Shown: piece by piece, positions 1 to 53,474 of the stretch
Position numbering within the stretch: the first letter of the stretch is position 1
How the letters are laid out: every line of letters starts with the position of its first letter
Origin: Escherichia coli
Lineage (GTDB): Bacteria; Pseudomonadota; Gammaproteobacteria; Enterobacterales; Enterobacteriaceae
Length of the DNA: 53,474 nt
Assembly (NCBI GenBank): GCA_017639185.1
Contig: GCA_017639185.1_4892.1
Direction: 5' to 3' (one strand)
The notes under the pieces: model-generated
The model's input: the letters and a program-made list of their open reading frames with translations, nothing else
What the model was told of the DNA's origin: nothing
Database searches by the model: none
Translations under genes and position numbers: made by a program

Positions 1-901
1 GAATAAGTGCCAATAGTGCGTACGAAGTTATTGCAACCATTAACGGGAAGTTATCCCCGATAACGTAGATAAGTCGTTTTATATTTTCAATTGTATTGAA
101 TACAATTTCATCAAACTTTTTAAATGCTGCAGTAAGTGTGGTATCGTTAAGCACTGCAGTAAGTGACTTAACCATATTTATCGCGCCTTTGGTTACCTCG
201 TCCCATACTCGGGTCTGGGTAATCTTAGAGCGAGCAGCATACCAAATTGTACTCAGGTTAGTTAACTGCGCTTTGAGTGTCTGCGACACTTCGTGGGCAA
301 TTGGTTTTAAACGTTCGGCTTCTTGTTTGAGCGCGCTAGTCAGTATGTCGGCAGTGATTTGCTTCTGCCGCATCATATCCTGAAGCTCGCCAAGCTTCTT
401 ACCAGTGTAGCGGGACAATGCGCCCCAGATGTCAACACCGGCGTTAATGAATTGGTTCTTTTCCTGGCCCTGCAATGAACCCATCGCAGTTGCCTGGCCA
501 TACGCAACAATGGTACGCGCCAAATCACCGCCTGTTGCAGCAGTGATTGTTTTGAGCATTTGTAGTGAACCGTTTAACGGGTCAACGCCATACGCTTTAA
601 GTTTAGTAAAGCCGTCTAGTGCCTCTTGAAATGGTGTACCCATTTGCAAAGACATATCCATCAGCGTTTTCCACGTCGATTCGACGTCGTAGCCGAAGCC
701 TTTAATCTTGGCGGCGAGTACGTCAGCCTCTAACGCAGGCGCAAACATCCTACCGAGCGCACCAGCGGCACGCTCAGCAAGATTGATTACATCGCCGAGG
801 GTAATCACAAAACGGCGGGACAGCTGGTCGAAGAGGTCAAAGCCTGCGCTATCGGCTTTACTCTCAAGCGTTACCAGAAAGCTATCGATTATGGTCGCCA
901 T
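1..901 (-). CDS. tail tape measure protein, N-terminal part (runs off window start; joins 52714..53474 if circular)
   Basis: Hand translation from ATG at 899-901 gives MATIIDSFLVTLESK... with a TMP-type segment LKAYGVDPLNGSLQMLKTITAATGGDLARTIVAYGQATAMGSLQGQEKNQFINAGVD. GAGGA RBS upstream. Open to position 1. Not in the ORF track because its stop lies outside the window. Confidence 0.75.
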   Translation of the reverse strand, partial: MATIIDSFLVTLESKADSAGFDLFDQLSRRFVITLGDVINLAERAAGALGRMFAPALEADVLAAKIKGFGYDVESTWKTLMDMSLQMGTPFQEALDGFTKLKAYGVDPLNGSLQMLKTITAATGGDLARTIVAYGQATAMGSLQGQEKNQFINAGVDIWGALSRYTGKKLGELQDMMRQKQITADILTSALKQEAERLKPIAHEVSQTLKAQLTNLSTIWYAARSKITQTRVWDEVTKGAINMVKSLTAVLNDTTLTAAFKKFDEIVFNTIENIKRLIYVIGDNFPLMVAITSYALLALI

Positions 902-1492
902 GGATTTCCTCTAACTCGGCATAGTCCAGAATAGCAATATGCAGGTCGCACAAATCACACAAGCTGTAAGACGACTTTAATTCTGCAAGGGTCACATGAC
1001 CCTTGAGAATAGGAAGCCAAATGAACCAGTCAGTTTCTTGCGTCCCTGACTGTTGCTTGCGTTTTATTTCGTCAAGGGCGTGGCTAGACCCGCTAGACCT
1101 GACAGGCCATTCCCTTTGAAAAAATCCGCGAACTGATATACCAATCCCTCCTTAAGCACACCGAAGATGTGGCTACGATATGCGTTGAAGTGTTGGTCTT
1201 TACAGTCAGACAGCTTACGCGGTTTGCCATCAACTACAACAACAGTATTGCGGAAGATTAATTCCTCAATAGCTGTCATCTCGTCAGAACCTGCGTTCTC
1301 CAGAACAGCGTCCAACAGGACCAGCATTGCTTTCTTACCGTCCACTTTGCCGTCTTTACCCACAATGTCAGCGTTGCCAATGCCTTTGAACAGCTTACCT
1401 GCTTTTTTCAGGACTGTCCAGGCTTGCAGCGCGTTTGCGAGTGTCATGTTGTACGTTACGTCGTCGATGTCAAATGATTTGGGCTCAGTCAT
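882..1492 (-). CDS. tail assembly chaperone, candidate -1 frameshift-extended form (GT-like)
   Basis: The -1 frame is open from the slippery site T_TTT_TTC (plus 1118..1124) through the gap between chaperone stop (1064) and tape measure start (901), ending at TAG 882..884. Hand-translated extension: FFQREWPVRSSGSSHALDEIKRKQQSGTQETDWFIWLPILKGHVTLAELKSSYSLCDLCDLHIAILDYAELEEIHGDHNR. Confidence 0.4.
1064..1492 (-). CDS. tail assembly chaperone (G-like)
   Basis: 142-aa ORF between the tube-like gene and the tape measure gene, the conserved position of tail assembly chaperones. Carries a slippery heptamer near its 3' end. Confidence 0.55.
   Translation of the reverse strand: MTEPKSFDIDDVTYNMTLANALQAWTVLKKAGKLFKGIGNADIVGKDGKVDGKKAMLVLLDAVLENAGSDEMTAIEELIFRNTVVVVDGKPRKLSDCKDQHFNAYRSHIFGVLKEGLVYQFADFFKGNGLSGLAGLATPLTK
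1118..1124 (-). promoter_or_regulatory. candidate -1 ribosomal slippery heptamer (U UUU UUC)
   Basis: Minus-strand GAT TTT TTC in the chaperone zero frame matches X_XXY_YYZ. Sits 18 codons before the chaperone stop. Confidence 0.4.
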
Positions 1493-1510
1493 TTGTGCTT
1501 TCCTTTATTG

Positions 1511-1942
1511 TTACTGGTCAAAGCCTTCAGTCAACTGCATGCCACCTTGGTGGAACACAATAGAGAAGGTAGTCGGGTTATGGCCGTTACCACGAGTCCA
1601 CGGGGAACCGTCGGTAAAGTAACCTTTCTTACCCCATGCTAAATCCTGGTTTAGCAGGTCTTTAGCTTGCAGCACAAACGGGACGAATCCACGAATGTTG
1701 TTACGCTGCAGGTTGTATTGGTCGTTAAGCCATTTGGCGTCCGGACCACTTTGCTTAACTTTGATAGTCAGCTTAATGGCTTTGGACGGGTTCATAATCT
1801 GGATACCACCGCCATCAGCGCCTGCAAGATAGGTGGAAGCTGGGTCCACCCATTGCACGTCAATGACATCGGCACCGTCTGCCCAGTCGGACAGCTGAAC
1901 ACCATTCAGGCTCAACACGCATTCAGAAGAATCGATGATCAT
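1511..1942 (-). CDS. tail tube-like protein
   Basis: 143-aa ORF directly downstream of the sheath-like gene and upstream of the chaperone and tape measure. Call by synteny only. Confidence 0.5.
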   Translation of the reverse strand: MIIDSSECVLSLNGVQLSDWADGADVIDVQWVDPASTYLAGADGGGIQIMNPSKAIKLTIKVKQSGPDAKWLNDQYNLQRNNIRGFVPFVLQAKDLLNQDLAWGKKGYFTDGSPWTRGNGHNPTTFSIVFHQGGMQLTEGFDQ

Positions 1943-1953
1943 TGATCTGCTCC

Positions 1954-3093
1954 TTAGCGAGTGAAGTTAATCAGGATGTCGCTGGAGTGGATTGCACCAG
2001 CCAGCTTAATCGCGATTTGCATTACAACGGCCTGACGAGCTTCACGCTCATCCAGAGGCTGGTCATCTACGTCAGGGATGTAGATGTAGAAACCTGTTTC
2101 GAGTCGGTCACCATAAGACAGTGTACCAAACTCATCACCGTACCAGATACCAGGTGCAACCAAGCCGTTGTCGACAGCCTGCTGACAAGCAACAGCTGCA
2201 GCACCGGTAAGGCGCTCGTGACCTTTGTTCGTCTGCGGCACCTTCGTGGGTGACGTAGCGATTGAGTTGAAGACGTAAGTCTGAACTGCATTACAGAACC
2301 AGTCTAGACCGTGTACTTCATCCCAGAAGCGCGGCGGCTTGGACGTACCAAGGACAGTACCTTCTGCAAGCATAGCAAAGGTGCTGTAGTAGGTGTACCA
2401 GTTAATACCCAGCGCTTTACACTTGTTAGCTTCAGTAAGCGTTAAAGTGTTGTTCGGTGTAATACCAGGCTCTTGTTTGAACTTCATGGTAATCGTGGTG
2501 CGGTTACCAGAGAAGTTAACGGACAGAGCACGCGCCATAGCAGAGATGTCTGCGTAGTGCTGGTTGTTCTTATCATACTGAAGCCACATATTGTTGTAGC
2601 CTTTACCAGCCAGAACTTTAATCGGGTTGGAGTCGCTGTTTTCAATATGAGTTGCTTTAGTGGTAGTATAGCTGCAACGCTTTTTGTCGTAAGCAGCAAC
2701 AGTTGACGCCAGCAAATCGATGTCATCGTCAGACAGCTCACCAGTAGGTGGGAGCGGACGCAGAACATACCAGTCAGGGTACACATCGTTGAATGCTTTA
2801 ATAGCCGCATCCAGAGTAGAGGTGTTGTTCCATGAGGCGATAACTACTGAACGAGGACGCGGAGATTGTGCAAAGAAAATCTTCAACGCGCCAAGCACAA
2901 CTGAACCAGTACCCCAATAAGACTCGGCTTCAGAGTAGCTGCCGATTTCAACATAGTGTCCGTTTTCGCTGTCAGGAAAAGCAGTGCCAGGGTCCTGAGT
3001 TAAAAGAGCCAGCTTACCGAAGTCACCTTTGCTGATACCAGTTGGAGTGTTGTTCAGTTGAACGTTTACAATCTGGTTTACATTCAACGGCAT
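1954..3093 (-). CDS. tail sheath-like protein
   Basis: 379-aa ORF in the sheath position (before tube, chaperone, tape measure), with baseplate-like genes further downstream. Call by synteny and size. Confidence 0.5.
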   Translation of the reverse strand: MPLNVNQIVNVQLNNTPTGISKGDFGKLALLTQDPGTAFPDSENGHYVEIGSYSEAESYWGTGSVVLGALKIFFAQSPRPRSVVIASWNNTSTLDAAIKAFNDVYPDWYVLRPLPPTGELSDDDIDLLASTVAAYDKKRCSYTTTKATHIENSDSNPIKVLAGKGYNNMWLQYDKNNQHYADISAMARALSVNFSGNRTTITMKFKQEPGITPNNTLTLTEANKCKALGINWYTYYSTFAMLAEGTVLGTSKPPRFWDEVHGLDWFCNAVQTYVFNSIATSPTKVPQTNKGHERLTGAAAVACQQAVDNGLVAPGIWYGDEFGTLSYGDRLETGFYIYIPDVDDQPLDEREARQAVVMQIAIKLAGAIHSSDILINFTR

Positions 3094-3179
3094 TTTTGAT
3101 TACCTCTTGGGTGGACTTTCCGGCCATTATACTCAGTAAGTTTACCCAAGTAAATGGCCGAGGCAAAGTTAATTAATTT

Positions 3180-5312
3180 TTATGCTGCATCGACGGACTG
3201 ATAAGAGCTGTCCGACGCTGTAGCGTTTCTCACAGTTACTGTGGCACCAATACGACATCCACCACTACCAACACCAGTAATAACACCAGCATTACTTACA
3301 GTAGCGACAGTATCGTCTGTAGTTGTATACTGAATGCTATAGCCTGCGTCTGTCTTAGCGTATTCAGGTCTAACAGTTACAACGAGCTGCTGCGTGTTAC
3401 CAACAGTAAGTGCAGGCAGCGAATCCGTAGTAACAGAAAGCTCAGACACGTAAGGAGATGTTGTACCAGAAGCAGCAACACCGTTCATTACAACGTTAGC
3501 AGTAATAGTTGCTGAACCTTCAGACTTAGCAGTCATCAAGCCATTTGCATCTACACTAATGATAGAGTCATCTGACGAGCTATAAGTAACAGTAACGCTC
3601 TTAGAGTCCGACGGATAGATCTCAACATCAAGTTGTTTGGTGTTACCCACAAGCCATTCAGCATACTGCGGATAGACCTGTACCCTCTCAGAAATTTGTG
3701 CCCAAGCAGCTGCGCTAATGTCAGCGCCATTACTAGTTGCGTAAATCCAGATATTACATCCGCCCTCAGCAACACCAGTTACAACGCCAGACGAATCAAC
3801 AGTTGCAATAGCTGGGTTAGCAGATTCGTAACGAATATCAGTTAGATCCGCGTCAGACGGGCTAACAGTGTAAGTGAACTGCTGAGTACCACCGACTGGA
3901 ATACCACCAAGACCATCTGGTGTAATAACAGCCACCTCTGTGCAAGTAGCTACAAACGAAGCAACAAGTCCACCGTCGTCTGTTGTAACTGTAATAGTCG
4001 AAGTTCCAGGAGATTGACCGTATATAACTCCGTTAGTGTCAACAGTAACAGCGTCTGGGTTTGAACTATTGTAGCTAACTTTTTTGTTGGTTGCGTTGTC
4101 AGGTGTTATAACAATTTTAGTCTGCACCTGATGGCCGGCGCTTACTTTAGTCGGAGAGTCAGGAGCCCATGCAACATCCGTAACTGCGATGCTGGGGTCT
4201 GTAACTTTAACCTCGATTCTATCAGTAAAGTTCCCGTCGTTAGTGATAACAGTAACATCAATTAAGCCTGCAGCGTTAGCGGTTACCAAACCAGCTTCAG
4301 TCACAGACGCAACTTCTGATACAGGAGCACTCCATACAACAGATGGGTCAGTAGCATTTTCAGGAGTCACAGTGGCATGTAGCTGAAGAGTGTCACCAAC
4401 TTCCATGGAAGCTGTATCGCCTTCGTCAATACTTACACCGGTAACATTTACAGCAGGTACCCTGACTATAATGTCAAGCGTGTCAGTCTTATCACCGTCA
4501 TTAGTCTTAACAGTAACAGTGGCATTACCAGCTATAATACCCGTAACATTTCCGTCAGTATCCACAGTTGCTACATCAGGCTCACTGCTTTCGTACGTCA
4601 CTGTTTTGTCAGTGGCGTCTTCTGGCGATATACGAATACTAGTCCCAGCTGTGCTTCCGATATTAACGTTAAGAGGCGACTGAGTAAGAAACTCAACTCC
4701 TGTAACGTGTACAACAGGCGGAATAACAGTTACAGTACAGCTATCGAATATAGAGCTGTCAACACCGTACTGTACGTTTACAGTTGTTTCACCATCTCCA
4801 ATGGCAGTGACAAGCCCGTTGTCGCTAACGACAGCAACAGACTCATCATCTGAAATCCAGTAGAAATCAAGATTATCTGCATTAGCAGGTAAATAGGTGT
4901 ATGTCAGGCGTTGAGTCTTGCCCTCTTCAAGCGTCACACTTGTGGGAGACACTGTAACAGATTCAACAAGGATAGGTGCCCGAGCAATGTTAAACTTTGC
5001 CCGTACTGTATAACCGCCGTCAACAGACGTACCAGTCACGTATGCAACACCTTCCGCCAGTGGCTTCACAAATCCGAGCTCATCAACAGTGATAACGTCC
5101 GGGTCGCTAGATTTCCATGCCATACCACGCTCAGTAGCGTTGGTTGGAATGTAACGCACAACTAGCTGAACAGGGTCATCACCCGCGACGATTGAGTACT
5201 CGTAGTTGGAAAGCATTATACCTTCCAGCGGAACATTGGGGGTAAAACCTTTACCCCCGTTGCTCTTACTGAACTGGACGTCGACAACCTCATTAAGTGG
5301 AAGCGACATCAA
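3180..5312 (-). CDS. virion protein with about 7-8 tandem bacterial Ig-like (Big_2-type) domains
   Basis: 710 aa with a recurring unit ending in VATVD..G.VTGV..G.ATVTV (for example VATVDTDGNVTGIIAGNATVTV, IATVDSSGVVTGVAEGG, VAVVSDNGLVTAIGDGETTVNV). Confidence 0.65.
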   Translation of the reverse strand: MMSLPLNEVVDVQFSKSNGGKGFTPNVPLEGIMLSNYEYSIVAGDDPVQLVVRYIPTNATERGMAWKSSDPDVITVDELGFVKPLAEGVAYVTGTSVDGGYTVRAKFNIARAPILVESVTVSPTSVTLEEGKTQRLTYTYLPANADNLDFYWISDDESVAVVSDNGLVTAIGDGETTVNVQYGVDSSIFDSCTVTVIPPVVHVTGVEFLTQSPLNVNIGSTAGTSIRISPEDATDKTVTYESSEPDVATVDTDGNVTGIIAGNATVTVKTNDGDKTDTLDIIVRVPAVNVTGVSIDEGDTASMEVGDTLQLHATVTPENATDPSVVWSAPVSEVASVTEAGLVTANAAGLIDVTVITNDGNFTDRIEVKVTDPSIAVTDVAWAPDSPTKVSAGHQVQTKIVITPDNATNKKVSYNSSNPDAVTVDTNGVIYGQSPGTSTITVTTDDGGLVASFVATCTEVAVITPDGLGGIPVGGTQQFTYTVSPSDADLTDIRYESANPAIATVDSSGVVTGVAEGGCNIWIYATSNGADISAAAWAQISERVQVYPQYAEWLVGNTKQLDVEIYPSDSKSVTVTYSSSDDSIISVDANGLMTAKSEGSATITANVVMNGVAASGTTSPYVSELSVTTDSLPALTVGNTQQLVVTVRPEYAKTDAGYSIQYTTTDDTVATVSNAGVITGVGSGGCRIGATVTVRNATASDSSYQSVDAA

Positions 5313-5320
5313 TCAGCTCC

Positions 5321-5959
5321 TTACTCAGCAGTAACAGTTACTGACGCGGTGTCAGTGAAGCTGCCATCAGCTGTTTTGACAGTGATGGTGACGACGCCAG
5401 CTGCTTTACCAGTCACCAGACCGGTAGCGCTAACAGTAGCTTTAGCCGTGTCATTGGACTCGTAGGTAACAGCTTTGTTAGTAGCGCCAGCAGGCAGCAC
5501 AGTTGCAGTCAGCTGTACAGTAGAGCCTACTACAACGCTGGGCGACTTAGGCGCTAACGTAACACCAGTGACGGCTACAGGCGGAGCAGTTACCGTAATT
5601 GCTACGGTATCGGTTTTGGCAGGGTCAAGCTTGGATTTAGCAGTAATAGTTGCTGAACCTACTTTGATACCCTGAACACGACCTGAACCATCAACAGTGG
5701 CATTAGCAGGTGTATCGCTTTCCCACAATACGGTGACGTCATCTGCGTCTGCCGGGGCTACTGCTGCTGTCAGAGTAGTAAACTCACCAACAGCAATTGA
5801 CTTAGCTTTAGGGGTAACAGTTACACCGGTAACTGGGGTTGGAATGAATTTTCCGTTCTCATCAAGCTTGGTCGGCTTGGCTAACGGGAACTGAGTAACC
5901 GACTCTTGACGCAGGTCTGCGTCTTTAACAGGACGGTTGGCTGTAGTACGATTTGCCAT
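5321..5959 (-). CDS. virion protein with two Ig-like (Big_2-type) domains
   Basis: 212 aa. Repeats ATVDGSGRVQGIKVGSATITA and ATVSATGLVTGKAAGVVTITV. Ala/Thr/Val-rich. Confidence 0.6.
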   Translation of the reverse strand: MANRTTANRPVKDADLRQESVTQFPLAKPTKLDENGKFIPTPVTGVTVTPKAKSIAVGEFTTLTAAVAPADADDVTVLWESDTPANATVDGSGRVQGIKVGSATITAKSKLDPAKTDTVAITVTAPPVAVTGVTLAPKSPSVVVGSTVQLTATVLPAGATNKAVTYESNDTAKATVSATGLVTGKAAGVVTITVKTADGSFTDTASVTVTAE

Positions 5960-6026
5960 CTGGAGAATCCTCTTATTGGGTGCGCCAGCTTATTATAGGC
6001 TGGCGCCTCGGTTAAGTAAATAGTGG

Positions 6027-8984
6027 TTACGGACCTAAATCATAAATATCTGCTTTAGCCCCTTTGTTTTTGTACAGCAGGTATAAGCCCAACCCTCGTA
6101 ATATTTCGCCAGAGTAAAAACCATAGTACATGGCGTTGCTTTCAGGTCCGGTACCAGTTTCAAGGCGTAACGCTGGCGACCAACCACCATCCATTACATG
6201 CCCCGGAATACCAGTTAGGTCATAGTGGTCTTCTAGCTCATTGACAAGCATATCCATCAGCTTATCAAGTCCTGATACTGTTGACCCACAAAGGGCCGAC
6301 ATAGCTGCACCAGCAAGCCATAGTCCACACATGTGACCTGTGAAGTCTGAAGGGACTGGCAGAGCAACACCTTCTTGCGGGAAGTTAGAAGGTGACACAC
6401 CTCCTGACCTTTCCATGAAGTCAAGCAACCATTTTGACCAGTTATCCACATAAGCAATAAGCTTACTCGGAACTGGCTTACCACGGTTTACTAGCTCATA
6501 CCATCCACGTGCTGCGGAGAAATAAGCACGAGGCTGGTAACCTGACCATGCACTACCATTACCCCAGTGATACATGGTAAACGTATCAGGTACACCGTAT
6601 TTAAAGTTATCCCAACGGTTCCAGATAAAAGCAGATGCACCAGGACCTAGCTGACCAAACTTCTTAAAGTACCATTGCTGAGAATCGTACAAAAAGTTAA
6701 CCATGTTGTTCAGCCTGATTGTACCTGCTGCAGTATCGTCATGCGTAAAGACAAACGGATACTGATACCCAGGGTAAGGTAGACCGTGCCAACCGTCAAA
6801 CTGCTGAGAATCAGGGTTATAAATGTTGGAGAACGGAATAACACCAGGCGTATAAGCAAGGTTATCATTCTCATAGTCCAGCACAGTACAGTCACCTAGC
6901 TTAGCTGTGTACGGGTTATCAGCCGAGAAAGTAAGACGGTACTTAATCGTATAACCAATCGGCCAGTTATAGCGAGGCGGAACATCATTCACACAGTACC
7001 AGCTAATACTTGTCGACGTATCAACACCATCAGGCAGTACAAACGAGAACTGCTTAATCTCGCCGAATTGTGGGCTAGCTGGTGGTGTACCTGTGTTTTC
7101 CTGGTATGAAGCCAGCCTGAACTCCCATGTACGAATCTGCTGAGTTACCCAGCCTGGTGCGGCAGGTAAATCACGTACCCAGCTCCAGCCTTGCGTGTCA
7201 GTTACTTTGATGCACAACGGACCTGTAGAAGTATACGTCAGCGAGTTTAAAGGTGCCTGGGAAGATTCCAGTAACCAAAAGCCTATAATGGCACCTGACG
7301 AACTATCAGGTATTGTCATACGAACAGTGTTGCCACGTCTGTTGTCAAGTATGTCAGTACGGTAAGACACCGCAATAGTGGCATTGCCATAATCAGTGGA
7401 TGAACGAATATCAGCTAAGATATACTCAGAACCGTCTGGCTTAGTACCTGCGACAAAATCGCTTAACGGAATGTCGTAGTTAGCAGGCGAAGCACCAAGA
7501 GCAGGTAGCTGTGTGACAAAACGATAGATGTTTTGCTCGACGTCAACCTTCTCACGGTTCATGTACATTTCCACCTTGACACTGATATTCTGACCAGCAT
7601 CATCTTTGCCACCGACCTCTGTACGTATCTTAGCTGTTGGCTTACACTTAAACCATACAGCCTGTTGCTCCAGAGATGATTGAGCTTTTTCGTTCTGACG
7701 CAGAACTATATAACCATTTTCATCACGTGAATATATAGCTTGTGCCAGTTCAGGATAAGACCAATCATAAGAGATGCCATCAGTAAACGGAGATGACGCG
7801 TGAGAGTCTTGACGGAAGAACTGGTCTTGTTTATCAATATCAATATACTCCTCCAGCGTAAACAGGACAGCTTGCCAAGCGTTGTAATACTTTTGCTCTT
7901 TAGTAATTCGCCACAGCATATAGCAGCAGTCGCAGAACCACAACTCAGCATCCGCAGCATTACCCCGCTGAAGCTCGCCGTACAGTGGAACGTTTACAGG
8001 TCTGTTGTGCCATACTTCATTTCGCTTAAGCAAATAACCACCGTGTTCAACAGGAAGCTTAACGGCGTAGTTAAGCAGATACACACCGTTGACAGTGTGG
8101 TCACGGAGTTGAATCTCACCTCTGCGAGAGTTAGGCAGTCCAGTCTCAAGAATCTCGCCTCCCCATAGCTCATCGTTTTTGCCAGGTAGAACACCAATCT
8201 TGTTATTGGTCCACGCAACAATATACTCGATGAGATGTACAGGAGGTTCAGCAGCTGACCAGTCCACAGTGTAGCTTGGTTCACCCAGATACCTCGGCCA
8301 GTCAATCCAGGCTAACTGATTCCACGGGTCAGCTGGCATGGTAGTGATGCGATAATTGTTGTAAATATCGTCCCAGTCAACTTTATTTTTAATAACACGG
8401 ACACCACCATTAATAGCAGGCCATGCCATGTGTCCCCTGTGGGCCCAAGTAGCAACATCCAGGTACTCGCCCCAGAAAGGAGAACCATGAGGGATTTGTG
8501 CTTTGCCGTTAACAAATTTAACAGGCACATTTTTATAGCCGCCCTGTGTTGGTGAATCAGGGTTGATCGGGAAGCTGGCTAGCACAGGCTCTTTGCCATT
8601 ACAAAGCCAGTTAGCTATCCAGCGACGAGGAGTATCAGGGATTGGGTCACCCTCGTAATAGTATTTGACGTAAGCATTGAAGTACTCAATTGCTTTGTCC
8701 AGATACCGCTGTTCCTTAGTAGCAAGGTACGCGTGAATTTCGCCGAGTATCAGCAGCGACTGACTTTCAGACGGAGCATCACCGTTAGGTTGGTACTCCA
8801 TCATAGTGTGCGCAATAAAATGGCGGTTGTTCGACACTACTCCTTCTGGGTTGAAGATATAGTGCTGACGCGTAGCGTCGTCAGTTCTACCAGTATTGCG
8901 CTCAAGAAAGTGGTGGTGACCTTCGATAAGGCTTTCGACATTAGCTCGATGGTCTGATCCGTCTTTAAGCAACATCGTGTGCAT
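6027..8984 (-). CDS. 985-aa Trp/Tyr-rich structural-module protein, function unknown (candidate carbohydrate-active or neck-appendage protein)
   Basis: Long uninterrupted ORF. Start codon overlaps the upstream stop (TAATG at 8982..8986). Aromatic-rich composition. Lies between neck genes and the sheath-like gene. Confidence 0.55.
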   Translation of the reverse strand: MHTMLLKDGSDHRANVESLIEGHHHFLERNTGRTDDATRQHYIFNPEGVVSNNRHFIAHTMMEYQPNGDAPSESQSLLILGEIHAYLATKEQRYLDKAIEYFNAYVKYYYEGDPIPDTPRRWIANWLCNGKEPVLASFPINPDSPTQGGYKNVPVKFVNGKAQIPHGSPFWGEYLDVATWAHRGHMAWPAINGGVRVIKNKVDWDDIYNNYRITTMPADPWNQLAWIDWPRYLGEPSYTVDWSAAEPPVHLIEYIVAWTNNKIGVLPGKNDELWGGEILETGLPNSRRGEIQLRDHTVNGVYLLNYAVKLPVEHGGYLLKRNEVWHNRPVNVPLYGELQRGNAADAELWFCDCCYMLWRITKEQKYYNAWQAVLFTLEEYIDIDKQDQFFRQDSHASSPFTDGISYDWSYPELAQAIYSRDENGYIVLRQNEKAQSSLEQQAVWFKCKPTAKIRTEVGGKDDAGQNISVKVEMYMNREKVDVEQNIYRFVTQLPALGASPANYDIPLSDFVAGTKPDGSEYILADIRSSTDYGNATIAVSYRTDILDNRRGNTVRMTIPDSSSGAIIGFWLLESSQAPLNSLTYTSTGPLCIKVTDTQGWSWVRDLPAAPGWVTQQIRTWEFRLASYQENTGTPPASPQFGEIKQFSFVLPDGVDTSTSISWYCVNDVPPRYNWPIGYTIKYRLTFSADNPYTAKLGDCTVLDYENDNLAYTPGVIPFSNIYNPDSQQFDGWHGLPYPGYQYPFVFTHDDTAAGTIRLNNMVNFLYDSQQWYFKKFGQLGPGASAFIWNRWDNFKYGVPDTFTMYHWGNGSAWSGYQPRAYFSAARGWYELVNRGKPVPSKLIAYVDNWSKWLLDFMERSGGVSPSNFPQEGVALPVPSDFTGHMCGLWLAGAAMSALCGSTVSGLDKLMDMLVNELEDHYDLTGIPGHVMDGGWSPALRLETGTGPESNAMYYGFYSGEILRGLGLYLLYKNKGAKADIYDLGP

Positions 8985-9607
8985 TATTTAATCCATCCAC
9001 CGTTAAAGAAACCCATCCAAGTTGCTCCTGAGTCAAAGGTAAGCAACGTAACAACATCTGTGTAACCCACAAGGAATGACAGAACGGGCTTTCTGTTGTT
9101 TGCCCATTTTATTCTGGGATCCCAAGCGGTCACCTTGTTAGAACCAGTACCTTGCTTAATAGCAATAGTAATCTGACGCGCAACAGTAGACGGGTCAGAC
9201 ACACCACCGATATTAATTACGGTGTTTGGCTGGTTAAGAGTAAGACTGACAATTGTTTTAGATGCAGCAGGTATAGTTACGGTAGCTGCACTTGCAACAT
9301 TGCCATACTCATAGATTGCTGACGTCGAAGATACTGTAGCCTGTTCAGCTGCGGCTTCTGCAGCTTCTTTGGCTGCAATAGCTGCATCACGAGCAGCGCG
9401 CGCCTGGATAGCAGCTTCGTTAGCATTTTCAAAGTTTGGTATAGCTTCATTGATTGCAGCGTTAATGCCTTCGAGTGTGCGTATGACACCGCCTTCCGGG
9501 TTAGGGATGCTTGAGTCGTCTGACATACCGAAGTCATGAATAAGCTGGACAGCAGTTGTTAGCTTATCCAGCTGCGCTTGCAGTTCCGGGTCTACTTCAG
9601 TTGCCAT
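8984..9607 (-). CDS. fibrous virion protein (N-terminal Ala/Glu-rich coiled coil, beta-rich C-terminus)
   Basis: 207 aa. Segment AIQARAARDAAIAAKEAAEAAAEQ followed by a Thr/Val/Ser-rich region. Translationally coupled to the 985-aa gene. Confidence 0.45.
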   Translation of the reverse strand: MATEVDPELQAQLDKLTTAVQLIHDFGMSDDSSIPNPEGGVIRTLEGINAAINEAIPNFENANEAAIQARAARDAAIAAKEAAEAAAEQATVSSTSAIYEYGNVASAATVTIPAASKTIVSLTLNQPNTVINIGGVSDPSTVARQITIAIKQGTGSNKVTAWDPRIKWANNRKPVLSFLVGYTDVVTLLTFDSGATWMGFFNGGWIK

Positions 9608-10164
9608 TACGGTTCCTCTACTGTACCAGTCGCTTTGTTACCGTTATCATCCATACAAGTGATGTCAACCTTGTAGATGTACGGTTGCTCAATTTTAACT
9701 TTATGTACATAGCTAATGTCGACAGTCATCATTGACTTCTGGGCATAGCCTGCACCGATAGCACCACCGACATTATCAATCTTCGATATTTTGGTTATTG
9801 CATAATGTCGTAAACGGTTAAACTGCTTAGCTGGTGAACTACCCAGTGCTATGTGTAGCTTACGCATTAGCTCAGCAGCATTCTTACCGACAGCTGTAAT
9901 ACGTACAGATGTCATCATAGGCTTACTGACGTACTCAAAGCCGTCAGCGCCTTGTCTGGTTCGAGGAGGTCCGAAGTCATATGCGTCGCCAGGGCGCAAG
10001 TAAACATACGGACTACCGTCAACTGTACCAGACTCTTCACCAATAATACATGTCCCGTCAGGTAATGGTAAAAGCTTCTGAACGAGCTCCCTGAGGTCCT
10101 TTATGGAGAATTGCTGTAACGTAGTAGTGGCCATGACGACTCCATGGGTCGATACGGAATACAC
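9607..10164 (-). CDS. neck/tail-terminator-like structural protein
   Basis: ORF in the head-tail joining block. Likely true start at the internal Met (MATTTLQQF, about 10134). Overlaps the upstream gene. Confidence 0.4.
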   Translation of the reverse strand: MYSVSTHGVVMATTTLQQFSIKDLRELVQKLLPLPDGTCIIGEESGTVDGSPYVYLRPGDAYDFGPPRTRQGADGFEYVSKPMMTSVRITAVGKNAAELMRKLHIALGSSPAKQFNRLRHYAITKISKIDNVGGAIGAGYAQKSMMTVDISYVHKVKIEQPYIYKVDITCMDDNGNKATGTVEEP

Positions 10165-10435
10165 GGTATGGTTGGTCTTCGTATATAACGAAGTCTCCGA
10201 GCTTCAGCTCTTGTCCACTGTATATCGCAATACGTGGGAACTCATGCTCGCCATCGTCTTTAGTCAACAGGTTAGGCTGGTTGGTAGCTGCACCAGGTTG
10301 AATGTTACACAGATACTTTGCAGCTGTATATTCGTCTTCGAAGTCGCCATTTGGTAAGCGCGAATCGTTTCGGAGAAGAACATCCGTTAATGCTACAAAG
10401 GTTTTATCCTTCATTAGCGAAGTTATCTTGAGCAT
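10058..10435 (-). CDS. head-tail joining protein (unknown family)
   Basis: 125-aa ORF within the run of four small genes after the capsid gene. Synteny only. Confidence 0.4.
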   Translation of the reverse strand: MLKITSLMKDKTFVALTDVLLRNDSRLPNGDFEDEYTAAKYLCNIQPGAATNQPNLLTKDDGEHEFPRIAIYSGQELKLGDFVIYEDQPYRVFRIDPWSRHGHYYVTAILHKGPQGARSEAFTIT

Positions 10436-10923
10436 TATAGCCTCCAGTTTCTGCCAACCTTGTAACCTATCGAATCATACAACTGCATAGATTCTCTAAG
10501 CGTACCAGGCCCGCGTTTGCGTTCTTCTGTCAGCTCGGTGTTAGGAGGTGGCACGTCACTGTCCATTCTGTCGTGAACAGCGTCAACAAGCATACGGCCT
10601 ATTTTGTCGTTAAGCTCATGTGCAGTCATGCTTCCTCTGAGAACAGCAGGCACATTATCACGGAAAGCTTTGTTTATTGCCTGTCGGCCTTTACCCCTGC
10701 CACCAACAGCACTACGGAGAAAGCTTCGTTCTGGCAGACCGTTAAGACCGTACTCATGCACCATTGCTAGCTCGGCGTTTGTTATACGGTCCCTAGGATT
10801 TATACGTCTGTTGTGCTCTGGATGAACACCTACTGATACGCCTTGACCTTCAAACGACTTAAAGGCACGGTAGGTGAACTCGAACTTTTGTTTGTCACGA
10901 CGTTCAAGGCGTATACGAATCAT
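10435..10923 (-). CDS. HK97 gp10-like tail-component/head-tail joining protein
   Basis: Likely starts at MIRIRLERRD (ATG overlapping the upstream stop at 10923). C-terminal segment NTELTEERKRGPGTLRESMQ resembles the gp10 family by eye. Confidence 0.45.
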   Translation of the reverse strand: MIRIRLERRDKQKFEFTYRAFKSFEGQGVSVGVHPEHNRRINPRDRITNAELAMVHEYGLNGLPERSFLRSAVGGRGKGRQAINKAFRDNVPAVLRGSMTAHELNDKIGRMLVDAVHDRMDSDVPPPNTELTEERKRGPGTLRESMQLYDSIGYKVGRNWRL

Positions 10924-11423
10924 TATACTCTCCGCGCTCTCAGTGATGCACCCACAAGGTGCTTGAGCATGACCTTGACGTCTGAAGTCCAAAGGTCAGT
11001 TGCACCGGTAACACCTGACTTGGAGTCGAAGTATTCAATCTCCAGGTTACCAACTTTCTTACGGCGCAAAGCCTGGTCACCGCGTACACCTTCCTCGCCG
11101 TCGTAGCTCAATACGCTAGCCAGCATATAAAGCTGTGCCAGCTTAACTTCTCGCGGAATTACAGACTCCGCGATGTCAACATTGCATGCACCGAGGCCTG
11201 TACGCGGCCAGGCCATGTTCTGCGTTTTGCTGACCTTACGACCTAGCCAGTTAAACTGGTTATCAAGTCGAATAGCTGCTTTGGCAGCCTGGTAGTACGG
11301 GTCAGTTCCTGGTTGAATGAGAATACCTTCGTTAGTGATAAATTCATCAACTTCTGCAGCGCTAACATACGAGTTAGCACCCGGAACGATTGAACCGTCT
11401 TCCACAACAAGTGTGTATGCCAT
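10923..11423 (-). CDS. head-tail connector (gp6-like) protein
   Basis: 166 aa, first gene after the capsid terminator. N-terminal pattern NSYVSAAEVDEFI...AAKAAIRLDNQ resembles connector/adaptor proteins by eye. Confidence 0.4.
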   Translation of the reverse strand: MAYTLVVEDGSIVPGANSYVSAAEVDEFITNEGILIQPGTDPYYQAAKAAIRLDNQFNWLGRKVSKTQNMAWPRTGLGACNVDIAESVIPREVKLAQLYMLASVLSYDGEEGVRGDQALRRKKVGNLEIEYFDSKSGVTGATDLWTSDVKVMLKHLVGASLRARRV

Positions 11424-11477
11424 ATAAAGCCTCCAGCAAGTTTAGTCCGATTATATACCAGAACTTTATACGTGTAA

Positions 11478-11510
11478 ATAAAAAAGGCGAGCTCGTCAGC
11501 TCGCCTTTTG
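11478..11510. terminator. bidirectional intrinsic terminator downstream of the major capsid gene
   Basis: A-tract, then stem GGCGAGC (11486..11492), loop TCGTCA, stem GCTCGCC (11499..11505), then T-tract. Confidence 0.7.
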
Positions 11511-11527
11511 TTAGTCCCGTTTGTGGG

Positions 11528-12505
11528 TTAGATTGCAGACTTAGCCAGCAACATAACACCAGCGGTGTCTTTGTTGGAAGTCGCAACTTTAGACCAGGAC
11601 GCCTGAGCAGCCAGGTCTTCATCAGTCGGAGACTGACCAGCTTTGTGACCGACCCAGCTGTAGCCTTTCAGCGACACGTTGAAGTCGTATTCACCCTGCA
11701 TCTGACGCAGGATGTTTTCACCACCGGTTTGCTCGGAGGTAACCATGTCGTACAGGCCGCCGACCTGAACGATTGCAGCAGACGGGGTCAGACCCAGAGT
11801 GCGGTACTTAGCGGAAGCACCGGCGCCATCAACCAGAGCCGGGATGTCGGAAACGACATAACGACGACCCAGGAAGTCTTTGTACACGTTCAGGTCACCA
11901 ATCTGGAACAGGTGTTCTGTGTTGTTGATAGCCTGGTCGATGAGGGAGTGGAACGCAGTAGAGTGCATGATGTACGCACGAATCTGCTGAGAACGGTCAC
12001 CCATCTTCGCGTTGACTTTGTTCAGGTTCTGCATGGTGATGTTTGCAGCAGCACCGGAGCCTGAAGTTACGTCCAGAACAACATCAGCGTTTGCGCCGAT
12101 AGCAGCTACCAGACATGCAGCAGTGGTGTTCAGGTAGTCCTGGAACATCGCAGCAGAAGCCTGTGCAGCAACAACAGCTGCTGGTTCAGTATCACCTGCA
12201 CCGATGCGACGCATCATAGTACCGGTAATGTTCAGAGGACCAACACGGCCGTCGATTTTAACAGAGCGGTCCAGAATCTGGCCCAGAGTCTGTGCATCAA
12301 CTTTGTTGGTGCCTGCGTAAGCATTACGGCGAGTAGCGATGCCGTCAACCAGCTGCCACATTGCCTGCTCAACGTAATCACCAATTACGTACTGGTTACC
12401 CAGGATAAGGGTACCTGCAGAAGCTTCGTTGAACTTCTGTACGTCCTGGTCGACCAGTTCGGTGGCGGTAGAACGTACTTGTTCGTTAAAAATATACAGT
12501 GACAT
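11528..12505 (-). CDS. major capsid protein
   Basis: 325-aa ORF directly after the scaffold gene and followed by a strong terminator. Confidence 0.65.
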   Translation of the reverse strand: MSLYIFNEQVRSTATELVDQDVQKFNEASAGTLILGNQYVIGDYVEQAMWQLVDGIATRRNAYAGTNKVDAQTLGQILDRSVKIDGRVGPLNITGTMMRRIGAGDTEPAAVVAAQASAAMFQDYLNTTAACLVAAIGANADVVLDVTSGSGAAANITMQNLNKVNAKMGDRSQQIRAYIMHSTAFHSLIDQAINNTEHLFQIGDLNVYKDFLGRRYVVSDIPALVDGAGASAKYRTLGLTPSAAIVQVGGLYDMVTSEQTGGENILRQMQGEYDFNVSLKGYSWVGHKAGQSPTDEDLAAQASWSKVATSNKDTAGVMLLAKSAI

Positions 12506-12508
12506 AAC

Positions 12509-13222
12509 TTATTTGCCCCATTGTGTGTTTTGGATTTTAGCACGAGCACGTGCTATGCGGTCATCCCCGCCCCCGAAAGTGTGCTGTTCGCCACCGCCGT
12601 TCCCACCAGGATTAGCTCCGCCGCCGTTGGCACCGCCACCGCCAGCCTTGGTTCCACGCACAAGAGGTGCAAACTGCTTATCAGCGCGCATATGTTCCAC
12701 TAGTTCATCTGGCGTTGTAGCAGTCGGGTTACCCATAACATCCACGACAGTAGTACGCCACTTACCATCAATTTCCTGAGCGCGCAGTCGGGCCTTGATG
12801 TGTGGCATAATAAGTGCCGGGGTGTCAGAGAGTTGGTTAGCCAGGTTCAGCGCCAGGTTATCAACCATTTGCGCTTCCAGCTGAGCTTGCAGCTGTGCCT
12901 GACGATTAGTATACTGTTCCAGTTCAGCCTGATGCTTCTCTTTGATAGAGCGCTCAAGAGATTCAACATCACGCTCACGACGTGCGCGTTCTTCTTCAGC
13001 CAGGCGAGCACGTTCAGCTTCTTTTTTCTTTTCTTCGAGAAGCTTTTTGGTGTGCTGTTCCATACGCTGTTTTTCTTTGCGCAGGTCTTCTAATTCTTTC
13101 AGCGTTTTTTCGTCTGGTTCAACGTCCAAACGGAATGCGCCAGATGCTTCGTCTTTGATATACAGGCCACGGAAGCCTTCATCAACTTCGGTAAGGTCAG
13201 TTACAACTGTTTTAAGTGCCAT
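12509..13222 (-). CDS. capsid scaffolding protein
   Basis: 237 aa, highly charged coiled-coil region (EELEDLRKEKQRMEQHTKKLLEEKKKEAERARLAEEERARRERD). Lies between portal and capsid genes. Confidence 0.65.
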   Translation of the reverse strand: MALKTVVTDLTEVDEGFRGLYIKDEASGAFRLDVEPDEKTLKELEDLRKEKQRMEQHTKKLLEEKKKEAERARLAEEERARRERDVESLERSIKEKHQAELEQYTNRQAQLQAQLEAQMVDNLALNLANQLSDTPALIMPHIKARLRAQEIDGKWRTTVVDVMGNPTATTPDELVEHMRADKQFAPLVRGTKAGGGGANGGGANPGGNGGGEQHTFGGGDDRIARARAKIQNTQWGK

Positions 13223-13399
13223 AATTTTACAATCCTATATGAGAGGGGCTCAATCCACTCAAGTGGGCTCTGAACAGGTTTGGGTCAAACCGCGCAGCCA
13301 GCCATCCGAAATCCACTGAGCCCTGCAGACTCTCGTGGCCGGCTGTTGCGCGGTTGACATGAAGGATTATATAGCCAGGTAAACCGAAAGTAAATAGCT

Positions 13400-14962
13400 T
13401 TATTCAGTTTTTTCTGGATTATTTTCCTGCCCATCGCTGTTCTTAGCTGCTTGAGCGTTCTTTTCTGCTTCTTTTGCTACCTCACGTGCATCACGTTCAG
13501 CCAGCTCTTCGTCAATGAGCTTCTTGGCTTCTTCGTCAGTGAGTTTAGCAATGCCAGCCTGTTTGAGATTACTACGCATCTCACTGAACGTGATAGCACC
13601 AGCAATCCATTCGTTAACCAGCTGTTGGCGTTCTTGATACGTCAACTGGCTATAGATGAAGTTGTAGCTCAGGTTAATCGTAATCTCTTCTTTAGGGTGC
13701 CCGTAGAACAGACCACACCATTCGATTGCCTTACGGTAAGCAGCTTCAACGTTCTGCGCAACAGTTACGATAAGCGATGCCTCAGATGCGGCTTCGTTTT
13801 TAATCTCAACTTCGCGTCGTTCTACCTTACCATTCTCACGAATCAGTCGAGCACCGATGGCAATCATCTGCGCTTCTTTCTGCTTCATCGCTTCAAACGG
13901 CTGGGTGTTAGGGCTGGTCTGGATAATACCTACAGCGGCGTTAGCCGGCAGCGGAATACCACCAAACGAACCGAGTCGCAGTTCACCTTTCAGTACATCC
14001 TCAACCCAGGCCTCAGTAAGTCCAGAAGCCCATACTGTGGGTTGACCTGTTACGAAGCATGATTCTTCGTAGTCAGCAGAGTTACGGTAGTGTGCAATAT
14101 TAAGCACAGCTAAGTCGTACATCGGCGGAGGGTCAATCTCAGCGCTGTTTGTTTCAGAACCAATAAACTGGAACGGAATAAACTTCAGCGGTAAGCCATT
14201 GGAGTCGCGTAGGACAACATTCTCTTGCGTGACATACACCGCGCCGCCGGAGACGTTCTGCGCGTTCTTGTCGCCCTTATTGACCCACAAAGACTGGTTG
14301 CAATTGCCTTCTTCATCCAGGTAAAGGTGACGCCACACGGGTGTGTAGTCTTGCTGAAAGCCATCAGTAACCCCCGGTATTTGCTCGCAAATGACAACTT
14401 GAGTGAGCATCACTTTACCGTTGCGATACTCTTCTCGCCAGTTTATAATCTGCCATGGCATGTACAGCGTTACTGTCGGCTGCACTTCTCCGTCCATTAG
14501 TTCTTTACGGGTAAAACCAATGGATTCACCAAACTCACCGATACGTGCTTTTGGAAAGTCAGTCAGCAATCCTGCCCGTCCAAACGCAAGCACTGATTTA
14601 AAGCACTTACGCATTTGCTGAATAGCACCGATACCTGCGCCGTCGATATTTACTTTCAGCACTTCCATATCATCAGGCATCAGCATTTCAGGTTGCTGCT
14701 GGAATACCAGGCCAGTCATACCCGAAAGAGTTCGCTGTAGTACGTTATAGAACACAGCGCGACGCAGGTACGAATTGTACCGCATCAGGTTTTCTTCTGT
14801 GCAGTTCGTAGGGTCAGGACGAGGCAGATAAAAATCACCGCGTGCTTTAACAGCTTCCTGACCCTCGATGCAGTCCTTAATCATTCGGTACTTACCAGCG
14901 TTCTTAGTCAGCTCAGGACGCTGGTATCCGACGTTAGGCGTGCTGCTTGGGGTTATCGACAT
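13400..14962 (-). CDS. portal protein
   Basis: 520-aa ORF immediately downstream of the large terminase gene. Acidic/charged C-terminus. Confidence 0.6.
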   Translation of the reverse strand: MSITPSSTPNVGYQRPELTKNAGKYRMIKDCIEGQEAVKARGDFYLPRPDPTNCTEENLMRYNSYLRRAVFYNVLQRTLSGMTGLVFQQQPEMLMPDDMEVLKVNIDGAGIGAIQQMRKCFKSVLAFGRAGLLTDFPKARIGEFGESIGFTRKELMDGEVQPTVTLYMPWQIINWREEYRNGKVMLTQVVICEQIPGVTDGFQQDYTPVWRHLYLDEEGNCNQSLWVNKGDKNAQNVSGGAVYVTQENVVLRDSNGLPLKFIPFQFIGSETNSAEIDPPPMYDLAVLNIAHYRNSADYEESCFVTGQPTVWASGLTEAWVEDVLKGELRLGSFGGIPLPANAAVGIIQTSPNTQPFEAMKQKEAQMIAIGARLIRENGKVERREVEIKNEAASEASLIVTVAQNVEAAYRKAIEWCGLFYGHPKEEITINLSYNFIYSQLTYQERQQLVNEWIAGAITFSEMRSNLKQAGIAKLTDEEAKKLIDEELAERDAREVAKEAEKNAQAAKNSDGQENNPEKTE

Positions 14963-14963
14963 T

Positions 14964-16412
14964 TTACCGTCCCATATTTATTTTGAGCTTGGTAGTATAA
15001 CGGTTGATGCCACGCAACACCATGTAACGACAATCATCGTATACGTGGTCTTCAGAGTTCGTGTCGACATCTTCCGTGTTGTTCTTGTCACGCGGCAGAA
15101 CCGGCAACGTGTTTATGGCTGCTGGACAGTTTTCCATGAAATAAATGCCCGGCTTTTCCGTTTCGTCCATCTTAACATTTTTCAGAAGCTGACGGAATAG
15201 CTCTAAGCCATTTATTCTCGAACCTTGTGACTTGTCGGCCTTGACCCAGGTTACGCCTTCGTCTTCCATTTTCTTCGCGATAGTCTCAACGTCTTTTTCC
15301 TTGCACGCATAAATCTGACTATCCGCCGGACCAGGATTAACGTTACTTTGAATCCAGCCACCAGCCTGCAGATTTTCCTGTAGGCGAAGAACACCTTGAG
15401 CGACTTCGGCAGCAGATAGCTTAATACCCCTGTTAGCTTCTTTTTCAGAGCACCCATACCATTCAGCTATACGTATAATTGAACCACGCGGAATAAAGTA
15501 CTCATTGCCTTCGTCGTCTGTAAGCGAGGCACCATTTGCGATAGCCCAGATACCAACAGAGAACGGGTGAGTAGAACCCCAGTCAAGAGAACGTTCGATA
15601 GTCCAGCCTTTCGGAATACGCATACGCGGCAGAATACACTTGGTTGACCATACGTCGTCAAGCGCACCACCAGCAACAATATCCCAGTCACCCTCTTTCA
15701 TCGCAGCAACAAGAGCCGGGTCACCAAGACCTTCAAGACGGTCACCGTAGTCAGGGTCGTTTTCCATCAGCGTAGGGTTATCAGTCATCTTAGCCGGAAT
15801 GTACTGACGAGCCATACCGCCTTCGCGTTTTTCCTGCTTAACGATTTTCATCGGAGGAGCAGCAGTTACGAAAGTGCGCTTAACCCAGTTATGACCAACA
15901 CCACCAGGGTTTGACCCACAAAAGATGAGTGGCAGTGGCCGGAAAAAGTTCTCAGGTACTTTGAGAGCACCGAGTCGGACACGGTTACGCAAGAAGCGGT
16001 ACATCGTTTCTGTGAAGTGAGTAAGCTCATCCATCAGCAGAACGTGAATCTCCGCACCCTGGTAGGTATAAATATCTTTTTCGTACTGGAGGTGACAGAG
16101 TTTGATGTTCGCACCGTTCCAGAATTTGATAGTGTTGCTCGAGTAGTTAATCTTGCACTTGCCAGCTTTGCACATACCATCCAGCAAGGCAGGATAACTT
16201 GTGGGACCAACCATGTGGTTAGCCGTAAGGTCGTTATAGTTTCGGCGGAAAAGGTAAATCTGCAAGTCAGGAATCATGCAACACATGATAATTGACATTA
16301 CACGCATAAGGTGAGACTTACCACCACCAGCAGCACCACCGTACAGAATCTCAGTTGCCTGAGACTGCAGAGCGGCACCTTGTCTGTCATGCAGGTGAAA
16401 GTCAAGATTCAT
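14964..16412 (-). CDS. terL: terminase large subunit
   Basis: Walker A YGGAAGGGKSH near the N-terminus, Walker B-like VLLMDE, nuclease-sized C-terminal half. Followed by the portal gene. Confidence 0.85.
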   Translation of the reverse strand: MNLDFHLHDRQGAALQSQATEILYGGAAGGGKSHLMRVMSIIMCCMIPDLQIYLFRRNYNDLTANHMVGPTSYPALLDGMCKAGKCKINYSSNTIKFWNGANIKLCHLQYEKDIYTYQGAEIHVLLMDELTHFTETMYRFLRNRVRLGALKVPENFFRPLPLIFCGSNPGGVGHNWVKRTFVTAAPPMKIVKQEKREGGMARQYIPAKMTDNPTLMENDPDYGDRLEGLGDPALVAAMKEGDWDIVAGGALDDVWSTKCILPRMRIPKGWTIERSLDWGSTHPFSVGIWAIANGASLTDDEGNEYFIPRGSIIRIAEWYGCSEKEANRGIKLSAAEVAQGVLRLQENLQAGGWIQSNVNPGPADSQIYACKEKDVETIAKKMEDEGVTWVKADKSQGSRINGLELFRQLLKNVKMDETEKPGIYFMENCPAAINTLPVLPRDKNNTEDVDTNSEDHVYDDCRYMVLRGINRYTTKLKINMGR

Positions 16413-16415
16413 TTA

Positions 16416-16706
16416 TTACTCTTCCCCAGTAGTATCTACCACTTTCTGGTCGCCTATTGTAATGTTCAGGTTGACACCATTACCAGACAGGTTCTGGTCG
16501 ATGTCTGCTTTGACAACGGATTCTTTCAGCTTAGGATACATGTACGGCATAACGCCCAGTGCACCATCCATCATTGCTTTGTAGTCGTCTTCACGTTCAG
16601 CAAGTATGATAGCCCGTTGCATAACTTCCAACGGGTCCAGCTGGATACGTCGCATCGTGGCCAACAGTTCTTCTGTTGCCTCACGGGTTTTTTTCGGTTT
16701 TGCCAT
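16416..16706 (-). CDS. terminase small subunit (putative)
   Basis: 96-aa ORF immediately upstream of terL, 4-bp gap. Position only. Confidence 0.4.
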   Translation of the reverse strand: MAKPKKTREATEELLATMRRIQLDPLEVMQRAIILAEREDDYKAMMDGALGVMPYMYPKLKESVVKADIDQNLSGNGVNLNITIGDQKVVDTTGEE

Positions 16707-16883
16707 GGGTGTCGTCCTCGTTAATCCGGATAGTCGGGATTATAACGAGTTACGCGAAGTAAGTAAACAGAATATAAAAATGAAGTGTCTAGAGAGATGA
16801 TGAGAAAGTCTACAGTAGAAAGGCGAATAAGTAGCTTATATAGATGAAGAACTAGCTTAGACGCCTTTATATTTATCCGGTTT

Positions 16884-17174
16884 TTAGGCCATTTCTACCA
16901 GAAACGGGAACCATTTACCTTCGAAGTAACCGCGCTCATCTACAAGAAAAGGCATTACATCTTTTCCGTATTTAATAACGTTCTCGTCGGCTATGGTTGT
17001 TATAGCGTTGTACAGGTGAGTGCACATCGGATGTTCGCTATGGCCTCCGTAATATGCAATCTGCCCGTTGTGGGTTACAGCAGGTTTGCCTGCTACGAAT
17101 TCATCCCAGCTAAAAGGCTTAGCTTCCGCCAAGCCGTTTACTTCAGGGTGTTCGACCATATCGAACAAGTCCAT
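16884..17174 (-). CDS. hypothetical protein
   Basis: 96-aa ORF, co-oriented, abuts the upstream gene. Confidence 0.45.
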   Translation of the reverse strand: MDLFDMVEHPEVNGLAEAKPFSWDEFVAGKPAVTHNGQIAYYGGHSEHPMCTHLYNAITTIADENVIKYGKDVMPFLVDERGYFEGKWFPFLVEMA

Positions 17175-17875
17175 CAGATTACTCCATCCATGTGCTTACG
17201 GATAAAGTTAAGACGATCTGCCAGGTCGTCTGCACGACGTTTTTCAGCGTCACGCTGGGCAATAAGCTCTTTACGCTCTTCGCTGAAAGCACGGTTGTTA
17301 GCAACAGCCGTACCGTTAAGACTACGAATCTCAGCCTCATATTCTTCAGCGCGTTTGCCCATCAGTTGCTGCAGGTCGGTAATCTGTCGCTTATAGGCAG
17401 TAATAAGCTCAGACGCATCTTTATTGCAGCTTTCCAGCTTGCAGATATGCTCCTGCAGCATCTGTACATGCGCCCAGCCTTTAGCAATTTCGCGAGCTGA
17501 CATATCAGCTAACATACGGTCTGACATAGGAGCACCAGTATAACCCGAGGCCTTGCACAAGTACCAGTTTAGCGCACTGCTGAACATCTCACCGGTGCGA
17601 TATTCCAGTTCGTCGTTGAACTTTAGCTGTTCACAAGCTTCATCGTCAGAAGTAGTAATGCTGATGCTTTCTTCACACCCCTCGATGTTAATCTCAATGC
17701 TGACACCTTCAGTACCAGTCACTTCGTTATCTTCAAGAGCACGCTTGGCCAGGCGCAGCAGGTCTTCGCCTGACAGGTTCGGGTTAGTTGAACCCACAGT
17801 AACAGTCTTGTTGACGTCTCCTACGGTTGCTGACAGCGTGACTGAGGTATTGTATACTGGGCTCATTTGTTCCAC
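17174..17875 (-). CDS. hypothetical protein (C-terminal coiled coil)
   Basis: 233-aa ORF with charged helical C-terminus (RAEEYEAEIRSL...RDAEKRRADDLADRL). Confidence 0.45.
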   Translation of the reverse strand: MEQMSPVYNTSVTLSATVGDVNKTVTVGSTNPNLSGEDLLRLAKRALEDNEVTGTEGVSIEINIEGCEESISITTSDDEACEQLKFNDELEYRTGEMFSSALNWYLCKASGYTGAPMSDRMLADMSAREIAKGWAHVQMLQEHICKLESCNKDASELITAYKRQITDLQQLMGKRAEEYEAEIRSLNGTAVANNRAFSEERKELIAQRDAEKRRADDLADRLNFIRKHMDGVI

Positions 17876-18369
17876 TCCTTATTAATACGTTCGTTGATGT
17901 ATTCGAGAGCTGCTTCAGGACCGTCTTCTTCAACAGTCCAGTCGTAAATGAAGAACTGCTTACTCATCATAACCAGCTCGTCAATGAGGTTGTCATACTG
18001 ATTGTATAACGCCTCAAGATTTTCCACAACACCAGGCATTTCGTCTTTTGTAGTTGCTAGTACCTTTTCAACAGGCGGCATACAAAATATAACGATGGCG
18101 TTGTCACACATATCTGCTACATGTGATACATTAATATTGATGACAGGCGTACGTTGAAGAACCAGACAATAGATATACTCAGATATAACAGCGCTGCGGT
18201 CATAAATACAATCGCCTTCCAACGCGTTTTCTTTGGTCTGTTTAGCCATGACAGATTTGGGATCTTTGTCAACAGTATTATGAATAACACTGCGGCCAGT
18301 ATGAGATTTAAGGAACTCAATAAGTGTACTTTTACCAGCATTATCGGGACCCTCGATTATGATGTTCAT
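17863..18369 (-). CDS. deoxynucleoside monophosphate (thymidylate-like) kinase
   Basis: N-terminal P-loop IIIEGPDNAGKSTL in the Tmk-type position. 168 aa. Confidence 0.55.
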   Translation of the reverse strand: MNIIIEGPDNAGKSTLIEFLKSHTGRSVIHNTVDKDPKSVMAKQTKENALEGDCIYDRSAVISEYIYCLVLQRTPVININVSHVADMCDNAIVIFCMPPVEKVLATTKDEMPGVVENLEALYNQYDNLIDELVMMSKQFFIYDWTVEEDGPEAALEYINERINKEWNK

Positions 18370-19040
18370 TCGTGTAAACTCCTGTACCGTTGTATCAGAA
18401 CTTGTTTGTTATCAACATATTCATCATTATAAGTGAAGTCGCTATCAATGTACATCATTAATTTGCTACGATCCATTAAAATATCACTTGGACCTGATTG
18501 CTTGATCGTACTGATAAACATGTTGTCGATACGGAGTAAGTCTTTTGCATGCTCTTCAAGGGCCGAAAGTATCAACTCGGCACCACCTACAATCCAGACG
18601 TCAGTACCTCTGGACTCAAGGTCTGCTGCCATCTCACCCAGATTATTGTAGCCTTCTGAAGCCATAATCTGGCGAGATACCGGCAGCAGTATTCTGTGGG
18701 CTGACATAGGCAGACTCATAGTCATATACGTGTTACGACCGGCTAACAGTACACTATGTCCGACCATTTTTACCGTTACATCTGCTATCATGTTTCGCAA
18801 CTGGTCACTTGGGAATTGTCCCCGTAGTTGCTGATACGCATTATAGCCTGGTTCTGTCGCAATTGAATTAGTCATAGTCCTGAAAAAGAGCATGTCTGAC
18901 GGACATTTCCAGGGCAGACCAGACTTAGGAAGCGCCCGAACCTCTTCCATAGTCTTGCACGAGTCAACCTGATGCTTCATAAACTCCGGTGACAACCCGA
19001 ATTCCCCATTTTGGCCCATTGCAAAGAGAATATTAATCAC
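18366..19040 (-). CDS. dihydrofolate reductase-like protein
   Basis: Segment GLPWKCPSDMLFFRTMT resembles the DHFR PW..P.D..F...T motif. VWIVGGAELILSAL resembles the GGG region. Contains an insertion relative to canonical DHFR. Confidence 0.5.
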   Translation of the reverse strand: MINILFAMGQNGEFGLSPEFMKHQVDSCKTMEEVRALPKSGLPWKCPSDMLFFRTMTNSIATEPGYNAYQQLRGQFPSDQLRNMIADVTVKMVGHSVLLAGRNTYMTMSLPMSAHRILLPVSRQIMASEGYNNLGEMAADLESRGTDVWIVGGAELILSALEEHAKDLLRIDNMFISTIKQSGPSDILMDRSKLMMYIDSDFTYNDEYVDNKQVLIQRYRSLHE

Positions 19041-19518
19041 CTAAAAAGCCCCCAGTAGTGTCAGATAAAAGCGAGTTCATTACGTCTTGTGGCAGTATCA
19101 CAGGATGGTTACCTGTTTCGATTTTTGGCTTATGTTTTGGCGCTTTTTTGCGCTCCATGTGCTCATCATGGGCCTTACAAATGGCATTTACGATGAAATC
19201 GTGCTGATATGCGTACCATTCATCGTTTTCTGGGTCGTATTTAAGCCCTACATAGTTCATCAGCGATGACATTACGTGAATGCCTTCGTGGGAAATGGTG
19301 TTGTACTTCAGGTCGTCTGGGTGGTACAGTTCGACGACGATTAACAGGTACGGATAGCTAACGCGAGAGAATGTAAAGGTAGATGCATTACGCGTTTCCC
19401 GGTCATTCCAGTTGCCAAAATCAGGCAAATCCATCAGTTTTTGGAGCTCTTCGTGCTCTTTTTCGCTACAAACGATAGCCAATTGAGGCGGATATGGCTC
19501 TAATTGAACAATTTTCAT
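19033..19518 (-). CDS. HExxH zinc metallopeptidase-like protein
   Basis: Contains SHEGIHV (HExxH). First gene of the leftward arm, next to the control region. Start taken at ATG 19518 (track start 19530 is GTG). Confidence 0.4.
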   Translation of the reverse strand: MKIVQLEPYPPQLAIVCSEKEHEELQKLMDLPDFGNWNDRETRNASTFTFSRVSYPYLLIVVELYHPDDLKYNTISHEGIHVMSSLMNYVGLKYDPENDEWYAYQHDFIVNAICKAHDEHMERKKAPKHKPKIETGNHPVILPQDVMNSLLSDTTGGFLGD

Positions 19519-19755
19519 AATGTTACCCACAAGTAGGAGACCGTGAGGCCGTTTGATGATTCACATTAATGATAGCGCGTGGAGGAGAGAAAGTACACCA
19601 CTTTTTAGTGAGTGTCTACACAATTTCCGAAAAATATAAAAAAATTTTAGAGGGGCTTCACTTATTATTGTGTTAAGCAAAAGGTTAGCTCCTGCCGTAT
19701 TACTCTGATGATGATTGGTCCTGATAAGGAGAAAATACCAAAAAATAAAAAAAAT

Positions 19756-19828
19756 TCCGCTGGCTCCTGGCGGGTAGCACCCTTGCGAAATTACCCCCCG
19801 CCGCACCTATTTCGATTGAAATGATTAC
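19756..19828 (+). repeat. control-region repeat unit A1
   Basis: About 70 bp, roughly 70% identical by eye to the unit at 19933..20003. Shared blocks CGGCTCCT, GCACCC, ACCCCCGCCG, ATTT.GATTGA, ATTAC. Confidence 0.6.
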
Positions 19829-19932
19829 TATGGTAACTATTGCGATTGATACAATTACCGTGTGAACTACTTCGGCCGTTATAGTACAAAGCGTCTATAA
19901 TTCAGATTGAAATTATATTTTTATAAATAATT

Positions 19933-20003
19933 TCGCCGGCTCCTTTAAGTGGCACCCCTACGTTACTATAACCCCCGCCGACCATTTTGGATTGAGTAAT
20001 TAC
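19933..20003 (+). repeat. control-region repeat unit A2
   Basis: Second copy of the unit at 19756..19828. Confidence 0.6.
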
Positions 20004-20149
20004 ATGCGAAACTATATCAATTGCATATGAGAACCACTCTCAATCGCAAGTGATTATCATTTCTAAAAACTTGCATAAACTTGCAATTCTTTTATGTACA
20101 ATCAATAGCGATTGGTCTATTATATATTTATTGAATGTGATGACTGATT

Positions 20150-20166
20150 GACCAGTCTAACTGGTC
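20150..20166. promoter_or_regulatory. perfect palindrome (candidate operator)
   Basis: GACCAGT-CTA-ACTGGTC, 7-bp arms. Overlaps a TTGACC -35-like hexamer. Confidence 0.45.
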
Positions 20167-20312
20167 TGGAGGATATTGGTATGGTTTAGATTTGGTAGGT
20201 AGTACTTAACCAGTCAACAGGTACATCTGGTAGATGTCAATGGTACCTTTTGCTCTTTAACAATTTGGTAACATGTTTCTTGTTGATAGTAACACTAGTA
20301 ATAGTTTCAACC

Positions 20313-20338
20313 AGTGACTATTGGTATCAATAGTCACT
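20313..20338. promoter_or_regulatory. perfect palindrome (candidate operator upstream of first early gene)
   Basis: AGTGACTATTG-GTAT-CAATAGTCACT, 11-bp arms with 4-bp spacer, about 30 bp upstream of the ATG at 20367. Confidence 0.5.
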
Positions 20339-20366
20339 CCTGGAAACTAATACAAAGGTAACTATT

Positions 20367-20669
20367 ATGAAACTGAACAATATCACGTCTGACGTAGAAA
20401 TGCAAGTCACAATCATGTCAATAGTTGAAGACATGCGCCAAGTGTGTATTGAAAGCAACATCTGTTATGATAACGTACAGCAATTATTTGTTGAACTTAT
20501 TACAGGTGCTGAAATAACTGATAATAAACTCTTGATTGACTTGGTCCGCGAAAGACTGATCTTAATTGGCGAAAACTTTGCGGCAGATGGCTTTAATGAA
20601 ATTTATCATGATGACTTCAGGCATTTGTTGAAAGTCGTACAAGCTGTTGAAAACGCAAGCGCGAAGTGA
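20367..20669 (+). CDS. early hypothetical protein
   Basis: 100-aa ORF, first gene right of the control region. AAAGG RBS. Confidence 0.5.
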   Translation: MKLNNITSDVEMQVTIMSIVEDMRQVCIESNICYDNVQQLFVELITGAEITDNKLLIDLVRERLILIGENFAADGFNEIYHDDFRHLLKVVQAVENASAK

Positions 20670-20762
20670 TTTCAATCATGACAACTTGACAAAAGTTGTC
20701 ATGTTTGGACTTACTTGCCAAGGATTGGCGCTTATCAAAATTCTATCAACGAGGATACATCA

Positions 20763-21332
20763 ATGACAACTATCAACTACGTTTACCTGACTTCCGCTTT
20801 TTCTGTCGAGTCTGTGAAATCTGGTCTGACTACTGAAAGTCTTGGCACTATTGTAGTGCAGATGGATAGTCTTCAGTACTTTGCCAATAACCAGATCATT
20901 AAGATGATTAAGTCGCTTAATGATGAAAGTTCTGTAAGTGTCAAAGACTCTAAAGAAGTGCTGGTGAAGGCTTTGTTTGACGAGCTGAACCAACTGGAAG
21001 TTGAAGAAGTCAAAGTTGCGACAACACGAGCATCCGCTGGTGGCTCTCGCAAATCGTCATCTGGTCCGTCAACTAAAGATACCTGCTATCTGGTGTTCAA
21101 AGATTACAACTTGATGGATAAAGAAGATTCCAAATTGGCGCTCGCTGATGCGATGAAAGCTTGCGGAATGGAAGCGGATGATATTAGAGCAAAACGTGTT
21201 ATCCAGTCATATATGTCATACTACCGGAACGATGTAAAATCTGGTAAAGTGACTGATGGCAAATCAGTAACTGGCAAAAAACCTGATACTGAAGTAAAAC
21301 CTGAAACTGAAGCACAAGAAACTGAAGAGTAA
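20763..21332 (+). CDS. early hypothetical protein with acidic/Lys-rich tail
   Basis: Start at ATG 20763 (GAGGA RBS) rather than track start 20715. C-terminus KPDTEVKPETEAQETEE. Confidence 0.5.
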   Translation: MTTINYVYLTSAFSVESVKSGLTTESLGTIVVQMDSLQYFANNQIIKMIKSLNDESSVSVKDSKEVLVKALFDELNQLEVEEVKVATTRASAGGSRKSSSGPSTKDTCYLVFKDYNLMDKEDSKLALADAMKACGMEADDIRAKRVIQSYMSYYRNDVKSGKVTDGKSVTGKKPDTEVKPETEAQETEE

Positions 21333-21398
21333 TTTTTGAGATGGCGCTCAAGTAGTGCCATCAATGAAAGTTATTCACAATCAACAGGAGAGAGAAAC

Positions 21399-21557
21399 AT
21401 GCTTAAAATTAAACTGACCAAAGACCAGGCGATGGCCTTGCGTGATATGATGATTGAGTTAGAGAAGATGGGCACTTTTTCTGATAGTTCTCACACTTCA
21501 ACTCTTGATTATATTGTTGAAGCCATTGACGACAAATTTTCAGGTTCTGAGGAGTAA
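21399..21557 (+). CDS. small early protein
   Basis: 52-aa ORF. ATG preceded by the 22-bp initiation block ATCAACAGGAGAGAGAAACATG. Confidence 0.45.
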   Translation: MLKIKLTKDQAMALRDMMIELEKMGTFSDSSHTSTLDYIVEAIDDKFSGSEE

Positions 21558-21562
21558 TCAAA

Positions 21563-21820
21563 ATGACTGACATTGAGATGAAAAAAGAACTGGACTTTTA
21601 TGCTGAGCAGTATTGGGCTGAATGGGATGAAGGTTCACAAGAATTTGCGGAACTGGTGATAGATTCAGGAATTGATGAAGTGCGCCAACACGCCTACATC
21701 ATCAACATGAATCTGGCGTCAATTATGGGTATCATCGCCAGCGAATTTTCTGATGGCGAGCGGGACCATGAAGACGTTGTAAGACTGGCAAAAGTTATGG
21801 CTTGGGTGGATGCATTATGA
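21563..21820 (+). CDS. small strongly acidic early protein
   Basis: 85 aa with about 20 Asp+Glu and 6 Lys+Arg by eye. Confidence 0.5.
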   Translation: MTDIEMKKELDFYAEQYWAEWDEGSQEFAELVIDSGIDEVRQHAYIINMNLASIMGIIASEFSDGERDHEDVVRLAKVMAWVDAL

Positions 21821-21990
21821 AAGACCTGAAATTGACTGAAGACGAATTGGCGCACCTGATTGAATTACTGGAATCAAATGCCCAAATTGTGAAAGATCAA
21901 ATATCTGATGCTGTTGGTGGTTCCAAAGAGTTTGATAACTTGATGGAAGATTTCCGGCTGACAATTCAGATCGCAACAAAGTTAGCATAG
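21817..21990 (+). CDS. small early protein
   Basis: ATG overlaps the upstream stop (ATGA at 21817..21820). 57 aa. Confidence 0.45.
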   Translation: MKDLKLTEDELAHLIELLESNAQIVKDQISDAVGGSKEFDNLMEDFRLTIQIATKLA

Positions 21991-22058
21991 TTTCAACAAT
22001 GAACTGTCCAAAGTTGTGATAGTTCATTTTTGAAATTATATCAACAGGAGAGAGAAAC

Positions 22059-22448
22059 ATGTACAGTGCAAAATGCGAAGATGGTATCTATACCGTATAT
22101 TGTGACGGTAAAGTACTCAAAGTTCTGCCAAACGCCTTCAAGTTTGAGCAATTCATGACGGTGTTGTGGGAGAGCCAGGAGATTAGTCGGGAAGACATTA
22201 TTGACCTGATGAATCCCTTGATGGGGTACCATCCAATTCGTGAGTTTGACAGTCGTCCAACTTGGTACAAGCTGGAAGATGGCAAAGTCTGGGAACAAGC
22301 CTGGGACAGATTTGAAGGTGGTTACGGCCACTGGACGGTTTACGTCGATGGTGATGATGCCCAACGCTACTGGGAAGCAATCAAAAATTGTGCGACCCGG
22401 GACGTGACTGATCCGGAATACGACGAGTCAAAATTTGAGGTCAAGTGA
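22059..22448 (+). CDS. acidic early protein
   Basis: 129 aa. Same 22-bp initiation block as the gene at 21399. Confidence 0.5.
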   Translation: MYSAKCEDGIYTVYCDGKVLKVLPNAFKFEQFMTVLWESQEISREDIIDLMNPLMGYHPIREFDSRPTWYKLEDGKVWEQAWDRFEGGYGHWTVYVDGDDAQRYWEAIKNCATRDVTDPEYDESKFEVK

Positions 22449-22648
22449 TGCCACTAGTCAAATTTACGACGGTAGACCTTGCCCATGGATTGCCACCCAA
22501 AGCTGAGCAAAAATTCTTGACAGTTGAGGAGTGGCATATCTGGTGCCAGTCAGCTCTAAAATCTGGGGCTAAACGCACTAATGGTGGAAAAGTGTTTACT
22601 CGCTTCAATAAAGAGTGTATAATAGTAGTTCAGGTAATGATGGAGTGA
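22448..22648 (+). CDS. small early protein
   Basis: ATG at 22448 overlaps the upstream stop (TGATG). Confidence 0.4.
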   Translation: MPLVKFTTVDLAHGLPPKAEQKFLTVEEWHIWCQSALKSGAKRTNGGKVFTRFNKECIIVVQVMME

Positions 22649-22897
22649 TATTAATCAAGTCCTGGTACTGACAGGGCTTGATTAAAAGCTGGTAATTGAT
22701 TCAATCCTGAGGATTTGCCAAAAGTCCTCATGATTGAATTAACCCACAAGTGGAGGCCTTATGGTCCGATGTAAACATGTTGTTGAGTATTCTGTTGTGA
22801 ATCCTGCATATGCTGAAGGTCGGGCTATGAGGAAGCTGGTTGGGATCTTTCTGATAATTCTTATGGTATTGGCTTATGTTTTCTAAGGATGATTTAT

Positions 22898-23065
22898 ATG
22901 ACATTGCTCGACGTGTTAATCAACGCGATTTATCTGGTGTTACCGATCTTTTTTCTGCCGGCACTTCTGACGATGCGGTATTACGCGAAGCGGAGCGGCG
23001 CCAAGCAGAAATACAAAGAACTGCAAGCTGCTGGAATTATCAACCCCCGAAAACTGTACCGTTAA
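22898..23065 (+). CDS. small predicted membrane protein (alternative to track ORF 22876..23121)
   Basis: Hand translation MTLLDVLINAIYLVLPIFFLPALLTMRYYAKRSGAKQKYKELQAAGIINPRKLYR. AAGGA RBS 8 nt upstream. One hydrophobic helix. Confidence 0.35.
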   Translation: MTLLDVLINAIYLVLPIFFLPALLTMRYYAKRSGAKQKYKELQAAGIINPRKLYR

Positions 23066-23120
23066 CCTGGGTTGACATGACAATTTGGTTATTGAATAAA
23101 CTTGGAATAAGGAGCAAATA

Positions 23121-23300
23121 ATGTTTAAATTCTTACAACGTAACCCGGTCAAAGGTGGCATGCAATACTGGGTGGATATTCATGGCGGTGAGTATATGAT
23201 GATCGTCCGCGATGGTAAACCTGCTGAAAGCTCTTTCGCTAAAGGTTGCAACGTTTACAACCAACTGTTTGAGTTCCTGGTTGAAGGCGATTACTTGTGA
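23121..23300 (+). CDS. small early protein (59 aa, below track threshold)
   Basis: ATG at 23121 preceded by AAGGAG. Translation MFKFLQRNPVKGGMQYWVDIHGGEYMMIVRDGKPAESSFAKGCNVYNQLFEFLVEGDYL. Confidence 0.5.
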   Translation: MFKFLQRNPVKGGMQYWVDIHGGEYMMIVRDGKPAESSFAKGCNVYNQLFEFLVEGDYL

Positions 23301-23482
23301 TTGGCTTAATCCTGGCAACATGTGTGGCTACTCATGATTGTAGTTACAAAATTGTTGAATCCAACCCTGAATGGACTACCGTTGAACAATGTGCCGCCGA
23401 TAGTCCATACACCTTACTGAATCTTGGTATTATCCCTGCCAAAAATCAGCGTGTTATTTGTGACGAGCTGAAACAAGATTAA
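23297..23482 (+). CDS. small protein with N-terminal hydrophobic segment
   Basis: GTG start overlapping the upstream stop. N-terminus IGLILATCVATHDCS. Confidence 0.35.
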   Translation: MIGLILATCVATHDCSYKIVESNPEWTTVEQCAADSPYTLLNLGIIPAKNQRVICDELKQD

Positions 23483-23910
23483 TTGACGTGATATTGAGTG
23501 CCGGGCGCAACGTAATAGTTGTAGACCCGGCAAAATTGTTCCCATGTTAATTCTACTAGACCCACAAAGAGGCGATTTGATGCCTCGTTAAAAGTCGTGC
23601 CACTTGGAAAACAGTCAATCACATCAGCCTTATTCATCACCACGGTAGGCTGTTTTCTTGGTAGTTCGTATATCAGCACTGGCATCTTGTTCTGAGCCTT
23701 TGCCGATGCCGCACACTGTCTCCACCATGTTCCGATAGACTTGGTATTGTGCTTCTTCAGTTCAACACTGAAAAACGGCACACCCAGCAAGTCATCCCCG
23801 CCATTAATAGACTGTTGAAGATTGCGCTCAACAGTTAATCCGAACGAGCTATTAAATTTTTTAGCCATTTTACGCTCAAAGTTCTGCCCCTTGGCTCTAA
23901 TATTTACCAT
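23479..23910 (-). CDS. PD-(D/E)XK nuclease, Hjc-like Holliday-junction resolvase candidate
   Basis: KGQNFERK...GGDDLL...FSVELKK pattern (E, D, ExK spacing) read by eye. Stop codon shares bases with the convergent plus-strand stop at 23479..23482. Confidence 0.35.
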   Translation of the reverse strand: MVNIRAKGQNFERKMAKKFNSSFGLTVERNLQQSINGGDDLLGVPFFSVELKKHNTKSIGTWWRQCAASAKAQNKMPVLIYELPRKQPTVVMNKADVIDCFPSGTTFNEASNRLFVGLVELTWEQFCRVYNYYVAPGTQYHVN

Positions 23911-24410
23911 GCACTGTTTCCTTTTAAAATCTGGACTACGCGGTCCAAAGAGTTACCATTTTCTACTTGTTTTTTCCATACTGTCATAATTCTTGACTTA
24001 AGCCTTGCTCTTCCGTGGCAGTCAGCTGTAGCATACGCACGGAGTAAGTCTATTTCATCAGACAGTAGATCCAGCGCTGGTTGAAGCTCTGGTGCAACAT
24101 AATAACCATTCCCACGAATGGTTGGGAATACTTCTTCGTATGCCCAGCGCTGAAATGCTTTAGCTGATTCAAGATGTGAACCGAATATAGCCTGATAAAT
24201 ACCAGGTTCAGTTACCCATACGGCTCCTTTGTCATCAGTAATTTTATAATCGCTGTCTAACCTTTTATAAAGTTTTTTCGAGTGACTGTAGCCTAGCGCT
24301 TTAGATAAATCGCTTCCTTTAACAACAATGAGGGGAACCATTTTGGTTCCTCTATTAATTGATGAAAATGTGATATTTTTACCTTCAAATACTTTTACAA
24401 TTGGATTCAT
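23904..24410 (-). CDS. Bro-N domain protein (antirepressor-like)
   Basis: N-terminal FEGKNITFSSINRG...VKGSDLSKALGYSHSKKLYKRLDSDYK matches the Bro-N pattern. Start uncertain (24410, 24425 or 24473). Confidence 0.5.
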   Translation of the reverse strand: MNPIVKVFEGKNITFSSINRGTKMVPLIVVKGSDLSKALGYSHSKKLYKRLDSDYKITDDKGAVWVTEPGIYQAIFGSHLESAKAFQRWAYEEVFPTIRGNGYYVAPELQPALDLLSDEIDLLRAYATADCHGRARLKSRIMTVWKKQVENGNSLDRVVQILKGNSAW

Positions 24411-24671
24411 AGTTGCACAACTCATCTGTTGAATAATAAATATATTATAACACACACTAACATACAATAACATAGTAAATATCACCGAAGCTTGCCACGC
24501 CTGGCTTTAGACATGCCTACGAATTATTTATCAGTCCGGTTTTTTATTATTTTTCGCCAGCGTAAATTTTTTTTCATCCGGTTCTGATATTAATAAAGAG
24601 ATAAACCGGATCATACATATAGACGCCTCTAAGTAGCTGTTTTTATTACTTCTAATATAATTAATAATATA

Positions 24672-24692
24672 TAATAATAATAATAATAATAA
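24672..24692. repeat. (AAT)n microsatellite inside an AT-rich intergenic region
   Basis: ATAATAATAATAATAATAATAA read directly. Confidence 0.8.
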
Positions 24693-24869
24693 ATAAATAT
24701 ATACCCCCTTTTATCCGGTACTTGGATCCCCTTATTACCCCCCTTTTTCTTTATAAAGGGCTCCATATATTTACTAATTCATGTAAAAAGAAAAGAGTAT
24801 ATAAAACAGTAGCTTAAGTGCACTTAATTCGAAAAACACGGTTTATTTATTCCATAACTAGTCTACCGG

Positions 24870-24922
24870 AGCAAAAAGAGTATATAAAATAAGGGCTTAC
24901 GTATTTTACTACATAAGCCCTT
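24870..24922 (-). terminator. intrinsic terminator after the primase-helicase gene
   Basis: Inverted repeat AAGGGCTTA (24891..24899) / TAAGCCCTT (24914..24922) immediately after the stop at 24927. T-rich run follows on the minus strand. Confidence 0.55.
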
Positions 24923-24926
24923 GATT

Positions 24927-27461
24927 TTACTTAAGTTTCTTGGCTTCGTCGTATCCCCGTTCAGTTAAACAGTAGATATTTGCCGATTTCCCTCTTGTGG
25001 GTTTGTATATTTGAACTGCTAAATAGTCCTGGTCAATCATATCCTGCAGCATACCGTCAATAACCTTGTTATTAGCGGTTATATTAAAGCCATAATTGGA
25101 CTTGAACCAACTTAATGATTGCCGGATAGCATATATGCTAAGCCCGTTCATTTTCAGATGGTCTTCCCGTAAGCTTCTTACAACACCTTCAGGATAATGC
25201 TTAACAATACCGTTCCAGCCTCTTTTGGTGTAAAGGGCCAAAATGTCCCTGTAGACTTTGAGGAAGCCGTCAACTACTTCAGCGTTGGTAGTCGGAGGTG
25301 CGACTATCCTGCTTGTGTTATTGACCCAGGCGGTTATACAACGAAGAACGTATTTGTAAGCCCATTCGATGTTGTCCCTGGTCATTACAGGAGCATCCCA
25401 GTTGTCGAGTAAGCCAATCAGTGCTGCTATGTTGAATACATACTCACCCATTCGGCCCACAAAGGCAGATGCTACTTCGTTGTCCCTGTAATACTGGCGC
25501 ATGTCATTAATATTGCACTGGTATTCGTACAGGAAGTCGTCATCATCCGATTCGTCGTAAATAGGAATCGGGTCATGCCTTAGTTTACCGTTAGGCGGGA
25601 TAGCATTCACATAAGCGATTGCTTCCAGCTTCTCAATCAGTTCCTTTGAAAAGGATGTACGGCGAATCTGCTGGCGACGTCCTACTTTCTCAGGTTTGGC
25701 AAACTCCGCTCGTTCATAGTTAGGGATGAACAGGAAGCGGGGCAAAAAGCCACTTGAGAAGTCTTGCTTGCGGGTGTTGTCAAGAATAAGCTCTTGAGTG
25801 GAGTCACCCAGGATAGAGTAGCACGGTTCGCTTACTGTCTTGACATCATTGTCAGCATTAGCACGTTTGATACCTGTCAGTATACCGCCAACCTTACGCT
25901 TGGTTGAAGCGTCCATCAGAGCTTTCTGAAAGTTGTCCGGGTTGTTAGGATTCATGCGTAAGCCTGAACCTAAAGCCAGACCAAATTCAGGATAGAACAG
26001 CTGGACTGAATGGTATGACGGGTTGGACATCAGTTCAGCAAACGTCCTGGTTGCAAAAGTCTGCTCCCTTGGAATACGATTAAGGCTGATAGGCGATGTG
26101 TCAGGTAAACCAGCCTGGATTTGTGGGAACATTTCGGTATACAACGATTTACCGATTGATGAACCACCCACAAGAATGATGTTGGTTACCAGGAAGTTAG
26201 CATGACCGCCTACTGGACAAACATACTTACGACCAGCGCAGTTGCTCAGGATGTTAAGAGCTGTGCCAATTGCATAGTCGTTAACCCTGTTAGCCGGAGA
26301 TATGTTATCCTGTATCTCAGCAATAAGCCGTTTAAACCCGGACGGGGCCGTTCTGACAAATACATCAGATGGCAGAATATCGTCGTTGACTTTGAACTCA
26401 ACGTTCTCAGCCAGTGATACCCCAGAATTCTTGGCTAACTCTTTGTTAATGTCAAGAGCAAACTTGGTCTTAACGAATAAGCCGTCACGTTGCATCTCTT
26501 TCAGCACAGTCTTACCGACACGACTGAACCACTGATGGTACTTGTCAACAGACAGGCTACGCCGGCTAGGACGACGACCTTCGTATGCTGCAGCTTTGCT
26601 GGCCATAAAGATGCGTTGTGTAACTTCATAGTTACGGGTTACACGAAGCAAGTCTTTTAAGATACGGCTTAAACGTTCAGAACCGTCATTACTCACACCA
26701 ACACCGTCTGGTGCATGCTCATTCAGATAGTGTTCTAAAGCCCAGCGAGTATTGTCGGCTAACTGTTCGTACAGCTCTTTGTCATACTCTTCGCCACGGT
26801 CTTCGTCTTGCTCAAACTCAACATCAATGTCAGGTGCGCTTGATTCAAGAAAGAACTTCTCAATTGCTGCATGCCATTCACGGGCTGAAACAGGATTAGC
26901 ATTGAACTCACTCAACACGTTGCCCGTCATTACCAGGAACATCTCAGCCTTCTGGATTTTGATGTCCAGTTGTTCGTCTTTCTCTTTAGATGTTGCTGCA
27001 GTCCAGGGTAAAGGGATTGCAATGTGTTGCCCTTTGCCAGAGATTGACGTCTCGGCATAAGCACCACGGGTCCCCTCAATTATCGCCTTGTGGGTAGCTT
27101 CAATGTCTGGGTTATCTTCATGGTTGTCCAGGTCAACAAAGTACCACTGGCGAGGAACAACCAAAGCCGGCACAAAGGTGATATTCCCCTGCACAGCTTT
27201 AATCTTCATTTCACGATTGCGAATACAACGTGCCAGGGCGTCGTCGAAAGTCATCCACTCTTCAGGCACTGTTGTGCTGAAGGAACGGCCTGATGGCGCT
27301 CTTGCAGGTTTCTTCGGTTTGGATTGAACTTCAAGAGTCTCGTCTTCGTACGTTAGCTCAAAGATAGCCCAGCGCTTCATATCTTTGAAGACTTGGGGAA
27401 TCCCTTCTGGCTTAAAGTATTTCAGACCGAGAATATCACTCGGCTGACTCGTCATTGTCAT
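24927..27461 (-). CDS. primase-helicase (archaeo-eukaryotic primase N-terminal domain plus C-terminal P-loop NTPase; D5/P4-like architecture)
   Basis: AEP motifs YFVDLDNHED (DxD) and SISGKGQHIAI (sGxGxH). Walker A LVGGSSIGKS mid-protein. 844 aa. Confidence 0.6.
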   Translation of the reverse strand: MTMTSQPSDILGLKYFKPEGIPQVFKDMKRWAIFELTYEDETLEVQSKPKKPARAPSGRSFSTTVPEEWMTFDDALARCIRNREMKIKAVQGNITFVPALVVPRQWYFVDLDNHEDNPDIEATHKAIIEGTRGAYAETSISGKGQHIAIPLPWTAATSKEKDEQLDIKIQKAEMFLVMTGNVLSEFNANPVSAREWHAAIEKFFLESSAPDIDVEFEQDEDRGEEYDKELYEQLADNTRWALEHYLNEHAPDGVGVSNDGSERLSRILKDLLRVTRNYEVTQRIFMASKAAAYEGRRPSRRSLSVDKYHQWFSRVGKTVLKEMQRDGLFVKTKFALDINKELAKNSGVSLAENVEFKVNDDILPSDVFVRTAPSGFKRLIAEIQDNISPANRVNDYAIGTALNILSNCAGRKYVCPVGGHANFLVTNIILVGGSSIGKSLYTEMFPQIQAGLPDTSPISLNRIPREQTFATRTFAELMSNPSYHSVQLFYPEFGLALGSGLRMNPNNPDNFQKALMDASTKRKVGGILTGIKRANADNDVKTVSEPCYSILGDSTQELILDNTRKQDFSSGFLPRFLFIPNYERAEFAKPEKVGRRQQIRRTSFSKELIEKLEAIAYVNAIPPNGKLRHDPIPIYDESDDDDFLYEYQCNINDMRQYYRDNEVASAFVGRMGEYVFNIAALIGLLDNWDAPVMTRDNIEWAYKYVLRCITAWVNNTSRIVAPPTTNAEVVDGFLKVYRDILALYTKRGWNGIVKHYPEGVVRSLREDHLKMNGLSIYAIRQSLSWFKSNYGFNITANNKVIDGMLQDMIDQDYLAVQIYKPTRGKSANIYCLTERGYDEAKKLK

Positions 27462-27768
27462 TGCTGGTTACCTTAGAAGTTGGCTTGTAGTAATAAGATG
27501 ATTCAGTGTGTTGACGTACTGTCAAATAGCCTTCCTCTACAAGTCGGTCAAGACCTTCCTTGATTTTAGCCCGGGCTGCTTCGGGGTCTTTATAATACTC
27601 CGCTGCAGGTACGAGTGTTAGTGGTGATTTGGTAAAGTAGCGAGTTGGTAACTCTTTATTGAACAGGCCGACTTTTGTAATACCGCGTTGCTTGCAGGCA
27701 TACTCATTGCCTTCAGCGAGTAGCTTAATACCGTTGCGAATATGCCGCAACAGTTTTGGCTTTATCAT
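27436..27768 (-). CDS. hypothetical protein
   Basis: 110-aa ORF overlapping the primase start. First gene of the leftward island. Confidence 0.4.
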   Translation of the reverse strand: MIKPKLLRHIRNGIKLLAEGNEYACKQRGITKVGLFNKELPTRYFTKSPLTLVPAAEYYKDPEAARAKIKEGLDRLVEEGYLTVRQHTESSYYYKPTSKVTSNDNDESAE

Positions 27769-27921
27769 TGAGTCTCTCCTCTTGTTTGTGGGGCTCTCAT
27801 TATATACACGTTATTAAACCAGAGTAAATAGACTTTTATGTATTTTATACATTTATATCTATTTACTTTCCCCTCCTTTATATACATAATAGACGTACAT
27901 TCTGCTAAGGAGATACAACCA

Positions 27922-28359
27922 ATGTTTCACACACTCAAGACCTTTCAGGGCGTCAGCCCTAATACCGACGAACAGGTAATTGAAGAGCACTTTGTTACCT
28001 TCCGTACCAGCGACATCGTCGACATTAGCGTAATTGTACACAATGATACTGCCGAAATTGTATACCTTACTTTGCGTGGTACCCAGGACGAAGACGGTGC
28101 ACCACCTTGCATGACCTTCAGACGTGAATGGCACGCTGAAGCTGTTGAATCACTGGTTGCATTGCGTGATGCGCTTCATATTACGCCTACTTATTTCACT
28201 GACAATGACGGTAGCTTATTCCCGTACAGCAATGTCATGTATGTCAACATCAAAACACGAACCATGCATCTGGTAAATGGTGTTGCTATTGCACTCACCA
28301 AAAACGAGTTTGACCGGTTTTATGACGAGTATCGTAACTGGATGGACTTATATAAATAG
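27922..28359 (+). CDS. hypothetical protein
   Basis: Start at ATG 27922 (AAGGAG RBS) rather than track start 27838. Confidence 0.5.
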   Translation: MFHTLKTFQGVSPNTDEQVIEEHFVTFRTSDIVDISVIVHNDTAEIVYLTLRGTQDEDGAPPCMTFRREWHAEAVESLVALRDALHITPTYFTDNDGSLFPYSNVMYVNIKTRTMHLVNGVAIALTKNEFDRFYDEYRNWMDLYK

Positions 28360-28369
28360 GAGCAATTAA

Positions 28370-28738
28370 GTGAGTAACCAACCGTCTATGTCGTTAGTGT
28401 ACCAGGCACCAGCTAAGACTGGTGAGTTTGCAGGTACTATCCACGTAATTCATGCGGAAGAAATCATCAGCATTGCATTCGTGGAAAAAACAAAGAAAGA
28501 AAAAGCTTTACGCGTCACCACTAAAAGTGGTATAATAGACGTAACGGATATTGCTGCGGGCCAAGCGCTACGTACAATGTTCAATAACTATTGTTTACTG
28601 ATCGGTGCAACTATGCACATGCAACCTGAGGAAACAACTGATGGCACTGACCCCACAAGAACTGGAATCGATGGACACGGAACAGCTGTACGACAAGCTG
28701 GCGAATCTGAACCGCTGGATGGCACAAGCGAAAGCTGA
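28370..28738 (+). CDS. hypothetical protein (3' end overlaps next gene)
   Basis: GTG start with GGAG RBS. Last ~30 codons overlap the 28641 gene in another frame. Confidence 0.4.
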   Translation: MSNQPSMSLVYQAPAKTGEFAGTIHVIHAEEIISIAFVEKTKKEKALRVTTKSGIIDVTDIAAGQALRTMFNNYCLLIGATMHMQPEETTDGTDPTRTGIDGHGTAVRQAGESEPLDGTSES

Positions 28739-29081
28739 CCAGGAAACATTGCGCCGGACCATTAAGGCTCGTCTTGAACGCGACATGATTATCAACCGCG
28801 GTAAAGAAGGTACACAAACGGTTGAGTTCAGTATGCATGGCGTACCTGGTAAACTCAAGGTTGAGCAGAAGGTTAACCGCTCACTTGACCAGAAGCTTGT
28901 GCCTGACGTAATGAAGAAGTTACCGAAGACTGTTGTTGCCAAGCTGTTTAAAACCAAGTATGAAATGTCAGTTACTGCATACCGTAACCTGACACCAGAA
29001 CAGCTGGCTATCGTCGACCCTGTTGTGAAGACTTCACCAGGTATTCCGACTGTAACATTCACACCGGCGGATACGGAATAA
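28641..29081 (+). CDS. hypothetical protein
   Basis: ATG at 28641 with GAGGA RBS. 146 aa. Confidence 0.5.
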   Translation: MALTPQELESMDTEQLYDKLANLNRWMAQAKADQETLRRTIKARLERDMIINRGKEGTQTVEFSMHGVPGKLKVEQKVNRSLDQKLVPDVMKKLPKTVVAKLFKTKYEMSVTAYRNLTPEQLAIVDPVVKTSPGIPTVTFTPADTE

Positions 29082-29096
29082 GCCGAGTAATTAAAC

Positions 29097-29124
29097 GGGG
29101 CTTAGCACAAGCCCCCTGACTTTT
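29097..29124 (+). terminator. hairpin / weak terminator
   Basis: GGGGC-TTAGCACAA-GCCCC followed by CTGACTTTT. Confidence 0.35.
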
Positions 29125-29134
29125 GGAGACTTTC

Positions 29135-29434
29135 ATGTTAAAGCATAACGGCAAGAAGTATAATGTTGAAGACCGTTACCGTCACCACCTCGGCATTCTC
29201 AAGTCAATTATGCGTACTGCAGGAATGGACGAGATGGAACCACTTTGCAATATCCTTCCTCGTGTACGTCATATGGTGCAGGATAATGCCGTGCTGAATA
29301 AAGCTATTGAGCAGGCACAGGCTGAGGGTGTTGCATTTATTCGTGTAACCCACAAAAATGATGGCACCAGCCTGGAAGTGGTTAACAGCCGTAACGTGGA
29401 GATCAAGTGTGAAGATAGCCCATCTGATTCTTGA
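29135..29434 (+). CDS. hypothetical protein
   Basis: ATG 29135 after GGAGAC. Track start 29123 is TTG. Confidence 0.45.
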   Translation: MLKHNGKKYNVEDRYRHHLGILKSIMRTAGMDEMEPLCNILPRVRHMVQDNAVLNKAIEQAQAEGVAFIRVTHKNDGTSLEVVNSRNVEIKCEDSPSDS

Positions 29435-29502
29435 TGCCATACTTGTTGGGTGCGTGGTATACGGTTTGTACCTGGCAACACAAATAACGGGGTATATCAT
29501 CC

Positions 29503-29793
29503 ATGGACAATAAGCAGATGCGTGTTATGTTTATGGGCAATCCTGGTCCGCGAGACAAATGGCTGTTTGACAAGTTCAAAGAAAGCCTGATAGGCAAAGA
29601 GCTGGTTATTGACTTTACTCCTGTTGAGAAAAGAGCGGCTGAAGTCTTTCGCAATATCAACCATGACTTAATCGTGATTGACGAAATTGTGGATAAGCCA
29701 ACAAAGAAAGAAGTCGGTACATATGCGGCCATGTTCGGCGTACCGAAGAAAACATATACTCCGCTACACAAACGTAAAGGTAAACGTAAATGA
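29503..29793 (+). CDS. hypothetical protein with degenerate P-loop-like segment
   Basis: MFMGNPGPRDKW and LIVIDEI resemble Walker A/B but lack the GK[ST] lysine context. 96 aa. Confidence 0.4.
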   Translation: MDNKQMRVMFMGNPGPRDKWLFDKFKESLIGKELVIDFTPVEKRAAEVFRNINHDLIVIDEIVDKPTKKEVGTYAAMFGVPKKTYTPLHKRKGKRK

Positions 29794-30080
29794 GTACTCT
29801 AGATTCTCGTGCTAAACTGGCTAAGATTTGTAATGTGACTGTGAAGGAGTCATCTCTTCCGGAGCTCAAAGGTTGTCTCCTTTGTGGGTCAGGCTTCCAG
29901 CTTATTTGGGACCCGTACAAGAACAAGGACCAGGCTATGGATGTGCTTCTGCATTCAGGTATTAGCCTGCAAGTCAACAGTAATGAAGTTGTCGCCAATG
30001 GCGAAGTGTTCTTGTTTGAAGACTACGACCGTGCTCATTATTGTTTGTGTGATGCTATTTGCACTTCTGCCTTAAAATAA
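29790..30080 (+). CDS. hypothetical Cys-containing protein
   Basis: 96-aa ORF, ATGA overlap with the upstream gene. Confidence 0.45.
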   Translation: MSTLDSRAKLAKICNVTVKESSLPELKGCLLCGSGFQLIWDPYKNKDQAMDVLLHSGISLQVNSNEVVANGEVFLFEDYDRAHYCLCDAICTSALK

Positions 30081-30194
30081 ATGTGTACGTCACCACTCAC
30101 TAATGATATAATGTCTTTAACGGTTAAGCAATAAAGCACATGCGCAGGGAATGTCTCTGGCATACAATCAAACTGGTATACAAGGAAACAAGAA

Positions 30195-31100
30195 ATGACT
30201 ACAGTATTTGACCGCAGCGGTAAAGCACACGAAGCTCTGGGTTTTGTTATCTGTGTTGACGAGGGAAACACTTCCCTGTTGACGCAGGGCAAAGTGTATG
30301 CCAACCTGGGTTCTTTCGGCGGGGCTTACGATAACTTATGGGTAATCGACGACCGTGGTCTGAAGCAGAACTTCAGCGTTGACCGTTTCGCTAAGTACGA
30401 ATCTGAAAAACACAACTGGGGTATCGCCCGCCGTTCTTACGCTAACCTGAAAGAAGGTAAGCTGTATCGTGTTGAGAAGAATCGCCCGGGCGTTCGTTCG
30501 CTGGATGGCACTAATCAGATTGCATGCGTGGATGAGACCGGTAACTGGCTGACCTACAATGAAGACGTCTTCCGTCTGTGCCGTCCGTCTCATTCCGAAC
30601 AGTACATGGTAGCTAAGCTCAAAGCGGCTGCACCTGTCAAGAACACTGCAATCAACTTCAAAGTTGAGGAAGAGGTTATTGCAGACGACAAACTGAAGTT
30701 TGTTGGTGTTAAGTTTGAACCGAATGGTCGTGTGTACACTTACAAGTACATCGGCAAAGTAAGTGTAGGTGACAAAGCGGTTGTTGACGTTCGCAATGTT
30801 AACTATCCGGAGCTGAACGGTACCAAGCTCGTTGATGTTGTGTCTGTAAGTGCAGCCAATACTTCTGGCTATAATACTGCAACTCTCAAATGGCTTGTTG
30901 ATGTACCTGACTTTAACAAGTATCAGCGCCGTCAGCAGGTTGAAACCTTATTGCGTGAAGCATCAGCACGCCTCGACCTGGAAGTTGAGAAAGAGCTGGA
31001 ACGTCGTCGTCAGTCAGTTGTTGCAGACCTGGCAGCATCTAACCCTGACATCAAAGCGTTGCTTGATGGTATCGCTGCACTGAAAGCAGAACTGCTGTAA
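30195..31100 (+). CDS. hypothetical protein
   Basis: 301-aa ORF. Hairpin GGCGGG-TACAAG-CCCGCC (31108..31125) downstream. Confidence 0.5.
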   Translation: MTTVFDRSGKAHEALGFVICVDEGNTSLLTQGKVYANLGSFGGAYDNLWVIDDRGLKQNFSVDRFAKYESEKHNWGIARRSYANLKEGKLYRVEKNRPGVRSLDGTNQIACVDETGNWLTYNEDVFRLCRPSHSEQYMVAKLKAAAPVKNTAINFKVEEEVIADDKLKFVGVKFEPNGRVYTYKYIGKVSVGDKAVVDVRNVNYPELNGTKLVDVVSVSAANTSGYNTATLKWLVDVPDFNKYQRRQQVETLLREASARLDLEVEKELERRRQSVVADLAASNPDIKALLDGIAALKAELL

Positions 31101-31148
31101 TAACTTTGGCGGGTACAAGCCCGCCAGTCTTCCTCCCTGGAGAGTACT

Positions 31149-31595
31149 ATGGACCTGTTCAAGACTAAATATATTGTTTATAAAGCGCCAACTACTGAAG
31201 AGCATAACGTTGTGTATGCAGTTGATGTGCTAAACGTCAATGCCTTCTTCTCTTGTCGTTTCTTTATCAGTACAAAGGCACGTGCTGACCTCAAAACAGA
31301 GCTTACAGAACGTGTCGTGCACGGTATTGTTAACAGCGACGAGTTCCGTAACTTCTGGAGTAATAACGGCGTTGAGCTTCCGTCACGCGAGGATGGTAAT
31401 CTTACTGTTGTGCGTGTTGACAAAGCACACAAACAATTGTTTACGTTCAACGTATACAGCGACCATCTGAAGGGCGTCACCATCCCTTTGTGGGTAGAAG
31501 CATACAACGAAGAACATGCAGGAGTATTGCTCGATGGCGTTATAGCCAACCTCGGTTTGTCACGGCTATCGTGTCAAGCTGTTAGTGTAAAATAG
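31149..31595 (+). CDS. hypothetical protein
   Basis: 148-aa ORF. Confidence 0.5.
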   Translation: MDLFKTKYIVYKAPTTEEHNVVYAVDVLNVNAFFSCRFFISTKARADLKTELTERVVHGIVNSDEFRNFWSNNGVELPSREDGNLTVVRVDKAHKQLFTFNVYSDHLKGVTIPLWVEAYNEEHAGVLLDGVIANLGLSRLSCQAVSVK

Positions 31596-31599
31596 TAGT

Positions 31600-31630
31600 G
31601 TACTTACCCCATGTAAGTGGTGTATAATAT
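31600..31630 (+). promoter_or_regulatory. candidate promoter (extended -10 TGTGTATAAT)
   Basis: TATAAT at 31623..31628 preceded by TG. Adjacent inverted repeat ACTTAC/GTAAGT. Upstream of the gene at 31656. Confidence 0.45.
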
Positions 31631-31655
31631 CCTCATACACATGAGGAGAGAGAAT

Positions 31656-31886
31656 ATGAGCATCCAAACTATCGAACAATTTCGTTCAACATGTAAGCTT
31701 GTCGCAAAAGATAACTGCGATTTATGGACATATGGCGTTCATCATGACTGGCACATCGTCGAGTCATTTGATGAACCCACAACGTACTCCGTCTGTGGCG
31801 AGGAGTTCGACACTCTGGAAGAAGCCGAAGAAGCTCTTTATCGTATGTATTGCGACGAAGAATCACTTTACGAGGACTATCATTAA
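31656..31886 (+). CDS. small acidic Cys-rich protein
   Basis: ATG 31656 after GGAGAGAG. 76 aa. Stop overlaps the next start (TAATG). Confidence 0.45.
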   Translation: MSIQTIEQFRSTCKLVAKDNCDLWTYGVHHDWHIVESFDEPTTYSVCGEEFDTLEEAEEALYRMYCDEESLYEDYH

Positions 31887-32770
31887 TGGTTCAGATTGTA
31901 TCTACTAAACAAGCCGTAGAAAATAAGCGACCTAAGGTCGCTATTTACGGCGCGTCAGGTGTTGGTAAAACCACCCTGGCTAAGACCTTGCCTCATGACA
32001 AGGTTCTTGTCATTAATGCCGAAGGCGGTTTGATGTCAATTGCAGACGCTGACATTGACTCTACGCCAATCAATACGTTCAACGACATTCTGGCGTTGTA
32101 CAAATGGCTTACAGAAAGTAAGGATGCGCAGAAGTATGAGCATCTGATTTTCGACTCGTTGTCAGATGTAGCTGAAGTTTGTCTGGACTACGAGAAGTCG
32201 CAGGTTAACGACAAACGACAGGCATATGGTAACACCAACGACAAGATGATGTATATCATGCGCCAGTTCCGTGACTTGCCTTTCAGCGTTGCATACCTGT
32301 GCAAGCTTGAGAAGAACAAGGACGAGGTTACCGGTGCAATGTTGTACTCACCTCTTATGCCTGGCCAACAGCTACCTAAGCAGTTGCCGTACCTGATGGA
32401 TGCGGTGCTTGCTTTACGTATGACTGCGCCTGATGCCAACGGTAACAGCGAGCGCTACATCCAGACCCAGCCTGACTACCAATGGGAAGCTAAGTGCCGT
32501 AACGCACCAGGCCGTGAACTGGATGCACGTGAACCTGCAGACCTGGGCTGGATTTATGACAAGCTGCAAGGCTATCATCCTTACCAGCTGTGGTACTATC
32601 ATCCGGAGTCAGACAGCTACTTGCTTTTGACAGGTCGAGCTGCAGAACAGATGCAGAACGACGACCCGAACGTGCAGCTCACTAAAATCGGTTCGGACGA
32701 ATCGAAAGAGAAGCACCAAGCCTGGATGGCGAAGAAAGCCGCTCAAGCTGAAAAAGAAACCAGCAAATAA
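31886..32770 (+). CDS. RecA-fold ATPase (AAA_24 / Sak4-like recombination-associated)
   Basis: Walker A VAIYGASGVGKTTLAK near the N-terminus, then VLVINAEGG. Located with a nuclease and a helicase. Confidence 0.6.
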   Translation: MVQIVSTKQAVENKRPKVAIYGASGVGKTTLAKTLPHDKVLVINAEGGLMSIADADIDSTPINTFNDILALYKWLTESKDAQKYEHLIFDSLSDVAEVCLDYEKSQVNDKRQAYGNTNDKMMYIMRQFRDLPFSVAYLCKLEKNKDEVTGAMLYSPLMPGQQLPKQLPYLMDAVLALRMTAPDANGNSERYIQTQPDYQWEAKCRNAPGRELDAREPADLGWIYDKLQGYHPYQLWYYHPESDSYLLLTGRAAEQMQNDDPNVQLTKIGSDESKEKHQAWMAKKAAQAEKETSK

Positions 32771-32775
32771 AAGTG

Positions 32776-32816
32776 TTTACGCCATGATAAAAAGTGGCGT
32801 ATAATAAGCATCACGG
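32776..32816 (+). promoter_or_regulatory. candidate promoter with embedded inverted repeat
   Basis: TACGCCA (32778..32784) / TGGCGTA (32805..32811) inverted repeat running into TATAAT (32810..32815). Confidence 0.45.
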
Positions 32817-32877
32817 CCGAACGCTGCCGGTAAAGCGTTAAACGAAATTAAATTAAACTTAAACAGGATACCAAACA

Positions 32878-33423
32878 ATGGCTGAATTAAACTTCAACAG
32901 CTCTACCGTCGAACCGCAACAGTCTTTTGACCCGATCCCGAAAGGCTGGTACAACTTCATGATTGAAGAGGTTGAGCTGAAGCCGACTAAAGCAGGTACC
33001 GGTTCTTATCTGTCCCTGCGTCTGAAAGTGCAGGAAGGTGAGTTCGCTAACCGTGTTGTGTTTGACATGATTACTTACTCCAACCCTAACGCACAAGCTG
33101 TTGAAATCGGTCATCGCAAACTGTCTGCATTGTGCCGTGCTCTGGGTATTGTTGAACTGACTTCTACTGGCCTGCTGGAAAACCGTATCGTAGCTGGCAA
33201 AGTAGGTATTCGCGTTGACAAGACCGGTGAGTACGACCCGCAGAACGATATTCGCGAATACAAAGCGTCAACTGAAGCAACTACTGCAGTAGGCGGTCAG
33301 TCTCAAGCAACTGCATCGACGACGAAGAAAGTAGGTGCAGGTGCGGGTACTTCAACGAAGGCGAATGCTACTGCAACGGCACCTGGTGCTGATGACGGTG
33401 AAGCAGCTCCTTGGGAAGAGTAA
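32878..33423 (+). CDS. putative ssDNA-binding / recombination accessory protein (DUF669-like by position)
   Basis: 181 aa downstream of the AAA_24-like ATPase. Gly/Ala/Thr-rich flexible C-terminus ending in acidic DDGEAAPWEE. Synteny-based. Confidence 0.3.
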   Translation: MAELNFNSSTVEPQQSFDPIPKGWYNFMIEEVELKPTKAGTGSYLSLRLKVQEGEFANRVVFDMITYSNPNAQAVEIGHRKLSALCRALGIVELTSTGLLENRIVAGKVGIRVDKTGEYDPQNDIREYKASTEATTAVGGQSQATASTTKKVGAGAGTSTKANATATAPGADDGEAAPWEE

Positions 33424-33443
33424 TCCCTGCCGAGTAGATATTC

Positions 33444-33470
33444 AATAGGGGCTTCGGCCCCTATTTTCGT
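33444..33470 (+). terminator. UUCG-tetraloop hairpin / intrinsic terminator
   Basis: AATAGGGGC-TTCG-GCCCCTATT followed by TTCG. Confidence 0.55.
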
Positions 33471-33484
33471 ATACGGAGACTACC

Positions 33485-33970
33485 ATGCAAAAGAAGAAGA
33501 TGGACAAGTGGGACAGGCGGTTTATGCGCATAGCTTGTGAAGTTGCAAGCTGGTCTAAGGACCCGAAACGCCAAGTTGGTAGCGTTCTTGTGGACCAGAA
33601 CAAGCGTATTATTTCCACTGGATATAACGGTCTGCCTACGCAGCTAGACTCTATAAGAATAGTGCCTAATAGCCTCAAGAACGCTCTAACTATTCATAGC
33701 GAGATAAACACCTTAGCTAATATAAGGAGTGAGTTAGACACTCCTTCTTTAGGCCCGGTTACCATCTACATAACCTACCCGCCGTGCGAACATTGTGCTG
33801 ACATGCTGATAGCCAACCTTAACCTGGTACGTGTAGTTGCATTAGCACATACAGCTTCACAATCCAAGTGGAAAGAGAGCATGGCAAATGCCGTCGCTCA
33901 TTTGTGGGCACATAACATTGTGTACGATGAATTCAGCATTGAGGAGTTTAATAATGCCCAGTCCGTTTGA
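33485..33970 (+). CDS. dCMP (cytidine/deoxycytidylate-family) deaminase
   Basis: Zinc-binding motifs HSEINTLAN and PCEHCADMLI. Confidence 0.7.
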   Translation: MQKKKMDKWDRRFMRIACEVASWSKDPKRQVGSVLVDQNKRIISTGYNGLPTQLDSIRIVPNSLKNALTIHSEINTLANIRSELDTPSLGPVTIYITYPPCEHCADMLIANLNLVRVVALAHTASQSKWKESMANAVAHLWAHNIVYDEFSIEEFNNAQSV

Positions 33971-34832
33971 CGACCTGCAGAAACGTATTGATGTCAAGAT
34001 AGTCGAAGCCCACGAAAGAGAAGAACGACGCGGGCATCTTGGAGCATCGCAGATAGGACACAACTGCTATCGCTATCTTTGGCACGTTCTGCACTGGTCG
34101 TTCAAGGAGAAGTTTACCGCTAAGCAACTTCGTCTGTTTGAACGTGGTAACCTTGAAGAAAGCAGAATTGTGAAGTGGCTTCGTTCCGTATGTGATGAAG
34201 TGCTGGACGTCAACCCTAAAACAGGTAAGCAGTGGCGCATACACGATTTCAATGACATCTTCTCTGGGTCTTGTGACTGTGTAATCAAATACAAAGGCGT
34301 ATGGGCACTTGCTGAATTCAAAACGCATGGTGATAAGTCGTTTAAAGAGCTAATCAAGCTCAAGTCTGTTAAAGCCAGTAAGCCGGTACACTATGCTCAA
34401 ATGCAAGTATACATGCGGAAGCTTAAGCTGAATCAAGCTGTGTATATTGCAATTAACAAGAACACCGATGAGATGTATTTTGAAGTGGTCGAGATTGACT
34501 TACTTGAAAGTGATATACAACTGAGCAAAGCAGAGGCTGTCGTATATGCGGAATCTGGTTTGGATATGCCGAAGATTTCTGAATCGCCTATTTGGTGGGA
34601 GTGCAAGCCAGGAATGTGCACGTACCACCACTTGTGCCACAAAGGAGCAATGCCCGACAGGAACTGCAGAACCTGCCACTACAGTAAACCGCTCCAGGGC
34701 AAAGTGTGGTATTGTAACAAACACCAGAAAGAGCTCGAAACAACCGAAGAGCAATTAGCAGCTTGTGATGATTATCGACCTGCTGATGTCTTCCCGCAGG
34801 ATGAGAAGCCCGTTAAACTTTCCTTAAAATAA
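33954..34832 (+). CDS. PD-(D/E)XK exonuclease with C-terminal Cys cluster (Cas4/RecB-like)
   Basis: ATG 33954 after GAGGAG. Core CDCVIKYKGVWALAEFK (D...ExK). Cys cluster CKPGMCTYHHLCH...CRTCH. Confidence 0.55.
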   Translation: MPSPFDDLQKRIDVKIVEAHEREERRGHLGASQIGHNCYRYLWHVLHWSFKEKFTAKQLRLFERGNLEESRIVKWLRSVCDEVLDVNPKTGKQWRIHDFNDIFSGSCDCVIKYKGVWALAEFKTHGDKSFKELIKLKSVKASKPVHYAQMQVYMRKLKLNQAVYIAINKNTDEMYFEVVEIDLLESDIQLSKAEAVVYAESGLDMPKISESPIWWECKPGMCTYHHLCHKGAMPDRNCRTCHYSKPLQGKVWYCNKHQKELETTEEQLAACDDYRPADVFPQDEKPVKLSLK

Positions 34833-34840
34833 AAGTATAC

Positions 34841-34865
34841 TTTACCACAAGGAAGTGGTATAATA
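34841..34865 (+). promoter_or_regulatory. candidate promoter TTTACCAC-N6-GTGGTATAAT
   Basis: Inverted repeat TACCAC (34843..34848) / GTGGTA (34855..34860) fused to TATAAT (34859..34864). Upstream of the HNH gene. Confidence 0.5.
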
Positions 34866-34893
34866 TATAAAGTTAATGAGGAGATGATAACAA

Positions 34894-35394
34894 ATGTCAC
34901 GTAATGCTGAAGCAAGAGAGGCTCGTGAAGCTGGGTTAACTCGGTTTATATCTTCTTATCCTTGTCGTAAATGCGGAGGAACAGAGTTTAAAGTAGCCGA
35001 CGCTTCTTGCTGGACATGTAGGAAAGTAAAACAAAACGCTGTTAGGGCAACAGAAGAAGGTAGACAGTACGCCAGGGATGCTTGTAATAAGTTCCGTAAA
35101 GAAAACCTTGAAGAAGAAAGAGCACGAGGTCGTGCTTATTTCAAGACTGAGCGGGGTAGAGCATTAAACCGTGAAAGACGAACAAGACGAAGAGCTATTG
35201 TAAAACAACAAACACCTGGCTGGGCAGACTTGGAGGCTATTAGAATGTTTTATCTTAATTGTCCAGCTGGCTATGAAGTGGACCACATTATTCCACTTAA
35301 AGGCAAATTGGTATCAGGTTTGCATACTCTATCAAATCTGCAATACTTACCTGCAGACGTCAACAGAAGTAAAGGAAATAAATATGAGCTTTGA
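34894..35394 (+). CDS. HNH endonuclease
   Basis: Zinc-ribbon CRKCGGTEFKVADASCWTCRK, then HNH core GYEVDHIIPLKGKLVSGLHTLSNLQYLPADVNRSKGNK. Confidence 0.75.
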   Translation: MSRNAEAREAREAGLTRFISSYPCRKCGGTEFKVADASCWTCRKVKQNAVRATEEGRQYARDACNKFRKENLEEERARGRAYFKTERGRALNRERRTRRRAIVKQQTPGWADLEAIRMFYLNCPAGYEVDHIIPLKGKLVSGLHTLSNLQYLPADVNRSKGNKYEL

Positions 35395-37054
35395 AGCGCG
35401 TTGGTACCAGGTTGAAGCGGTCACAGCTTGGTGGTCGTACTTCAATTCTTATAGTGGTAATCCACTTATTGTCATGCCGACAGGTTCAGGTAAATCACCT
35501 GTGCTTGGTATGTTGATGAAGGATATTCTTACCAGCTATCCCCGTCAGCGCATTCTTATATTGACACACGTCAAGGAGCTGGTAGAACAAGACGCCAAAG
35601 CGATTGTACGCCACTGGCCACAAGCACCCGTATCTATCTACTCTTCAGGCGCAGGACACAAAGACTTTTCAGGTCGTATCGTTGTAGCGTCAGTACAGTC
35701 GATTATTAAGAACCTGGAAGAAGCAGGTAAGTTCAATCTTATATTCATTGACGAAGCCCATCTTGTTCCTGAGAAGTCTGAAACAACATACCGTAAGGTT
35801 ATTGCTCACTTCAAAGAGCTTAATCCTAAGGTAAAAGTAACAGGACTTACAGCAACTCCGTATCGCCTGGCAGGTGGTCATTTACTTGACTGCGGTATAT
35901 TTACTGACATCTGCTATGACCTTACAACACCTGACGCATTCACCAGACTGGTAAATGAAGGCTTCCTGTCACGCCTGGTCAACAAGAAAGTGTTAACCAA
36001 GATTGACACCAGTAATGTTGGCGAAAGGATGGGTGACTATATCCCGTCAGAGCTTGAGAAGGTAGCCAACCAGCATAGTATAACAGTCGCGGCTATTCGT
36101 GAGATGATGCACTACGGTAAAGACAGGAACCACGTTCTTGTATTTGCCACAAGTGTTGAGCACGCCCACAACATAGCAGACGAGTTTAATCTGCGAGGTT
36201 GGCAGACTGTAGTTGTGCATGGCGGTCTTACAAAGAAAGAACGTGAAGCCGCACTGGAAGAGTTTACTAGCGGACGAGCACGGGTCTGTGTAAACGTAAA
36301 CGTATTGACTACAGGATTTGACTATCCTGAGATTGATATGCTCGGTATCTTGCGCCCGTCCACTTCTGTTGCTTTGTGGGTGCAGATACTTGGTCGAGGA
36401 TTACGTACAGCGCCTGGCAAGCATGACTGCCTTGTTATGGACTTTACATCTAATACCATTGACCTTGGACCTATTGACGACCCGGCTGTTCCGCCACGTC
36501 TTGGTAAGAAGAAAAAGAAACGGTCAGAGAAAACGCCTGGTGGTAAAGAGTGCCCTATCTGTCACCAGGTAAGTGGCTATGCTGCTCGTACGTGTAAACA
36601 TCCGGCTAAAGGAAGTACGCCAGACGAGAATGGTGTATATCCGATGTGCGGACATGAATTTGAGTTTACAGTTAACGGACCTGCTATTGCCTTCACTTCA
36701 TCAGAAGAAGAGGTAATGACTAACGGTCAGCTTCGTGTTGTGGACAAGGATGTTACGCTGGTAAACTATTCTTTATTCCAGAAGCAAGGACGGCCTGACA
36801 GTATAAAGGTTGTGTACTACTCAAACCTGGAAGTGTACACAACTTGGGTAAATATTGAGGCCCATGGTAATGCTAAACAAATGGCAGATGCCTGGTGGCG
36901 TAATGCTGCAGGAACAGAACCGCCTGAAACATGCGATGAGTTTATTCGCCGTAAGGGTGAGCTGGCCATTCCTAAGCGTATCAAGGTATGGATTAAACGA
37001 CCCTACCCACAAATCATGAACTACGACTGGGGAAACGGATATGGCGCTCGATGA
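35384..37054 (+). CDS. superfamily-2 DNA helicase
   Basis: Start at ATG 35384 (overlaps the HNH stop). Motif I MPTGSGKS, motif II IFIDEAHLV. C-terminal CPICH zinc-finger-like segment. Confidence 0.75.
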   Translation: MSFEARWYQVEAVTAWWSYFNSYSGNPLIVMPTGSGKSPVLGMLMKDILTSYPRQRILILTHVKELVEQDAKAIVRHWPQAPVSIYSSGAGHKDFSGRIVVASVQSIIKNLEEAGKFNLIFIDEAHLVPEKSETTYRKVIAHFKELNPKVKVTGLTATPYRLAGGHLLDCGIFTDICYDLTTPDAFTRLVNEGFLSRLVNKKVLTKIDTSNVGERMGDYIPSELEKVANQHSITVAAIREMMHYGKDRNHVLVFATSVEHAHNIADEFNLRGWQTVVVHGGLTKKEREAALEEFTSGRARVCVNVNVLTTGFDYPEIDMLGILRPSTSVALWVQILGRGLRTAPGKHDCLVMDFTSNTIDLGPIDDPAVPPRLGKKKKKRSEKTPGGKECPICHQVSGYAARTCKHPAKGSTPDENGVYPMCGHEFEFTVNGPAIAFTSSEEEVMTNGQLRVVDKDVTLVNYSLFQKQGRPDSIKVVYYSNLEVYTTWVNIEAHGNAKQMADAWWRNAAGTEPPETCDEFIRRKGELAIPKRIKVWIKRPYPQIMNYDWGNGYGAR

Positions 37055-37262
37055 CAGAGAACTATTTGAACGGGTAGCAACCCAGGCTAAAGCTTTACCG
37101 CGGCACGTTCGCCGGCAGCTTATTATATACCTGCAGGATATGAGCTGTGCGAACTGCCGTAGCTTCCAGGCAGGAGGCTGTCTATTATCCGGAGGCAAAA
37201 CACCACCGCCGGCAGTTCTGTCTTCCGGATGTAAACTTTTTGACTATGATGTGCCTTTCTAG
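37041..37262 (+). CDS. small Cys-rich protein
   Basis: 73-aa ORF overlapping the helicase 3' end. CANCRSF...GGC. Confidence 0.4.
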   Translation: MALDDRELFERVATQAKALPRHVRRQLIIYLQDMSCANCRSFQAGGCLLSGGKTPPPAVLSSGCKLFDYDVPF

Positions 37263-37369
37263 ACACTAATGAAAAAAGTTTAAAAAAGGTGTTTACACAC
37301 TCTTTTAAATGACGTATATTAACTCACGTAACGAACAAACATTAAGCCCTGTAGACGAGGAAAAAATTA

Positions 37370-37836
37370 TGAGCGAGAAACTGACTTTTGTAACTGGTAA
37401 AGAAGAAGTTAACGGCGTACTGTATCCGGCAGCTGGTACTGGCGCACGTTACGTATGGGACCTGGCTGATAAAGCCCATGAAGAAGGCAAGTCCAGCTCT
37501 GATGTTATGGACGAAGTTGTTGCCACTACCGAAATGTCACGTGGTACTGTTTCTTCCCAGCTGACCTACTGGCGTAAAGCCACTGGTAAAGTTCTGGCTA
37601 AGCGTGTTGATACCGCTAAAGCAGAACGCGATGCTGCTAAAGCCGCTGAAAAACAGCGTAAAGCTGAAGAGCGTGCTCGCATCAAAGCTGAAAAAGCCGA
37701 AGCGAAAGCTGCTGAGCAGATTCGCAAAGCTGAAGAGAAAGCTGAAAAAGCTCGCCAGAAAGCAGAAGCTGCTAAAGCTGAAGCTGCTAAACTGGCTGGC
37801 GCGATCGAAGGCGACAACGTAGAAGTTGCTGAATAA
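37370..37836 (+). CDS. Lys/Ala/Glu-rich charged protein
   Basis: ATG 37370. C-terminal low-complexity KAEKAEAKAAEQIRKAEEKAEKARQKAEAAKAEAAK. Confidence 0.45.
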
Positions 37837-37852
37837 TAGCGCTGATCTGAAC

Positions 37853-37870
37853 GCACCTCTACGGAGGTGC
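37853..37870 (+). terminator. UACG-tetraloop hairpin (processing/stability element or weak terminator)
   Basis: GCACCTC-TACG-GAGGTGC, perfect 7-bp stem, 17 nt after the upstream stop. No U-tract. Confidence 0.4.
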
Positions 37871-38409
37871 ATTCAATGGACATCCTTACATCTCTCTTCT
37901 TATCAACAATCAATTAAGCCTGGTGTGTTGAAACAGTGAGGGTGTCCAGTGAATGCAGTTCAATTCTGCTCGCTGACCGAGATTTGGTAAAAGCCGTGAT
38001 GTGTGAGGTTCGATTCCTCCAACGCTGAAAAGGGTATTGGCTCGCTACCTTGACCCCAGGCGCCTGGCGTAGACGGCGGTCACAATTTTAGTTGTGGTGT
38101 TTTGGCGTATCTTTTTGACACCCGTCGGGTGCAGGTTATCCACAGTAACTCAGGTGCTAAGACACCACAACTAAGGTTGTACTCGCTGTGTGCTTTTGCC
38201 ACTACAACTGTGTGATAAGTGTAACGCTATATACTTTTCATGTGGTAAGAGCACACAGCAAGTAACGCATATGTGATTGGCTACTTGATGGTACCTCCTT
38301 TCTGACTCGTCGCGGGGATTAAGTCGGTCAGTCCTTTAGCCAATCTCATATGCGCTGCCTGGTTGCATAACTGCGATTCCTTGTATCTCCTTACGCCACC
38401 CTGCCAAAA

Positions 38410-38440
38410 GGACCAGTTAACGCTGGTCCTTTTTTATTTT
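38410..38440 (+). terminator. intrinsic terminator
   Basis: GGACCAG-TTAACG-CTGGTCC followed by TTTTTTATTTT. Confidence 0.7.
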
Positions 38441-38460
38441 ACCCGAAGCATAAAAAGTGC

Positions 38461-38490
38461 TTTACCACTAGAGAGTGATGTGGTATAATA
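38461..38490 (+). promoter_or_regulatory. candidate promoter TTTACCAC-N11-GTGGTATAAT
   Basis: Same architecture as 34841..34865. TATAAT at 38484..38489 with flanking TACCAC/GTGGTA inverted repeat. Confidence 0.5.
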
Positions 38491-38515
38491 AGTTATCTTT
38501 TAGAGGAGAGATACA

Positions 38516-38914
38516 ATGAATCTACAACGTGTCGCTGAAGCTTATTATAGAATTTGGATACTTCGTCTTGAAGGTCAAATTGACTACGTAAACACTGTCG
38601 GTCGTGAAGACTACCTGCCTGCATCCTCTTTCCATGAGGTATGTAACCTTGCTCAAACACTCGAGCATGAATTTGATAAGGTTAAATTTACACGCGAAGC
38701 GCAAAATAACTTTATCAAATTTGAAACAACCATGCGTTGCAAGTTCCCGTTTATCAAGCGTATATCTCGCACCGGCCTCTTCATTGTCCCCTTTCCTGTG
38801 GGTAAAGACCGTTGGGACATATTAGAGAAGGCCCGACATATAATCTGGTCTACTGAAACAAAACGTAAGTTTATCGAAACTGTTTGTAAGGAGTTAAGAA
38901 ATGCGATTCAGTAA
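38516..38914 (+). CDS. hypothetical protein
   Basis: 132-aa ORF with GGAGAG RBS. Confidence 0.5.
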   Translation: MNLQRVAEAYYRIWILRLEGQIDYVNTVGREDYLPASSFHEVCNLAQTLEHEFDKVKFTREAQNNFIKFETTMRCKFPFIKRISRTGLFIVPFPVGKDRWDILEKARHIIWSTETKRKFIETVCKELRNAIQ

Positions 38915-39494
38915 AATTGCTGCAGGCGTTACAGCTTTCCACGAGAAGTTTGACCTCAAGCCCATTAGTCAGGGCGGTAAGCCAGAGTTCAAGCTTCGCT
39001 ATGACCGTCTTATTGAGGAGATGGAAGAAATTAAACAAGCTAAGAAAGACGGCGACAAAGCTGGCTTCTTAGATGGTATTGTAGATTTAATTTACATTGC
39101 TGCAGGTACGTTATACCTGTATGACCAGACTGCATGGTTCACCAACGAATTTGAGTATCCGATTCTGTTAACTACGCCATGCGGATTTATGGACCGTTTC
39201 GATGCTGATGGCCTTATTGTATACGTTAAGGATACTGAAGACACTCATTGCGACCGTCTGGCCCAGTTAATTATCCACCTGATTACCTGGTGTGCAAACA
39301 ACAACTGGCCACTTGACGCAGCATGGGATGCGGTACAGGCTGCTAACATGGCGAAAGAACGCGCTAAGCCTGATGCAAGCAACAGCAAGCATAAGTCTAG
39401 TCAGGATATTGTTAAGCCTGAAGGATGGAAAGCACCTGACATCCAGGCCATTATCGACGCACACGTTAACCCGGCTCAAAAGGAACTGTTTTAA
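38901..39494 (+). CDS. all-alpha NTP pyrophosphohydrolase-like protein (MazG/dCTPase-like, tentative)
   Basis: EExxE-type acidic helix RLIEEMEEIKQAKKDGD and DGIVDLIYIAAG. Immediately upstream of the thymidylate-synthase-family gene. Confidence 0.35.
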   Translation: MRFSKIAAGVTAFHEKFDLKPISQGGKPEFKLRYDRLIEEMEEIKQAKKDGDKAGFLDGIVDLIYIAAGTLYLYDQTAWFTNEFEYPILLTTPCGFMDRFDADGLIVYVKDTEDTHCDRLAQLIIHLITWCANNNWPLDAAWDAVQAANMAKERAKPDASNSKHKSSQDIVKPEGWKAPDIQAIIDAHVNPAQKELF

Positions 39495-40378
39495 TGAAAA
39501 CATATAGCACTGTCGATTCTCTTTACAGCGACATCATTTCTTTTATCTTGCGTAAAGGCGAGGATGTTGTAGACCGTACAGGTGTTGGTACCCGCCGTTG
39601 TTTTGGTACGGCGTTTAAACTGGCTTTCAACGACAACAAACTGATGGTGCCGGTGTTTAAACCTGTTAACATCAAAGCTGTTGCTGCTGAGCTTTACTGC
39701 TTTATCAACGGCATTTCAAACGTCGACACGCTCAAAGGCTTTGGCTGCAACTGGTGGGAAGGTAACCTGCAGGACGCAAACAAACGTTGGGGTACGCCAG
39801 ACAACCGTGACCTAGGTCCTGTGTACGGCGTGCAGTGGATTAAGCCTTTCTATAAGAATGGTGTTCTCACTAACCAGCTTAAAGATGTTATTGAAACGCT
39901 GAAGGTTAAACCTACCGATCGCCGGGCGTACATTACGGCATGGAACCCACAAGAGATGGATGCTATGGCCCTTCCGCCTTGTTACCATGGTTTTCAGCTG
40001 TTCATTAACAACCGTAATGAATTAGAGCTGATGTTCCATATGCGTAGTGCGGACGTTATCCTTGGTCTGCCACATGACATCCTGCTTCATCAGATGTTGC
40101 AGATTACCATTGCTGCTGAGCTGGGTACTGGGGTAGGTGATATGACTGTTACGTTGGGTGACTATCACATCTATCAGAATCATATCGATGCGGCAAAGAT
40201 TTTCCTGCAACGTATCGTAAGCAATTCTGATACTACACTGGACACTAACTTTGAAGGTCGTCCTGACATTAACGCGATTTATGACGTGTCAGTATTTGAC
40301 TTCACTCCTGCCGATGTTGCGCCAATGGTTGAGAAGTACAAACCAATGCCAAACATCAAACTCCAAATGGCCGTATAA
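39494..40378 (+). CDS. thyA: thymidylate synthase family enzyme (ThyA-like; dUMP-type specificity Asn present)
   Basis: Motifs VDRTGVGTRR, DLGPVYGVQW, ALPPCYHGFQLF (catalytic Cys), GDYHIYQNH (Asn at specificity position). Residue after the catalytic Cys is Tyr, not the usual His. Confidence 0.65.
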   Translation: MKTYSTVDSLYSDIISFILRKGEDVVDRTGVGTRRCFGTAFKLAFNDNKLMVPVFKPVNIKAVAAELYCFINGISNVDTLKGFGCNWWEGNLQDANKRWGTPDNRDLGPVYGVQWIKPFYKNGVLTNQLKDVIETLKVKPTDRRAYITAWNPQEMDAMALPPCYHGFQLFINNRNELELMFHMRSADVILGLPHDILLHQMLQITIAAELGTGVGDMTVTLGDYHIYQNHIDAAKIFLQRIVSNSDTTLDTNFEGRPDINAIYDVSVFDFTPADVAPMVEKYKPMPNIKLQMAV

Positions 40379-40385
40379 GATGGAG

Positions 40386-40401
40386 CGGGGCTTCGGCCCC
40401 G
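40386..40401 (+). terminator. UUCG-tetraloop hairpin
   Basis: CGGGGC-TTCG-GCCCCG, same core as the hairpin at 33444. Confidence 0.4.
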
Positions 40402-40408
40402 TTATACT

Positions 40409-41404
40409 ATGAGCAAGTTTAACTATGACACCAAACAAATACAGATTGCCGTTCAACAAGCTCGTCCCATCAAGTATACTGATAGCGGTCTTATGGGCAA
40501 AATATGGATTGCAAACGAAACAATCCATTCATACTACAAGAACGTATTACTACGAGCGCCATGTAAAGGATTCCCAGACCTGCAAGTGGATGCTGAATCA
40601 TTTCGTAAGGCCGTTAATGCGGCAAGAACTGAACAGATTACTTTTAACATTACAGCCGCTGGAAACCTCACAGTCACAGCAGGCGTACTTAAAACAAGAA
40701 TGCAAGCGCTTAATGAACCAATACCGCCGCTTGCTACAGTTAACAACTGGTATTCAGCGCATGGCGAATTACTCCCGGTGCTAACTGCCCTGGCCAAATG
40801 GGTACCTAACGAAGCACCGCAGGTATGGGCAACATCTTTACTTTTGCGCGATGGTTATGCTTACGCCACTAACGGCAAGTATATGATACGCGAGAAGTTG
40901 AACGTAGATTTTGAATTTGAATGTGCCATAGCCAAGCCAATGCTTGAGGCCTTGGTTAAGCTGAAGATGGAACCCACAAGCGTAGGATATGCCCGCGGTC
41001 AGATGTTCTTCGGCTTTGCGGATGGCGTACAGATGGATGCTCCGGTACTCGCAGCCAAATGGCCAGACGTATCGAAGTTCTTCAATATGGAAATGGATAT
41101 GCAGGCCATCACTCCTGAATTCCTGGAAGTTATGGACCAGCTTACTGGGTATGACGAAGGTCAAGCCATTCTGGAGATAACAGGCGAGTCAACAGCAAAA
41201 GCAGATTTACCAGACAAGATTATTCCGAAGATGTCCGTCGACATTAAGTTCCAGTCGACTAAGTTTAGTAAACCGTTCAACTGTGTTATTAGTCAGATGA
41301 GTAAACTGGCTAAAGGCATGGAAAGAATAGGGCTTGGTAGTCAGGCGCTCAAAATGGAAAACTCAACTCGTACAGTTGTAATTGCGTATGTGAGAGGGGA
41401 CTGA
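40409..41404 (+). CDS. hypothetical protein preceding DNA polymerase
   Basis: 331-aa ORF. Stop overlaps the polymerase start. Confidence 0.45.
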   Translation: MSKFNYDTKQIQIAVQQARPIKYTDSGLMGKIWIANETIHSYYKNVLLRAPCKGFPDLQVDAESFRKAVNAARTEQITFNITAAGNLTVTAGVLKTRMQALNEPIPPLATVNNWYSAHGELLPVLTALAKWVPNEAPQVWATSLLLRDGYAYATNGKYMIREKLNVDFEFECAIAKPMLEALVKLKMEPTSVGYARGQMFFGFADGVQMDAPVLAAKWPDVSKFFNMEMDMQAITPEFLEVMDQLTGYDEGQAILEITGESTAKADLPDKIIPKMSVDIKFQSTKFSKPFNCVISQMSKLAKGMERIGLGSQALKMENSTRTVVIAYVRGD

Positions 41405-43371
41405 TGAGCTTTTTATTCGATAGCTTTGAAGGTGCAAAGAATGTTAAACCTATCAACCGTCCTATACCATACGTCAGGGATACTGGATGGCGGCCGCGCG
41501 CGCATTACCCGGATTTGTCTTCTGCGAAGATTATCGGTCTTGACTGTGAAACATACGACCCAGGGATGGATACAAATGGTAGTGGTTGGGCCAGGAGGGA
41601 AGGTCATATCGTTGGAGTTAGTATCGCTACGGACAATGGCTTCAAGGCTTACTACCCAATCAGACACGAGCTCGGCGAAGAGGATAACCTTCCAGCTGAG
41701 GAAGTACTTGGTTGGCTTCGGCTCGAACTCTCGCGACCTAACCAAGTTAAAGTCGGTGCTAACATCACATATGACTTGGGCTGGCTTGCAGCAGAAGGCG
41801 TGGAAGTCAAAGGATTGTGCATGGATGTACAATTCGCGGAAGCATTACTCGACCCAGGCGCGCGTGTTGCACTTGAAGGACTTGGACGAAAGTATGTAGG
41901 CGAAGGTAAAGACTCAGCTGAGATGTACCAATGGATTTCAGATGCTTATGGTTGTAAGCCAACAGGTGAAGCCAGAAAGTACATCTACAAAACACCTCCT
42001 CGTCTTGTGGGTTACTACGCTGAATCTGACGCCGACTTACCAATACACATTATCAAAGCCCAGTGGCCTTTGTTAAGTCGCTGGTGTTTAACAGACGTAT
42101 TCTATATGGAGTGCAAGCTCATTCCATTAATGCTTAAGATGCGTTTTGCAGGTGTGCGTGTTGACCTTGACAAAGCCAAAGAGGCGGATGATACGCTTAG
42201 CGCTGAAATAAGGAAAATGCACCAGCAGATTAAAGACCAGATTGGCTTTAACATTAACGTTAACTCCGGTCCTGATTTAGCACTTGCATTTGACCATTTA
42301 GGTCTGGAGTACTTCAAAACAGCGGCGGGTAATCCGTCGTTTACAGCGGACTTCTTAGCAGGCTTGCACCATCCGTTTGCGGAACTGGTGTCTGAGATTA
42401 AGTCTTATGAAAAAATCCAGTCCACGTTTATTCGTGGCTATATATTGGGGATGAATACAAATGGCTTCCTTCACGGTCAATTCCATCAAATGCGCGGTGA
42501 TGACGGTGGAACCGTTAGTGGTCGGTTTAGCTCATCTGACCCTAATCTACAGAATATACCGTCTCGACACAAAATACTGGGACCACTCCTTCGTGCTTGT
42601 TTCGTACCGGATGTCGGACACCGATGGGGATCAGCAGACTACGCCCAAATTGAATATCGATTCATGGCGCATTTTGCAGTCGGCCCGGGCGCTGATGAGT
42701 TACGAGCAATTTTCGCGGCTAACCCGGAAGCAGATTACCACAATGTTATGGTCGATATTATCAAGGAAGCCTCAGGTCACGTTATAGAGCGTAAACCGGC
42801 TAAGACCATCAACTTTGGTTTGTTGTACGGCATGATGCTTAATGCTCTTGCCCGTAAGTTAGCAATGACACCTGAAGAAGCAGAACCTGTTCTGAAGGCG
42901 TACCATCAGGGTGCACCATTCATTGGTGCTACCATGAAGCATTATGAAGATTTATGTTATAGCCAGGGGTATGTAGAAACCTTTATGGGCCGGAAAACGT
43001 GGTTCAACAAATGGGTCCCAAAACGTGGTGGATTCGGGAAGATGCCTTTGCCATTTGAAGAAGCACGTCAGGAGTATGGCCCAAACATTAAACTGGCAGA
43101 CACCCACAAAGCAATCAACCGAGTGCTGCAAGGGTCGTCAGCAGACCAGATGAAGTCTGCAATGCTGAAAGGGTATGAAGACGGTTACTTCGACGTGATT
43201 GGCGTGCCTCGCCTGACGGTACACGATGAGCTTAACTTCTCTCTACCAACTGGTAAGCAAGCAGAAGATGGATTCTACGATTTCGTACGGGTCATGGAAA
43301 CTGTGCTACCGCTTCGTGTACCTGTTCTTACTGATGCTAAGATAGAAAGTAACTGGGCAGAGGCGCACTAA
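41404..43371 (+). CDS. family A DNA polymerase with 3'-5' exonuclease domain
   Basis: Exo I IIGLDCETY. Pol motif A DYAQIEYRFMAHF, motif B RKPAKTINFGLLYGM, motif C VHDEL. Confidence 0.85.
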   Translation: MSFLFDSFEGAKNVKPINRPIPYVRDTGWRPRAHYPDLSSAKIIGLDCETYDPGMDTNGSGWARREGHIVGVSIATDNGFKAYYPIRHELGEEDNLPAEEVLGWLRLELSRPNQVKVGANITYDLGWLAAEGVEVKGLCMDVQFAEALLDPGARVALEGLGRKYVGEGKDSAEMYQWISDAYGCKPTGEARKYIYKTPPRLVGYYAESDADLPIHIIKAQWPLLSRWCLTDVFYMECKLIPLMLKMRFAGVRVDLDKAKEADDTLSAEIRKMHQQIKDQIGFNINVNSGPDLALAFDHLGLEYFKTAAGNPSFTADFLAGLHHPFAELVSEIKSYEKIQSTFIRGYILGMNTNGFLHGQFHQMRGDDGGTVSGRFSSSDPNLQNIPSRHKILGPLLRACFVPDVGHRWGSADYAQIEYRFMAHFAVGPGADELRAIFAANPEADYHNVMVDIIKEASGHVIERKPAKTINFGLLYGMMLNALARKLAMTPEEAEPVLKAYHQGAPFIGATMKHYEDLCYSQGYVETFMGRKTWFNKWVPKRGGFGKMPLPFEEARQEYGPNIKLADTHKAINRVLQGSSADQMKSAMLKGYEDGYFDVIGVPRLTVHDELNFSLPTGKQAEDGFYDFVRVMETVLPLRVPVLTDAKIESNWAEAH

Positions 43372-43386
43372 TTAAAGGTCTATGAT

Positions 43387-43662
43387 ATGTCTAATATAGG
43401 TTTAGAGTATAAGGTAGATGAAACGCTTAAGTTAAGGGCGAAGGAGATACTAGACGCCTCAGGCTGCACGTCAGGCCTGGACTGGTTTATGAAGATATTC
43501 CAGGAAGAACCAGAAGCTGTTGCCAAAAAGATTTACAAGAGCGATATTTTACGACAGGATATTCCTGTGCTGTGCTTCCAGATACGTGGCGAGGATGATT
43601 ACTGGACGCAACAGCTATGCGATGAATTAGAAACCCTGTATTGTGAAGAAGAGGGAAAATAA
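43387..43662 (+). CDS. hypothetical protein
   Basis: 91-aa ORF. Confidence 0.45.
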   Translation: MSNIGLEYKVDETLKLRAKEILDASGCTSGLDWFMKIFQEEPEAVAKKIYKSDILRQDIPVLCFQIRGEDDYWTQQLCDELETLYCEEEGK

Positions 43663-43886
43663 TGATTGAGTCTATGCGCACATCGGACATTACTGATATG
43701 GCTTCTGAAGCTGAACAAGTTGCCCGGGACGCAGCACTATCGAACCGAGTAAGATACACCGGAGTAAGCCCGCTGACGTGCTACCAGTGTGGGGAAGACA
43801 TTGAAGAAAAACGACGTCAGCTTTTACCCGGTACAGTGCTGTGTGCTGCATGTGCGCAGTATAACGAGCTGAAAGGAAAACGCTAA
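43662..43886 (+). CDS. TraR/DksA-family C4 zinc-finger protein
   Basis: CYQCGEDIEEKRRQLLPGTVLCAACAQ matches CxxC-N17-CxxC. Confidence 0.65.
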   Translation: MIESMRTSDITDMASEAEQVARDAALSNRVRYTGVSPLTCYQCGEDIEEKRRQLLPGTVLCAACAQYNELKGKR

Positions 43887-43891
43887 TAAAT

Positions 43892-43916
43892 AAAGGGGCC
43901 TTCACTCGGCCCCTTT
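43892..43916. terminator. bidirectional intrinsic terminator between convergent arms
   Basis: AAA-GGGGCC-TTCACTC-GGCCCC-TTT. Overlaps the last codons of the o-spanin gene. Confidence 0.7.
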
Positions 43917-44177
43917 GTTACTCCAGTTAATTATGCTGTCCATCTTGTCTGCACAATCATCAAGAGCTGTTCCGCGTTCAATAGCTAACTGACCTATTGC
44001 TTTCCAGGTGTTACCGGTTAATTCAGGCTTATGGCATTTAACCAAGTAGGCACCAGGCGGATAAACCTTGACTATCCTGTCAACATAAACAACTTCAGGT
44101 TTATCAGCGCATGAGGTCAAGAACGGCAGAAGGAGCAACGGTATTAGCGCACGAATCATCTTTTGTAGCTTCGTCAT
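43902..44177 (-). CDS. o-spanin (outer-membrane lipoprotein, Rz1-like)
   Basis: Signal peptide with lipobox MTKLQKMIRALIPLLLLPFLTSC. ATG 44177 with AGGAAAGG RBS. Overlaps the 3' end of the i-spanin gene in another frame. Confidence 0.65.
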   Translation of the reverse strand: MTKLQKMIRALIPLLLLPFLTSCADKPEVVYVDRIVKVYPPGAYLVKCHKPELTGNTWKAIGQLAIERGTALDDCADKMDSIINWSNKGAE

Positions 44178-44433
44178 ATTTACCTTTCCTGTCACGCAGT
44201 TGTTGCTCAAGCTCAGCTATCTTACTGGCGCGTTTGGCTGAAGCCTCACGCTCATCCTTTACGGAATTAATCAGCGTTTGATTAGCAGCAGACAATTCGC
44301 CATTAGTCTTGTTAAGCTGTTTGATTATACCGTCGCGGTCGGTAATATCGCCTTTCAGCTCACGTACCCACAAAGACAGGAACACAATGGCGAGGCCGAG
44401 AATAACTGCAATTATTGCACCGGTTTTAGACAT
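44104..44433 (-). CDS. i-spanin (Rz-like)
   Basis: N-terminal TM helix GAIIAVILGLAIVFLSLWV, then coiled-coil periplasmic domain. Downstream of the endolysin. Confidence 0.65.
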   Translation of the reverse strand: MSKTGAIIAVILGLAIVFLSLWVRELKGDITDRDGIIKQLNKTNGELSAANQTLINSVKDEREASAKRASKIAELEQQLRDRKGKYDEATKDDSCANTVAPSAVLDLMR

Positions 44434-44987
44434 AGCGCTTTTTCCTTTTGCTTACGTATTGTCAAGCCCCTGTACTTACCACCCATATCCCAGTCCGTTA
44501 TGCGGTTACACATTTCAGCCCAGTTTTGTTTACGAGCAGCAGTATATATTTTGGTAGGTGAACCATCCTTGTTCTTACGGAGTCTAGTGCAACCATGGTT
44601 AAATACCATAGAGGTCATGGCGCTGAACTGGTTGGTGTTCATGTCTTTACCGTGAAACCAGTCGTTAACACACTTTTCGGCCTCTTGAATATTCTTGACC
44701 CAGCGGTCAGCAATCTCCTGGTCTGTCAGGCCTTCGCGCCGTACAGCGGGCTCATCGCTGTAGATGCGGCTACCAATGCCAACTGTTAAGTAACCAGTAG
44801 GACATACATACGGGTTGCGCATACAACCTTCTGCATTACCGATTATTTCAAGACCTTCTTTATTAGTACGGACATGTGTACTCGTCATCGACAATACAAG
44901 CCCGATGATAGCCAGCACGCTGCAACCTCCTTTAGTCGCTGCTGATTTCAGACTCACGCAACACCTCTTCTTTCGATGCGACTTCAT
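44412..44987 (-). CDS. SAR endolysin (phage P1 Lyz-like lysozyme)
   Basis: N-terminal weakly hydrophobic Gly/Ala/Ser segment with Cys (KKRCCVSLKSAATKGGCSVLAIIGLVLSMTS). Blocks GLEIIGNAEGCMRNPYVCPTGYLTVGIG, FHGKDMNTNQFSAMTS, YRGLTIRKQKEKALCL resemble P1 Lyz as recalled from memory. Confidence 0.75.
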   Translation of the reverse strand: MKSHRKKRCCVSLKSAATKGGCSVLAIIGLVLSMTSTHVRTNKEGLEIIGNAEGCMRNPYVCPTGYLTVGIGSRIYSDEPAVRREGLTDQEIADRWVKNIQEAEKCVNDWFHGKDMNTNQFSAMTSMVFNHGCTRLRKNKDGSPTKIYTAARKQNWAEMCNRITDWDMGGKYRGLTIRKQKEKALCLKPVQ

Positions 44988-45192
44988 CCTCTATCGGCTT
45001 CTTACGATTGTAATAATCCGACATAATTTTGGTTCGCCGTGTTTGGTTATACGTAACAACAATCAGCATCACCAAGGAACTGAGTATACCGATAAGAGTA
45101 CCCCAATCACTTAGTGATAAAGTACTTACTGTTATTGTTACCCAAGCCACAAACTGACCAATAAGGGAAGACTTGTCGTTGTAGTCAAACAT
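44932..45192 (-). CDS. holin (two-TMD, pinholin-like)
   Basis: ATG 45192 with GGAG RBS. Translation MFDYNDKSSLIGQFVAWVTITVSTLSLSDWGTLIGILSSLVMLIVVTYNQTRR... Two hydrophobic helices and a charged C-terminus. Overlaps the endolysin start. Confidence 0.6.
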   Translation of the reverse strand: MFDYNDKSSLIGQFVAWVTITVSTLSLSDWGTLIGILSSLVMLIVVTYNQTRRTKIMSDYYNRKKPIEDEVASKEEVLRESEISSD

Positions 45193-45226
45193 CCCATATC
45201 TCCGGTTTATTGTATACCCAGAGTGG

Positions 45227-45236
45227 ATTATAGCAC
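45227..45236 (-). promoter_or_regulatory. extended -10 promoter (TGCTATAAT) upstream of the lysis cassette
   Basis: Minus-strand GTGCTATAAT about 35 nt upstream of the holin ATG, just downstream of the tfa terminator. Confidence 0.45.
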
Positions 45237-45244
45237 GACTCAAG

Positions 45245-45288
45245 CGTAAAAGAAACACTACCAGCAACTGCACAAGCTTGCTGGTAGC
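45245..45288 (-). terminator. intrinsic terminator after tail fibre assembly genes
   Basis: 10-bp stem CTACCAGCAA / TTGCTGGTAG (45258..45267, 45279..45288), then a U-rich run on the minus strand. Confidence 0.6.
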
Positions 45289-45294
45289 AATTAG

Positions 45295-45798
45295 TTACGG
45301 TCGTATAGGCCAGTCGATATGCGGCGCATCTGACATAACAAGCAGCAACAAATCGGCACGGAATTTATGGAGAGCGATAATACGTTCCTCATCTTCTTCA
45401 GTGTCGAGTTGTCCTTCAACCCAAGCCTGTTCTTCCTGCAGGCGTTCTTCTGCAATCACCTTCTGCAGTTCAGAGTGCTTAACAAACTTGCCATTAACGT
45501 ACGACCATTCGTAATAGCAATCCGCAAACTTAGCAACAGGGACAGACTCAACAATATGCAAATCGCAATTAACAGGAAACAGTAGCGTAGGATCGTTAGC
45601 ATACGCGGCAACAGCATTGTACTTGTCCACAACAATGTAATGAACCAGCTCTTTATTCTTAGCCAGCTCTTTAGCCAGCTTGCGCCAGTCATTACCATTG
45701 TTATCCTTGATGAATACAACGCCTTGCTTAATCAGCGGAAGTGTCTCCGCTGTCCTTTGTGGGTTGTATTCTGTAAAGTTGAAAAATGACAGTTGCAT
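45295..45798 (-). CDS. tail fibre assembly protein (Tfa-like), paralog 2
   Basis: N-terminal half similar to the adjacent paralog. C-terminus DTEEDEERIIALHKFRADLLLLVMSDAPHIDWPIRP fits the lambda Tfa C-terminal pattern. Confidence 0.6.
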   Translation of the reverse strand: MQLSFFNFTEYNPQRTAETLPLIKQGVVFIKDNNGNDWRKLAKELAKNKELVHYIVVDKYNAVAAYANDPTLLFPVNCDLHIVESVPVAKFADCYYEWSYVNGKFVKHSELQKVIAEERLQEEQAWVEGQLDTEEDEERIIALHKFRADLLLLVMSDAPHIDWPIRP

Positions 45799-45801
45799 GG
45801 T

Positions 45802-46344
45802 TTACTCCGGCATAGGTGGAACAACCATAGCGGAACCAAGGTTAATGTCAAGACGATTGACAGCAATCCTGTAATCACGCCATTTAGCAAATAGCTCTTT
45901 TTCTTCATCGGTAGCATTGCCACTATCAACTGTGTCGCGTAAAACACTGACCTTGGTCGAAGCGATGGACAGAGCTTGTTCTTTACGCTCACGAGCAATC
46001 TCCTTCATCATTGGTGCGTTAAGCGTAAACTCTTTACCGTCAAACAGCCATTCGCCAACCGTCTCGAAGATGTTGAAGGGCGGGTCGTACGTTACAACCA
46101 TATCGCAACCCACAGGATGGAACATAGTTGGATCGGTATGTGCAGCTACAACCACACCGTTCTTATCTACCTGCAAGAACGTTGCACCATTATATTCGTT
46201 AGTGAGCTCTTTTGCGAGATCGTACCAGTCGCGACCTTCCTCATCCTTGAGGAAGATTGCACCAGCATTTACAATGTTCTCGTTCTCTTCTGTTACCTCA
46301 GGATGGTACATGGTAAAATTACGGAACACTTTATGCTTAGTCAT
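45802..46344 (-). CDS. tail fibre assembly protein (lambda Tfa-like), paralog 1
   Basis: C-terminus ATDEEKELFAKWRDYRIAVNRLDINLGSAMVVPPMPE closely matches the lambda Tfa C-terminal region as recalled. Confidence 0.7.
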   Translation of the reverse strand: MTKHKVFRNFTMYHPEVTEENENIVNAGAIFLKDEEGRDWYDLAKELTNEYNGATFLQVDKNGVVVAAHTDPTMFHPVGCDMVVTYDPPFNIFETVGEWLFDGKEFTLNAPMMKEIARERKEQALSIASTKVSVLRDTVDSGNATDEEKELFAKWRDYRIAVNRLDINLGSAMVVPPMPE

Positions 46345-46353
46345 AATAAACCT

Positions 46354-47694
46354 TTACGATACGTTGCTTACGTTAATCCAAGTGCCGTTAATGTAATACT
46401 GTAACGGCGCTGACCAGTATGAACCACCGCGCAGCTCTTTCTTATTGCCGAAGCGCCAGCCAGTCATTACATGCCCAGGGTAGAACGTTGACTCGGATAC
46501 ACCAGCAGCAATACGAGCGCCGAGTCGAATACCCCGAACGTTACCGGCTGAAGTATCGATAGGCTGCGGGTTGTTAGGTGAATATACTCTAACACCATTC
46601 TCGCATAAAATAAAGCTATTTGTGGTAGTTACTCGGCTATTAAGACCATCTACCTGCAAAGCTACTGTACGACGGTCGGCAATACCACCAGGGCGACATA
46701 CTGCCATGTTAATCTGTGTAGCACCACCAGCCACAAGGATGTGCTGGATGTGCGACATAGGCACAGATCCCCAGCGAGCAGCAGTGACAACATTACTGTT
46801 AGCCGCGACAGAAATTGAAGTCAGCAGCTCCTGAACAGCAGTACCGCCTGCGATGTTACCAGAATACTCAACAGTACCTACACCGGCGGAGTTAGCAGCA
46901 CGTAGCAAGTCGGAAGTAGTACGTGCAATATGTAACCAGCCTACAGTACCTAAGTTGCCGCGGATTGAGTCAGAACCATCCATAGGGATGAAGTCCTGGT
47001 TAATGCCCAGCTCAGATGCCGTAGGTTTATTATCAGGCCCGTAAGAGTATGACCATTCGCCCCAGGTATTGTTAACCTTCTCACGCATGGCTATTACGCG
47101 CTTACCCTTGGTGCGTCCCCACTGTGAAGCGTTTTTCTCATCCCAGTTGATATGCAGAATCTCAGTCTCAACGCCGTTAGTAGGTCCGCCCGTACCTGAC
47201 GCTGGAAGCTGGTAGATACCGTCGTTTACAATGCTGTTGGCATTAGTAACTACCTCAGCGTTGCCACCTAGCCCAAATGCACCGACCTGGATTACGTTAC
47301 CAGAGGCTTTACCGATCTGACGTGCTGCAGCAGATGCAGCAGTCAGGTCAAGTACAGGACGCCACTGCGTAGGGTTAGCAGACGGTACCATGTTAATATT
47401 TTGCACCAGACAACGGTACAGCATATTGTCGGCGTTAACTTTAACCAGTGCACCAACCGGGTAGGTCTCAGTTTCTACCCATACATCAACACCCTGCTGT
47501 AGGATGTAGTGGATACCTTTGTCAGTACGGTTACCGATAAAGTTAAACCACTCCATCGGAGGAATACCTTCCGAGTACCCAAGGGTTGCACCCCAGCCTC
47601 GAGCAAGGTCACCGAACGGCAGCAGTTCACCAGTACCTGCTGAGCTGGCGAAGATGTCGTTATCGGGTCTTGTTTGTACATCAGCCATATACAT
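46354..47694 (-). CDS. tail fibre protein
   Basis: 446-aa Gly/Asn/Thr-rich ORF immediately upstream of two Tfa-like genes. Confidence 0.6.
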   Translation of the reverse strand: MYMADVQTRPDNDIFASSAGTGELLPFGDLARGWGATLGYSEGIPPMEWFNFIGNRTDKGIHYILQQGVDVWVETETYPVGALVKVNADNMLYRCLVQNINMVPSANPTQWRPVLDLTAASAAARQIGKASGNVIQVGAFGLGGNAEVVTNANSIVNDGIYQLPASGTGGPTNGVETEILHINWDEKNASQWGRTKGKRVIAMREKVNNTWGEWSYSYGPDNKPTASELGINQDFIPMDGSDSIRGNLGTVGWLHIARTTSDLLRAANSAGVGTVEYSGNIAGGTAVQELLTSISVAANSNVVTAARWGSVPMSHIQHILVAGGATQINMAVCRPGGIADRRTVALQVDGLNSRVTTTNSFILCENGVRVYSPNNPQPIDTSAGNVRGIRLGARIAAGVSESTFYPGHVMTGWRFGNKKELRGGSYWSAPLQYYINGTWINVSNVS

Positions 47695-48340
47695 TCACCT
47701 GTGCTGGTAAGTTTACAGTAGCATAACGGTACAGGCTATCTGTAACGTCAACGCTCGTATTAAGTTCAATCTTCACCCCTGTGGGGCGCGGAAGAATATC
47801 GTAGTTCTGAATCAACACTTGTTTAAGCGGAGTCAGAGTACTGTATATCTCCAGAGTCATTGTCATATCTTCGTTGTCAGTTATAACGAAGTTATTCATT
47901 CCGAAGAATTCAATCAGGAAGTCAATTAAATACGGCATAGTACCGTCTTGCATGTTCTTCCAGATTTTCATCTTGATGTAAGTACGTAGGTCAATATCAT
48001 CAAGAATTACAGGGTCCCATACTGATGCACCGTAACGGTAGAACGGACCGCCTTTATTACCAGACGAACCGCCGAAGCCAAGCACGTCTGGTACTTTATT
48101 GGTAAAGCCGAAGAACTTACGGTCTACGCCTTTCTTGAGAACACGAGATGCGCCGACGCGGGCTGCAACATTATCAAGACCTTTACCAAAAGCTTTATCT
48201 ATATTAAGGCTATCAACAACTTGTTGGGCGCCGTCCCAGATACCTTGAATTGCATCATCGAAGCCCTTAATAGTTGCAACAGCTTTTGGTTTATCAGCGT
48301 ACTGTTGAATAAGTAGTTTATGATATTCAGCCATCAGCAT
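47681..48340 (-). CDS. baseplate/tail protein (gpI-like by position)
   Basis: 219-aa ORF between a baseplate J-like gene and the tail fibre gene. Confidence 0.35.
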   Translation of the reverse strand: MLMAEYHKLLIQQYADKPKAVATIKGFDDAIQGIWDGAQQVVDSLNIDKAFGKGLDNVAARVGASRVLKKGVDRKFFGFTNKVPDVLGFGGSSGNKGGPFYRYGASVWDPVILDDIDLRTYIKMKIWKNMQDGTMPYLIDFLIEFFGMNNFVITDNEDMTMTLEIYSTLTPLKQVLIQNYDILPRPTGVKIELNTSVDVTDSLYRYATVNLPAQVNVYG

Positions 48341-49499
48341 TCACCACTGCAATAGTGATACGGTCTGCAGCGAATATTGCACGCTCAAGAGCAGTGATAC
48401 GCAGAATCGTATCTGTCGACGGATTAGCTGATTTACCCACAAAGAAAGTCTTGATGTAGAAGTTAGGGCTTACGCCATTCGCTTCTTGAATTAGCTGACC
48501 CAGTTCGTAGGTTGATACCTCTTCACCGATATTGTATACCTTGGACAGAATAGCATTCTTAATAAGTTCCTCGGAAACGTCGGTAAACAGTTCCTTACGG
48601 GCTACAACGAGTGAAGCATAAGCCTCAACATAAGTAGGCTGACTCCATTTCATTGTGCGCTGTGTACCTGACTTATCCGTAATCTGATAAGACACAGTGC
48701 CAATCTGCTTACAGCCATTAGTCTTACGACGGAAGATGCAATCAGCAATAGCCGCAGGTGAACCGCCATCCACAACAATCTGCATACTATGAGGAGGTAA
48801 GCCAGTTAACGGGTCCTGTGTGCTTCCTTCGTTCTCGTAACCGTTACATGCGATAACATCAGTCATCTGACGAATCTCAGCAACAATACCATCGATGCTG
48901 TTCGTGCCAGGTTTGCCGTAAGAAGCATATGCCCGGTCTATTGCCTCAGAGTCGAGCTCAGTGGATGCACCGCCAGACGACACTTGCATGTTGGTAACTT
49001 TACGTACACCAGAAACAATAGTCTGTGGTTTAAGTTCATCGTTTGCAAGTACGACAAAGCGGCCAGTCTTAACAGAGCTGAAGCTTGTTTCTACTACACC
49101 GTTATCATCCAGCGCAACAGTGGAGTTAAGCTGGTATACATTGTTCGAGCTGTCAGTTACATAGTAAGGCGTACGTATAATAGTGTTACGGTCGCCTTCA
49201 ATCTTAACCTTAGTCAACAGCGTTGACATCTCGCCTTTACGCTGAAGCGCTACGTAGGCAAGAAACTGGTCTACGTATACACCAGATGCCTGGTTAGGGT
49301 CAAGCATAGAAAACAGAATTGCAACTTGCTCGTCCTGGTCTGCAAACATCTGTGCCAGAATACCAACCATTTGTCCGTCAGCAGACTTAGCTGACAAATC
49401 AATATCCGCGCCGTACACACGACGGAAGAGCGTTTCGAATCTGCTGATCCAGTCGTCGAGCTTGACGGGAACATAGCCTGTGCTAGTTACAGAGCCCAT
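48327..49499 (-). CDS. baseplate J-like protein
   Basis: 390-aa ORF. Size and position typical of the baseplate J/gp47 family. Confidence 0.45.
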   Translation of the reverse strand: MGSVTSTGYVPVKLDDWISRFETLFRRVYGADIDLSAKSADGQMVGILAQMFADQDEQVAILFSMLDPNQASGVYVDQFLAYVALQRKGEMSTLLTKVKIEGDRNTIIRTPYYVTDSSNNVYQLNSTVALDDNGVVETSFSSVKTGRFVVLANDELKPQTIVSGVRKVTNMQVSSGGASTELDSEAIDRAYASYGKPGTNSIDGIVAEIRQMTDVIACNGYENEGSTQDPLTGLPPHSMQIVVDGGSPAAIADCIFRRKTNGCKQIGTVSYQITDKSGTQRTMKWSQPTYVEAYASLVVARKELFTDVSEELIKNAILSKVYNIGEEVSTYELGQLIQEANGVSPNFYIKTFFVGKSANPSTDTILRITALERAIFAADRITIAVVNADG

Positions 49500-49870
49500 C
49501 AGTTTTCTCCGGTTAAATTAATACTTCTGTTAATAGAGGTTGTGTTGTGGTAAATATCATTAACCTCAACCGAATAAACAGCGTGACGTGAGTCAGGGTC
49601 GAAGCTTAGGGTAAAGCTCTCGATAGAACTAACTCCATACTCCGCAAGTATTGCTGTCTTGATTGCAGCTTCCAGGTCAGCCCATCGAACAGGCTTCTCC
49701 ATTAGTCCGAACCAGTCAATGCCATAGTCCAGGTCATGTACCCAGTCCATAGTATAACAGCGGAGTATCTGCACGATGCGTTGTTCAATGGACTCAGACG
49801 TATCGGCGTAGTCAAGTCGGCCACGCCCAAAATTCCAGTCCCAGTTTGAATCGAGTCGTCTAGTTCGCAT
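49499..49870 (-). CDS. baseplate wedge protein (gp25/W-like)
   Basis: 123 aa. Segment SIEQRIVQILRCYTMDWVHDLDYGIDWFGL resembles gp25-like proteins by eye. Confidence 0.4.
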   Translation of the reverse strand: MRTRRLDSNWDWNFGRGRLDYADTSESIEQRIVQILRCYTMDWVHDLDYGIDWFGLMEKPVRWADLEAAIKTAILAEYGVSSIESFTLSFDPDSRHAVYSVEVNDIYHNTTSINRSINLTGEN

Positions 49871-49880
49871 TGTGGGTTAC

Positions 49881-50528
49881 CTAGTTTTGCGGGCCATTAG
49901 TAATACCACCACCATCACCGTTTTCTTGGTGTCTGTGTTTGGACATCTTAACGCCGCCAATGTCAACTTCTTTAAACTTGGCCACTGTGTTTGGTGCATT
50001 AAGTGTTGGTGTATCAAGCAAGTCCACTGCTGTAGCCTTTATCGATACCTTGCCAGCATTATTAATATTGATATAGTGACTTCCGTCAACCTTACGGATA
50101 GTTACACCTTCCATCCAGTTTGTTATCTTCAGAGGCTTAGGTCTGAAGCCCACAAGACAGAAGCAGTCTGACAGGTCATTCTGTCGGAAGTCACCTGGTA
50201 TAGCGTTTTCAGCCAGCTCATACCATACGTCAATACATCTGTCTGCAACAAGAAGTAAGCACGGGTCGCCTTTCTTTGGTTCAAGCGTTATAACAAAATC
50301 ACCACCGCCTAGCTGGAATAAAGGAACATCAGCTGCTGGTGGTAGTGGTCTCATTGAACCATCTTCGTTTTCGGCACTAACCATAGGTTCAACAACAACA
50401 GTCTGTAGTTTGCTGTTAAACGATACTATACGGCCAGGTAAACAGTGGCGCTTACCAATCATTGCAGCAAACAGTGCAGCTTCAATGGCCTCGTCAAGTG
50501 TTGCTGTATTATAATCAATAGCTGACAT
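49881..50528 (-). CDS. baseplate spike/assembly protein (gpV-like by position)
   Basis: 215-aa ORF. C-terminus HRHQENGDGGGITNGPQN. Confidence 0.35.
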   Translation of the reverse strand: MSAIDYNTATLDEAIEAALFAAMIGKRHCLPGRIVSFNSKLQTVVVEPMVSAENEDGSMRPLPPAADVPLFQLGGGDFVITLEPKKGDPCLLLVADRCIDVWYELAENAIPGDFRQNDLSDCFCLVGFRPKPLKITNWMEGVTIRKVDGSHYININNAGKVSIKATAVDLLDTPTLNAPNTVAKFKEVDIGGVKMSKHRHQENGDGGGITNGPQN

Positions 50529-51508
50529 CAGCTACCTCCGCCTATTGTATGGTCAACACCGGGTTCAGTAACATAGTCATACTCAATCTTCGACAGTTTG
50601 CGTGGCTTCTTGAGTCGACGAACTTTCTTCGCGAACTGTCCACCGAGAACCGTCAAGTCAGCACGCCACGGTCCTTTCGGTTTATTGTCACCCCGAAATC
50701 TTATAGTGTCGATTTTATACTGTCCGTTGTACTGTGTAAACATAGAATTTACTTGTACAAGACCACCGATGGCCAGAGAAGGATTCAGGTTGCAAGTAAC
50801 CTCAAGACCTTTGTCTGTGCCGCGAGGAGCACCAATCATACCAGACGATTCTGACAGCACAACAACGTCGTAGTCAGTAACAGAGTCGTTAGGAATGATA
50901 TTGAGTTTATTGTCTTGTATAGACCAGGTAGCCTTGTTGGCAGCAGCAACCTGGTCGAGTATGCTGTGCGTTTGTCCGAACAGAGCACGTGCCCGTAGGA
51001 AAGCAGGTTTGTTGTTATCAAGGCAGACGTACCCTTCTTCAACGCTTGGCATACTAGCCAGGCAAACGTCAACAACACTGTCATACGTAGAGCCAGCGGC
51101 CAGCGTCGTATTAACAAAGCCATCGTTGTAAGACTTACGGGCATCGCCACATTCGAGAACAGTCTGAATATCAAGGCCGTTTCGTTGGTCATTAGCGCGA
51201 GTAATATCGCCTTCGAATATCAAGCGATAAACTATGTTGTCAAGACCGTAACCCACAGATAGACGGACGTAATCCCAGGTACCCGACGCCAACTTATAAC
51301 GGTTGGATTCAGTCAAGTTGAACACTGTGATTGTCGCTTTATTTGGATGCTTCGTGTTACCCTTTTGAATGTCAAAGGTAACACGAAGATTTGAGATGAT
51401 TATGCCTTCATCTTTACCGTTGCTGACCTCAAGCTTTAACGCGCGGCCAAACTGACGGGTAGGCTGTTTTGTCGACGATGTAGACACTGCAACGTCCTCC
51501 CATGTCAT
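50528..51508 (-). CDS. baseplate hub-like tail protein
   Basis: 326-aa ORF in the baseplate block. Confidence 0.3.
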   Translation of the reverse strand: MTWEDVAVSTSSTKQPTRQFGRALKLEVSNGKDEGIIISNLRVTFDIQKGNTKHPNKATITVFNLTESNRYKLASGTWDYVRLSVGYGLDNIVYRLIFEGDITRANDQRNGLDIQTVLECGDARKSYNDGFVNTTLAAGSTYDSVVDVCLASMPSVEEGYVCLDNNKPAFLRARALFGQTHSILDQVAAANKATWSIQDNKLNIIPNDSVTDYDVVVLSESSGMIGAPRGTDKGLEVTCNLNPSLAIGGLVQVNSMFTQYNGQYKIDTIRFRGDNKPKGPWRADLTVLGGQFAKKVRRLKKPRKLSKIEYDYVTEPGVDHTIGGGS

Positions 51509-51821
51509 CTGTAGTCATAGGACCGATGCGGCTGGAGGATTTGTCACTTACCAGCAACGCTATACGCGTGTCCCAGTTACCAAAAGCAATACGCCCATAT
51601 TGTAAAGCATAACTGGAACAAAGTACAGCATTACTTGATATGTCAGTCACTGTAGCCTGCCAGAGCTGACCTACCGTGTTATAGTACAACTCAATGTTAT
51701 ACGTATATCCAGCGATAGAAATTGATATTGATTGCTTACCTTCGGAGGTAGGTTCCAAGTCGTAAATACCAGAACCATCATTACCTATAATGTCAAGGAA
51801 AGCAGTTGTGGTAAATATCAT
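51429..51821 (-). CDS. tail structural protein, unknown function
   Basis: 130-aa ORF. Confidence 0.35.
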   Translation of the reverse strand: MIFTTTAFLDIIGNDGSGIYDLEPTSEGKQSISISIAGYTYNIELYYNTVGQLWQATVTDISSNAVLCSSYALQYGRIAFGNWDTRIALLVSDKSSSRIGPMTTDDMGGRCSVYIVDKTAYPSVWPRVKA

Positions 51822-52717
51822 CAGAATATGCCTCGTAAGTTAAAGCCAAACATGTCACCGAGTGTTACACCAAAACCGCGGTTATCGTTTACACGTTTCT
51901 CGCTAATCGGTGTAGTTGTGTTTATGTCCTTCTTACTGGTGGCATCACCCTGTCCTTGTGCACGTCCGCTTTTCTTAGTGCCGTTATTAGCAGGGCGGCC
52001 TGTCGACTTAGCGGCTACAGCGTTTGTAACTACAATCGGCACTTCGATGACTTCACGGAACGTAAGGGTAAACGTAGCTGAACCGTCTTTCTCCTGTACA
52101 ACACGAACAGACTTCAAAAGCATATTCGTATACTTGAAGATACCAGTGTCAACGTCACAGTAGATAACGTTTTTCTGTAAATCCAGCAAGGTACGGTATA
52201 CCTGTTCAATCCTCATATTGTCCGAAGACTTAAGCTGTTCAGCTATACTAAAGTCAGGAAGCCATGGAACTAAAGAGCGTGAAATGGTAGCGTCTAAACC
52301 GCCCCAGTCTATAAAGGATGCTAGCTTGTTAACAGCAAAGTCCCTTGTTCCTTCAAGCGCAGTAGACACTACCTGTGGAAGCTGAATATCATCCAAGAAA
52401 TCCATAGACCGTAGACCGGTTACATCCTTAATTGTTGACTCTTGAATTGACTCGTCGATATAACCAACTACCACGCCAGTTACAGTAATAACTTTTGGTT
52501 GTACTGCAGCATGGTCCGAAGCCTTAGCCCCGGACTCAAGTTCATTGTCAGCGATGTCAAGGTCAGACTGATGTTCCTCATTGGTGACAGCATCCATCTT
52601 AATGCCTCCGCAGTTGCGGAAGCGTAAGGTGGTCGTACCGTCGCCCATGAGTCTGTCGCGGGCTTCTTGGTACAAGTCGTTGGCAGCATCAGTAATTCCA
52701 GCAAAGATGTCACTCAT
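51821..52717 (-). CDS. tail protein downstream of tape measure (distal tail / DNA-circulation-like)
   Basis: 298-aa ORF immediately after the tape measure stop. Confidence 0.35.
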   Translation of the reverse strand: MSDIFAGITDAANDLYQEARDRLMGDGTTTLRFRNCGGIKMDAVTNEEHQSDLDIADNELESGAKASDHAAVQPKVITVTGVVVGYIDESIQESTIKDVTGLRSMDFLDDIQLPQVVSTALEGTRDFAVNKLASFIDWGGLDATISRSLVPWLPDFSIAEQLKSSDNMRIEQVYRTLLDLQKNVIYCDVDTGIFKYTNMLLKSVRVVQEKDGSATFTLTFREVIEVPIVVTNAVAAKSTGRPANNGTKKSGRAQGQGDATSKKDINTTTPISEKRVNDNRGFGVTLGDMFGFNLRGIF

Positions 52718-53474
52718 TGTGTTACCGCCGTTTTGTTGTTAGCCCTTACAGTAGCATTCTCTTTCTGCGCCTGTTTGACCTGGTCATTGACCTCACGACC
52801 TACTTCTTGTGGGTTCTGTACACCGGTAATAGTAGCGTCAACTTTAACGCTATTATCCTGGTGGATAACAGTCGCGTTCTGCTGCTGGTTTTGCTTAGCA
52901 GTATTTATCGCCGACTGCATAGCCTGACCGCCAGCTGTCATCTCCCCTGTAATAGGGTTGAAGTTACGCATTGACCAGTTGAGTGCCCTACTCCAGAAGC
53001 TTCCGCCCTGTTCAGTGGTAGGCGACACAGCATTGACAGTAGCCTCCGCACCTGTCACAAGTTTGTTACCAGCAAAGCCCAGTGTAGAATCTAGCTTACC
53101 AAACAACGCCATCAGGAACTTACCGCCAGGCAGCTGGTAAAGTGCTTCAGACAACCACAGCTTTATTTGCTCTATGCCTTGCTTAACTTCGCCGAGGAAA
53201 CCTTGCCACCAGTTACCGAGCCGGTTCCATAAGCGGCCGTCAAATATTGACAGAATAAAGTCTGCAATAACTACGATATACTGCTTGACAATTCCCCATG
53301 CAGCAACAACGTCTTTTGACCACTTAACAACTGTCTCACGTCCTGCCAGAGCATCATCGAGGTCAGCGAGTACAGCAATAACTGCGCCGATAGCAAGTAC
53401 AATCCACGTAAGCGGGTTCATAAGTATTTTGGCAGCTAAACCCACAAAGGCATTGCCGACCTTAGTCAGCACGG
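52714..53474 (-). CDS. tail tape measure protein, C-terminal part (5' end beyond window end; joins 1..901 if circular)
   Basis: Frame open to the last base of the window. Window-end sequence VLTKVGNAFVGLAAKILMNPLTWIVLAIGAVIAVL continues the hydrophobic segment that ends the 1..901 translation. Confidence 0.7.
   Translation of the reverse strand, partial: VLTKVGNAFVGLAAKILMNPLTWIVLAIGAVIAVLADLDDALAGRETVVKWSKDVVAAWGIVKQYIVVIADFILSIFDGRLWNRLGNWWQGFLGEVKQGIEQIKLWLSEALYQLPGGKFLMALFGKLDSTLGFAGNKLVTGAEATVNAVSPTTEQGGSFWSRALNWSMRNFNPITGEMTAGGQAMQSAINTAKQNQQQNATVIHQDNSVKVDATITGVQNPQEVGREVNDQVKQAQKENATVRANNKTAVTQ

What the first reader, a model, noticed from the sequence alone, without database searches (positions are those of the whole stretch)
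882..1492. Candidate -1 programmed frameshift (G/GT-like) in the tail assembly chaperone
A canonical X_XXY_YYZ heptamer (T_TTT_TTC, plus 1118..1124) lies in the chaperone zero frame. The -1 frame from that point is open through the otherwise gene-free 162-nt gap to a TAG at 882..884, just past the tape measure ATG. This would add about 80 residues to the chaperone.
Basis: partly seen in the sequence, partly recalled or inferred. Interest (0 to 1): 0.55.

Follow-up and report, generated by a model that had tools for sequence, protein, structure and literature searches.

The report
Tail chaperone -1 frameshift, real but ordinary
This Salmonella/E. coli phage makes a short and a long version of its tail assembly chaperone by letting some ribosomes slip back one base on a TTTTTTC run; this is the well-known lambda G/GT trick, missing from the eight database records of this phage group whose feature tables I read.

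Summary
On the minus strand, the tail assembly chaperone gene (1492..1064, Pfam Phage_TAC_9) carries T_TTT_TTC (1124..1118) in its zero frame. From there the -1 frame is open for 80 codons, across the 162-nt "gap", to TAG 884..882, 20 nt into the tape measure gene.

Comparative evidence makes the recoding reading very strong:
- About 55 related phage and prophage loci, down to 37% protein identity, all keep TTTTTT(C/T) in the same register.
- All but three damaged or truncated loci keep a 72-85 codon -1 frame that ends just past the next gene's start.
- The extension has a conserved motif (DWFIWLPI...LxEL..Y.L.DL...H) that usually has no start codon upstream of it.
- In the gap, dN/dS is 0.07-0.25 in the -1 frame in the ten pairs where it could be computed, against about 1 or more in the other two frames.
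- Wobble positions inside the heptamer are invariant, while neighbouring codons vary synonymously.

No convincing stimulatory RNA structure was found in this phage. The window is a Rosemountvirus (BP63-like myovirus). None of the eight GenBank feature tables I read annotates the slippage. This is an unannotated member of the classic G/GT class, so interest is low.

The parts
1064..1492 (-). Tail assembly chaperone gene, short product 'G' (142 aa, TAA at 1066..1064)
1118..1124 (-). Slippery heptamer T_TTT_TTC in the zero frame (third base of Asp123, then Phe124, Phe125)
   Evidence: Sequence and register check. TTTTTT(C/T) is invariant in 20 of 20 distinct sequence contexts from about 55 related loci, while neighbouring codons vary synonymously.
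882..1118 (-). -1 frame extension 'T' (78 new residues QREWPV...GDHNR plus TAG 884..882). Base 1118 is read twice. The full GT product is complement(join(882..1118,1118..1492)), 203 aa.
   Evidence: Translation. There is no ATG/GTG/TTG in this frame until a GTG 43 codons past the heptamer, downstream of the conserved DWFIWLPI motif. dN/dS in the gap is 0.07-0.25 in this frame where computable, against about 1-10 in the other frames. The extension aligns across relatives.
1064..1124 (-). Dual-coded overlap. It encodes the C-terminal tail of G (KGNGLSGLAGLATPLTK, predicted disordered) and the first ~20 residues of T.
   Evidence: lower synonymous divergence than in the gap. In the AF2 model, pLDDT is below 50 for residues 127-129 and 131-142, and the last helix ends at residue 126.
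1074..1116 (-). Possible weak hairpin starting 1 nt after the heptamer (AAGGG/CCCUU plus UGGC/GCCA). Unproven as a stimulator.
   Evidence: MFE -15.4 kcal/mol, z -0.67 against shuffles. In six enterobacterial relatives 6 of 9 pairs never vary and there is no excess covariation.
1..901 (-). 5' part of the tape measure gene (ATG 901..899, SD-like GAGGA at 911..907). The T frame stops 20 nt inside it.
   Evidence: Pfam TMP_3 E 3.6e-21. phrog_29251 tail length tape measure protein E 2.4e-203. Same start as annotated in BP63 and yarpen.
1511..1942 (-). Tail tube-like gene immediately upstream (context)
   Evidence: phrog_280 E 5e-30. Weak KPP10_Orf10 match, below Pfam's cut-off. Annotated as putative tube protein in phage S144.
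1954..3093 (-). Tail sheath gene, DUF3383 type (context)
   Evidence: Pfam DUF3383 E 1e-72. phrog_205 tail sheath E 9e-94.

Best explanation
This is a lambda G/GT-type programmed -1 ribosomal frameshift in the tail assembly chaperone of a Rosemountvirus (BP63-like myovirus).

Most ribosomes read GAU-UUU-UUC-AAA and terminate at 1066..1064, giving the 142-aa chaperone G. A minority slip back one base while the two tRNA-Phe occupy UUU (P site) and UUC (A site). Both re-pair with UUU, and decoding continues with CAA (1118..1116). This gives a 203-aa GT protein that shares residues 1-125 with G and carries a 78-residue T domain.

By analogy with lambda, the G parts coat the tape measure protein and the T domain recruits the tube protein. 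The fixed low GT:G ratio would be set by slippage efficiency.

Shown here: the signal, the open frame, its conservation, and selection on the -1 frame. Inferred: that slippage is ribosomal, its efficiency, and the roles of the two products.
For: (1) Anatomy: heptamer in register, 80-codon -1 frame with no start codon of its own, ending 20 nt past the tape measure ATG.

(3) Conservation: the same heptamer at the same (D/G)FF position in Loughboroughvirus (80% nt), Erwinia/E. coli/Salmonella phages (65-67% nt), 46 IMG/VR loci and 9 bacterial genomes (Aggregatibacter, Haemophilus, Avibacterium, Seminibacterium, Pragia, Mycoavidus) at 37-45% aa. A 72-85 codon -1 frame ending just past the next gene's ATG is kept in all but three of these loci.

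(4) The codon before FF always ends in T: GAT 16 contexts, GGT 4, never GAC or GGC. The first Phe codon is always TTT. Nearby Gln, Phe and Ala codons vary freely.

(5) In the gap, dN/dS is 0.07-0.25 in the -1 frame in the ten pairs that could be computed (the other five were saturated at synonymous sites). It is about 1-10 in the other two frames.

(6) The conserved DWF(I/V)(W/F).P(I/V) motif lies upstream of any start codon in the window and in most lineages. The exception is a TTG six codons past the heptamer in the Mycoavidus-type lineage, inside the overlap with G.

(7) U_UU.U_UU.C and U_UU.U_UU.U belong to the H_HH.U_UU.Y class, among the most efficient -1 motifs in E. coli (PMC4066793).

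(8) The structured part of G ends at the slip site.

(9) No promoter, terminator or Rfam family explains the gap.
Against: There is no direct detection of a GT product. The only proteomics found, on the relative fHy-Eco03, reports the short ORF at protein level only.

No significant or covarying downstream stimulator exists in this clade. The internal AAGGAGG lies 22 nt upstream and is not conserved.

Sequence alone cannot separate ribosomal slippage from RNA polymerase slippage on the T6 run, because both give the same protein.
Confidence: 0.87

Rival explanations
1. The same GT protein is made, but by transcriptional slippage. RNA polymerase adds one extra U on the T6 run, so a fraction of mRNAs carry the T frame in phase.
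For: The site is a homopolymer run, T6 here and T7 in several relatives. Selection for T at the wobble position lengthens the run as well as completing the heptamer. No RNA stimulator was found. The paper PMC4066793 notes that such runs can produce indels in mRNA.
Against: From my own knowledge of the field, not tested here: productive bacterial transcriptional slippage normally needs runs of about 8-9 or more. T6C and T7 match a heptamer class measured as efficient for ribosomal -1 shifting in E. coli. The register is that of a tandem-slippage site in every relative.
Confidence: 0.08
2. The gap holds an independent small gene, as annotated in some records (BP63 gp35, 37 aa from a GTG; SOI901 gp59; KE25 CDS0030; these cluster in phrog_4364). 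No recoding occurs.
For: Those annotations exist. The T segment weakly matches phrog_4364, E 5e-4. In the window a GTG lies 43 codons after the heptamer, preceded by AAGGG.
Against: The start codon is not conserved: S144 has ATT there, and fHy-Eco03 has no start until codon 64. The most conserved motif, TDWFIWLPI, lies upstream of every candidate start and shows synonymous-only changes. The frame is open back to the heptamer in every lineage.
Confidence: 0.03
3. This is coincidence: the gap is non-coding spacer and the heptamer and open frame are chance features.
For: Heptamers followed by long -1 frames occur elsewhere in the window.
Against: The two other cases examined run into ordinary downstream genes with their own ATG. 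The gap shows strong purifying selection in exactly the -1 frame. The arrangement persists to 37% identity.
Confidence: 0.02

Closest known systems
Phage lambda gpG/gpGT (Levin 1993; Xu, Hendrix and Duda 2004, 2013, 2014, as summarised in PMC5009743)
   Same: Two overlapping reading frames lie between the major tail/tube gene and the tape measure gene. [quoted passage not shown] The -1 extension has no start of its own and ends at the start of the tape measure gene. No strong RNA stimulator is needed. The fold of the G part is TAC-like.
   Different: The heptamer is U_UUU_UUC (tRNA-Phe) instead of G_GGA_AAG (tRNA-Gly/Lys). There is no detectable sequence similarity to lambda G or T. The host phage has a contractile tail with a DUF3383 sheath. 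The product ratio and the binding partners are untested here.
Phage P2 E / E+E' tail chaperone frameshift (contractile-tailed phage)
   Same: A -1 shift in a myovirus chaperone located just before the tape measure gene. The review notes that P2-type efficiency is 2-3 fold higher than lambda's. As far as I recall (not checked here), P2 also uses a T-rich heptamer, T_TTT_TTG.
   Different: It belongs to a different TAC sequence family, and the last base of the heptamer differs. I did not compare sequences.
TAC-N/TAC-NC -1 frameshift proposed for Pakpunavirus/Vandenendeviridae and Andersonviridae (phage Adele paper, PMC12846349)
   Same: These are myoviruses with the same kind of tail module. A downstream fragment is routinely mis-annotated as a separate hypothetical protein. 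An invariant poly-T (GTTTTT) motif sits at the 3' end of TAC-N. The -1 frame is open in all genomes.
   Different: They are different phage families, and the paper does not cover Rosemountvirus or Loughboroughvirus. Here the full 7-nt X_XXY_YYZ motif is conserved, and selection on the -1 frame was measured.

Membership tests
G/GT-type tail assembly chaperone with programmed -1 frameshift | The gene lies between the tail tube/major tail gene and the tape measure gene | tested here: met
   The minus-strand order is sheath 3093..1954, tube 1942..1511, TAC 1492..1064, TMP from 901. Relatives have the same order.
G/GT-type tail assembly chaperone with programmed -1 frameshift | The first ORF belongs to a recognised TAC sequence family | tested here: met
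   PF10876 Phage_TAC_9: 115 bits against a cut-off of 25, E 3.7e-33. PF21822 Phage_TAC_15: 61 bits against a cut-off of 22.
G/GT-type tail assembly chaperone with programmed -1 frameshift | TAC fold | tested here: met
   [not shown]
G/GT-type tail assembly chaperone with programmed -1 frameshift | X_XXY_YYZ slippery heptamer in the zero frame near the 3' end | tested here: met
   T_TTT_TTC at 1124..1118, 19 codons before the G stop.
G/GT-type tail assembly chaperone with programmed -1 frameshift | The overlapping -1 ORF lacks its own start and ends at or just inside the tape measure gene | tested here: met
   The frame is open 1151..885 and stops at TAG 884..882. The first start codon is a GTG 43 codons after the heptamer.
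G/GT-type tail assembly chaperone with programmed -1 frameshift | The arrangement is conserved among diverged relatives, and the -1 frame is under purifying selection | tested here: met
   About 55 loci down to 37% aa identity. dN/dS is 0.07-0.25 in the -1 frame against about 1 or more in the other frames. Three exceptions look damaged or truncated: L022, L042, L059.
G/GT-type tail assembly chaperone with programmed -1 frameshift | Two products are made in a fixed ratio and both are needed for tail assembly | not testable with these tools
   This needs proteomics and genetics. The fHy-Eco03 LC-MS/MS data give only protein-level detection of the short ORF.
G/GT-type tail assembly chaperone with programmed -1 frameshift | The G part binds the tape measure protein and the T part binds the tube protein | not testable with these tools
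   Inferred from lambda (PMC5009743).
-1 PRF signals with an RNA stimulator (dnaX/IS3 type) | A stable stem-loop or pseudoknot a few nt downstream, supported by covariation | tested here: inconclusive
   The window hairpin is -15.4 kcal/mol with z -0.67 and starts 1 nt after the heptamer. There is no covariation signal in 6 relatives. Strong hairpins occur only in the distant L034 (z -3.5) and L036 (z -3.0) lineages.
-1 PRF signals with an RNA stimulator (dnaX/IS3 type) | An upstream Shine-Dalgarno-like stimulator at about 10-14 nt | tested here: not met
   AAGGAGG at 1153..1147 is 22 nt upstream and is absent from the SOI901, fHy-Eco03 and other lineages. The spacing rule is from my own knowledge.
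Programmed transcriptional slippage | A long homopolymer run (usually 8-9 or more) independent of reading register | tested here: not met
   The run is T6 in the window and at most T7 in relatives, always in the heptamer register. The threshold is from my own knowledge. The mechanism is not excluded experimentally.

The most novel reading that the evidence does not exclude
The long isoform might be produced not by ribosomal tandem slippage but by RNA polymerase stuttering on the invariant T6/T7 run, or by a mix of both. The hairpins that start only 1-4 nt after the run in several lineages would then act on the polymerase rather than on the ribosome. That would make this widespread Phage_TAC_9 family a case of transcriptional recoding in tail assembly.
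Probability: 0.07. Interest if true: 0.4.

Novelty: new member of a known kind. Interest (0 to 1): 0.2.

Why it matters
The value is mainly for annotation. Eight GenBank feature tables of this phage group were read, and none joins the two frames. Several call a spurious 37-45 aa "hypothetical protein" in the gap, or leave the gap empty. The product names listed for the other matching records (68 records match in all) point the same way, but those tables were not read.

Correcting this gives the proper 203-aa GT chaperone for a group of phages that are being developed against Salmonella and E. coli. It also shows that the whole Phage_TAC_9 family, including Pasteurellaceae, Pragia and Mycoavidus prophages, uses one invariant U_UUU_UUY site.

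It adds no new biology beyond the established G/GT paradigm.

Tried and rejected
- **Downstream stimulator.** I folded 58 and 105 nt after the heptamer and ten lineage representatives, and counted pairs on six relatives. Nothing significant emerged for this clade.
- **Upstream SD stimulator.** AAGGAGG at 1153..1147 is too far away (22 nt) and is not conserved.
- **Rfam, promoter and terminator scans of 700..1700.** Nothing found in the gap.
- **Sequence search of the PDB with GT.** No meaningful hit.
- **Literature.** No paper in the held library links Rosemountvirus to frameshifting, and BP63 did not co-occur with frameshift or tail-chaperone terms in any relevant paper listed. The two papers that mention phage S144 together with a tail assembly chaperone were listed but not read.
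- **fHy-Eco03 proteomics supplement.** It has no T-region peptides and reports only protein-level rows.
- **Structure prediction of the GT fusion.** The T domain fold is therefore untested.
- **Wide protein search with GT.** It returned only short-form (139-150 aa) chaperones and no fused entries.
- **Other heptamers with long -1 frames.** Of the four others in the window, the two examined (23928, 11485) run into ordinary downstream genes. The other two were not examined.

Full report
**What is there**

All genes in this part of the window run on the minus strand. Reading that strand, the order is:
- a DUF3383-type tail sheath gene (3093..1954; Pfam E 1e-72, phrog_205 tail sheath)
- a tube-like gene (1942..1511; phrog_280)
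- a 142-codon ORF (1492..1064)
- a 162-nt stretch with no listed ORF
- the tape measure gene, starting at ATG 901..899 (Pfam TMP_3 E 3.6e-21; phrog_29251 E 2.4e-203)

The 142-aa protein is a tail assembly chaperone by sequence. It matches PF10876 Phage_TAC_9 at 115 bits against a cut-off of 25, E 3.7e-33.

**Checking the observation**

The zero-frame codons are GAT(1126-1124) TTT(1123-1121) TTC(1120-1118), encoding D123-F124-F125. TTTTTTC at 1124..1118 is therefore an X_XXY_YYZ heptamer in the right register.

The -1 frame from 1124 gives FFQREWPVRSSGSSHALDEIKRKQQSGTQETDWFIWLPILKGHVTLAELKSSYSLCDLCDLHIAILDYAELEEIHGDHNR and stops at TAG 884..882, 20 nt inside the tape measure gene. That frame opens only at 1151. 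It has no ATG, GTG or TTG until a GTG 43 codons after the heptamer.

A slip would give a 203-aa protein with residues 1-125 shared and 78 residues new.

On chance alone the coincidence is suggestive but not decisive. In-frame heptamers occur at 31 per 23,571 ORF codons in this window. Four others are also followed by long -1 frames. The two I examined simply run into downstream genes with their own ATG. The other two were not examined.

**What the window is**

It is a Rosemountvirus (BP63-like myovirus). It is 99.9% identical over 3.2 kb to Salmonella phage zoltan and 99.7% to Escherichia phage JEP7.

I read eight GenBank feature tables: BP63, yarpen, S144, PK3, SOI901, fHy-Eco03, vB_SE1_KM and KE25. 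None joins the two frames. Three call a 37-45 aa "hypothetical protein" in the gap, and the others leave it empty.

A wide protein search with the fused sequence returned only short-form chaperones.

**Comparative test**

The same TTTTTTC sits at the same (D/G)FF position, followed by a -1 frame of 78-81 codons ending just after the tape measure ATG, in:
- Loughboroughvirus phages (80% nt identity)
- Erwinia phage SOI901, fHy-Eco03, vB_SE1_KM and KE25 (65-67% nt)

The same holds, with TTTTTTC or TTTTTTT and 72-85 codons, in:
- 46 IMG/VR loci at 37-58% protein identity
- prophages of Aggregatibacter, Haemophilus, Avibacterium, Seminibacterium, Pragia and Mycoavidus
- cultured phages such as Aaphi23, where the fused protein matches in two pieces covering both the G and T parts; I did not check the heptamer there

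Three loci are exceptions and look damaged or truncated: L022 has an indel in a G run, L042 has an early stop, and L059 loses the frame close to the end of its contig.

After the slip site the zero-frame tails diverge freely. The -1 products instead share DWF(I/V)(W/F).P(I/V)......L.EL...Y.L.DL...H.

In the window and in most lineages no start codon precedes that motif. The exception is a TTG six codons past the heptamer in the Mycoavidus-type lineage, inside the overlap with G.

**Selection**

Nei-Gojobori estimates on the gap segment for six enterobacterial relatives give dN/dS 0.07-0.25 in the -1 frame. That covers ten of fifteen pairs, because the other five were saturated at synonymous sites. 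The two alternative frames give about 0.8-10. The alignment was guided by the -1 frame protein, which biases slightly towards it, but indels are few.

At nucleotide level, across 20 distinct contexts:
- The codon before FF is always GAT (16) or GGT (4), never a C-, A- or G-ending synonym, even in GC-rich lineages.
- The first Phe codon is always TTT.
- The adjacent Gln (CAG 8, CAA 12), Phe (TTC 11, TTT 5) and Ala (4 codons) vary.

This is selection on the RNA motif itself.

**Mechanism**

The best-supported reading is tandem -1 slippage of the two tRNA-Phe on U_UUU_UUC. U_UU.U_UU.C and U_UU.U_UU.U fall in the H_HH.U_UU.Y class, which Sharma et al. measured as among the most efficient -1 motifs in E. 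coli. Both are shifty without a stimulator (PMC4066793).

The AF2 model places the end of the last helix of G at residue 126 and predicts a disordered zero-frame tail. This fits a design in which the slip site sits at a domain boundary.

By analogy with lambda (PMC5009743), G and the G part of GT would bind the tape measure protein, and the T domain would recruit the tube protein. That step is inferred, not shown.

**Stimulators**

A hairpin can be drawn 1 nt after the heptamer (1116..1074, -15.4 kcal/mol). It is no more stable than shuffled sequence (z -0.67). It shows no covariation in six relatives, and most of its pairs are invariant within a dual-coded stretch.

Two distant lineages have clearly stable hairpins: L034/Pragia type at z -3.5 and L036/Mycoavidus type at z -3.0.

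An AAGGAGG at 1153..1147 is 22 nt upstream and is not conserved. Rfam, promoter and terminator scans of the region are empty in the gap.

**Rivals**

- An independent small gene in the gap is contradicted by the non-conserved start and by the conserved, selected sequence upstream of it.
- Chance is contradicted.
- Transcriptional slippage on the T6 run would give the same protein and cannot be excluded from sequence. The run is short for that mechanism and the motif matches a measured ribosomal class, so I give it under 10%.

**Comparison and novelty**

This is the classic G/GT recoding, described as widely conserved among long-tailed dsDNA phages. The same kind of mis-annotated TAC-N/TAC-NC frameshift was recently argued for Pakpunavirus-like myoviruses (PMC12846349).

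I found no paper in the held library linking Rosemountvirus to frameshifting. None of the feature tables I read marks the frameshift. It is therefore a new, unannotated member of a well-known kind. That is useful for annotation but unsurprising to a specialist.

No product has been detected. The fHy-Eco03 virion proteomics lists only the short ORF, at protein level.

Noticed in passing
window 1..901 and 52714..53472 (minus strand): The window starts inside the tape measure gene. An ORF running to the far end of the window (53472..52714, 252 aa) has the length expected for the missing part: 300 + about 253 aa against 553 aa in relatives. The window therefore looks like a complete, circularly permuted roughly 53-kb genome.
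   Followed up: partly
L034/L067 (Pragia fontium prophage type) and L036/L069/L070 (Mycoavidus type), just after their heptamers: These distant relatives have clearly stable hairpins starting 3-10 nt after TTTTTTC (-25 to -26 kcal/mol, z -3.0 to -3.5). The window's clade does not. Stimulator use may differ between lineages of the same chaperone family.
   Followed up: partly
[not shown]
   Followed up: no
GenBank PP583539.1 and MAG contig JAEWER010000021.1 = L062: A record named 'Listeria phage 220426122051' is 96.8% identical to this Salmonella/E. coli phage. A contig binned as a 'Bacillota bacterium' MAG carries a 98% identical chaperone locus. Both labels look like host mis-assignment or contamination.
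   Followed up: no
Escherichia phage fHy-Eco03 gp34 (L006 709..1167): The chaperone homologue was reported as particle-associated by LC-MS/MS (3 unique peptides, 24% coverage), although lambda G and GT are absent from virions. However, 48 of 81 proteins passed that filter, so the preparation was probably not stringent.
   Followed up: partly
window 23904..24485 / 23479..23910 and 11374..11622 / 10923..11423 (minus strand): Two other in-frame heptamers (TTTAAAA at 23928, TTTTTTA at 11485) are followed by long open -1 frames. Those frames belong to downstream genes with their own ATG, so these are ordinary gene overlaps. The 11374..11622 ORF may itself be spurious.
   Followed up: partly
L022, L042 (IMG/VR prophage-derived loci): Two relatives have a broken T frame: one base missing from a G run in L022, and a premature TAG in L042. 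These could be decaying prophages or sequencing errors at homopolymers.
   Followed up: no
window 3180..5312 and 5321..5959 (minus strand): Two adjacent proteins upstream of the sheath gene are built of repeated, similar segments. In relatives the 710-aa one is annotated as 'major tail protein' or Ig-like domain protein. An Ig-like repeat protein labelled 'major tail protein' beside a sheath gene looks like a doubtful annotation.
   Followed up: no

Follow-up and report, generated by a model that had tools for sequence, protein, structure and literature searches.

The genes for a 207-aa and a 985-aa protein in the window (the whole stretch of 53,474 nucleotides that was analysed, from a Rosemountvirus myophage with 98.6% identity to Salmonella phage emiel) form a mobile two-gene tail-accessory cassette of myophages, siphophages and podophages. 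The overall reading, in which a mobile adaptor carries a glycan-acting tail enzyme, probably targeting cellulose, next to separately transcribed Ig decoration proteins, is given an even chance of being correct. Virion-borne polysaccharide enzymes decide which bacteria are reachable by a phage, and there is interest in them as agents against biofilms. Those known so far are mostly beta-helix tailspikes, each acting on one capsule or O-antigen, and the fold of the 985-aa family differs from these.

Four ORFs (207, 985, 212 and 709/710 aa) are present between the tail terminator and the sheath-like gene, as stated in the original prediction. All are on the minus strand, and annotations of 53 near-identical phage records show this arrangement too:

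1954 to 3093, minus strand: tail sheath gene of the DUF3383 type, given as context (PF11863, E 1e-72; PHROG 205)
3126 to 3154, minus strand: promoter-like site upstream of the sheath gene
3180 to 5309 (5312), minus strand: gene for the 709/710-aa protein, Ig2 (Pfam Big_2, E 7.3e-97, 8 stretches)
5321 to 5959, minus strand: gene for the 212-aa protein, Ig1 (Pfam Big_2, E 1.7e-34; best PHROG match 215)
5992 to 6020, minus strand: promoter-like site TTTACT-N17-TATAAT upstream of the Ig1 gene
6027 to 8984, minus strand: gene for the 985-aa protein (ORF)
8984 to 9607, minus strand: gene for the 207-aa protein (ORF)
9607 to 10134 (10164), minus strand: tail terminator gene, given as context (PF23961 Phage_tail_terminator_9, E 3.9e-17; 10134 by the annotated CDS length)

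Together the four genes occupy 6.4 kb (3180-9607); the interval 5321-9607 that had been assigned to them measures 4.3 kb and covers three of the four, and the proposed module size of about 7.7 kb is reached only when the sheath gene is counted. The expected translational coupling of the 985-aa gene to the 207-aa gene was found as a TAATG stop/start overlap at their junction, and a TAATG overlap likewise joins the stop of the tail terminator gene to the 207-aa start codon. A Mu-type tail fibre of the window phage is located at 46354-47694.

The large-protein family was found in 533 phage records (about 1% of records) and 310 protein clusters, and in only 252 clusters at 50% identity among 1.84 billion representatives. 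The 985-aa protein belongs to PHROG 2871 (phi92 gp141-like; 1420 bits). Cassette counterparts are gp140/gp141 of phage phi92, gp041/gp042 of Erwinia phage M7 and gp019/gp020 of Vibrio phage VAP7; the 985-aa protein is 46-58% identical to M7 gp042 and 30% identical to VAP7 gp020, and aligns over its full length with phi92 gp141 (42% identity over 96% of the length). Identity of the large protein stays at 42-50% from Salmonella to Pseudomonas and Acinetobacter, which is unusually high across hosts; this and the low count of clusters at 50% identity agree with a substrate that stays constant from host to host. Immediately before the large gene, a small gene encoding a homologous C-terminal domain is present in a P. 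fluorescens prophage, a siphophage, M7, VAP7 and phi92, and in a sixth lineage a PF26209 small protein stands in front of the large gene.

The phi92 pair (PHROG 27998 type and PHROG 2871) is stop/start-coupled as in the window, and pairs of this type are also found as PVP-SE1 gp051/gp050 and the rV5-like 'tail protein'. The C-terminal domain of gp140 is 39% identical to that of the 207-aa protein, but gp140 lacks the long N-terminal region. A review table lists phi92 gp141 as a putative 'glycosidase' tail protein. The same block of four genes is present between connector and sheath in Loughboroughvirus S144 (ORF16-19), and in the accessible part of that report an HHpred 'hydrolase' hint is given for ORF17, which is described as unlike a tailspike or fibre (PMC7432712). 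That part of the report contains no substrate, fold or cassette analysis. In SE4, which belongs to the genus of S144, the proteins are 77-83% identical to those of the window, except for Ig2, which reaches only about 48% and has one Ig domain fewer.

The small protein had been described as a coiled-coil fibrous protein; in the AF2 model one long helix (residues 59-97) agrees with this description, and a globular C-terminal beta-sandwich (residues 101-206) does not. Two regions were delimited:

9317 to 9607, minus strand: residues 1-97, lineage-specific N-terminus and helix (AF2 model, alignment)
8987 to 9316, minus strand: residues 98-207, conserved C-terminal beta-sandwich (PF26209, Phage_phiTE_241_C type)

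In the model, the N-terminal region consists of a helix (7-28), a hairpin, a second helix (45-55) and then the long helix, which is Ala-rich. Residues 1-97 are missing or different in the VAP7, phi92, M7 and L002 homologues, and comparing them with other proteins of the phage (tail fibre, gpI-like protein, Ig2) showed no similarity. The beta-sandwich resembles the N-terminal docking domains of CBA120 TSP4, which together with T4 gp10-type adaptor sandwiches are among the closest known systems. The 207-aa protein would be an adaptor whose lineage-specific N-terminus docks to the virion, whose helix of about 40 residues may serve as a short stalk, and whose conserved sandwich would hold the 985-aa protein.

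The large protein is aromatic-rich as predicted, W and Y making up 9.9% of its residues (0.9-6.9% in nine other structural proteins of the window). Its AF2 model (pLDDT 89.4, pTM 0.85) has an (alpha/alpha)6 barrel fold, as in GH8 (clan GH-M), divided as follows:

8625 to 8984, minus strand: residues 1-120, barrel helices 1-3, with the invariant T[TS]EGQ motif (E73)
7965 to 8624, minus strand: residues 121-340, beta-rich insertion (secondary structure)
7797 to 7964, minus strand: residues 341-396, barrel helices 4-5, with the invariant NA[AS]D[AG]E-W (D345, E347)
6870 to 7787, minus strand: residues 400-705, two CBM-like beta-sandwich domains (strands; Foldseek)
6027 to 6782, minus strand: residues 735-985 and stop codon, C-terminal half of the (alpha/alpha)6 barrel

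Foldseek matches of the model were GH48 cellulases and CBM11, the latter on residues 400-705 (probability 1.0, TM about 0.5 on target); the fold fits GH8, GH105, GH76, GH48, GH88 and epimerases alike and does not discriminate between them. Among 63 family sequences (30-99% identity) 71 positions are invariant, including E73, D345, E347, D792, E960, H55, H884 and many W/Y; in the C-terminal half of the barrel these are the RWD motif (R790, D792), H884 and E960. The insertion varies more: M7 gp042 has an additional insertion within the matching region, and a patch at residues 200-249 differs among Rosemountviruses (31 differences, 11 of them here, separate SPLA2 from SPLA11). The suggestion of a carbohydrate-binding or polysaccharide-degrading enzyme holds at the level of the modelled fold, through the barrel and the CBM11-like sandwiches, with activity as a prediction. 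The invariant carboxylates and aromatic residues of the aligned family argue for an active site, in which E73 may be the general acid and D345 and D792 the other catalytic carboxylates. The protein would be a glycan-acting enzyme with a GH8/GH48-type (alpha/alpha)6 core, split by the beta-rich insertion and the two CBM-like sandwiches. A classical tailspike (trimeric right-handed beta-helix) was also considered and rejected, as the 985-aa protein has no parallel beta-helix catalytic domain.

No sequence match to the 985-aa protein was found in Pfam, NCBIfam or the PDB; for GH8 (PF01270) there was no Pfam match even at E 10, with the whole protein or a barrel-only construct, and the protein did not fall within GH48 (PF02011). 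Three short motifs are shared in order, at equivalent helix starts, with the GH8 endoglucanases of cellulose synthase operons (BcsZ, CMCax): TTEGQS/TSEGQS, NAADAE-W/ASD[AG]D-W and RWDN/SYDA. In a profile-profile comparison with hhalign, E73 falls on E55, the catalytic acid of BcsZ, in the best local match, which is not significant (E 0.097, 8 columns). The NA[AS]D[AG]E-W region looks like BcsZ 'SASDGDVW' by eye only. Unlike GH8 endoglucanases, the 985-aa barrel is interrupted twice by beta domains, of about 220 and about 350 residues; BcsZ-type GH8 is periplasmic and the 985-aa protein, judging by its S144 homologue, a virion protein, and no significant sequence or profile match joins the two. 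Another point of comparison is Erwinia phage S6, for which bacterial cellulose is the first receptor and gp094 (GH48) and gp095 (GH5) are virion-associated cellulases. S6 gp094 is an (alpha/alpha)6 barrel like the core of the 985-aa protein, but the S6 enzymes fall clearly within Pfam families (GH48, E 1.5e-198; GH5, E 5e-44) and the 985-aa family matches neither; hhalign of the family against gp094 gave a probability of 0.3%.

Both Ig proteins are tandem arrays as predicted, with 2 Big_2 domains (Pfam PF02368) in the 212-aa protein, after a conserved N-terminus of 45 residues, and 8 in the 709-aa protein. The first 24 residues of Ig2 (nt 5238-5309), whose ATG at 5309 agrees with the annotated length, form a conserved motif resembling the sheath N-terminus. 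A single four-gene module had been proposed, but Ig1 and Ig2 form a transcription unit apart from the 207/985 cassette, as predicted from promoter-like sites: the structural module has five that are nearly identical, and one of them (6020-5992) precedes the Ig pair. Ig1 and Ig2 are probably weak-adhesion decoration proteins, and Ig2 may anchor to the sheath lattice through an N-terminal strand like the sheath's own. In S144, the Ig1 homologue gp18 was detected in virions with 17 peptides and 80% coverage, the highest among the structural proteins quoted in the accessible part of the report (PMC7432712); this would fit an abundant decoration protein. It is somewhat unlikely that the Ig arrays are instead Hoc-type decorations of the capsid or tail tube, only incidentally adjacent to the 207/985 genes and without functional link to them. 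This alternative would account for the gp18 coverage, the predicted separate transcription and the best PHROG match of Ig1, a 'head and packaging' Ig structural protein. However, the Ig2 N-terminus is like the sheath and not like a capsid protein, and in some siphophages the family is fused to a C-terminal extension of about 700 aa that includes Big_2 domains, these proteins of about 1690 aa suggesting that Ig domains and the large protein can cooperate.

The link with cellulose comes from hosts' bcs genes. A TraDIS transposon-insertion screen identified bcs as susceptibility genes for Rosemountvirus SPLA2 (PMC10949491), whose large protein is 98.5% identical to the 985-aa protein; Kolesnikvirus M7, which carries the cassette, is stated to be cellulose dependent (PMC13101476; statement of unpublished or cited work); and Vibrio phage BX-1, 99.7% identical to the cassette carrier VAP7, requires bcsE for adsorption (PMC11792527). 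Three unrelated bcs-dependent phages with the cassette suggest cellulose as the target. The SPLA2 evidence is a screen and the M7 evidence a statement, neither being a defined phage-side mapping, and bcs dependence could stem from another tail protein. E. coli K-12 strains are hosts of many carriers, such as rV5-like phages and the phi92-like phage alia. E. coli K-12 is cellulose-negative, so the 985-aa protein is not essential for every carrier.

An unlikely alternative is that the large protein acts on another glycan (LPS core or O-antigen, enterobacterial common antigen, PNAG, colanic acid) or is a non-catalytic lectin, the bcs link being coincidental or indirect. It draws on SPLA11, whose large protein is 96.9% identical to that of the window and for which the reported screen matches were LPS genes and gtrB, and not bcs; on carriers isolated on K-12 or dependent on LPS, such as Seoulvirus phages; on a fold shared by many GH families and by epimerases; and on a Vibrio bcsE deletion that leaves cellulose production in place yet blocks BX-1 adsorption (PMC11792527). 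Against it, three of the four bcs-dependent phages in the searchable literature carry this family, which only about 1% of phage records contain, the fourth (S6) having classical GH48 and GH5 cellulases; two of the three cases came to light after the cellulose hypothesis was formed; and the invariant residues argue for an active site. With cellulose as the preferred target, the 985-aa protein would bind, and probably cleave, a surface exopolysaccharide chemically alike in many Gram-negative hosts; bcs-made cellulose, perhaps in its phosphoethanolamine-modified form, is the likeliest candidate. Contact with cellulose may allow the phage to attach reversibly at first and to pass through the matrix, the Mu-type tail fibre engaging its receptor afterwards.

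The 985-aa homologue of S144 is a virion protein: gp16, gp17 and gp18 were identified in virions by mass spectrometry (PMC7432712); absence from virions, set in the original prediction as a refutation, does not apply to the S144 homologue gp17 (25 peptides, 33% coverage). The neck or collar appendage that had been proposed has gene order as its sole direct evidence, and in eight other lineages the cassette lies within baseplate, tail-tip or tail-adaptor gene clusters. Some members of the family are fused to P2 gpI, a lambda gpM-like domain or the GP4 fibre-tail adaptor, and each further lineage examined had the cassette either among baseplate or tail-tip genes or fused to them. In phi92 the pair lies between spike and wedge genes of the baseplate cluster, whereas in the window it follows the tail terminator; gp140 is left unplaced in the density maps of a 2026 phi92 cryo-EM study, whose accessible part does not mention gp141. 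It is quite unlikely that the Rosemountvirus cassette, possibly with the Ig proteins, is an appendage of the neck or collar and not of the baseplate (a difference of attachment site that could leave the biochemistry unchanged): predicted co-transcription with neck genes from a promoter-like site at 11478, translational coupling to the tail terminator gene, restriction of the N-terminal 97 residues of the small protein to this phage group, and an Ig2 N-terminus like the sheath N-terminal strand in four lineages, which would suit a free sheath end, stand against the contexts and fusions above and the lack of any mention of collar, whiskers or neck in a word search of the Rosemountvirus swi3 paper or in the accessible part of the S144 paper.

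A wider proposal is held tentatively and considered quite improbable as a whole: phi92 gp141-like proteins would be an unrecognised GH family, distantly related to GH8/GH48, acting as a shared phage 'cellulase' or phosphoethanolamine-cellulose binder that offers bcs-cellulose as first receptor to myo-, sipho- and podophages of many Gram-negatives, and the Rosemountvirus module would have moved beside the neck genes, with Ig fibres anchored by mimicry of the sheath strand.

Hundreds of sequenced phages carry the 985-aa family, among them candidates for therapy or biocontrol of Salmonella, E. coli, Erwinia and Vibrio, and in Salmonella and E. coli much of the biofilm matrix is built on cellulose as a major polymer. 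If cellulose is indeed the target, this would explain three reports of bcs dependence, none of which names, in its accessible part, the phage protein responsible; it would also predict other phages that exploit or degrade the cellulose matrix, and would provide a new enzyme family for biofilm dispersal.

Bases 1000-12600 of the window match Salmonella phage emiel at 98.6% identity. The 25 best matches listed reach identities of at least 96.8%; 53 records span 80% or more of this segment, and those with retrieved taxonomy fall in the genus Rosemountvirus. The tape measure gene is split between the two window ends, so the window is a circularly permuted full genome. Every gene of the structural module lies on the minus strand, in the following order of transcription:

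14964-16412, minus strand, large terminase (first in the order listed)
13400-14962, minus strand, portal
12509-13222, minus strand, scaffold
11528-12505, minus strand, major capsid protein
10923-11423, minus strand, adaptor Ad1
10435-10992, minus strand, neck1/tail completion protein
10058-10435, minus strand, small head protein
9607-10134, minus strand, tail terminator
8984-9607, minus strand, 207-aa protein
6027-8984, minus strand, 985-aa protein
5321-5959, minus strand, 212-aa protein (Ig1)
3180-5309, minus strand, 709-aa protein (Ig2)
1954-3093, minus strand, DUF3383 sheath
1511-1942, minus strand, tube
1064-1492, minus strand, tail assembly chaperone
1-1000 and 52714-53474, tape measure gene, spanning both window ends
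downstream of the tape measure, baseplate genes, then a Mu gpS-type tail fibre (46354-47694) and two chaperones

The original prediction described four unusually placed genes between the head-tail joining genes and the sheath gene, and this observation is essentially right. All four genes are real; the interval 5321-9607 (4.3 kb) assigned to them leaves out the fourth, and the block measures 6.4 kb rather than 7.7 kb. The "gp38" of vB_EcoM_SD286, a 123-aa early-region protein, has no bearing on this block. With the annotated terminator start at 10134, the small head protein and tail terminator genes share about 77 nt; the overlap grows to 107 nt if the terminator, whose start is uncertain, begins at the GTG at 10164.

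The terminator gene overlaps the 207-aa gene, and the latter the 985-aa gene, each time at a TAATG. Five near-identical promoter-like sites (ATTTAC[TA]-N17-TATAAT) occupy spaces between genes in the structural module, with a single further exact match in the window at +22595:

16767-16739, minus strand, promoter-like site
13394-13366, minus strand, promoter-like site
11478-11450, minus strand, promoter-like site
6020-5992, minus strand, promoter-like site
3154-3126, minus strand, promoter-like site

These sites set three units, namely Ad1 to the 985-aa gene, Ig1 with Ig2, and the sheath gene onwards; with these boundaries, the 207/985 pair would be co-expressed with the neck genes, and Ig1 and Ig2 separately. 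Inverted repeats were seen within the spacers of the sites at 6020 and 3154, and a strong terminator hairpin (11509-11482) lies 3' of the capsid gene.

The family of the 985-aa protein had been described before as a putative tail glycosidase, and is found in 310 protein clusters and 533 phage records. A scan of 1.84 billion representatives gave matches to 252 clusters at 50% identity and no more. The family is common yet tightly conserved. Identity to the 985-aa protein is 82% in Loughboroughvirus, 47% in Seoulvirus, 45% in Erwinia Kolesnikvirus, 42% for phi92 gene 141, 30% in Vibrio phage VAP7 and 29% in rV5-like phages; podophages of about 41 kb also carry members. Two sets of host labels are probably wrong: the sheath of "Listeria phage 220426122051" (PP583539.1) is 99.2% identical to that of the window phage, and "Campylobacter phage" records MG065672 and MG065658, some 135-141 kb long, have family members at 29% identity, equal to rV5-like coliphages.

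A small gene directly precedes the large gene in a P. fluorescens HP1/P2-like prophage, a siphophage, Erwinia phage M7, VAP7 and phi92, and over their C-terminal 65-110 residues or so these small proteins share 35-41% identity with the end of the 207-aa protein. Start-stop overlap of the two genes is frequent (M7, phi92, siphophage contig L004), and PF26209, the Pfam domain of the small protein, is also found in the small protein preceding the large gene in a sixth lineage. The 207/985 pair is a mobile cassette. The neck placement originally proposed has no support beyond gene order: in all these other lineages the pair sits among baseplate, tail-tip or tail-adaptor genes, and fusion partners of the large protein's family point in the same direction (P2 gpI N-terminal domain, lambda gpM-like domain, GP4 fibre-tail adaptor, non-contractile sheath domains, and a C-terminal extension of about 700 aa including Big_2 domains). 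Similarity of the 207-aa N-terminus to the tail fibre, gpI-like protein or Ig2 of the same phage was not found. In L004 (61.7 kb), positions 10001-15082 encode a 1693-aa fusion of a family member with the Big_2-containing extension, about the sum of the 985-aa and 709-aa proteins of the window, and this gene comes after the one for a lambda J-like tip protein; L005, another contig, has the fusion gene too, with a GTP cyclohydrolase I gene nearby.

Evidence on virions comes from related phages. In Loughboroughvirus S144, mass spectrometry detected the homologues gp16, gp17 and gp18 in virions, with 3, 25 and 17 peptides, and the Ig2 homologue gp19 is absent from the listing; the authors of that study also gave an HHpred "hydrolase" hint for ORF17, which in their view did not resemble a spike or fibre (PMC7432712). 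The 2026 phi92 cryo-EM study leaves gp140 without placement in the density, and gp141 does not come up in the section consulted.

The W+Y content of the 985-aa protein is 9.9%, versus 0.9-6.9% in nine other structural proteins. Its AlphaFold2 model is confident (pLDDT 89.4, pTM 0.85) and predicts an (alpha/alpha)6 barrel formed by helices in residues 13-109, 344-378 and 752-974, interrupted by a beta-rich insertion (about 121-340) and two beta-sandwiches (about 400-705). At the level of this predicted fold, the earlier suggestion of a possible carbohydrate-binding or polysaccharide-degrading enzyme is supported. An alignment of 63 sequences (30-99% identity) has 71 invariant positions, including E73 (T[TS]EGQ), D345 and E347 (NA[AS]D[AG]E-W), R790 and D792 (RWD), as well as H55, H884, E960 and many W/Y residues. 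Pfam, NCBIfam and PDB sequences were searched with the 985-aa and 207-aa proteins without useful result, the sole signal being a sub-threshold GH76 helix-hairpin match. In E. coli BcsZ (3QXQ), the GH8 endoglucanase of cellulose synthase operons, whose GH8 triad is E55, D116 and D243, the catalytic Glu55 lies in TSEGQS, and ASDGDVW occurs later in the sequence. Comparisons by hhalign with BcsZ (single sequence or 20-sequence profile) and with the GH48 protein gp094 of Erwinia phage S6 were not significant; the sole match of the family to the BcsZ profile, a shallow one whose listed homologues are all at least 61% identical, places E73 on E55 (E 0.097). Kinship with GH8 is taken here for a lead, not for membership.

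Ig1 and Ig2 contain 2 and 8 Big_2 domains, respectively. Residues 1-24 of Ig2 (window 5238-5309) are identical in the window and Loughboroughvirus SE4, the remainder being about 46% identical, and the motif M-LPL[NK][ED][IV]V[DN]VQ is retained in two relatives that are more distant. The sheaths of the same phages have a similar N-terminus (M-L-VN--VNVQL; window 3037-3093), a likeness with a VNVQL core present in four lineages (the window and phage stretches L016, L021 and L022) and scoring 0.45% in a shuffle test of the window pair. In contractile tails, N-terminal strands of the sheath mediate subunit contacts; Ig2 may thus dock on the sheath lattice, its N-terminus possibly acting as a strand-mimic anchor. 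This likeness is the sole observation in favour of a position near a sheath end, and only by inference. In the window and SPLA2, Ig2 has 709 aa and 8 Ig domains; its length is 622-624 aa in SPLA11, SE4 and the more distant KE26 (loci compared: window, 3180-5309; L017, 16090-18219; L018, 1888-3756).

The large protein of SPLA2, a Rosemountvirus for which a transposon-insertion (TraDIS) screen identified bacterial cellulose-synthesis (bcs) genes as susceptibility genes (PMC10949491), is 98.5% identical to that of the window. M7 and Vibrio phage BX-1 were examined after SPLA2, asking if other bcs-dependent phages have the family. Kolesnikvirus M7, described as cellulose dependent (PMC13101476), carries the cassette as gp041/gp042. 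Adsorption of BX-1 requires bcsE, and this phage shares 99.7% identity with VAP7 (PMC11792527), whose gp019/gp020 are the cassette and which was among the family matches before the BX-1 link was made. Erwinia S6, the fourth reported bcs-dependent phage, has ordinary GH48 and GH5 cellulases instead of the 985-aa family, and no further bcs-dependent phages were found in a literature search. The bcsG mutation of PhiWec186/187 was rejected as a further case, its authors having deemed it irrelevant. No phage-side determinant is named in the BX-1 paper (PMC11792527), nor was one seen in the passages on SPLA2 or M7.

The SPLA11 large protein is 96.9% identical, yet its screen matches were reported in LPS genes. 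Structural proteins of SPLA2 and SPLA11 are all 93-99% identical, Ig2 excepted (709 vs 622 aa), which is the largest structural difference from bcs-dependent SPLA2; this comparison does not single out the 985-aa protein and was rejected as a map of the bcs determinant. Within the large protein, 11 of the 31 differences fall in residues 200-249 (window 8238-8387) of the beta insertion, and M7 gp042 carries some 135 additional residues inserted at the equivalent position; this stretch resembles a variable surface patch, the protein being conserved elsewhere.

For many phages with the family, the isolation host was E. coli K-12, which is cellulose-negative. The cassette anatomy, the predicted fold with its candidate catalytic residues (E73, D345 and D792) and the apparent association of the cassette with cellulose-synthesis genes in three lineages (SPLA2, M7, BX-1/VAP7) are new. 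A substrate chemically identical across hosts would explain the cross-host conservation of the 985-aa family, which is unusual for a tail protein.

What the first reader, a model, noticed from the sequence alone, without database searches (positions are those of the whole stretch)
19033..19518. HExxH metallopeptidase-like protein as the first gene left of the control region
A 161-aa protein with a single HEGIH motif sits directly beside the regulatory region, the position where phages often place regulators or host-takeover factors. Small HExxH proteins include regulator-cleaving proteases.
Basis: partly seen in the sequence, partly recalled or inferred. Interest (0 to 1): 0.45.

Follow-up and report, generated by a model that had tools for sequence, protein, structure and literature searches.

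The report
Orphan phage HExxH zinc-peptidase-like protein
The gene is real and encodes a small protein whose conserved residues match the metal-binding and catalytic signature of zinc proteases. It belongs to a widespread phage protein family that nobody has characterised, so its target is unknown.

Summary
Window 19033-19518 (minus strand) encodes a 161-aa protein with one HEGIH motif. It is the first gene left of an 848-bp non-coding region in a Rosemountvirus (BP63-like, virulent) genome.

The motif is not a chance match. Of 137 proteins retrieved across three searches, 135 carry HExxH-X(16-20)-ExxxY, and 127 of those have the exact X18 spacing. His77, Glu78, His81 and Glu100 are invariant in a 135-sequence alignment, and Tyr104 is kept in at least 90%.

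An AlphaFold model (pLDDT 89.7) gives strand-strand-helix-strand-strand, then the HExxH helix, then the Glu helix, then a disordered tail.

The family is PHROG 1365 / VOG3488, listed as function unknown. It matches no Pfam, NCBIfam or PADLOC model and no PDB sequence, and has no significant PDB structural neighbour. It is not a member of ImmA/IrrE, SprT, Wss1 or Ku.

Homologues in at least nine phage lineages sit beside DNA polymerase, terminase or nucleotide-metabolism genes.

Best reading: an active minimal zinc metallopeptidase with an unknown substrate. This is a moderately interesting new variant of a known kind.

The parts
19033..19518 (-). Complete CDS: 161 codons plus the TAA stop. It encodes a PHROG 1365 / VOG3488 family protein.
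   Evidence: ORF list and translation. phrog_1365 match at E=4.4e-27. Orthologues annotated as VOG3488.
19144..19518 (-). Conserved catalytic-type core, residues 1-125. Predicted elements: strands 2-5 and 12-16, helix 19-29, strands 45-51 and 58-64, helix 72-90, helix 100-125.
   Evidence: AF2 model mfd30d555ef8c, with block pLDDT of 91-98 over residues 1-130. This is the region matched in the family profile and in BFVD structures.
19276..19290 (-). HEGIH, residues 77-81. His77 and His81 are the presumed zinc ligands and Glu78 the presumed general base.
   Evidence: Read directly from the sequence. Invariant in 135 of 135 aligned relatives. Lies in helix 72-90.
19207..19221 (-). EWYAY, residues 100-104. 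Glu100 is the presumed third zinc ligand, 18 residues after His81. Tyr104 lies one helical turn further on, giving an 'ExxxY' signature.
   Evidence: Glu100 is invariant and Tyr104 is kept in at least 90% of relatives. HExxH-X18-ExxxY occurs in 127 of the 137 retrieved proteins. The segment is the start of helix 100-125.
19036..19143 (-). C-terminal tail, residues 126-161, specific to the roughly 52-kb myovirus clade. It contains a basic linker (KKAPKHKPK), the conserved IETGNHP (nt 19102-19122), a short helix at 144-151 and a terminal FLxD. It is presumed to be a docking or autoinhibitory tail.
   Evidence: Low pLDDT of 44-66. I133, T135, G136, N137, H138, P139, L150, F158 and L159 are conserved in close relatives. 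The tail is also present in fHy-Eco03, SOI901 and S144 but absent from most family members, whose median length is 131 aa. The proposed function is inference only.
19033..19040 (-). 8-nt overlap (GTGATTAA) between the stop codon of this gene and the GTG start of the downstream DHFR-like gene (18366-19040). This suggests co-transcription and possibly translational coupling.
   Evidence: The same overlap is annotated in phage yarpen. The coupling itself is inferred.
19566..19620 (-). Conserved promoter-like element upstream of the gene. It reads TAGACA (19618-19613), then a 17-nt spacer, then TACTTT (19595-19590), followed by GCTATCATTA (19576-19567).
   Evidence: These blocks are invariant in four phage genera. 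The -35-like hexamer matches 5 of 6 and the -10-like hexamer 3 of 6, by my own reading. The consensus scan did not report it. Function is not shown.

Best explanation
The gene encodes a soluble, single-domain, zinc-dependent metallohydrolase, most probably a minimal gluzincin-type metallopeptidase. It belongs to an uncharacterised, phage-restricted family (PHROG 1365 / VOG3488).

Proposed mechanism, inferred from the zincin paradigm:
- His77 and His81 on the HEGIH helix, with Glu100 at the start of the next helix, hold one Zn2+.
- Glu78 activates the zinc-bound water.
- Tyr104, one turn after Glu100 at the position of the Asp in the thermolysin/neprilysin 'ExxxD', supports the site or the transition state.
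- The beta-sheet ahead of the active-site helix would bind the substrate strand.

In this roughly 52-kb myovirus clade, a 36-residue disordered tail with conserved short motifs probably docks the enzyme onto a partner or masks the active site.

The gene is the first of the long leftward transcription unit: HExxH protein, DHFR-like, dNMP-kinase-like, small terminase candidate, large terminase, portal and onward. It begins about 245 nt inside the likely edge of the terminal repeat.

The substrate is not known. My best guess is a protein bound to, or acting on, DNA during replication or packaging, either host or phage. This is because homologues in unrelated phages sit directly beside DNA polymerase I, DNA methyltransferases, nucleotide-metabolism genes or terminase subunits.

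What is shown: gene, motif, conservation, predicted secondary structure, family spread and gene contexts. What is inferred: metal binding, proteolysis, tail function and substrate class.
For: - Motif and conservation. His77, Glu78, His81 and Glu100 are invariant, and Asn98, Ala103 and Tyr104 are kept in at least 90% of 135 sequences that are mostly 20-30% identical. Of 137 retrieved proteins, 135 carry HExxH-X(16-20)-ExxxY and 127 have X18. The motif is also present in homologues from Drulisvirus, Guernseyvirinae, Murrayvirus, crAss-like phages, Flavobacterium phages and Tenacibaculum phages.
- Structure. The AF2 model has pLDDT 89.7 and pTM 0.77, with the HExxH in helix 72-90 and Glu100/Tyr104 opening helix 100-125, after a strand/helix/strand unit. 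This is the element order described for the zincin core, a beta-sheet plus a helix, then the HExxH helix, then the Glu helix (PMC5512222).
- Structural relatives. BFVD returned 31 phage proteins at E<1e-3 with the same fold. The few that carry names are labelled SprT-like, metalloprotease or PolyVal metallopeptidase.
- Family coherence. All 42 sampled relatives match phrog_1365. The representative search found 127 cluster representatives at E<1e-3.
- Gene contexts.
- Localisation. Only 1 of 136 relatives has a signal peptide, so the family is cytoplasmic.
Against: - No PDB sequence relative, even with a 135-sequence profile at E<=10.
- No Pfam, NCBIfam or PADLOC family.
- The authors of the fHy-Eco03 genome reported 'No significant hits' in HHpred for the orthologue g12.
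- I could not read model coordinates, so the spatial convergence of His77, His81 and Glu100 is unverified. Glu100 sits at the very start of its helix, and the HExxH is 9 residues from the end of its own helix. This is less obviously compatible with a tight antiparallel pair than the thermolysin arrangement.
- HExxH motifs also occur in non-peptidase enzymes.
- No experiment addresses activity, substrate or phenotype.
Confidence: 0.55

Rival explanations
1. The protein is a metal-dependent enzyme that uses the HExxH...E site but is not a peptidase. It could, for example, be a hydrolase acting on a nucleotide, nucleic acid or small molecule, on a fold unrelated to zincins.
Against: The motif grammar is exactly that of gluzincin peptidases: HExxH on one helix, with N-x-E...aromatic on the next, at X18 spacing. 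The order of secondary-structure elements fits the zincin core (PMC5512222). Several of the weak sequence signals, and the weak M3 structural signal, point to peptidase families.
Confidence: 0.2
2. The protein is an ImmA/IrrE-type or other regulator-cleaving protease that controls the adjacent regulatory region.
For: The gene lies next to a highly conserved 848-bp non-coding region with divergent transcription. ImmA/IrrE proteins are also small HExxH...E enzymes.
Against: There is no PF06114 match for this protein, and only 1 of 42 relatives reaches a marginal E=0.064. No HTH or repressor gene is adjacent. Close relatives are virulent: vB_SenM-1, 88% identical, does not form prophages (abstract of PMC7503781). 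No close homologue lies in a bacterial chromosome; the single hit is an 18.5-kb MAG contig. In other phages the gene is embedded in replication or packaging modules rather than beside regulators.
Confidence: 0.05
3. The protein is a late or morphogenetic protease that processes virion or packaging proteins and may be carried in the particle.
For: The gene overlaps the large terminase gene in Murrayvirus and the small terminase gene in crAss-like phages. It is co-directional with, and 6-8 genes upstream of, the large terminase gene in Rosemountvirus, Loughboroughvirus, Fpv1 and a metagenomic contig. The head module here has portal, scaffold and major head protein but no canonical prohead protease. 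The fHy-Eco03 orthologue gp12 was flagged as particle-associated by LC-MS/MS.
Against: That study scored 48 of 81 proteins as particle-associated, including enzymes. The S144 orthologue ORF01 is absent from the table of 32 virion proteins. In Guernseyvirinae and Drulisvirus the gene abuts DNA polymerase I rather than packaging genes. Phages with this head-gene layout usually need no protease, which is general knowledge.
Confidence: 0.12
4. The protein is a Ku/Gam-like DNA-end-binding protein, as the S144 orthologue is annotated.
For: Phage S144 ORF01 carries the published annotation 'putative Ku protein', based on an InterPro SPOC-like superfamily hit (PMC7432712). The gene lies close to the probable genome end.
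Confidence: 0.02

Closest known systems
Gluzincin metallopeptidases (thermolysin M4, aminopeptidase N/LTA4H M1, oligopeptidases M3) and the archaeal 'minigluzincins'
   Same: Both have HExxH on one helix and a Glu ligand on the next. The 18-residue spacing equals that of family M1, and an Asn lies just before the Glu. The residue four positions after the Glu is conserved (Tyr here, Asp in thermolysin and neprilysin). Like minigluzincins, the catalytic unit is very small, about 125 aa, and stands alone. The comparison residues come from my own knowledge of these families; the motif in this protein comes.
   Different: There is no detectable sequence or profile similarity to any of them, and no significant structural match. 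The protein lacks the M1 GxMEN motif and the large flanking domains. It has ExxxY instead of ExxxD, and an extra N-terminal beta-hairpin.
SprT / Spartan / Wss1 (WLM) DNA-dependent metalloproteases
   Same: They are small HExxH domains, and a few structural relatives in BFVD are labelled SprT-like. Three of 42 relatives give marginal PF10263 hits. The family keeps company with DNA-metabolism genes, and this protein has a basic linker after the core. It might therefore work in a similar way on DNA-bound proteins, which is speculation.
   Different: The third ligand in those families is His, whereas here it is an invariant Glu. There is no zinc-ribbon, and no Pfam match at threshold. Profile comparison with an SprT alignment gives only 11.7% probability over the HExxH helix alone. 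The Wss1 HExxHxxxxxH pattern is absent.
ImmA/IrrE (Peptidase_M78) regulator-cleaving proteases
   Same: They are small cytoplasmic HExxH enzymes with a downstream Glu ligand, encoded by mobile elements.
   Different: There is no PF06114 match, no partner repressor gene and no temperate life style. The family is found in virulent phages, within replication or packaging modules.
Zincin-like MPTase domains of phage/plasmid polyvalent proteins (Iyer et al. 2017, PMC5512222)
   Same: They are phage-borne minimal zincin cores with HExxH plus a Glu on the next helix. Their proposed roles are processing proteins or attacking host proteins. One BFVD neighbour carries this label at E=0.076.
   Different: Those domains are embedded in giant multidomain proteins, whereas this one stands alone. 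No Pfam MPTase-PolyVal match was found.
PHROG 1365 / pVOG VOG3488
   Same: This protein is a clear member, at E=4.4e-27. All 42 sampled relatives match, and orthologues are annotated as VOG3488.
   Different: These are catalogue entries with no function attached. The conserved HExxH-X18-ExxxY signature is not mentioned in any paper I could find.

Membership tests
Zincin / gluzincin metallopeptidase superfamily | HExxH motif located on an alpha-helix, with the Glu conserved | tested here: met
   HEGIH at residues 77-81 lies inside helix 72-90. H, E and H are invariant in 135 sequences.
Zincin / gluzincin metallopeptidase superfamily | Third metal ligand (Glu) on the following helix | tested here: met
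   Glu100 is invariant, lies 18 residues after His81 in 127 of 137 proteins, and sits at the start of helix 100-125. This is met at the sequence and secondary-structure level only.
Zincin / gluzincin metallopeptidase superfamily | Three-dimensional zincin fold, with the three ligands converging on one site | tested here: inconclusive
Zincin / gluzincin metallopeptidase superfamily | Zinc binding and peptide-bond hydrolysis | not testable with these tools
   This needs metal analysis and protease assays with an E78Q control.
ImmA/IrrE (Peptidase_M78, PF06114) | Match to the family profile | tested here: not met
   No Pfam hit at E<=10. One of 42 relatives reaches E=0.064.
ImmA/IrrE (Peptidase_M78, PF06114) | Adjacent HTH repressor substrate, in a temperate or mobile-element setting | tested here: not met
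   The neighbours are a DHFR-like gene and, across the non-coding region, small proteins with no Pfam match. Close relative vB_SenM-1 does not form prophages, and no chromosomal prophage copies were found.
SprT-like (PF10263) | Match to the family profile | tested here: not met
   No hit for this protein. Three of 42 relatives are marginal, with a best E of 0.0015. hhalign against an alignment of E. coli SprT and relatives gave 11.7% probability over 22 columns. That SprT alignment was shallow (Neff about 2), so the test is weak.
SprT-like (PF10263) | Third ligand His after HExxH, and a C-terminal zinc-ribbon | tested here: not met
   The conserved third residue is Glu100, and the tail contains no Cys-rich ribbon.
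Wss1 / WLM | HExxHxxxxxH spacing | tested here: not met
   The residue six positions after His81 is Met87. No Pfam WLM hit was found.
M1 aminopeptidases | GxMEN exopeptidase motif and multi-domain architecture, in addition to HExxH-X18-E | tested here: not met
   Only the spacing is shared. No GxMEN motif occurs in the 161-aa sequence, and there is no Pfam Peptidase_M1 hit.
Ku / Mu Gam | Match to the Ku or Gam profile, and a Ku-type fold | tested here: not met
   No Pfam hit. The predicted fold and structure searches show no Ku similarity.
PHROG 1365 / VOG3488 | Significant match to the family profile over most of its length | tested here: met
   E=4.4e-27, covering residues 1-126 against profile positions 5-125 of 127.

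The most novel reading that the evidence does not exclude
PHROG 1365 is a previously unrecognised, widespread family of minimal, phage-specific zinc proteases with the signature HExxH-X18-ExxxY. Its fold has no solved relative. Virulent phages of many lineages (crAss-like, T7-like, Jersey-like, Rosemountvirus and Flavobacterium phages) deploy it alongside their replication and packaging machinery. It would cleave a DNA-associated host or defence protein, working as a phage counterpart of SprT/Spartan or of the ArdC-type peptidases.
Probability: 0.25. Interest if true: 0.6.

Novelty: new variant of a known kind. Interest (0 to 1): 0.4.

Why it matters
If the family is an active protease, it would be among the smallest stand-alone zinc peptidases. 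It would also give a function class to an uncharacterised protein family found across many phage lineages, including gut crAss-like phages and phages considered for Salmonella and E. coli biocontrol.

Identifying its substrate could reveal a host protein that many unrelated virulent phages need to remove, or a phage protein that they need to process, during DNA replication or packaging.

The result also corrects a published 'Ku protein' annotation. It supplies a simple signature, HExxH-X18-ExxxY, for annotating the family.

Tried and rejected
- A first AlphaFold run on 11 close homologues was unusable (pLDDT 49). A rerun with 42 diverse relatives succeeded.
- The word-indexed protein search found only close relatives. 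The exhaustive representative search was needed to reach the wider family.
- The AFDB Foldseek library was unavailable.
- The search for related loci with the diverse alignment failed because no conserved stretch was long enough.
- Pfam, NCBIfam and PADLOC gave nothing at threshold.
- PDB sequence searches with the single sequence, the 42-sequence profile and the 135-sequence profile gave nothing significant. The single-sequence hits were spurious matches of 'YDPENDEW' to designed Kelch-like repeats.
- The SprT relationship was tested by hhalign and rejected as a membership claim.
- Literature searches for the PHROG or VOG identifiers, and for phage HExxH anti-defence proteases, found nothing relevant.
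- I considered a specific terminase association after finding overlaps with TerL and TerS genes. I downgraded it when Guernseyvirinae and Drulisvirus homologues turned out to abut DNA polymerase I.
- I considered a prohead-protease role. No canonical protease is present in the head module, but I found no positive evidence, and the S144 orthologue is absent from the virion proteome.
- An Rfam scan of the upstream non-coding region found nothing credible.
- The simple sigma-70 scan reported no leftward promoter in the non-coding region.

Full report
**The object**

The window is a Rosemountvirus genome, a BP63-like myovirus. It is 95-98% identical at the DNA level to Salmonella phages triss, emiel and yarpen and to Escherichia phage swi3.

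On the minus strand an ORF runs from ATG 19518 to TAA 19035-19033 and encodes 161 aa. It contains one HExxH motif, HEGIH at residues 77-81 (nt 19276-19290). Its stop overlaps by 8 nt the GTG start of a DHFR-like gene (18366-19040). Next in the same direction come a dNMP-kinase-like gene, two or three small genes, the large terminase, the portal, a scaffold protein and the major head protein.

Upstream lies 848 nt of non-coding DNA (19519-20366) and a divergent set of small genes.

**Is the motif meaningful?**

Orthologues occur in about 60 phage records at 38-97% identity. A profile search of 1.84 billion cluster representatives found 127 proteins at E<1e-3, mostly 110-145 aa long. All 42 that I sampled match PHROG 1365, listed as 'unknown function'.

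- In a 135-sequence alignment, most sequences are only 20-30% identical to this protein. The invariant positions are His77, Glu78, His81 and Glu100. Asn98, Ala103 and Tyr104 are kept in at least 90%.
- A regular-expression count found HExxH-X(16-20)-ExxxY in 135 of 137 retrieved proteins, with exactly 18 residues in 127.
- One exception is a repetitive false hit. The other has Asn in place of the Tyr.
- The same signature is present in homologues from Drulisvirus, Guernseyvirinae, Murrayvirus, crAss-like phages and Flavobacterium and Tenacibaculum phages.

This is the grammar of gluzincin zinc peptidases, with two His on one helix and a Glu on the next. The 18-residue spacing is that of family M1. 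A conserved residue lies four positions after the Glu, where thermolysin and neprilysin have Asp. The comparison with those families rests on my own knowledge of them.

**Structure**

With only close homologues AlphaFold failed (pLDDT 49). With 42 diverse relatives it gave pLDDT 89.7 and pTM 0.77.

The predicted elements are:
- strands 2-5 and 12-16
- helix 19-29
- strands 45-51 and 58-64
- helix 72-90, which carries HEGIH
- helix 100-125, which opens with Glu100 and Tyr104
- a low-confidence tail, residues 126-161

This order matches the published description of the zincin core: a small sheet with a flanking helix, followed by the HExxH helix and the Glu helix (PMC5512222).

The model nevertheless has no significant neighbour among solved structures.
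- The best Foldseek E-value is 0.14.

Against predicted viral structures there are 31 matches at E<1e-3. All are phage proteins of 105-230 aa, and the few with names are called SprT-like, metalloprotease or PolyVal metallopeptidase.

I could not read coordinates, so the geometry of the putative metal site is unverified. This is the main gap.

**Family membership**

- No Pfam model matches, even at E<=10.
- Relatives give only marginal hits, scattered over several zincin families and unrelated families: DUF5700 in 5 of 42, SprT-like in 3 of 42, and M78, M91 and M35 in one each.
- NCBIfam and PADLOC give nothing.
- PDB sequence searches with profiles give nothing better than oligoendopeptidase F at E=0.84.
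- A profile-profile comparison with an alignment of E. coli SprT and its relatives gave 11.7% probability, limited to the HExxH helix.
- The Wss1 pattern HExxHxxxxxH is absent, since residue 87 is Met.
- The authors of phage fHy-Eco03 also reported no HHpred hit for their orthologue g12.

The protein is therefore not a member of ImmA/IrrE, SprT or Wss1. It is best described as a separate, uncharacterised branch carrying the zincin signature.

The S144 orthologue is published as a 'putative Ku protein'. Nothing here supports that annotation.

**Context and likely role**

In the roughly 52-kb myovirus group (Rosemountvirus, Loughboroughvirus, fHy-Eco03, SOI901), the gene is always the first of the long operon that starts with nucleotide-metabolism genes and continues into packaging and morphogenesis.

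In fHy-Eco03 the 3.7-kb direct terminal repeat ends 268 nt upstream of the gene. That boundary maps to about window position 19762.

The upstream non-coding DNA is strikingly conserved between genera, with 76% mean column identity. It includes an invariant TAGACA-17 nt-TACTTT element at 19590-19618.

In other lineages the gene is found in these positions:

| Lineage | Position of the homologue |
|---|---|
| Murrayvirus | Overlaps the large terminase gene |
| crAss-like cr116_1 and IAS virus | Overlaps the small terminase gene |
| crAss-like cr85_1 | Between tail genes |
| Flavobacterium phage Fpv1 and a metagenomic contig | Eight genes upstream of the large terminase |
| Flavobacterium phage Fpv5 | Between two DNA methyltransferase genes |
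| Guernseyvirinae and Drulisvirus | Immediately next to DNA polymerase I |

The common thread is DNA replication and packaging genes in virulent phages, not regulators.

- Only one relative has a signal peptide.
- The clade-specific tail has conserved short motifs: IETGNHP, and a terminal FLxD after a basic linker. This suggests partner docking or self-masking, which is inference.
- Virion association is doubtful. It was reported for fHy-Eco03 gp12, but 48 of 81 proteins were scored that way.
- The S144 orthologue is not among the 32 virion proteins reported for that phage.
- gp12 was not among the genes tested for toxicity.

**Verdict**

The specific family guesses, and the regulator-cleaving idea, are not supported.

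The most likely mechanism is a minimal cytoplasmic zinc peptidase acting on an unknown protein connected with DNA replication or packaging (confidence about 0.55). A non-peptidase metalloenzyme on a new fold is the main rival (about 0.2).

This is a new variant of a known kind. It is an orphan but widespread phage family that deserves a structure-level check and a simple biochemical test, and its interest is moderate.

Noticed in passing
window 19519-20366: The non-coding region is more conserved between phage genera than the flanking proteins. Mean column identity is 76% among this phage, fHy-Eco03, SOI901 and S144, and some 100-nt blocks reach 84% against fHy-Eco03. The HExxH proteins of these phages are only 38-65% identical.
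   Followed up: partly
window ~19762 (19758-19803 and 19934-19980): The inner boundary of the 3.7-kb direct terminal repeat of fHy-Eco03 maps to about 19762. This is the junction of a GC-rich element (...GGAGCCAGCGG) and a T-tract. Two copies of the roughly 46-nt GC-rich element lie just inside. The physical genome end or packaging boundary of this phage may therefore lie here.
   Followed up: partly
window 20286-20365: A 38-nt imperfect inverted repeat (79% complementary, 4-nt loop) ends exactly at the start codon of the first rightward gene, at 20367. Rfam gave only spurious miRNA-like hits to it.
   Followed up: no
window 18366-19040 (-): The 224-aa 'DHFR-like' neighbour matches Pfam DHFR only weakly and partially (28.9 bits, residues 94-188). 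Its orthologues were detected in purified virions of both S144 and fHy-Eco03. That is odd for a nucleotide-metabolism enzyme.
   Followed up: no
L010 3501-4010 (Salmonella phage S144 ORF01): The published 'putative Ku protein' annotation of the orthologue rests on an InterPro superfamily hit. It is contradicted by the conserved HExxH...E signature and by the predicted fold.
   Followed up: yes
window 11528-16412 (-): The head module reads large terminase, portal, scaffold, major head protein and adaptor, with no canonical prohead protease gene.
   Followed up: partly
PP583539.1 (search hit H12): A record named 'Listeria phage 220426122051', with host Listeria monocytogenes, is 95.8% identical to this enterobacterial phage group over the 2.1-kb query. 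The host label looks doubtful.
   Followed up: no
P0062, P0015; L015 4001-4501: There are some family oddities. One relative has a lipoprotein-type signal peptide (MQKVIFILLLFVSC...). One is 388 aa long with a C-terminal CxxC...CxxC extension. The IAS virus copy reads HKCEH instead of HExxH, and its translation contains ambiguous residues, so it may be degraded or mis-sequenced.
   Followed up: no
L020 (MAG JAEWIF010000040.1, 18.5 kb): The only close homologue in the bacterial/archaeal genome collection is on a short contig of a 'Proteobacteria bacterium' MAG (96% identity). It is probably a phage contig binned into the MAG.
   Followed up: no

Follow-up and report, generated by a model that had tools for sequence, protein, structure and literature searches.

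A probable packaging terminus and early-gene leader in the divergent intergenic region of a Rosemountvirus genome

What is a long gap between divergent phage genes for, when it carries GC-rich repeats and perfect palindromes in an AT-rich background? The question is raised by the 836 bp that separate the divergent open reading frames 19033-19530 (minus strand) and 20367-20669 (plus strand) in a stretch of 53,474 nucleotides, hereafter the window. The window is a Rosemountvirus genome in collapsed, single-copy form; over the region, its identity to Salmonella phage yarpen (Rosemountvirus yarpen) is 98.8%. A preliminary description took the gap for a divergent control region with operators, promoters and possibly the iterons of an origin. 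The gap does part divergent transcription units, and conserved promoters point both ways. Nevertheless, a divergent gap may contain GC-rich repeats and palindromes that are not operators, and comparison among 12 phages of about three clades favors, with a probability of roughly 0.7, a packaging terminus, that is, a boundary of the direct terminal repeat (DTR), followed by an early-gene leader.

The two units of about 70 bp on which the preliminary description centered are present and alike far beyond chance. GC content is 0.56 at 19756-19828 (unit 1) and 0.51 at 19933-20003 (unit 2), compared with 0.29-0.36 in the flanks and 0.37 for the whole intergenic region. When 19755-19835 is aligned globally with 19931-20011, 59 of 85 columns are identical, and the local alignment score is 28, where 2000 shuffles gave a mean of 7.6 (sd 1.4) and a maximum of 16. 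The body of unit 1 (19762-19806, plus strand), with the GC boxes GCACCC (19777-19782) and TTACCCCCCGCCG (19791-19803), aligns with unit 2, whose body and adjoining conserved block (19938-20066, plus strand) contain GCACCCC (19952-19958) and TAACCCCCGCCG (19969-19980); the ACCCCC box of the unit 1 body is kept in 12/12 phages. Folded as single strands, in either direction, the units do no better than shuffled sequence (z between -1.6 and +1.0; -1.1 to -1.6 for the unit 1 body), so they are not small RNAs or hairpin terminators, and no Rfam family matches them. Scanned for tRNAs and, at gathering score, for Rfam families, the whole window gave no real matches, and at E<1 Rfam returned nothing beyond hairpin matches to models of eukaryotic miRNAs and snoRNAs, at the level of chance.

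The meaning of the left edge of unit 1 emerges from relatives in which chromosome ends have been determined. For fHy-Eco03 a DTR of 3,699 bp was determined by PhageTerm and confirmed with restriction digests (PMC8145870); both 3,699-bp copies in its record are 100% identical, and in window orientation the boundaries read AAAAATTTGCC|GGGGCTT, where unit 1 begins, and TTTTTGCGCC|GGCAAT. The vB_SalM_Sz record has an exact DTR of 4,263 bp, again with copies 100% identical, bounded by TTCCGCT|GGCTCC and TTTCGCC|AGCG. In AEV23, for which PhageTerm gave 3,915 bp (PMC12918118), the motif centers in the deposited sequence lie 3,915 bp apart, exactly the published length. Thus in three independently characterized phages the ends are fixed and sequence-defined, both at the center of one shared motif: the repeat starts at the left edge of unit 1 and ends at a third copy of the motif. 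Because the DTR records run from center to center, the ends should be blunt or near-blunt. The locus is homologous in fHy-Eco03, AEV23 and S144, with boundaries at like positions and with early small genes and a resolvase inside the repeat. In S144, restriction mapping put a physical end in the homologous gap and a fast/slow cooling test excluded cohesive ends (PMC7432712). A cohesive-end (cos) site was accordingly rejected, on that test and on the multi-kb redundancy of the relatives, although in the Rosemountvirus vB_SenM-1 "COS" packaging has been called from PhageTerm, in conflict with the DTR reading (PMC7503781).

In the window the motif TTYCGCYRGC occurs, over the whole genome, only at 19755, 19931 and 24552, always on the plus strand; the last of these, a third copy of the 5' edge motif of the units, lies outside the region of the preliminary description. 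The full motif would be a tract of 15 nt or more with A and T only, followed by CGCC|GGC (palindromic consensus CGCC|GGCG) and cut at its center, and the three centers fall at 19761|19762 (unit 1), 19937|19938 (unit 2) and 24558|24559 (right boundary). When a PWM built from the sites of four other phages was used to score about 107,000 positions in the window, the top matches were these three sites and one degenerate neighbor, the unit 2 site being the best in the genome at 25.5. The left edge of unit 1 (19736-19764, plus strand), an A-tract followed by TTCCGCT|GGC, is homologous to the boundaries in fHy-Eco03, Sz and AEV23 and is the putative left DTR boundary, with the terminase cut predicted at 19761|19762. 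The right boundary, u3 (24515-24580, plus strand), is homologous in position to the other DTR end of the same three phages. It comprises GCCTAC (-44..-39), an ATCCGG-type box, a T-tract, TTTCGCC|AGCG with the predicted cut at 24558|24559, a T-run and a second ATCCGG, and PWM matches on both strands share its center (12.4 and 11.9). If the window phage is cut where its relatives are, the positions being transferred by homology, these two motifs imply a DTR of 4,797 bp (19762-24558). Left of unit 1 lies u0 (19613-19660, plus strand), conserved in the alignment, with an invariant TGTCTAC, an A/T tract and GGGGC. It is the third-best PWM match in the genome (12.5), its distance from unit 1 varies from 108 to 136 bp, and it may be a fourth, degenerate version of the cut-site layout with the CGCC half missing. 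TerL identity to phages outside the Rosemountvirus/Loughboroughvirus group is at most 59%; in Acinetobacter phage DMU1, at that level of identity, the PWM had no convincing match and the motif is not shared.

On the packaging reading the region would straddle one physical end of a virion chromosome that has a long, non-permuted DTR. The terminase would cut concatemeric DNA at the center of the GC palindrome CGCC|GGCG that follows the A/T tract; the cut at 19761|19762 would create one end, with the unit 1 body as the first bases of virion DNA, and the cut at 24558|24559 the other, such that each end of the packaged DNA would carry the intervening 4,797 bp. The GC boxes, the 15/30-bp repeats and above all unit 2 would form a cis-acting region for recognition and anchoring of the packaging machinery, with the terminase predicted to bind the units and the direction of packaging likewise a prediction. 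Since the boundary sites are direct repeats of one motif, another cue must assign each site to its end. The promoters would lie outside the packaging block, the leftward one driving a Ku-like/nucleotide-metabolism/packaging operon and the rightward one the small early genes in the repeat.

Trans-acting candidates are at hand in the large terminase TerL (14964-16412, minus strand), which matches phrog_979 and phrog_2 and, weakly, Terminase_6N, and a 96-aa open reading frame directly upstream of it (16416-16706, minus strand). The latter, with no recognizable domain and a match only to phrog_38712 (unknown function), is a small-terminase candidate whose S144 homologue was annotated as such by position. 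A possible target is the pair of 30-bp direct repeats at 19807-19866 (plus strand; repeat family D4, 73% identity), in which GATTGA and ATTAC recur every ~15 bp; these are candidate protein-binding repeats, perhaps for the small terminase. Relatives retain the ATTAC periodicity, whereas the sequence GATTGA is specific to the lineage. Four plus-strand GATTGA copies do occur as first described (19814, 19844, 19905 and 19990), and their clustering is significant given 26 copies in 53.5 kb (Poisson P 2.5e-6 for one 184-bp interval, ~7e-4 after correction for ~290 intervals). Conservation across relatives is confined to the copy at 19905 (1/4), and GATTGA was rejected as a functional repeat. The predicted DTR contains early small open reading frames, a PDDEXK/RusA-like resolvase gene (23479-23910) and, at its right end, a Bro-N gene (23904-24485), which makes it longer than the repeats of the relatives.

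Unit 2 is the feature that the packaging model leaves unexplained: it is the best cut-motif match, yet it is a reported terminus in none of the relatives. Its left half (19893-19940, plus strand) consists of GTCTAT (19893-19898, at -45..-40), an A/T tract and TTTCGCC|GGC centered at 19937|19938, and GTCTAY at an offset of -45 is common to unit 2 and the right DTR boundary. The unit is indeed a hybrid, its left half resembling the left flank of the right boundary (anchored identity 0.38-0.58) and its right half resembling unit 1 (0.40-0.56). This is the pattern expected of a junction between joined ends, and unit 2 might accordingly be a functionless relic of local duplication or end-to-end joining, with only the unit 1 and 24558 motifs of any consequence. 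A neutral relic would decay and drift; however, nowhere in the region is conservation higher than in unit 2 and its flanks, where 49-62% of columns are invariant among the 12 phages (62% in the left half and 49-61% in the body and adjoining block, as against 26% in the unit 1 body). Moreover, the distance between the units is held at 175-177 bp in 12/12 phages by offsetting indels, while the DNA between them is only 52-62% identical. A relic is therefore very improbable. We propose, from this pattern of conservation, that the unit 2 body and adjoining block serve as a terminase anchoring region, comparable to cosB of phage lambda. A bolder extension, which we regard as tentative and rather doubtful, is that a single nuclease specificity and three sites in direct orientation between them make a long DTR, unit 2 being a master recognition site, or an ancestral single cos-like site, that gave rise to the two working cut sites and positions the cut exactly 176 bp away.

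The units might alternatively serve the ends themselves instead of packaging, as sites for an end-protecting or tethering protein (e.g. Ku-like) or for concatemer-forming recombination. Unit 1 constitutes the very first bases of virion DNA in the relatives, a resolvase is encoded within the repeat, and the 165-aa left neighbor of the gap is annotated "putative Ku protein" in S144. In the window, however, that neighbor has no Pfam match and matches only a PHROG of unknown function, and Ku and Gam proteins are generally held to bind ends without sequence specificity. Nor does the other end look alike: DNA on the right side of the second boundary matches the region of unit 1 only in the 10-nt ATTACCCCCC, with a score below the shuffle mean that was treated as chance. 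With no GC boxes at the other chromosome end, a symmetric end-binding role is unlikely, and the end-function explanation as a whole strikes us as quite unlikely.

The promoters of the preliminary description fared better than its operators. Two σ70-like promoters were found in silico, each with conserved hexamers and a 17-bp spacer of variable sequence. The leftward candidate (19569-19597, minus strand) has -35 TGTACT (19592-19597) and -10 TATCAT (19569-19574), hexamers that are invariant in the 12 phages around a spacer constant in length, and is a candidate to serve the Ku-like/DHFR/Tmk/terminase operon. The rightward, early candidate (20068-20123, plus strand) begins with two copies of AACTTGCA (20068-20085), followed by -35 TGTACA (20095-20100), 17 bp and -10 TATTAT (20118-20123); TGTACAAT does not vary, the -10 takes the forms TATTAT, TATAAT and CATAAT, and once more the spacer is constant in length and not in sequence. 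The promoter scan overall is no richer than shuffled sequence (4 found, 4.1 expected), and it is consensus matching together with conservation that suggests both promoters to be active.

With divergent promoters on the flanks, GC-rich islands and short direct repeats in an AT-rich gap, and a cumulative GC-skew minimum near 19,000-20,000, the locus could still be a divergent control region or origin at which the genome end is coincidental, the units and GATTGA being operators or iterons at which an early regulator or an initiator of replication binds. The strict 176-bp spacing would also fit an origin nucleoprotein complex. An iteron-type origin would call for at least three regularly spaced direct repeats, conserved among relatives, beside an AT-rich unwinding region and an initiator gene; the gap has two 30-bp repeats, a ~15-bp ATTAC periodicity and an AT-rich stretch. 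The repeat sequences are lineage-specific, one GATTGA copy alone being conserved, and there is no initiator gene next to the gap; primase is encoded beside another gap, the AT-rich, microsatellite-bearing 24560-24926. The skew minimum coincides with the coding-strand switch and so says nothing specific about replication. Some 200-500 bp separate the units from either promoter, no conserved promoter was identified where they lie, and unit 1 starts at the DTR boundary of the relatives, so the proposal that the units are operators was not supported. Finally, recurrence of the 5' motif of the units exactly at the other DTR boundary is unaccounted for by operators or iterons, which we consider unlikely.

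If the locus is a packaging terminus, the kind of element is a known one, and the cut motif and three-site layout appear to be undescribed in the literature searched. As far as that search went, papers on the relatives give lengths and coordinates, and do not describe the motif, the third internal copy, the fixed 176-bp spacing or the leader hairpin considered below. Long DTRs of the T5 type ("DTR long"), including those of phiCbK-like phages, likewise span several kb with fixed ends, and the pre-early genes of T5 sit in its terminal repeat, as early genes do here. Among phiCbK-like phages the boundary sequences are conserved between relatives (PMC3556154). The repeat predicted here is about half the length of those ~10-kb repeats, its TerL is only distantly related to characterized terminases, and its two boundaries have one palindromic motif in common, for which no parallel report was found for T5 or phiCbK.

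The lambda cos site (cosQ-cosN-cosB) offers another likeness, being cut at the center of a quasi-palindromic core with repeated conserved elements up to ~300 bp on one side, and the positions of the units relative to the cut resemble that of cosB relative to cosN. Asymmetric left and right flanks could, as at cos, separate initiation from termination. The locus is nevertheless not of the cos family, in that the ends are not cohesive (S144) and two sites 4.8 kb apart, not one, would be cut. The concatemer junction of T7 and T3 (short DTR, pac sites) is comparable in its non-permuted DTR and sequence-specific cutting of ends, and in that either the repeat must be duplicated or alternate genomes sacrificed during maturation. 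The T7 repeat is only 160 bp, though, and T7 initiates packaging with its own RNA polymerase. The Rosemountvirus group encodes no RNA polymerase (PMC7432712).

The layout amounts to a sequence rule for true ends: two occurrences of an A/T tract plus CGCC|GGC, separated by 3.6-4.8 kb, and a third that lies 176 bp inward of the first. Most deposited Rosemountvirus and Loughboroughvirus records are collapsed, arbitrarily opened or called "circular", and the rule would reveal the ends and repeat lengths of such records. The record of LPSEYT starts 7 nt from the unit 1 cut position; the record ends of UPF_BP2 (54.9 kb) and LSE7621 look like assembly artefacts and are uninformative about termini. 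Public assemblies found via the Ku-like and TerL proteins included no contig ending at a DTR boundary, a count of little power since most contigs were full-length. A scan of IMG/VR with an invariant 18-mer returned four isolate genomes already in the set and one metagenome contig, and identified no more distant relatives. These phages are candidates for biocontrol and therapy against Salmonella and E. coli, and the way they package DNA matters for the risk of transduction. In the study of packaging, the shared boundary motif and the spacing-constrained internal copy are concrete mutational targets; should the three-site proposal be true, they would provide a compact, tractable system for how a terminase chooses its first and last cuts and how a multi-kb repeat is duplicated, both poorly understood.

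There remain the two perfect palindromes, which are where they were first described (20150-20166 and 20313-20338), and which do not behave as the operators they were taken for. Palindrome 1 (GACCAGT-cta-ACTGGTC, 7-bp arms) is unique in the genome and kept in the closest relatives only; it falls where the region varies most (10% invariant columns), and TTGACC(18)GATATT, a weaker promoter-like match, overlaps it with its -35 and spacer. Half-sites of neither palindrome recur elsewhere in the genome, a check that had been suggested with the operator proposal. Palindrome 2, AGTGACTATTG-gtat-CAATAGTCACT with 11-bp arms, covaries as RNA: it is the tip of a conserved 5'-UTR hairpin (20301-20366, plus strand) with an outer stem (20301-20306/20360-20365), a middle stem (20307-20309/20341-20343) and the inner stem formed by the palindrome (20314-20323/20328-20337). 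In nine sequences 99.4% of cells in the 19 pairs are paired, compared with 28-58% in slid controls, and six pairs have compensatory changes, which amount to few independent events because the 12 sequences represent only about three clades. The minimum free energy is -34.9 kcal/mol (z -4.1), and U·G wobbles at two pairs would be A·C mismatches on the opposite strand. Palindrome 2 thus behaves as an RNA hairpin and not as a DNA operator. The Shine-Dalgarno sequence AAAGG (20354-20358) sits in the internal loop, and the 3' arm stops 1 nt short of the ATG at 20367; since the hairpin brackets the ribosome-binding site, its probable role is in the control of translation or processing. The leader of the first early gene contains a further conserved block, GCTCTTTAACAATTTGG..ACATGTTT (20252-20278, plus strand), in which most positions are invariant.

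The 53,474-bp window is an essentially complete Rosemountvirus genome, that of a Salmonella/E. coli myovirus. Positions 19400-20500 are 98.8% identical to Salmonella phage yarpen and match 38 phage records at full length; with a more sensitive search, the intergenic region is recovered from 61 records, the most divergent of which (Loughboroughvirus, fHy-Eco03, KE25 and Erwinia phage SOI901) have 70-78% identity. The divergent gap itself (19531-20366, 836 bp) lies between a leftward operon (a 165-aa ORF, DHFR-like and thymidylate kinase genes, then terminase and portal) and a rightward string of small ORFs. The S144 homologue of the 165-aa ORF is annotated 'putative Ku protein'. The second early ORF (20715-21332, +) has a C-terminal tail rich in lysine, glutamate and threonine, and its yarpen homologue carries an annotated in-frame repeat_region near the 3' end (by coordinate offset, about window 21278-21311).

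The preliminary description reported two GC-rich units in this gap, unit 1 (19756-19828) and unit 2 (19933-20003), and the duplication is real: 59 of 85 columns align, with a local score of 28 against 7.6 ± 1.4 in shuffles. Both are GC islands (0.56 and 0.51 against a background of 0.29-0.36), and the accompanying GATTGA repeat occurs four times in 184 bp, compared with 26 times on the whole + strand of the window.

Long direct terminal repeats in this phage group are already published (PMC8145870, PMC12918118), and elements of this kind are well known. For fHy-Eco03, 3,699-bp repeats were determined by PhageTerm and confirmed by restriction digestion (PMC8145870); the record is linear, 57,011 bp, with the repeat annotated and its inner boundary inside the region homologous to the gap. 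In window orientation this boundary (slash, cut) is AAAAATTTGCC/GGGGCTTAAATT, the 5' edge of unit 1, and the second is TTTTTGCGCC/GGCAATAAC, so that one short motif stands at both repeat ends in identical orientation. In the 57,020-bp record of vB_SalM_Sz, the first 4,263 bases equal the last 4,263 exactly, with boundaries AAAAAAATTCCGCT/GGCTCC and TTTTTTTCGCC/AGCGTAAA. A 3,915-bp repeat was reported from PhageTerm for Klebsiella phage AEV23 (PMC12918118), and its deposited sequence, in which the repeat is not duplicated, holds two motif copies (..AAAAAAATCCGTC/GGCGCT and ..AAATTTTCCGCC/GAAATT) with centres exactly 3,915 bp apart. All three characterised repeats run from motif centre to motif centre, which suggests blunt or near-blunt cuts. 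The LPSEYT record starts 7 nt from the unit 1 cut. One paper gives a PhageTerm call of 'COS' packaging for one Rosemountvirus, against which stand three other determinations and the S144 cooling test. The AEV23 record (OR810919) is 55.6 kb yet contains the repeat once, and near the record end (5196-6306) carries an IS5-family transposase, annotated 'similar to Escherichia coli', and a methyltransferase; it may be an assembly chimera. Among the enzymes tested on fHy-Eco03 DNA only ScaI cut, from which its authors infer an unknown DNA modification (PMC8145870).

The motif consists of a GC palindrome, consensus CGCC/GGCG, after an A/T-only tract of at least 15 nt; its core GCCGGC is itself a restriction-type palindrome. 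The pattern TTYCGCYRGC occurs three times in the window, always on the + strand, at 19755 (unit 1), 19931 (unit 2) and 24552. Because this pattern was derived only after the sites had been seen, a weight matrix was trained on AEV23, SOI901, SE1_KM and fHy-Eco03 alone and scanned over both strands. The top scores were unit 2 (25.5), unit 1 (19.0) and an element at 19651 (12.5), with the 24558 site at 12.4 on the + and 11.9 on the - strand, its centre identical, and the next-best match at 11.0; as the sites are orthologous, the scan shows location specificity rather than independent function. Acinetobacter phage DMU1, whose TerL (59% identical) is the most similar among the matches listed outside the Rosemountvirus/Loughboroughvirus group, does not share the motif. 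The implied repeat of the window phage is 19762-24558, 4,797 bp; it exceeds the 4,283 bp predicted for yarpen because a Bro-N gene occupies its right end.

The A/T tract and cut core are common to both units and the site at 24558. On the right, units 1 and 2 agree in having GCACCC(C) near +16, TWACCCCC(C)G near +31 and, beyond these GC boxes, 15/30-bp repeats that bear ATTAC; the 24558 site lacks this right side. On the left, it is unit 2 that agrees with the 24558 site, notably in GTCTAY at -45..-40 (-44 in some), with anchored identities of 0.38-0.58, against 0.24-0.42 for unit 1 and the 24558 site. With the right side of one boundary and the left side of the other, unit 2 is a hybrid of both. 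In 12/12 aligned phages, 175-177 bp separate the unit 1 cut from the equivalent centre in unit 2 (176 bp in 8), while the DNA between the centres is only 52-62% identical between clades, with offsetting indels. Across unit 2 and its flanks (19893-20066), 49-62% of columns are invariant, compared with 26% in the unit 1 body and 10-11% in variable stretches. The 19651 match belongs to an element at 19613-19660 (invariant TGTCTAC, an A/T tract, then GGGGC) that ranks third genome-wide and is kept in 12/12 phages, is degenerate in lacking the CGCC half, and lies at 108-136 bp from unit 1, as against the near-fixed spacing of unit 2. Around the right boundary site (24534-24610) stand ATCCGG-type boxes (about -22 and +19) and an inverted AACCGGAT (about +45). 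All are kept in yarpen, Sz, fHy-Eco03, S144 and SOI901, and they are peculiar to this site, since neither unit has them.

Folding of either unit, on both strands, is no better than that of shuffled sequence, and neither has an Rfam match; we therefore read both as double-stranded DNA elements, and they are tied to the chromosome end. Terminase would cut at the motif centres, 19761/19762 and 24558/24559, the asymmetric flanks would tell the two kinds of cut apart, and the unit 2 region, lying inside the chromosome end at a constant distance, would serve as the anchoring and recognition site, its position being comparable to that of cosB relative to cosN in lambda. Unit 2 is the best motif match, yet it is not a reported end in any relative. 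That it is a neutral relic is very improbable given its conservation and fixed spacing. Unit 1 might possibly be an end-protection element, but its features are not mirrored at the other chromosome end. The earlier proposal of operators or origin iterons, prompted by the units and GATTGA repeats, is unlikely: it leaves unaccounted for the recurrence of the unit edge motif at the other repeat boundary, and the GC-skew minimum at the gap simply tracks the switch of coding strand. Candidate trans factors for packaging are TerL (14964-16412; phrog_979/phrog_2) and a 96-aa protein, encoded upstream of TerL, that has no recognisable domain and whose S144 homologue owes its small-terminase annotation to position alone. 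The shared cut motif, its internal third copy, the spacing of that copy and the leader hairpin considered below were not found described in the searchable literature.

The promoter part of the earlier proposal fares better at the margins of the gap, where two conserved promoter-like elements flank a zone of about 490 bp that holds the units and in which no conserved promoter was identified. The candidates, TGTACT-17-TATCAT (19569-19597, -) and TGTACA-17-TATTAT (20095-20123, +), have invariant hexamers and spacers of varying sequence and constant length. Their -35 elements (19592-19597, -; 20095-20100, +) are the same unusual TGTAC(T/A), which may point to a common, perhaps modified, way of recognising early promoters. 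Both palindromes noted in the gap are perfect. Palindrome 1 (20150-20166) overlaps a weaker promoter-like match, lies in the least conserved segment and is kept only in the nearest relatives. Palindrome 2 (20313-20338) is the tip of a larger hairpin (20301-20366; -34.9 kcal/mol, z = -4.1 in the window phage), and U·G at one inner pair in 7/9 sequences fits a + strand RNA rather than a DNA operator. Its 19 pairs are 99.4% paired across nine sequences, falling to 28-58% when the partner is slid by 1-3 columns, and six pairs change on both sides, although with about three clades the independent compensatory events are few. Since the outer stem stops 1 base short of ATG 20367 and the internal loop contains the Shine-Dalgarno sequence, the hairpin would most naturally act in translation control or RNA processing.

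Within the inferred repeat, a PDDEXK_15/RusA-like Holliday-junction resolvase gene (23479-23910, -) is present in every relative examined, so two copies per virion DNA are expected. The Bro-N domain ORF (23904-24485, -; Pfam E 1.6e-12; PHROG 'anti-repressor Ant') at the right end is absent from the equivalent place in the yarpen and Sz annotations, and LPSEYT has a homing endonuclease there; the position looks like a variable cargo slot beside the right cut site. Between the right boundary and the primase gene (24927-27461, -), the gap 24560-24926 may be a better candidate origin than the 836-bp gap. It is very AT-rich, and the 1-kb bin containing it (24001-25000) has the lowest GC of the genome, 0.35. 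It also holds a (TAA)n microsatellite, a repeat_region in the yarpen annotation, and C-runs including ATTACCCCCC at 24734.

Follow-up and report, generated by a model that had tools for sequence, protein, structure and literature searches.

The cluster of small, strongly acidic genes that drew our attention was found to make up the half nearest the promoter in an operon of 11-12 small ORFs (20367..23482, plus strand), which comparison with related phages places wholly inside the terminal repeat of the phage. The acidic genes are probably early host-takeover or counter-defence factors. DNA mimicry or anti-restriction by the encoded proteins would be plausible, but the searches connected them with no known family of either kind. 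The window, which is the whole stretch of 53,474 nucleotides analysed here, belongs to a Rosemountvirus-type Salmonella/E. coli myovirus, and phage yarpen is 98.6% identical to it.

The predicted terminal repeat and the leader of the operon

The direct terminal repeat (DTR), of ~4.8 kb (~19762..~24558), was placed by homology to two relatives. The first was fHy-Eco03, a phage of the same genus with a DTR of 3,699 bp that had been determined by PhageTerm and restriction digests, and the second was vB_SalM_Sz (Sz), in which a DTR of 4,263 bp is duplicated at both ends of the record. The left repeat edges of both phages map to window positions 19760-19762, which was also the sole match when the window was searched for the DTR-edge motif. 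The right edge was located from the beginning of the Sz record, where the sequence at position 1 (GGCGAAAAAAATAAAAAAGCCGG) corresponds to window ~24531-24558 in reverse complement. The window carries a single copy of the repeat, and no terminal redundancy was found inside it. In S144, from the sister genus, the genome ends have been mapped by restriction analysis to the intergenic gap between its clusters E and A, and direct terminal repeats were suggested.

The DTR span holds a regulatory leader, the entire small-gene cluster and two minus-strand genes. The conserved non-coding leader (19762..20366, plus strand) precedes the operon, and its 19990-20366 part retains ~80% nucleotide identity across genera, compared with 33-68% for the proteins. 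A candidate sigma-70 promoter, TGTACA-17-TATTAT, is present at 20095-20123; the five aligned phages share an identical -35-like hexamer, and their -10 is either TATTAT or CATAAT. Scanning with the sigma-70 consensus returned only 23 sites against 15.7 expected, with one conserved site, the one at 20095-20123. A hairpin at ~20284-20366 (MFE -31.8 kcal/mol, z -6.2; compensatory pairs 3/17) abuts the first start codon, and an Rfam scan of 19400-25000 returned nothing.

As the repeat would be present at both physical ends of the DNA, the operon genes would be carried on whichever end enters the cell first. This location, together with the conserved leader and its sigma-70-like promoter, is why the operon can be read as an immediate-early module. 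No transcriptome study of Rosemountvirus was found in the literature mentioning the genus, as judged by titles and abstracts, and we infer the early timing, the host target and the mechanism.

Genes of the operon

The operon covers ~3 kb, with gene products of 41-189 aa. The first gene, p100 (20367..20669, +), occupies a variable slot and encodes an acidic protein (net -9, pI 4.43). It is followed by p189 (20763..21332, +; phrog_9997, unknown function), a core gene of the cluster. The overall charge of its 189-aa product is average (net -5, pI 5.03), and the C-terminal tail is acidic and repetitive, ending in the 17 residues KPDTEVKPETEAQETEE. The homologue in fHy-Eco03 (gp07) has been detected in virions by LC-MS, therefore not every gene of the operon need encode a host-directed effector.

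The third gene, p52 (21399..21557, +; phrog_35350), also encodes an acidic protein (net -5, pI 4.59). It was considered as a divergent member of the 55-aa 'YGQFMKD' family, which precedes the p85 homologues elsewhere, and this was rejected on comparison. The p85 gene (21563..21820, +; phrog_35114) starts with an ATG behind a GAGGAG ribosome-binding site, and its stop overlaps the start of p57 in an ATGA, indicating translational coupling to a core gene. The p57 gene itself (21817..21990, +; phrog_29626) encodes another acidic protein (pI 4.42). The last of the acidic genes, p129 (22059..22448, +; phrog_37772), has a two-domain product of 129 aa with 26 D/E against 15 K/R (net -11, pI 4.54), in which an optional N-terminal part (residues 1-55) precedes a conserved C-terminal domain (IREFDSRPTWYKLEDGK...TRDVTDPEYDESKFEV).

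The promoter-distal half begins with two core genes, p66 (22448..22648, +; phrog_35966), the product of which is basic (pI 9.14), and p41 (22761..22886, +), encoding a small membrane protein. These are followed by p81 (22876..23121, +), the homologue of fHy-Eco03 Gp05 with 68% identity, and by p59 (23121-23300, +) and p61 (23297-23482, +), the second-last and last genes of the operon. An alternative-frame ORF of 55 aa (22898..23065), with a TM-like segment and a basic tail, lies wholly inside p81.

The two minus-strand genes are convergent with the operon or close to the right DTR edge. The first (23479..23910, -) encodes a PD-(D/E)XK endonuclease (PF24608; 'RusA-like' in the annotation of relatives) and is convergent with the cluster inside the DTR. 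The second (23904..24410, -), with a Bro-N domain ('Ant-like'), has been inserted close to that edge. It is missing from Sz and largely missing from fHy-Eco03, where gp01 (65 aa) matches only the C-terminal end of its product, with 40% identity.

The same cluster ORFs are annotated in relatives, and the substitution patterns show them, at the level of sequence, to be true genes under selection. The dN/dS of the p85 gene was 0-0.12, reflecting purifying selection, and that of its neighbours was well below 1 in most comparisons; the 41-aa gene reached about 0.64, on very few substitutions.

Charge of the encoded proteins

The first-pass annotation of this region had pointed to an 85-aa protein with roughly 20 acidic and 6 basic residues, and to neighbouring acidic proteins. 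Its count for p85 proved exact (20 D/E, 6 K/R, pI 4.10), and recomputed compositions agreed with the acidity it had ascribed to the products of 22059..22448 and 31656..31886 and to the C-terminus of that of 20763..21332. The grouping of 31656..31886 with the cluster did not hold, as this gene is ~8 kb away in a recombination module. Its product, p76 (31656..31886, +; 76 aa, 19 D/E against 4 K/R, net -15, pI 4.17), is the most acidic protein of the genome and is encoded by a core gene outside the DTR cluster, directly 5' of a Sak4-like AAA_24 gene and SSB.

As the reference set for charge we took the 66 proteins annotated in yarpen over the first 50 kb of its 52.5 kb; their mean net charge per residue was -0.023 (sd 0.052). 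When these were ranked by net-charge density the 76-aa protein came first and the 85-aa protein second, and the top eight included the products of five of the six adjacent genes of 20367..22448. No other stretch of six consecutive genes in the genome is as acidic as this one (permutation p 0.0095 when all genes were shuffled; 0.029 when small genes were shuffled among small-gene slots). The clustering of charge is only moderately significant, with p of 0.01-0.03, and a pI below 5 was calculated for 36% of the proteome, so that low pI is common in this phage.

All-versus-all BLASTP detected no paralogy among the acidic proteins, and neither did an hhalign comparison of the p85 profile with the rest of the cluster. 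The 10 cluster proteins matched no Pfam family at E<=1; when up to ten of them were searched against Pfam, NCBIfam and PADLOC, only sub-threshold noise was returned, and the PHROGs that matched were all of unknown function.

The p85 protein and its family

With a net charge of -14 on 85 residues, p85 falls within the range of size and acidity of DNA-mimic proteins (small, pI about 3-5). Its family is tiny and found only in phages (~11 clusters), and it persists in other phage lineages at 30-45% identity. A W-x-EWDE motif and a pI of 4.05-4.45 are common to all members, and the net charge was between -8 and -17 in 10 of 10. Only 6 of the 20 acidic positions of the reference p85 are conserved; at the sequence level, this shows a family that retains its net negative charge while most single acidic positions drift. 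The invariant residues (W21, D22 and E27) and the near-invariant ones (E20, E30, D39, H43 and W81) form a small patch.

The structure of p85 was modelled from a 10-sequence MSA, which gave a pLDDT of 96.1 and a pTM of 0.85; AF2 with the single sequence reached a pLDDT of only 63. In this prediction p85 is a soluble protein folded into a compact bundle of five helices, the central one of which is uncharged. No enzyme-like or known fold was recognised among the structural matches listed for the model. An ordinary enzyme fold had been named in the first-pass annotation as evidence that would speak against DNA mimicry, and in the modelled p85 no enzyme fold could be recognised. Searches of PDB sequences with p85 and p129, both as single sequences and as family profiles, gave nothing significant, and none of 10 p85 family members matched Pfam at E<=10.

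Variation among related phages

The p85, p52 and p100 genes are missing from fHy-Eco03, making p85 accessory, and the slots are reshuffled among relatives. Accessory status and reshuffling of this kind are typical of host-interaction genes. In relatives, the p100 slot is filled by other, non-homologous acidic mini-proteins, and most of the non-homologous proteins in the variable slots are hyper-acidic (pI 4.05-4.34, one with a net charge of -21), the exceptions being a 67-aa protein of pI 4.9 and a 78-aa protein of pI 6.2. The divergent p85 homologues are located less than ~1 kb from contig ends, at the head of same-strand runs of small genes unlike the neighbours of p85 here, and the genes adjoining them likewise encode acidic proteins. 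Acidic, non-homologous replacements in the same slots and acidic neighbours of distant homologues would be hard to explain unless charge itself were the selected trait.

Published toxicity assays cover proteins of fHy-Eco03, which has no p85, so p85 is outside the tested set. Of the proteins of that phage, Gp05 alone was clearly toxic to E. coli. The homologues of p57, of the p129 C-terminal domain, of p66, of p59 and of p61 showed no clear toxicity; g10, the p57 homologue, was borderline in one assay (plating 0.46), and g09, which corresponds to the C-terminal domain of p129 only, was non-toxic. As most homologues are non-toxic, most of the module is unlike classical host-shutoff genes. The DNA of both fHy-Eco03 and S144 resists most restriction enzymes tested, which implies base modification. 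This resistance in the clade weakens the need for an Ocr-like factor but does not remove it.

Possible functions of the operon

The reading we favour, at about even chances, is that the operon acts as an accessory module of the immediate-early phase, serving host takeover or counter-defence, and that p85 most likely inhibits a basic host protein. p85 would bind its target stoichiometrically and inhibit it through electrostatic complementarity combined with a specific contact centred on tryptophan. The target would most plausibly be a basic protein that binds nucleic acids; examples are RNA polymerase, nucleoid proteins, enzymes of repair or recombination, and nucleases or methyltransferases of defence systems. 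p85 could then be called a DNA mimic, though a 'loose' one comparable to SPO1 Gp46 and not a rod of the Ocr type.

The closest analogies for a Rosemountvirus-type operon of this function may be the host-takeover module of SPO1 and the pre-early genes of T5/BF23. The SPO1 module, which includes the HU inhibitor Gp46, also consists of unusually small early genes in a terminal repeat. However, it has 24 genes, compared with 11-12 genes in ~3 kb here, and the phage here infects a Gram-negative host and comes from another lineage. Gp46 and p85 show no sequence or structural relatedness. In addition, most of the homologues assayed for the neighbouring genes were non-toxic, and a target, a phenotype and early expression are predictions for the module here.

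In T5/BF23 the pre-early genes are duplicated with the terminal repeat, where they form two units of opposite orientation next to a non-coding border rich in repeats, and evasion of restriction-modification (R-M) in T5-like phages depends on recognition sites located outside the repeat. The arrangement here is comparable in that the repeat contains both a plus-strand operon and two minus-strand genes that point towards it, and has a conserved, repeat-rich border. However, the repeat is 9.7 kb in T5/BF23 compared with 4.8 kb here, and the phage in the window is a myovirus in which two-step injection is not evidenced. Among the annotations returned by scans of Pfam, NCBIfam and PHROGs, none ties the cluster functionally to A1, A2 or Dmp. 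Within the clade, fHy-Eco03 Gp05 offers another comparison, being encoded in the same operon and the same terminal repeat. It differs in not being acidic (net 0 in fHy-Eco03, +1 for the homologue at 22876..23121), and the homologue falls outside the span originally flagged for its acidic proteins.

A second explanation, possible but tentative, is that the acidity is incidental. The cluster would then encode small phage-directed regulators or adaptors, acting for example in early-to-middle transcription timing, in the control of toxic or membrane neighbours, or in replication or packaging tied to the repeat, and the low pI would simply reflect how small soluble early proteins are generally composed. 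The frequency of low pI in the whole proteome fits this explanation, as do the lack of toxicity of most tested homologues, the coupling of p85 to the core gene p57, and the position of the operon amid conserved cis elements in a repeat shared with the PD-(D/E)XK nuclease. The invariant W-D/E/H patch of p85 would likewise suit any specific protein-protein contact. However, an incidental acidity does not readily account for slot replacements that are hyper-acidic again in several phages, or for the acidic neighbours of the distant homologues, and a core role in regulation or packaging would not usually fall to an accessory gene such as p85.

A more ambitious form of the favoured host-directed reading, which is speculative and rather unlikely, would make p85 the founder of a family of inhibitors that have a new fold and act as 'loose' DNA mimics. 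The DTRs of Rosemountvirus, Loughboroughvirus and related phages would then be arrays of exchangeable cassettes for non-homologous, hyper-acidic mini-proteins, all brought in on the DNA end that enters first. Each of these proteins would neutralise its own DNA-binding target in the host, either a defence protein or a nucleoid protein.

It is unlikely that at least one cluster protein, p85 especially, is a DNA mimic of the Ocr/ArdA type that blocks the DNA-binding groove of a type I R-M system (or BREX) and protects the incoming DNA. Ocr and ArdA are elongated dimers that mimic bent B-DNA, and both are represented by Pfam models. Like Ocr (T7 gp0.3) and ArdA, which act by binding and not by catalysis, p85 is small and very acidic, with its charge kept throughout the family, and its gene in the predicted terminal repeat would be on the first-entering DNA. 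Pre-early regions in the terminal repeats of T5-like phages can also carry anti-restriction activity. However, no protein of the cluster had a Pfam or NCBIfam match to Ocr, ArdA or ArdB-KlcA, nor did any of the 10 p85 family members match Pfam, and no structure of these three was present among the structural matches listed for the p85 model. The predicted p85 is a compact bundle around an uncharged helix instead of an elongated, DNA-shaped rod, and its invariant residues form a small patch and not a regular array. In addition, fHy-Eco03 is viable without the p85 gene, and the DNA of fHy-Eco03 and S144 already resists most of the restriction enzymes tested.

The weakest alternative, that p85 is a small enzyme or metal-binding four-helix bundle (a MazG-like all-alpha NTP pyrophosphohydrolase or a ferritin-like protein), is highly improbable, as it arose from a superficial likeness of the ELGEL motif in helix 2 and from conserved E/D/H residues, but was ruled out by the Pfam search (no family match to the MazG, PRA-PH, dUTPase_2 or ferritin models at E<=10) and by the profile search of PDB sequences, which found none, and the second catalytic motif that defines MazG-type enzymes is not conserved in the family alignment.

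The two parts of the original proposal therefore fared differently. The early, host-takeover position was strengthened by the location of the cluster inside the DTR of two relatives, the conserved leader, the homologues near contig ends and the conserved acidity. The DNA-mimic anti-restriction part gained no match above threshold in Pfam, NCBIfam or PADLOC and, for p85 and p129, no significant match among PDB sequences.

To summarise, rosemountviruses are widely isolated as candidates for the biocontrol and therapy of Salmonella and pathogenic E. coli, and their early genes are all annotated as 'hypothetical'. The placement in the DTR and the mostly hyper-acidic variable slots narrow these to a small set of candidates, consisting of p85, p52, p57, p100, p129 and the replacements found in relatives, which is suited to screening for host-takeover and anti-defence functions. 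If p85 is not DNA-mimic-like, it would be an ordinary case of acidic early ORFans. If it is an inhibitor of this kind, a class that has few members would gain a new fold, and the presence or absence of p85 could explain differences in host range between near-identical phages. Should the reading of these repeats as cassette arrays be true, they would offer a compact resource that could be mined for new anti-defence proteins for Enterobacteriaceae.

The acidic gene cluster

A megablast search with window 20300-23500 retrieved 62 related phage records, with Salmonella phage yarpen (Rosemountvirus) as the best match (98.6% identity, 100% query coverage), and the ORFs named in the first-pass annotation coincided with the gene calls of these relatives. 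Translation and counting reproduced the composition reported there for p85, the 85-aa protein encoded at 21563..21820 on the plus strand (20 D/E vs 6 K/R, net charge -14, pI 4.10), whose ORF starts with ATG and is preceded by GAGGAG. The described acidity was also found for the 129-aa p129 (22059..22448; net -11, pI 4.54), the 76-aa protein at 31656..31886 (net -15, pI 4.17) and the C-terminus of p189 (20763..21332), a 189-aa protein with an acidic repetitive tail and an ordinary whole-protein charge (net -5). This tail carries a short tandem repeat (KPDTEV/KPETEA; 21274..21307), annotated as a repeat_region in yarpen; relatives have proteins of 186-190 aa with tails of variable length, and the p189 homolog of the Rosemountvirus fHy-Eco03 was found in purified virions by LC-MS/MS.

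The reference set for charge was the 66 proteins annotated in yarpen's first 50 kb, which have a mean net charge of -0.023 per residue (sd 0.052). By negative net charge per residue, the 76-aa protein ranked first in this set and p85 second; of the six adjacent genes between 20367 and 22448, five were in the top eight. These six genes are also the most acidic stretch of that length in gene number in the genome (permutation p = 0.0095; p = 0.029 when only small genes were permuted among small-gene slots). Therefore, the acidic cluster is real and moderately non-random.

The cluster ORFs are real genes. Within the genus, three comparisons of p85 gave dN/dS of 0/0.083, 0.020/0.177 and 0.005/0.040, and most of its neighbours were also well below 1, with p41 (22761..22886) reaching about 0.64 on very few substitutions. 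Homologs of p85 were ~43% identical in the sister genus Loughboroughvirus and 30-40% identical in metagenomic phage contigs. A 100% identical p85 is encoded in record PP583539.1, "Listeria phage 220426122051" (labelled host Listeria monocytogenes). The record clearly represents a Rosemountvirus, and mis-assignment or contamination probably explains its host label.

The 76-aa gene, which had been grouped with the acidic early genes, does not belong with them: it lies directly upstream of, and overlaps, a Sak4-like AAA_24 gene that is followed by SSB. It was present in 61/61 related records, making it a clade-wide core gene, and its product, which ends in an acidic-aromatic tail (EESLYEDYH), had no match in PHROG, Pfam or NCBIfam. 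The protein seems likelier to act in the recombination module than in host takeover.

The p85 family

A word-indexed search of 5.8 billion proteins returned only the cluster of p85 itself, exhaustive HMMER scanning across 1.84 billion representatives added six small proteins, and profile searching extended the family to 11 clusters, mostly on phage-sized contigs (33-54 kb) with a few short fragments. In the alignment L10, W21, D22, E27, L31, L51 and L85 are invariant, and E20, E30, D39, H43 and W81 nearly so. All ten members examined for charge have a pI of 4.05-4.45 and a net charge of -8 to -17, and only 6 of the 20 acidic positions of the reference p85 are conserved. As bulk charge is kept while individual charges move, the family appears to be under selection on electrostatics.

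The single-sequence AF2 model of p85 was poor (pLDDT 63). With a ten-sequence alignment the model reached pLDDT 96.1 and pTM 0.85, with predicted helices at residues 3-16, 23-34, 37-42, 44-63 and 69-84. The long fourth helix has no charged residues in p85; other members carry charges in the counterpart helix, and it is therefore taken to be a buried core helix, not a membrane span. The modelled fold has no detectable relative.

Pfam scans of every family member, a family profile search of PDB sequences, and NCBIfam and PADLOC scans of p85 gave no match. On these sequence comparisons, p85 therefore falls outside all anti-restriction, DNA-mimic and enzyme families that were testable. A MazG-type enzyme, considered from an ELGEL motif, was rejected on the same Pfam and PDB searches.

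Location in a putative terminal repeat

In fHy-Eco03, the annotation includes a terminal repeat of 3,699 bp with 11 genes, identified by PhageTerm and confirmed by restriction digests, and by tblastn these genes map to window 20763-24101. In the closer relative vB_SalM_Sz (Sz), the 4,263-bp segment that opens the 57,020-bp record is repeated without change at its end. The two repeats share one inner boundary, window 19760-19762, and the Sz record starts with the reverse complement of window ~24531-24558, in agreement with blastn offsets. As the window holds one copy, we infer by homology a repeat of ~19762..~24558. This would enclose a 600-nt leader, the plus-strand operon (20367..23482) and, on the minus strand, two genes, one for a PF24608 PD-(D/E)XK endonuclease and one for a Bro-N protein. 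For S144 (Loughboroughvirus), direct repeats have been proposed, and restriction analysis located the physical ends between gene clusters, in an intergenic gap.

Both putative junctions read CGCT/GGC (slash at the junction) on opposite strands, TTCCGCT/GGCTCC on the left and, as reverse complement, CGCT/GGCGAAAAA on the right, each adjoined by an A/T-rich tract; this sequence may be a terminase cutting motif. An imperfect second copy of the ~75 nt that begin at the left junction lies at 19925-19995 (GGCTCCT...CCCCCGCCG...GATTGA), and GATTGA-type 17-mers occur at 19809, 19839 and 19900.

The Bro-N ("Ant-like") gene (23904..24410, minus strand) lies just inside the right edge. It is replaced by 76 nt in Sz, is represented in fHy-Eco03 only by the 65-aa gp01 (40% identical to the C-terminal end), and its region is without annotation in RefSeq yarpen. 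Because its presence differs between Sz, fHy-Eco03 and the window, the repeat edge looks like an insertion hotspot.

Within the leader, five phages from two genera, including a metagenomic relative, share ~80% identity in the non-coding DNA at 19990..20366, and their proteins are much less conserved (33-68% identical). A candidate sigma-70-like site at 20095-20123 has an invariant -35-like hexamer in all five and TATTAT or CATAAT as -10; this promoter assignment is tentative because the overall promoter scan was weakly enriched (23 sites vs 15.7 expected). An RNA hairpin at ~20284-20366 (MFE -31.8 kcal/mol, z = -6.2) has 3/17 pairs compensatory between two sequence types, and its outer stem extends as far as the first gene's ribosome-binding site and AUG.

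Variable gene content and toxicity

The comparative map showed a conserved core of p189, p57 (21817..21990), p66 (22448..22648), p41, p81/p55 (22876..23121 and 22898..23065) and p61 (23297-23482), together with variable slots. By tblastn fHy-Eco03 lacks p85, p52 (21399..21557) and p100 (20367..20669), and a metagenomic Rosemount-like phage has a 33%-identical p85-family member in the p85 slot. Most of the non-homologous proteins in variable slots are hyper-acidic, in AEV23 (49 aa, pI 4.05; 101 aa, net -21), Sz (49 aa, pI 4.05; 57 aa, pI 4.34) and fHy-Eco03 (gp11, 56 aa, pI 4.05), the exceptions being a 67-aa (pI 4.9) and a 78-aa protein (pI 6.2). No paralogy was found among the cluster proteins.

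In three more contigs the p85-family gene lies ~1 kb or less from the contig end, after a long intergenic region and among the first of a series of same-strand small ORFs. Its neighbours there are different genes and very acidic (e.g. 98 aa, net -19; 54-55 aa, pI 4.06-4.26). In two distant phage contigs (L012 4776-4940; L014 749-916), the gene just upstream of the p85-family member encodes a protein of a ~55-aa acidic family (YGQFMKD...IREQLGE..H..V.EWDE) that has no detectable member in the window, and protein P0027 fuses this domain to a p129-family C-terminal domain. This fusion and adjacency suggest that the three small acidic families act together.

Of 32 hypothetical fHy-Eco03 genes in a published E. 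coli toxicity screen, g05 alone had a clear toxic effect (NGS ratio 0.003, plating 0.16); by tblastn it corresponds to 22876..23121, which is outside the flagged acidic span (21563-22448) and not acidic. Homologs of p57 (g10; 1.50/0.46), the p129 C-domain (g09; 1.53/0.83), p66 (g08), p59 (23121-23300; g04) and p61 (g03) were not clearly toxic.

The 81-aa frame 22876..23121 fully overlaps a 55-aa frame (22898..23065), and neither is interrupted in divergent relatives. Conservation is higher for the embedded TM-like peptide (69-80% aa) than for the 81-aa frame (62-68%), and substitutions in the overlap concentrate on the third codon position of the 55-aa frame (22/45, 15/29 and 20/37); in the 53 nt past its stop, two of three comparisons have them at third positions of the 81-aa frame (7/9, 7/10). 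The annotations differ, RefSeq yarpen listing the 55-aa frame alone and fHy-Eco03 the 81-aa frame alone, and the toxic Gp05 clone necessarily included the embedded peptide. The two frames are candidates for an overlapping gene pair or for a frameshift product.

Functional interpretation

The first-pass annotation had proposed DNA-mimic or anti-restriction candidates. An Ocr/ArdA-type role for p85 has no positive support, the family scans being negative, and is less probable: against it stand the compact modelled fold, the accessory distribution and the restriction resistance that the DNA of the clade already has. ScaI alone cut fHy-Eco03 DNA among the enzymes tried, and SspI and PacI, both AT-specific, were the only ones to cut S144 DNA. 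This resistance to nearly all enzymes points to DNA base modification in the clade. By synteny with the yarpen annotation, the window would encode a dCMP deaminase, thymidylate synthase, DHFR-like protein, dTMP kinase and NTP pyrophosphohydrolase, which could feed a base-modification pathway.

The best-supported reading is that the operon is an immediate-early accessory module in the terminal repeat. The position claimed for the cluster, at the start of the early arm, and its host-takeover reading are backed by the repeat location, as derived by homology. The module would work similarly to the SPO1 host-takeover module, a block of small early genes that also lies in a terminal repeat, and to the pre-early region of T5/BF23. 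BF23 and T5 have their pre-early genes in the duplicated repeat as two units of inverse orientation, beside a repeat-rich non-coding border, and their resistance to restriction is confined to sites outside that repeat. p85 would then inhibit, stoichiometrically, a basic and probably nucleic-acid-binding host protein, which it could bind through bulk negative charge and the invariant Trp/Asp/Glu/His patch.

Acidic early ORFans of small size are a known kind of feature in terminal repeats, and the p85 family is an uncharacterised example of them. The cluster gives a well-defined, testable list of candidates.
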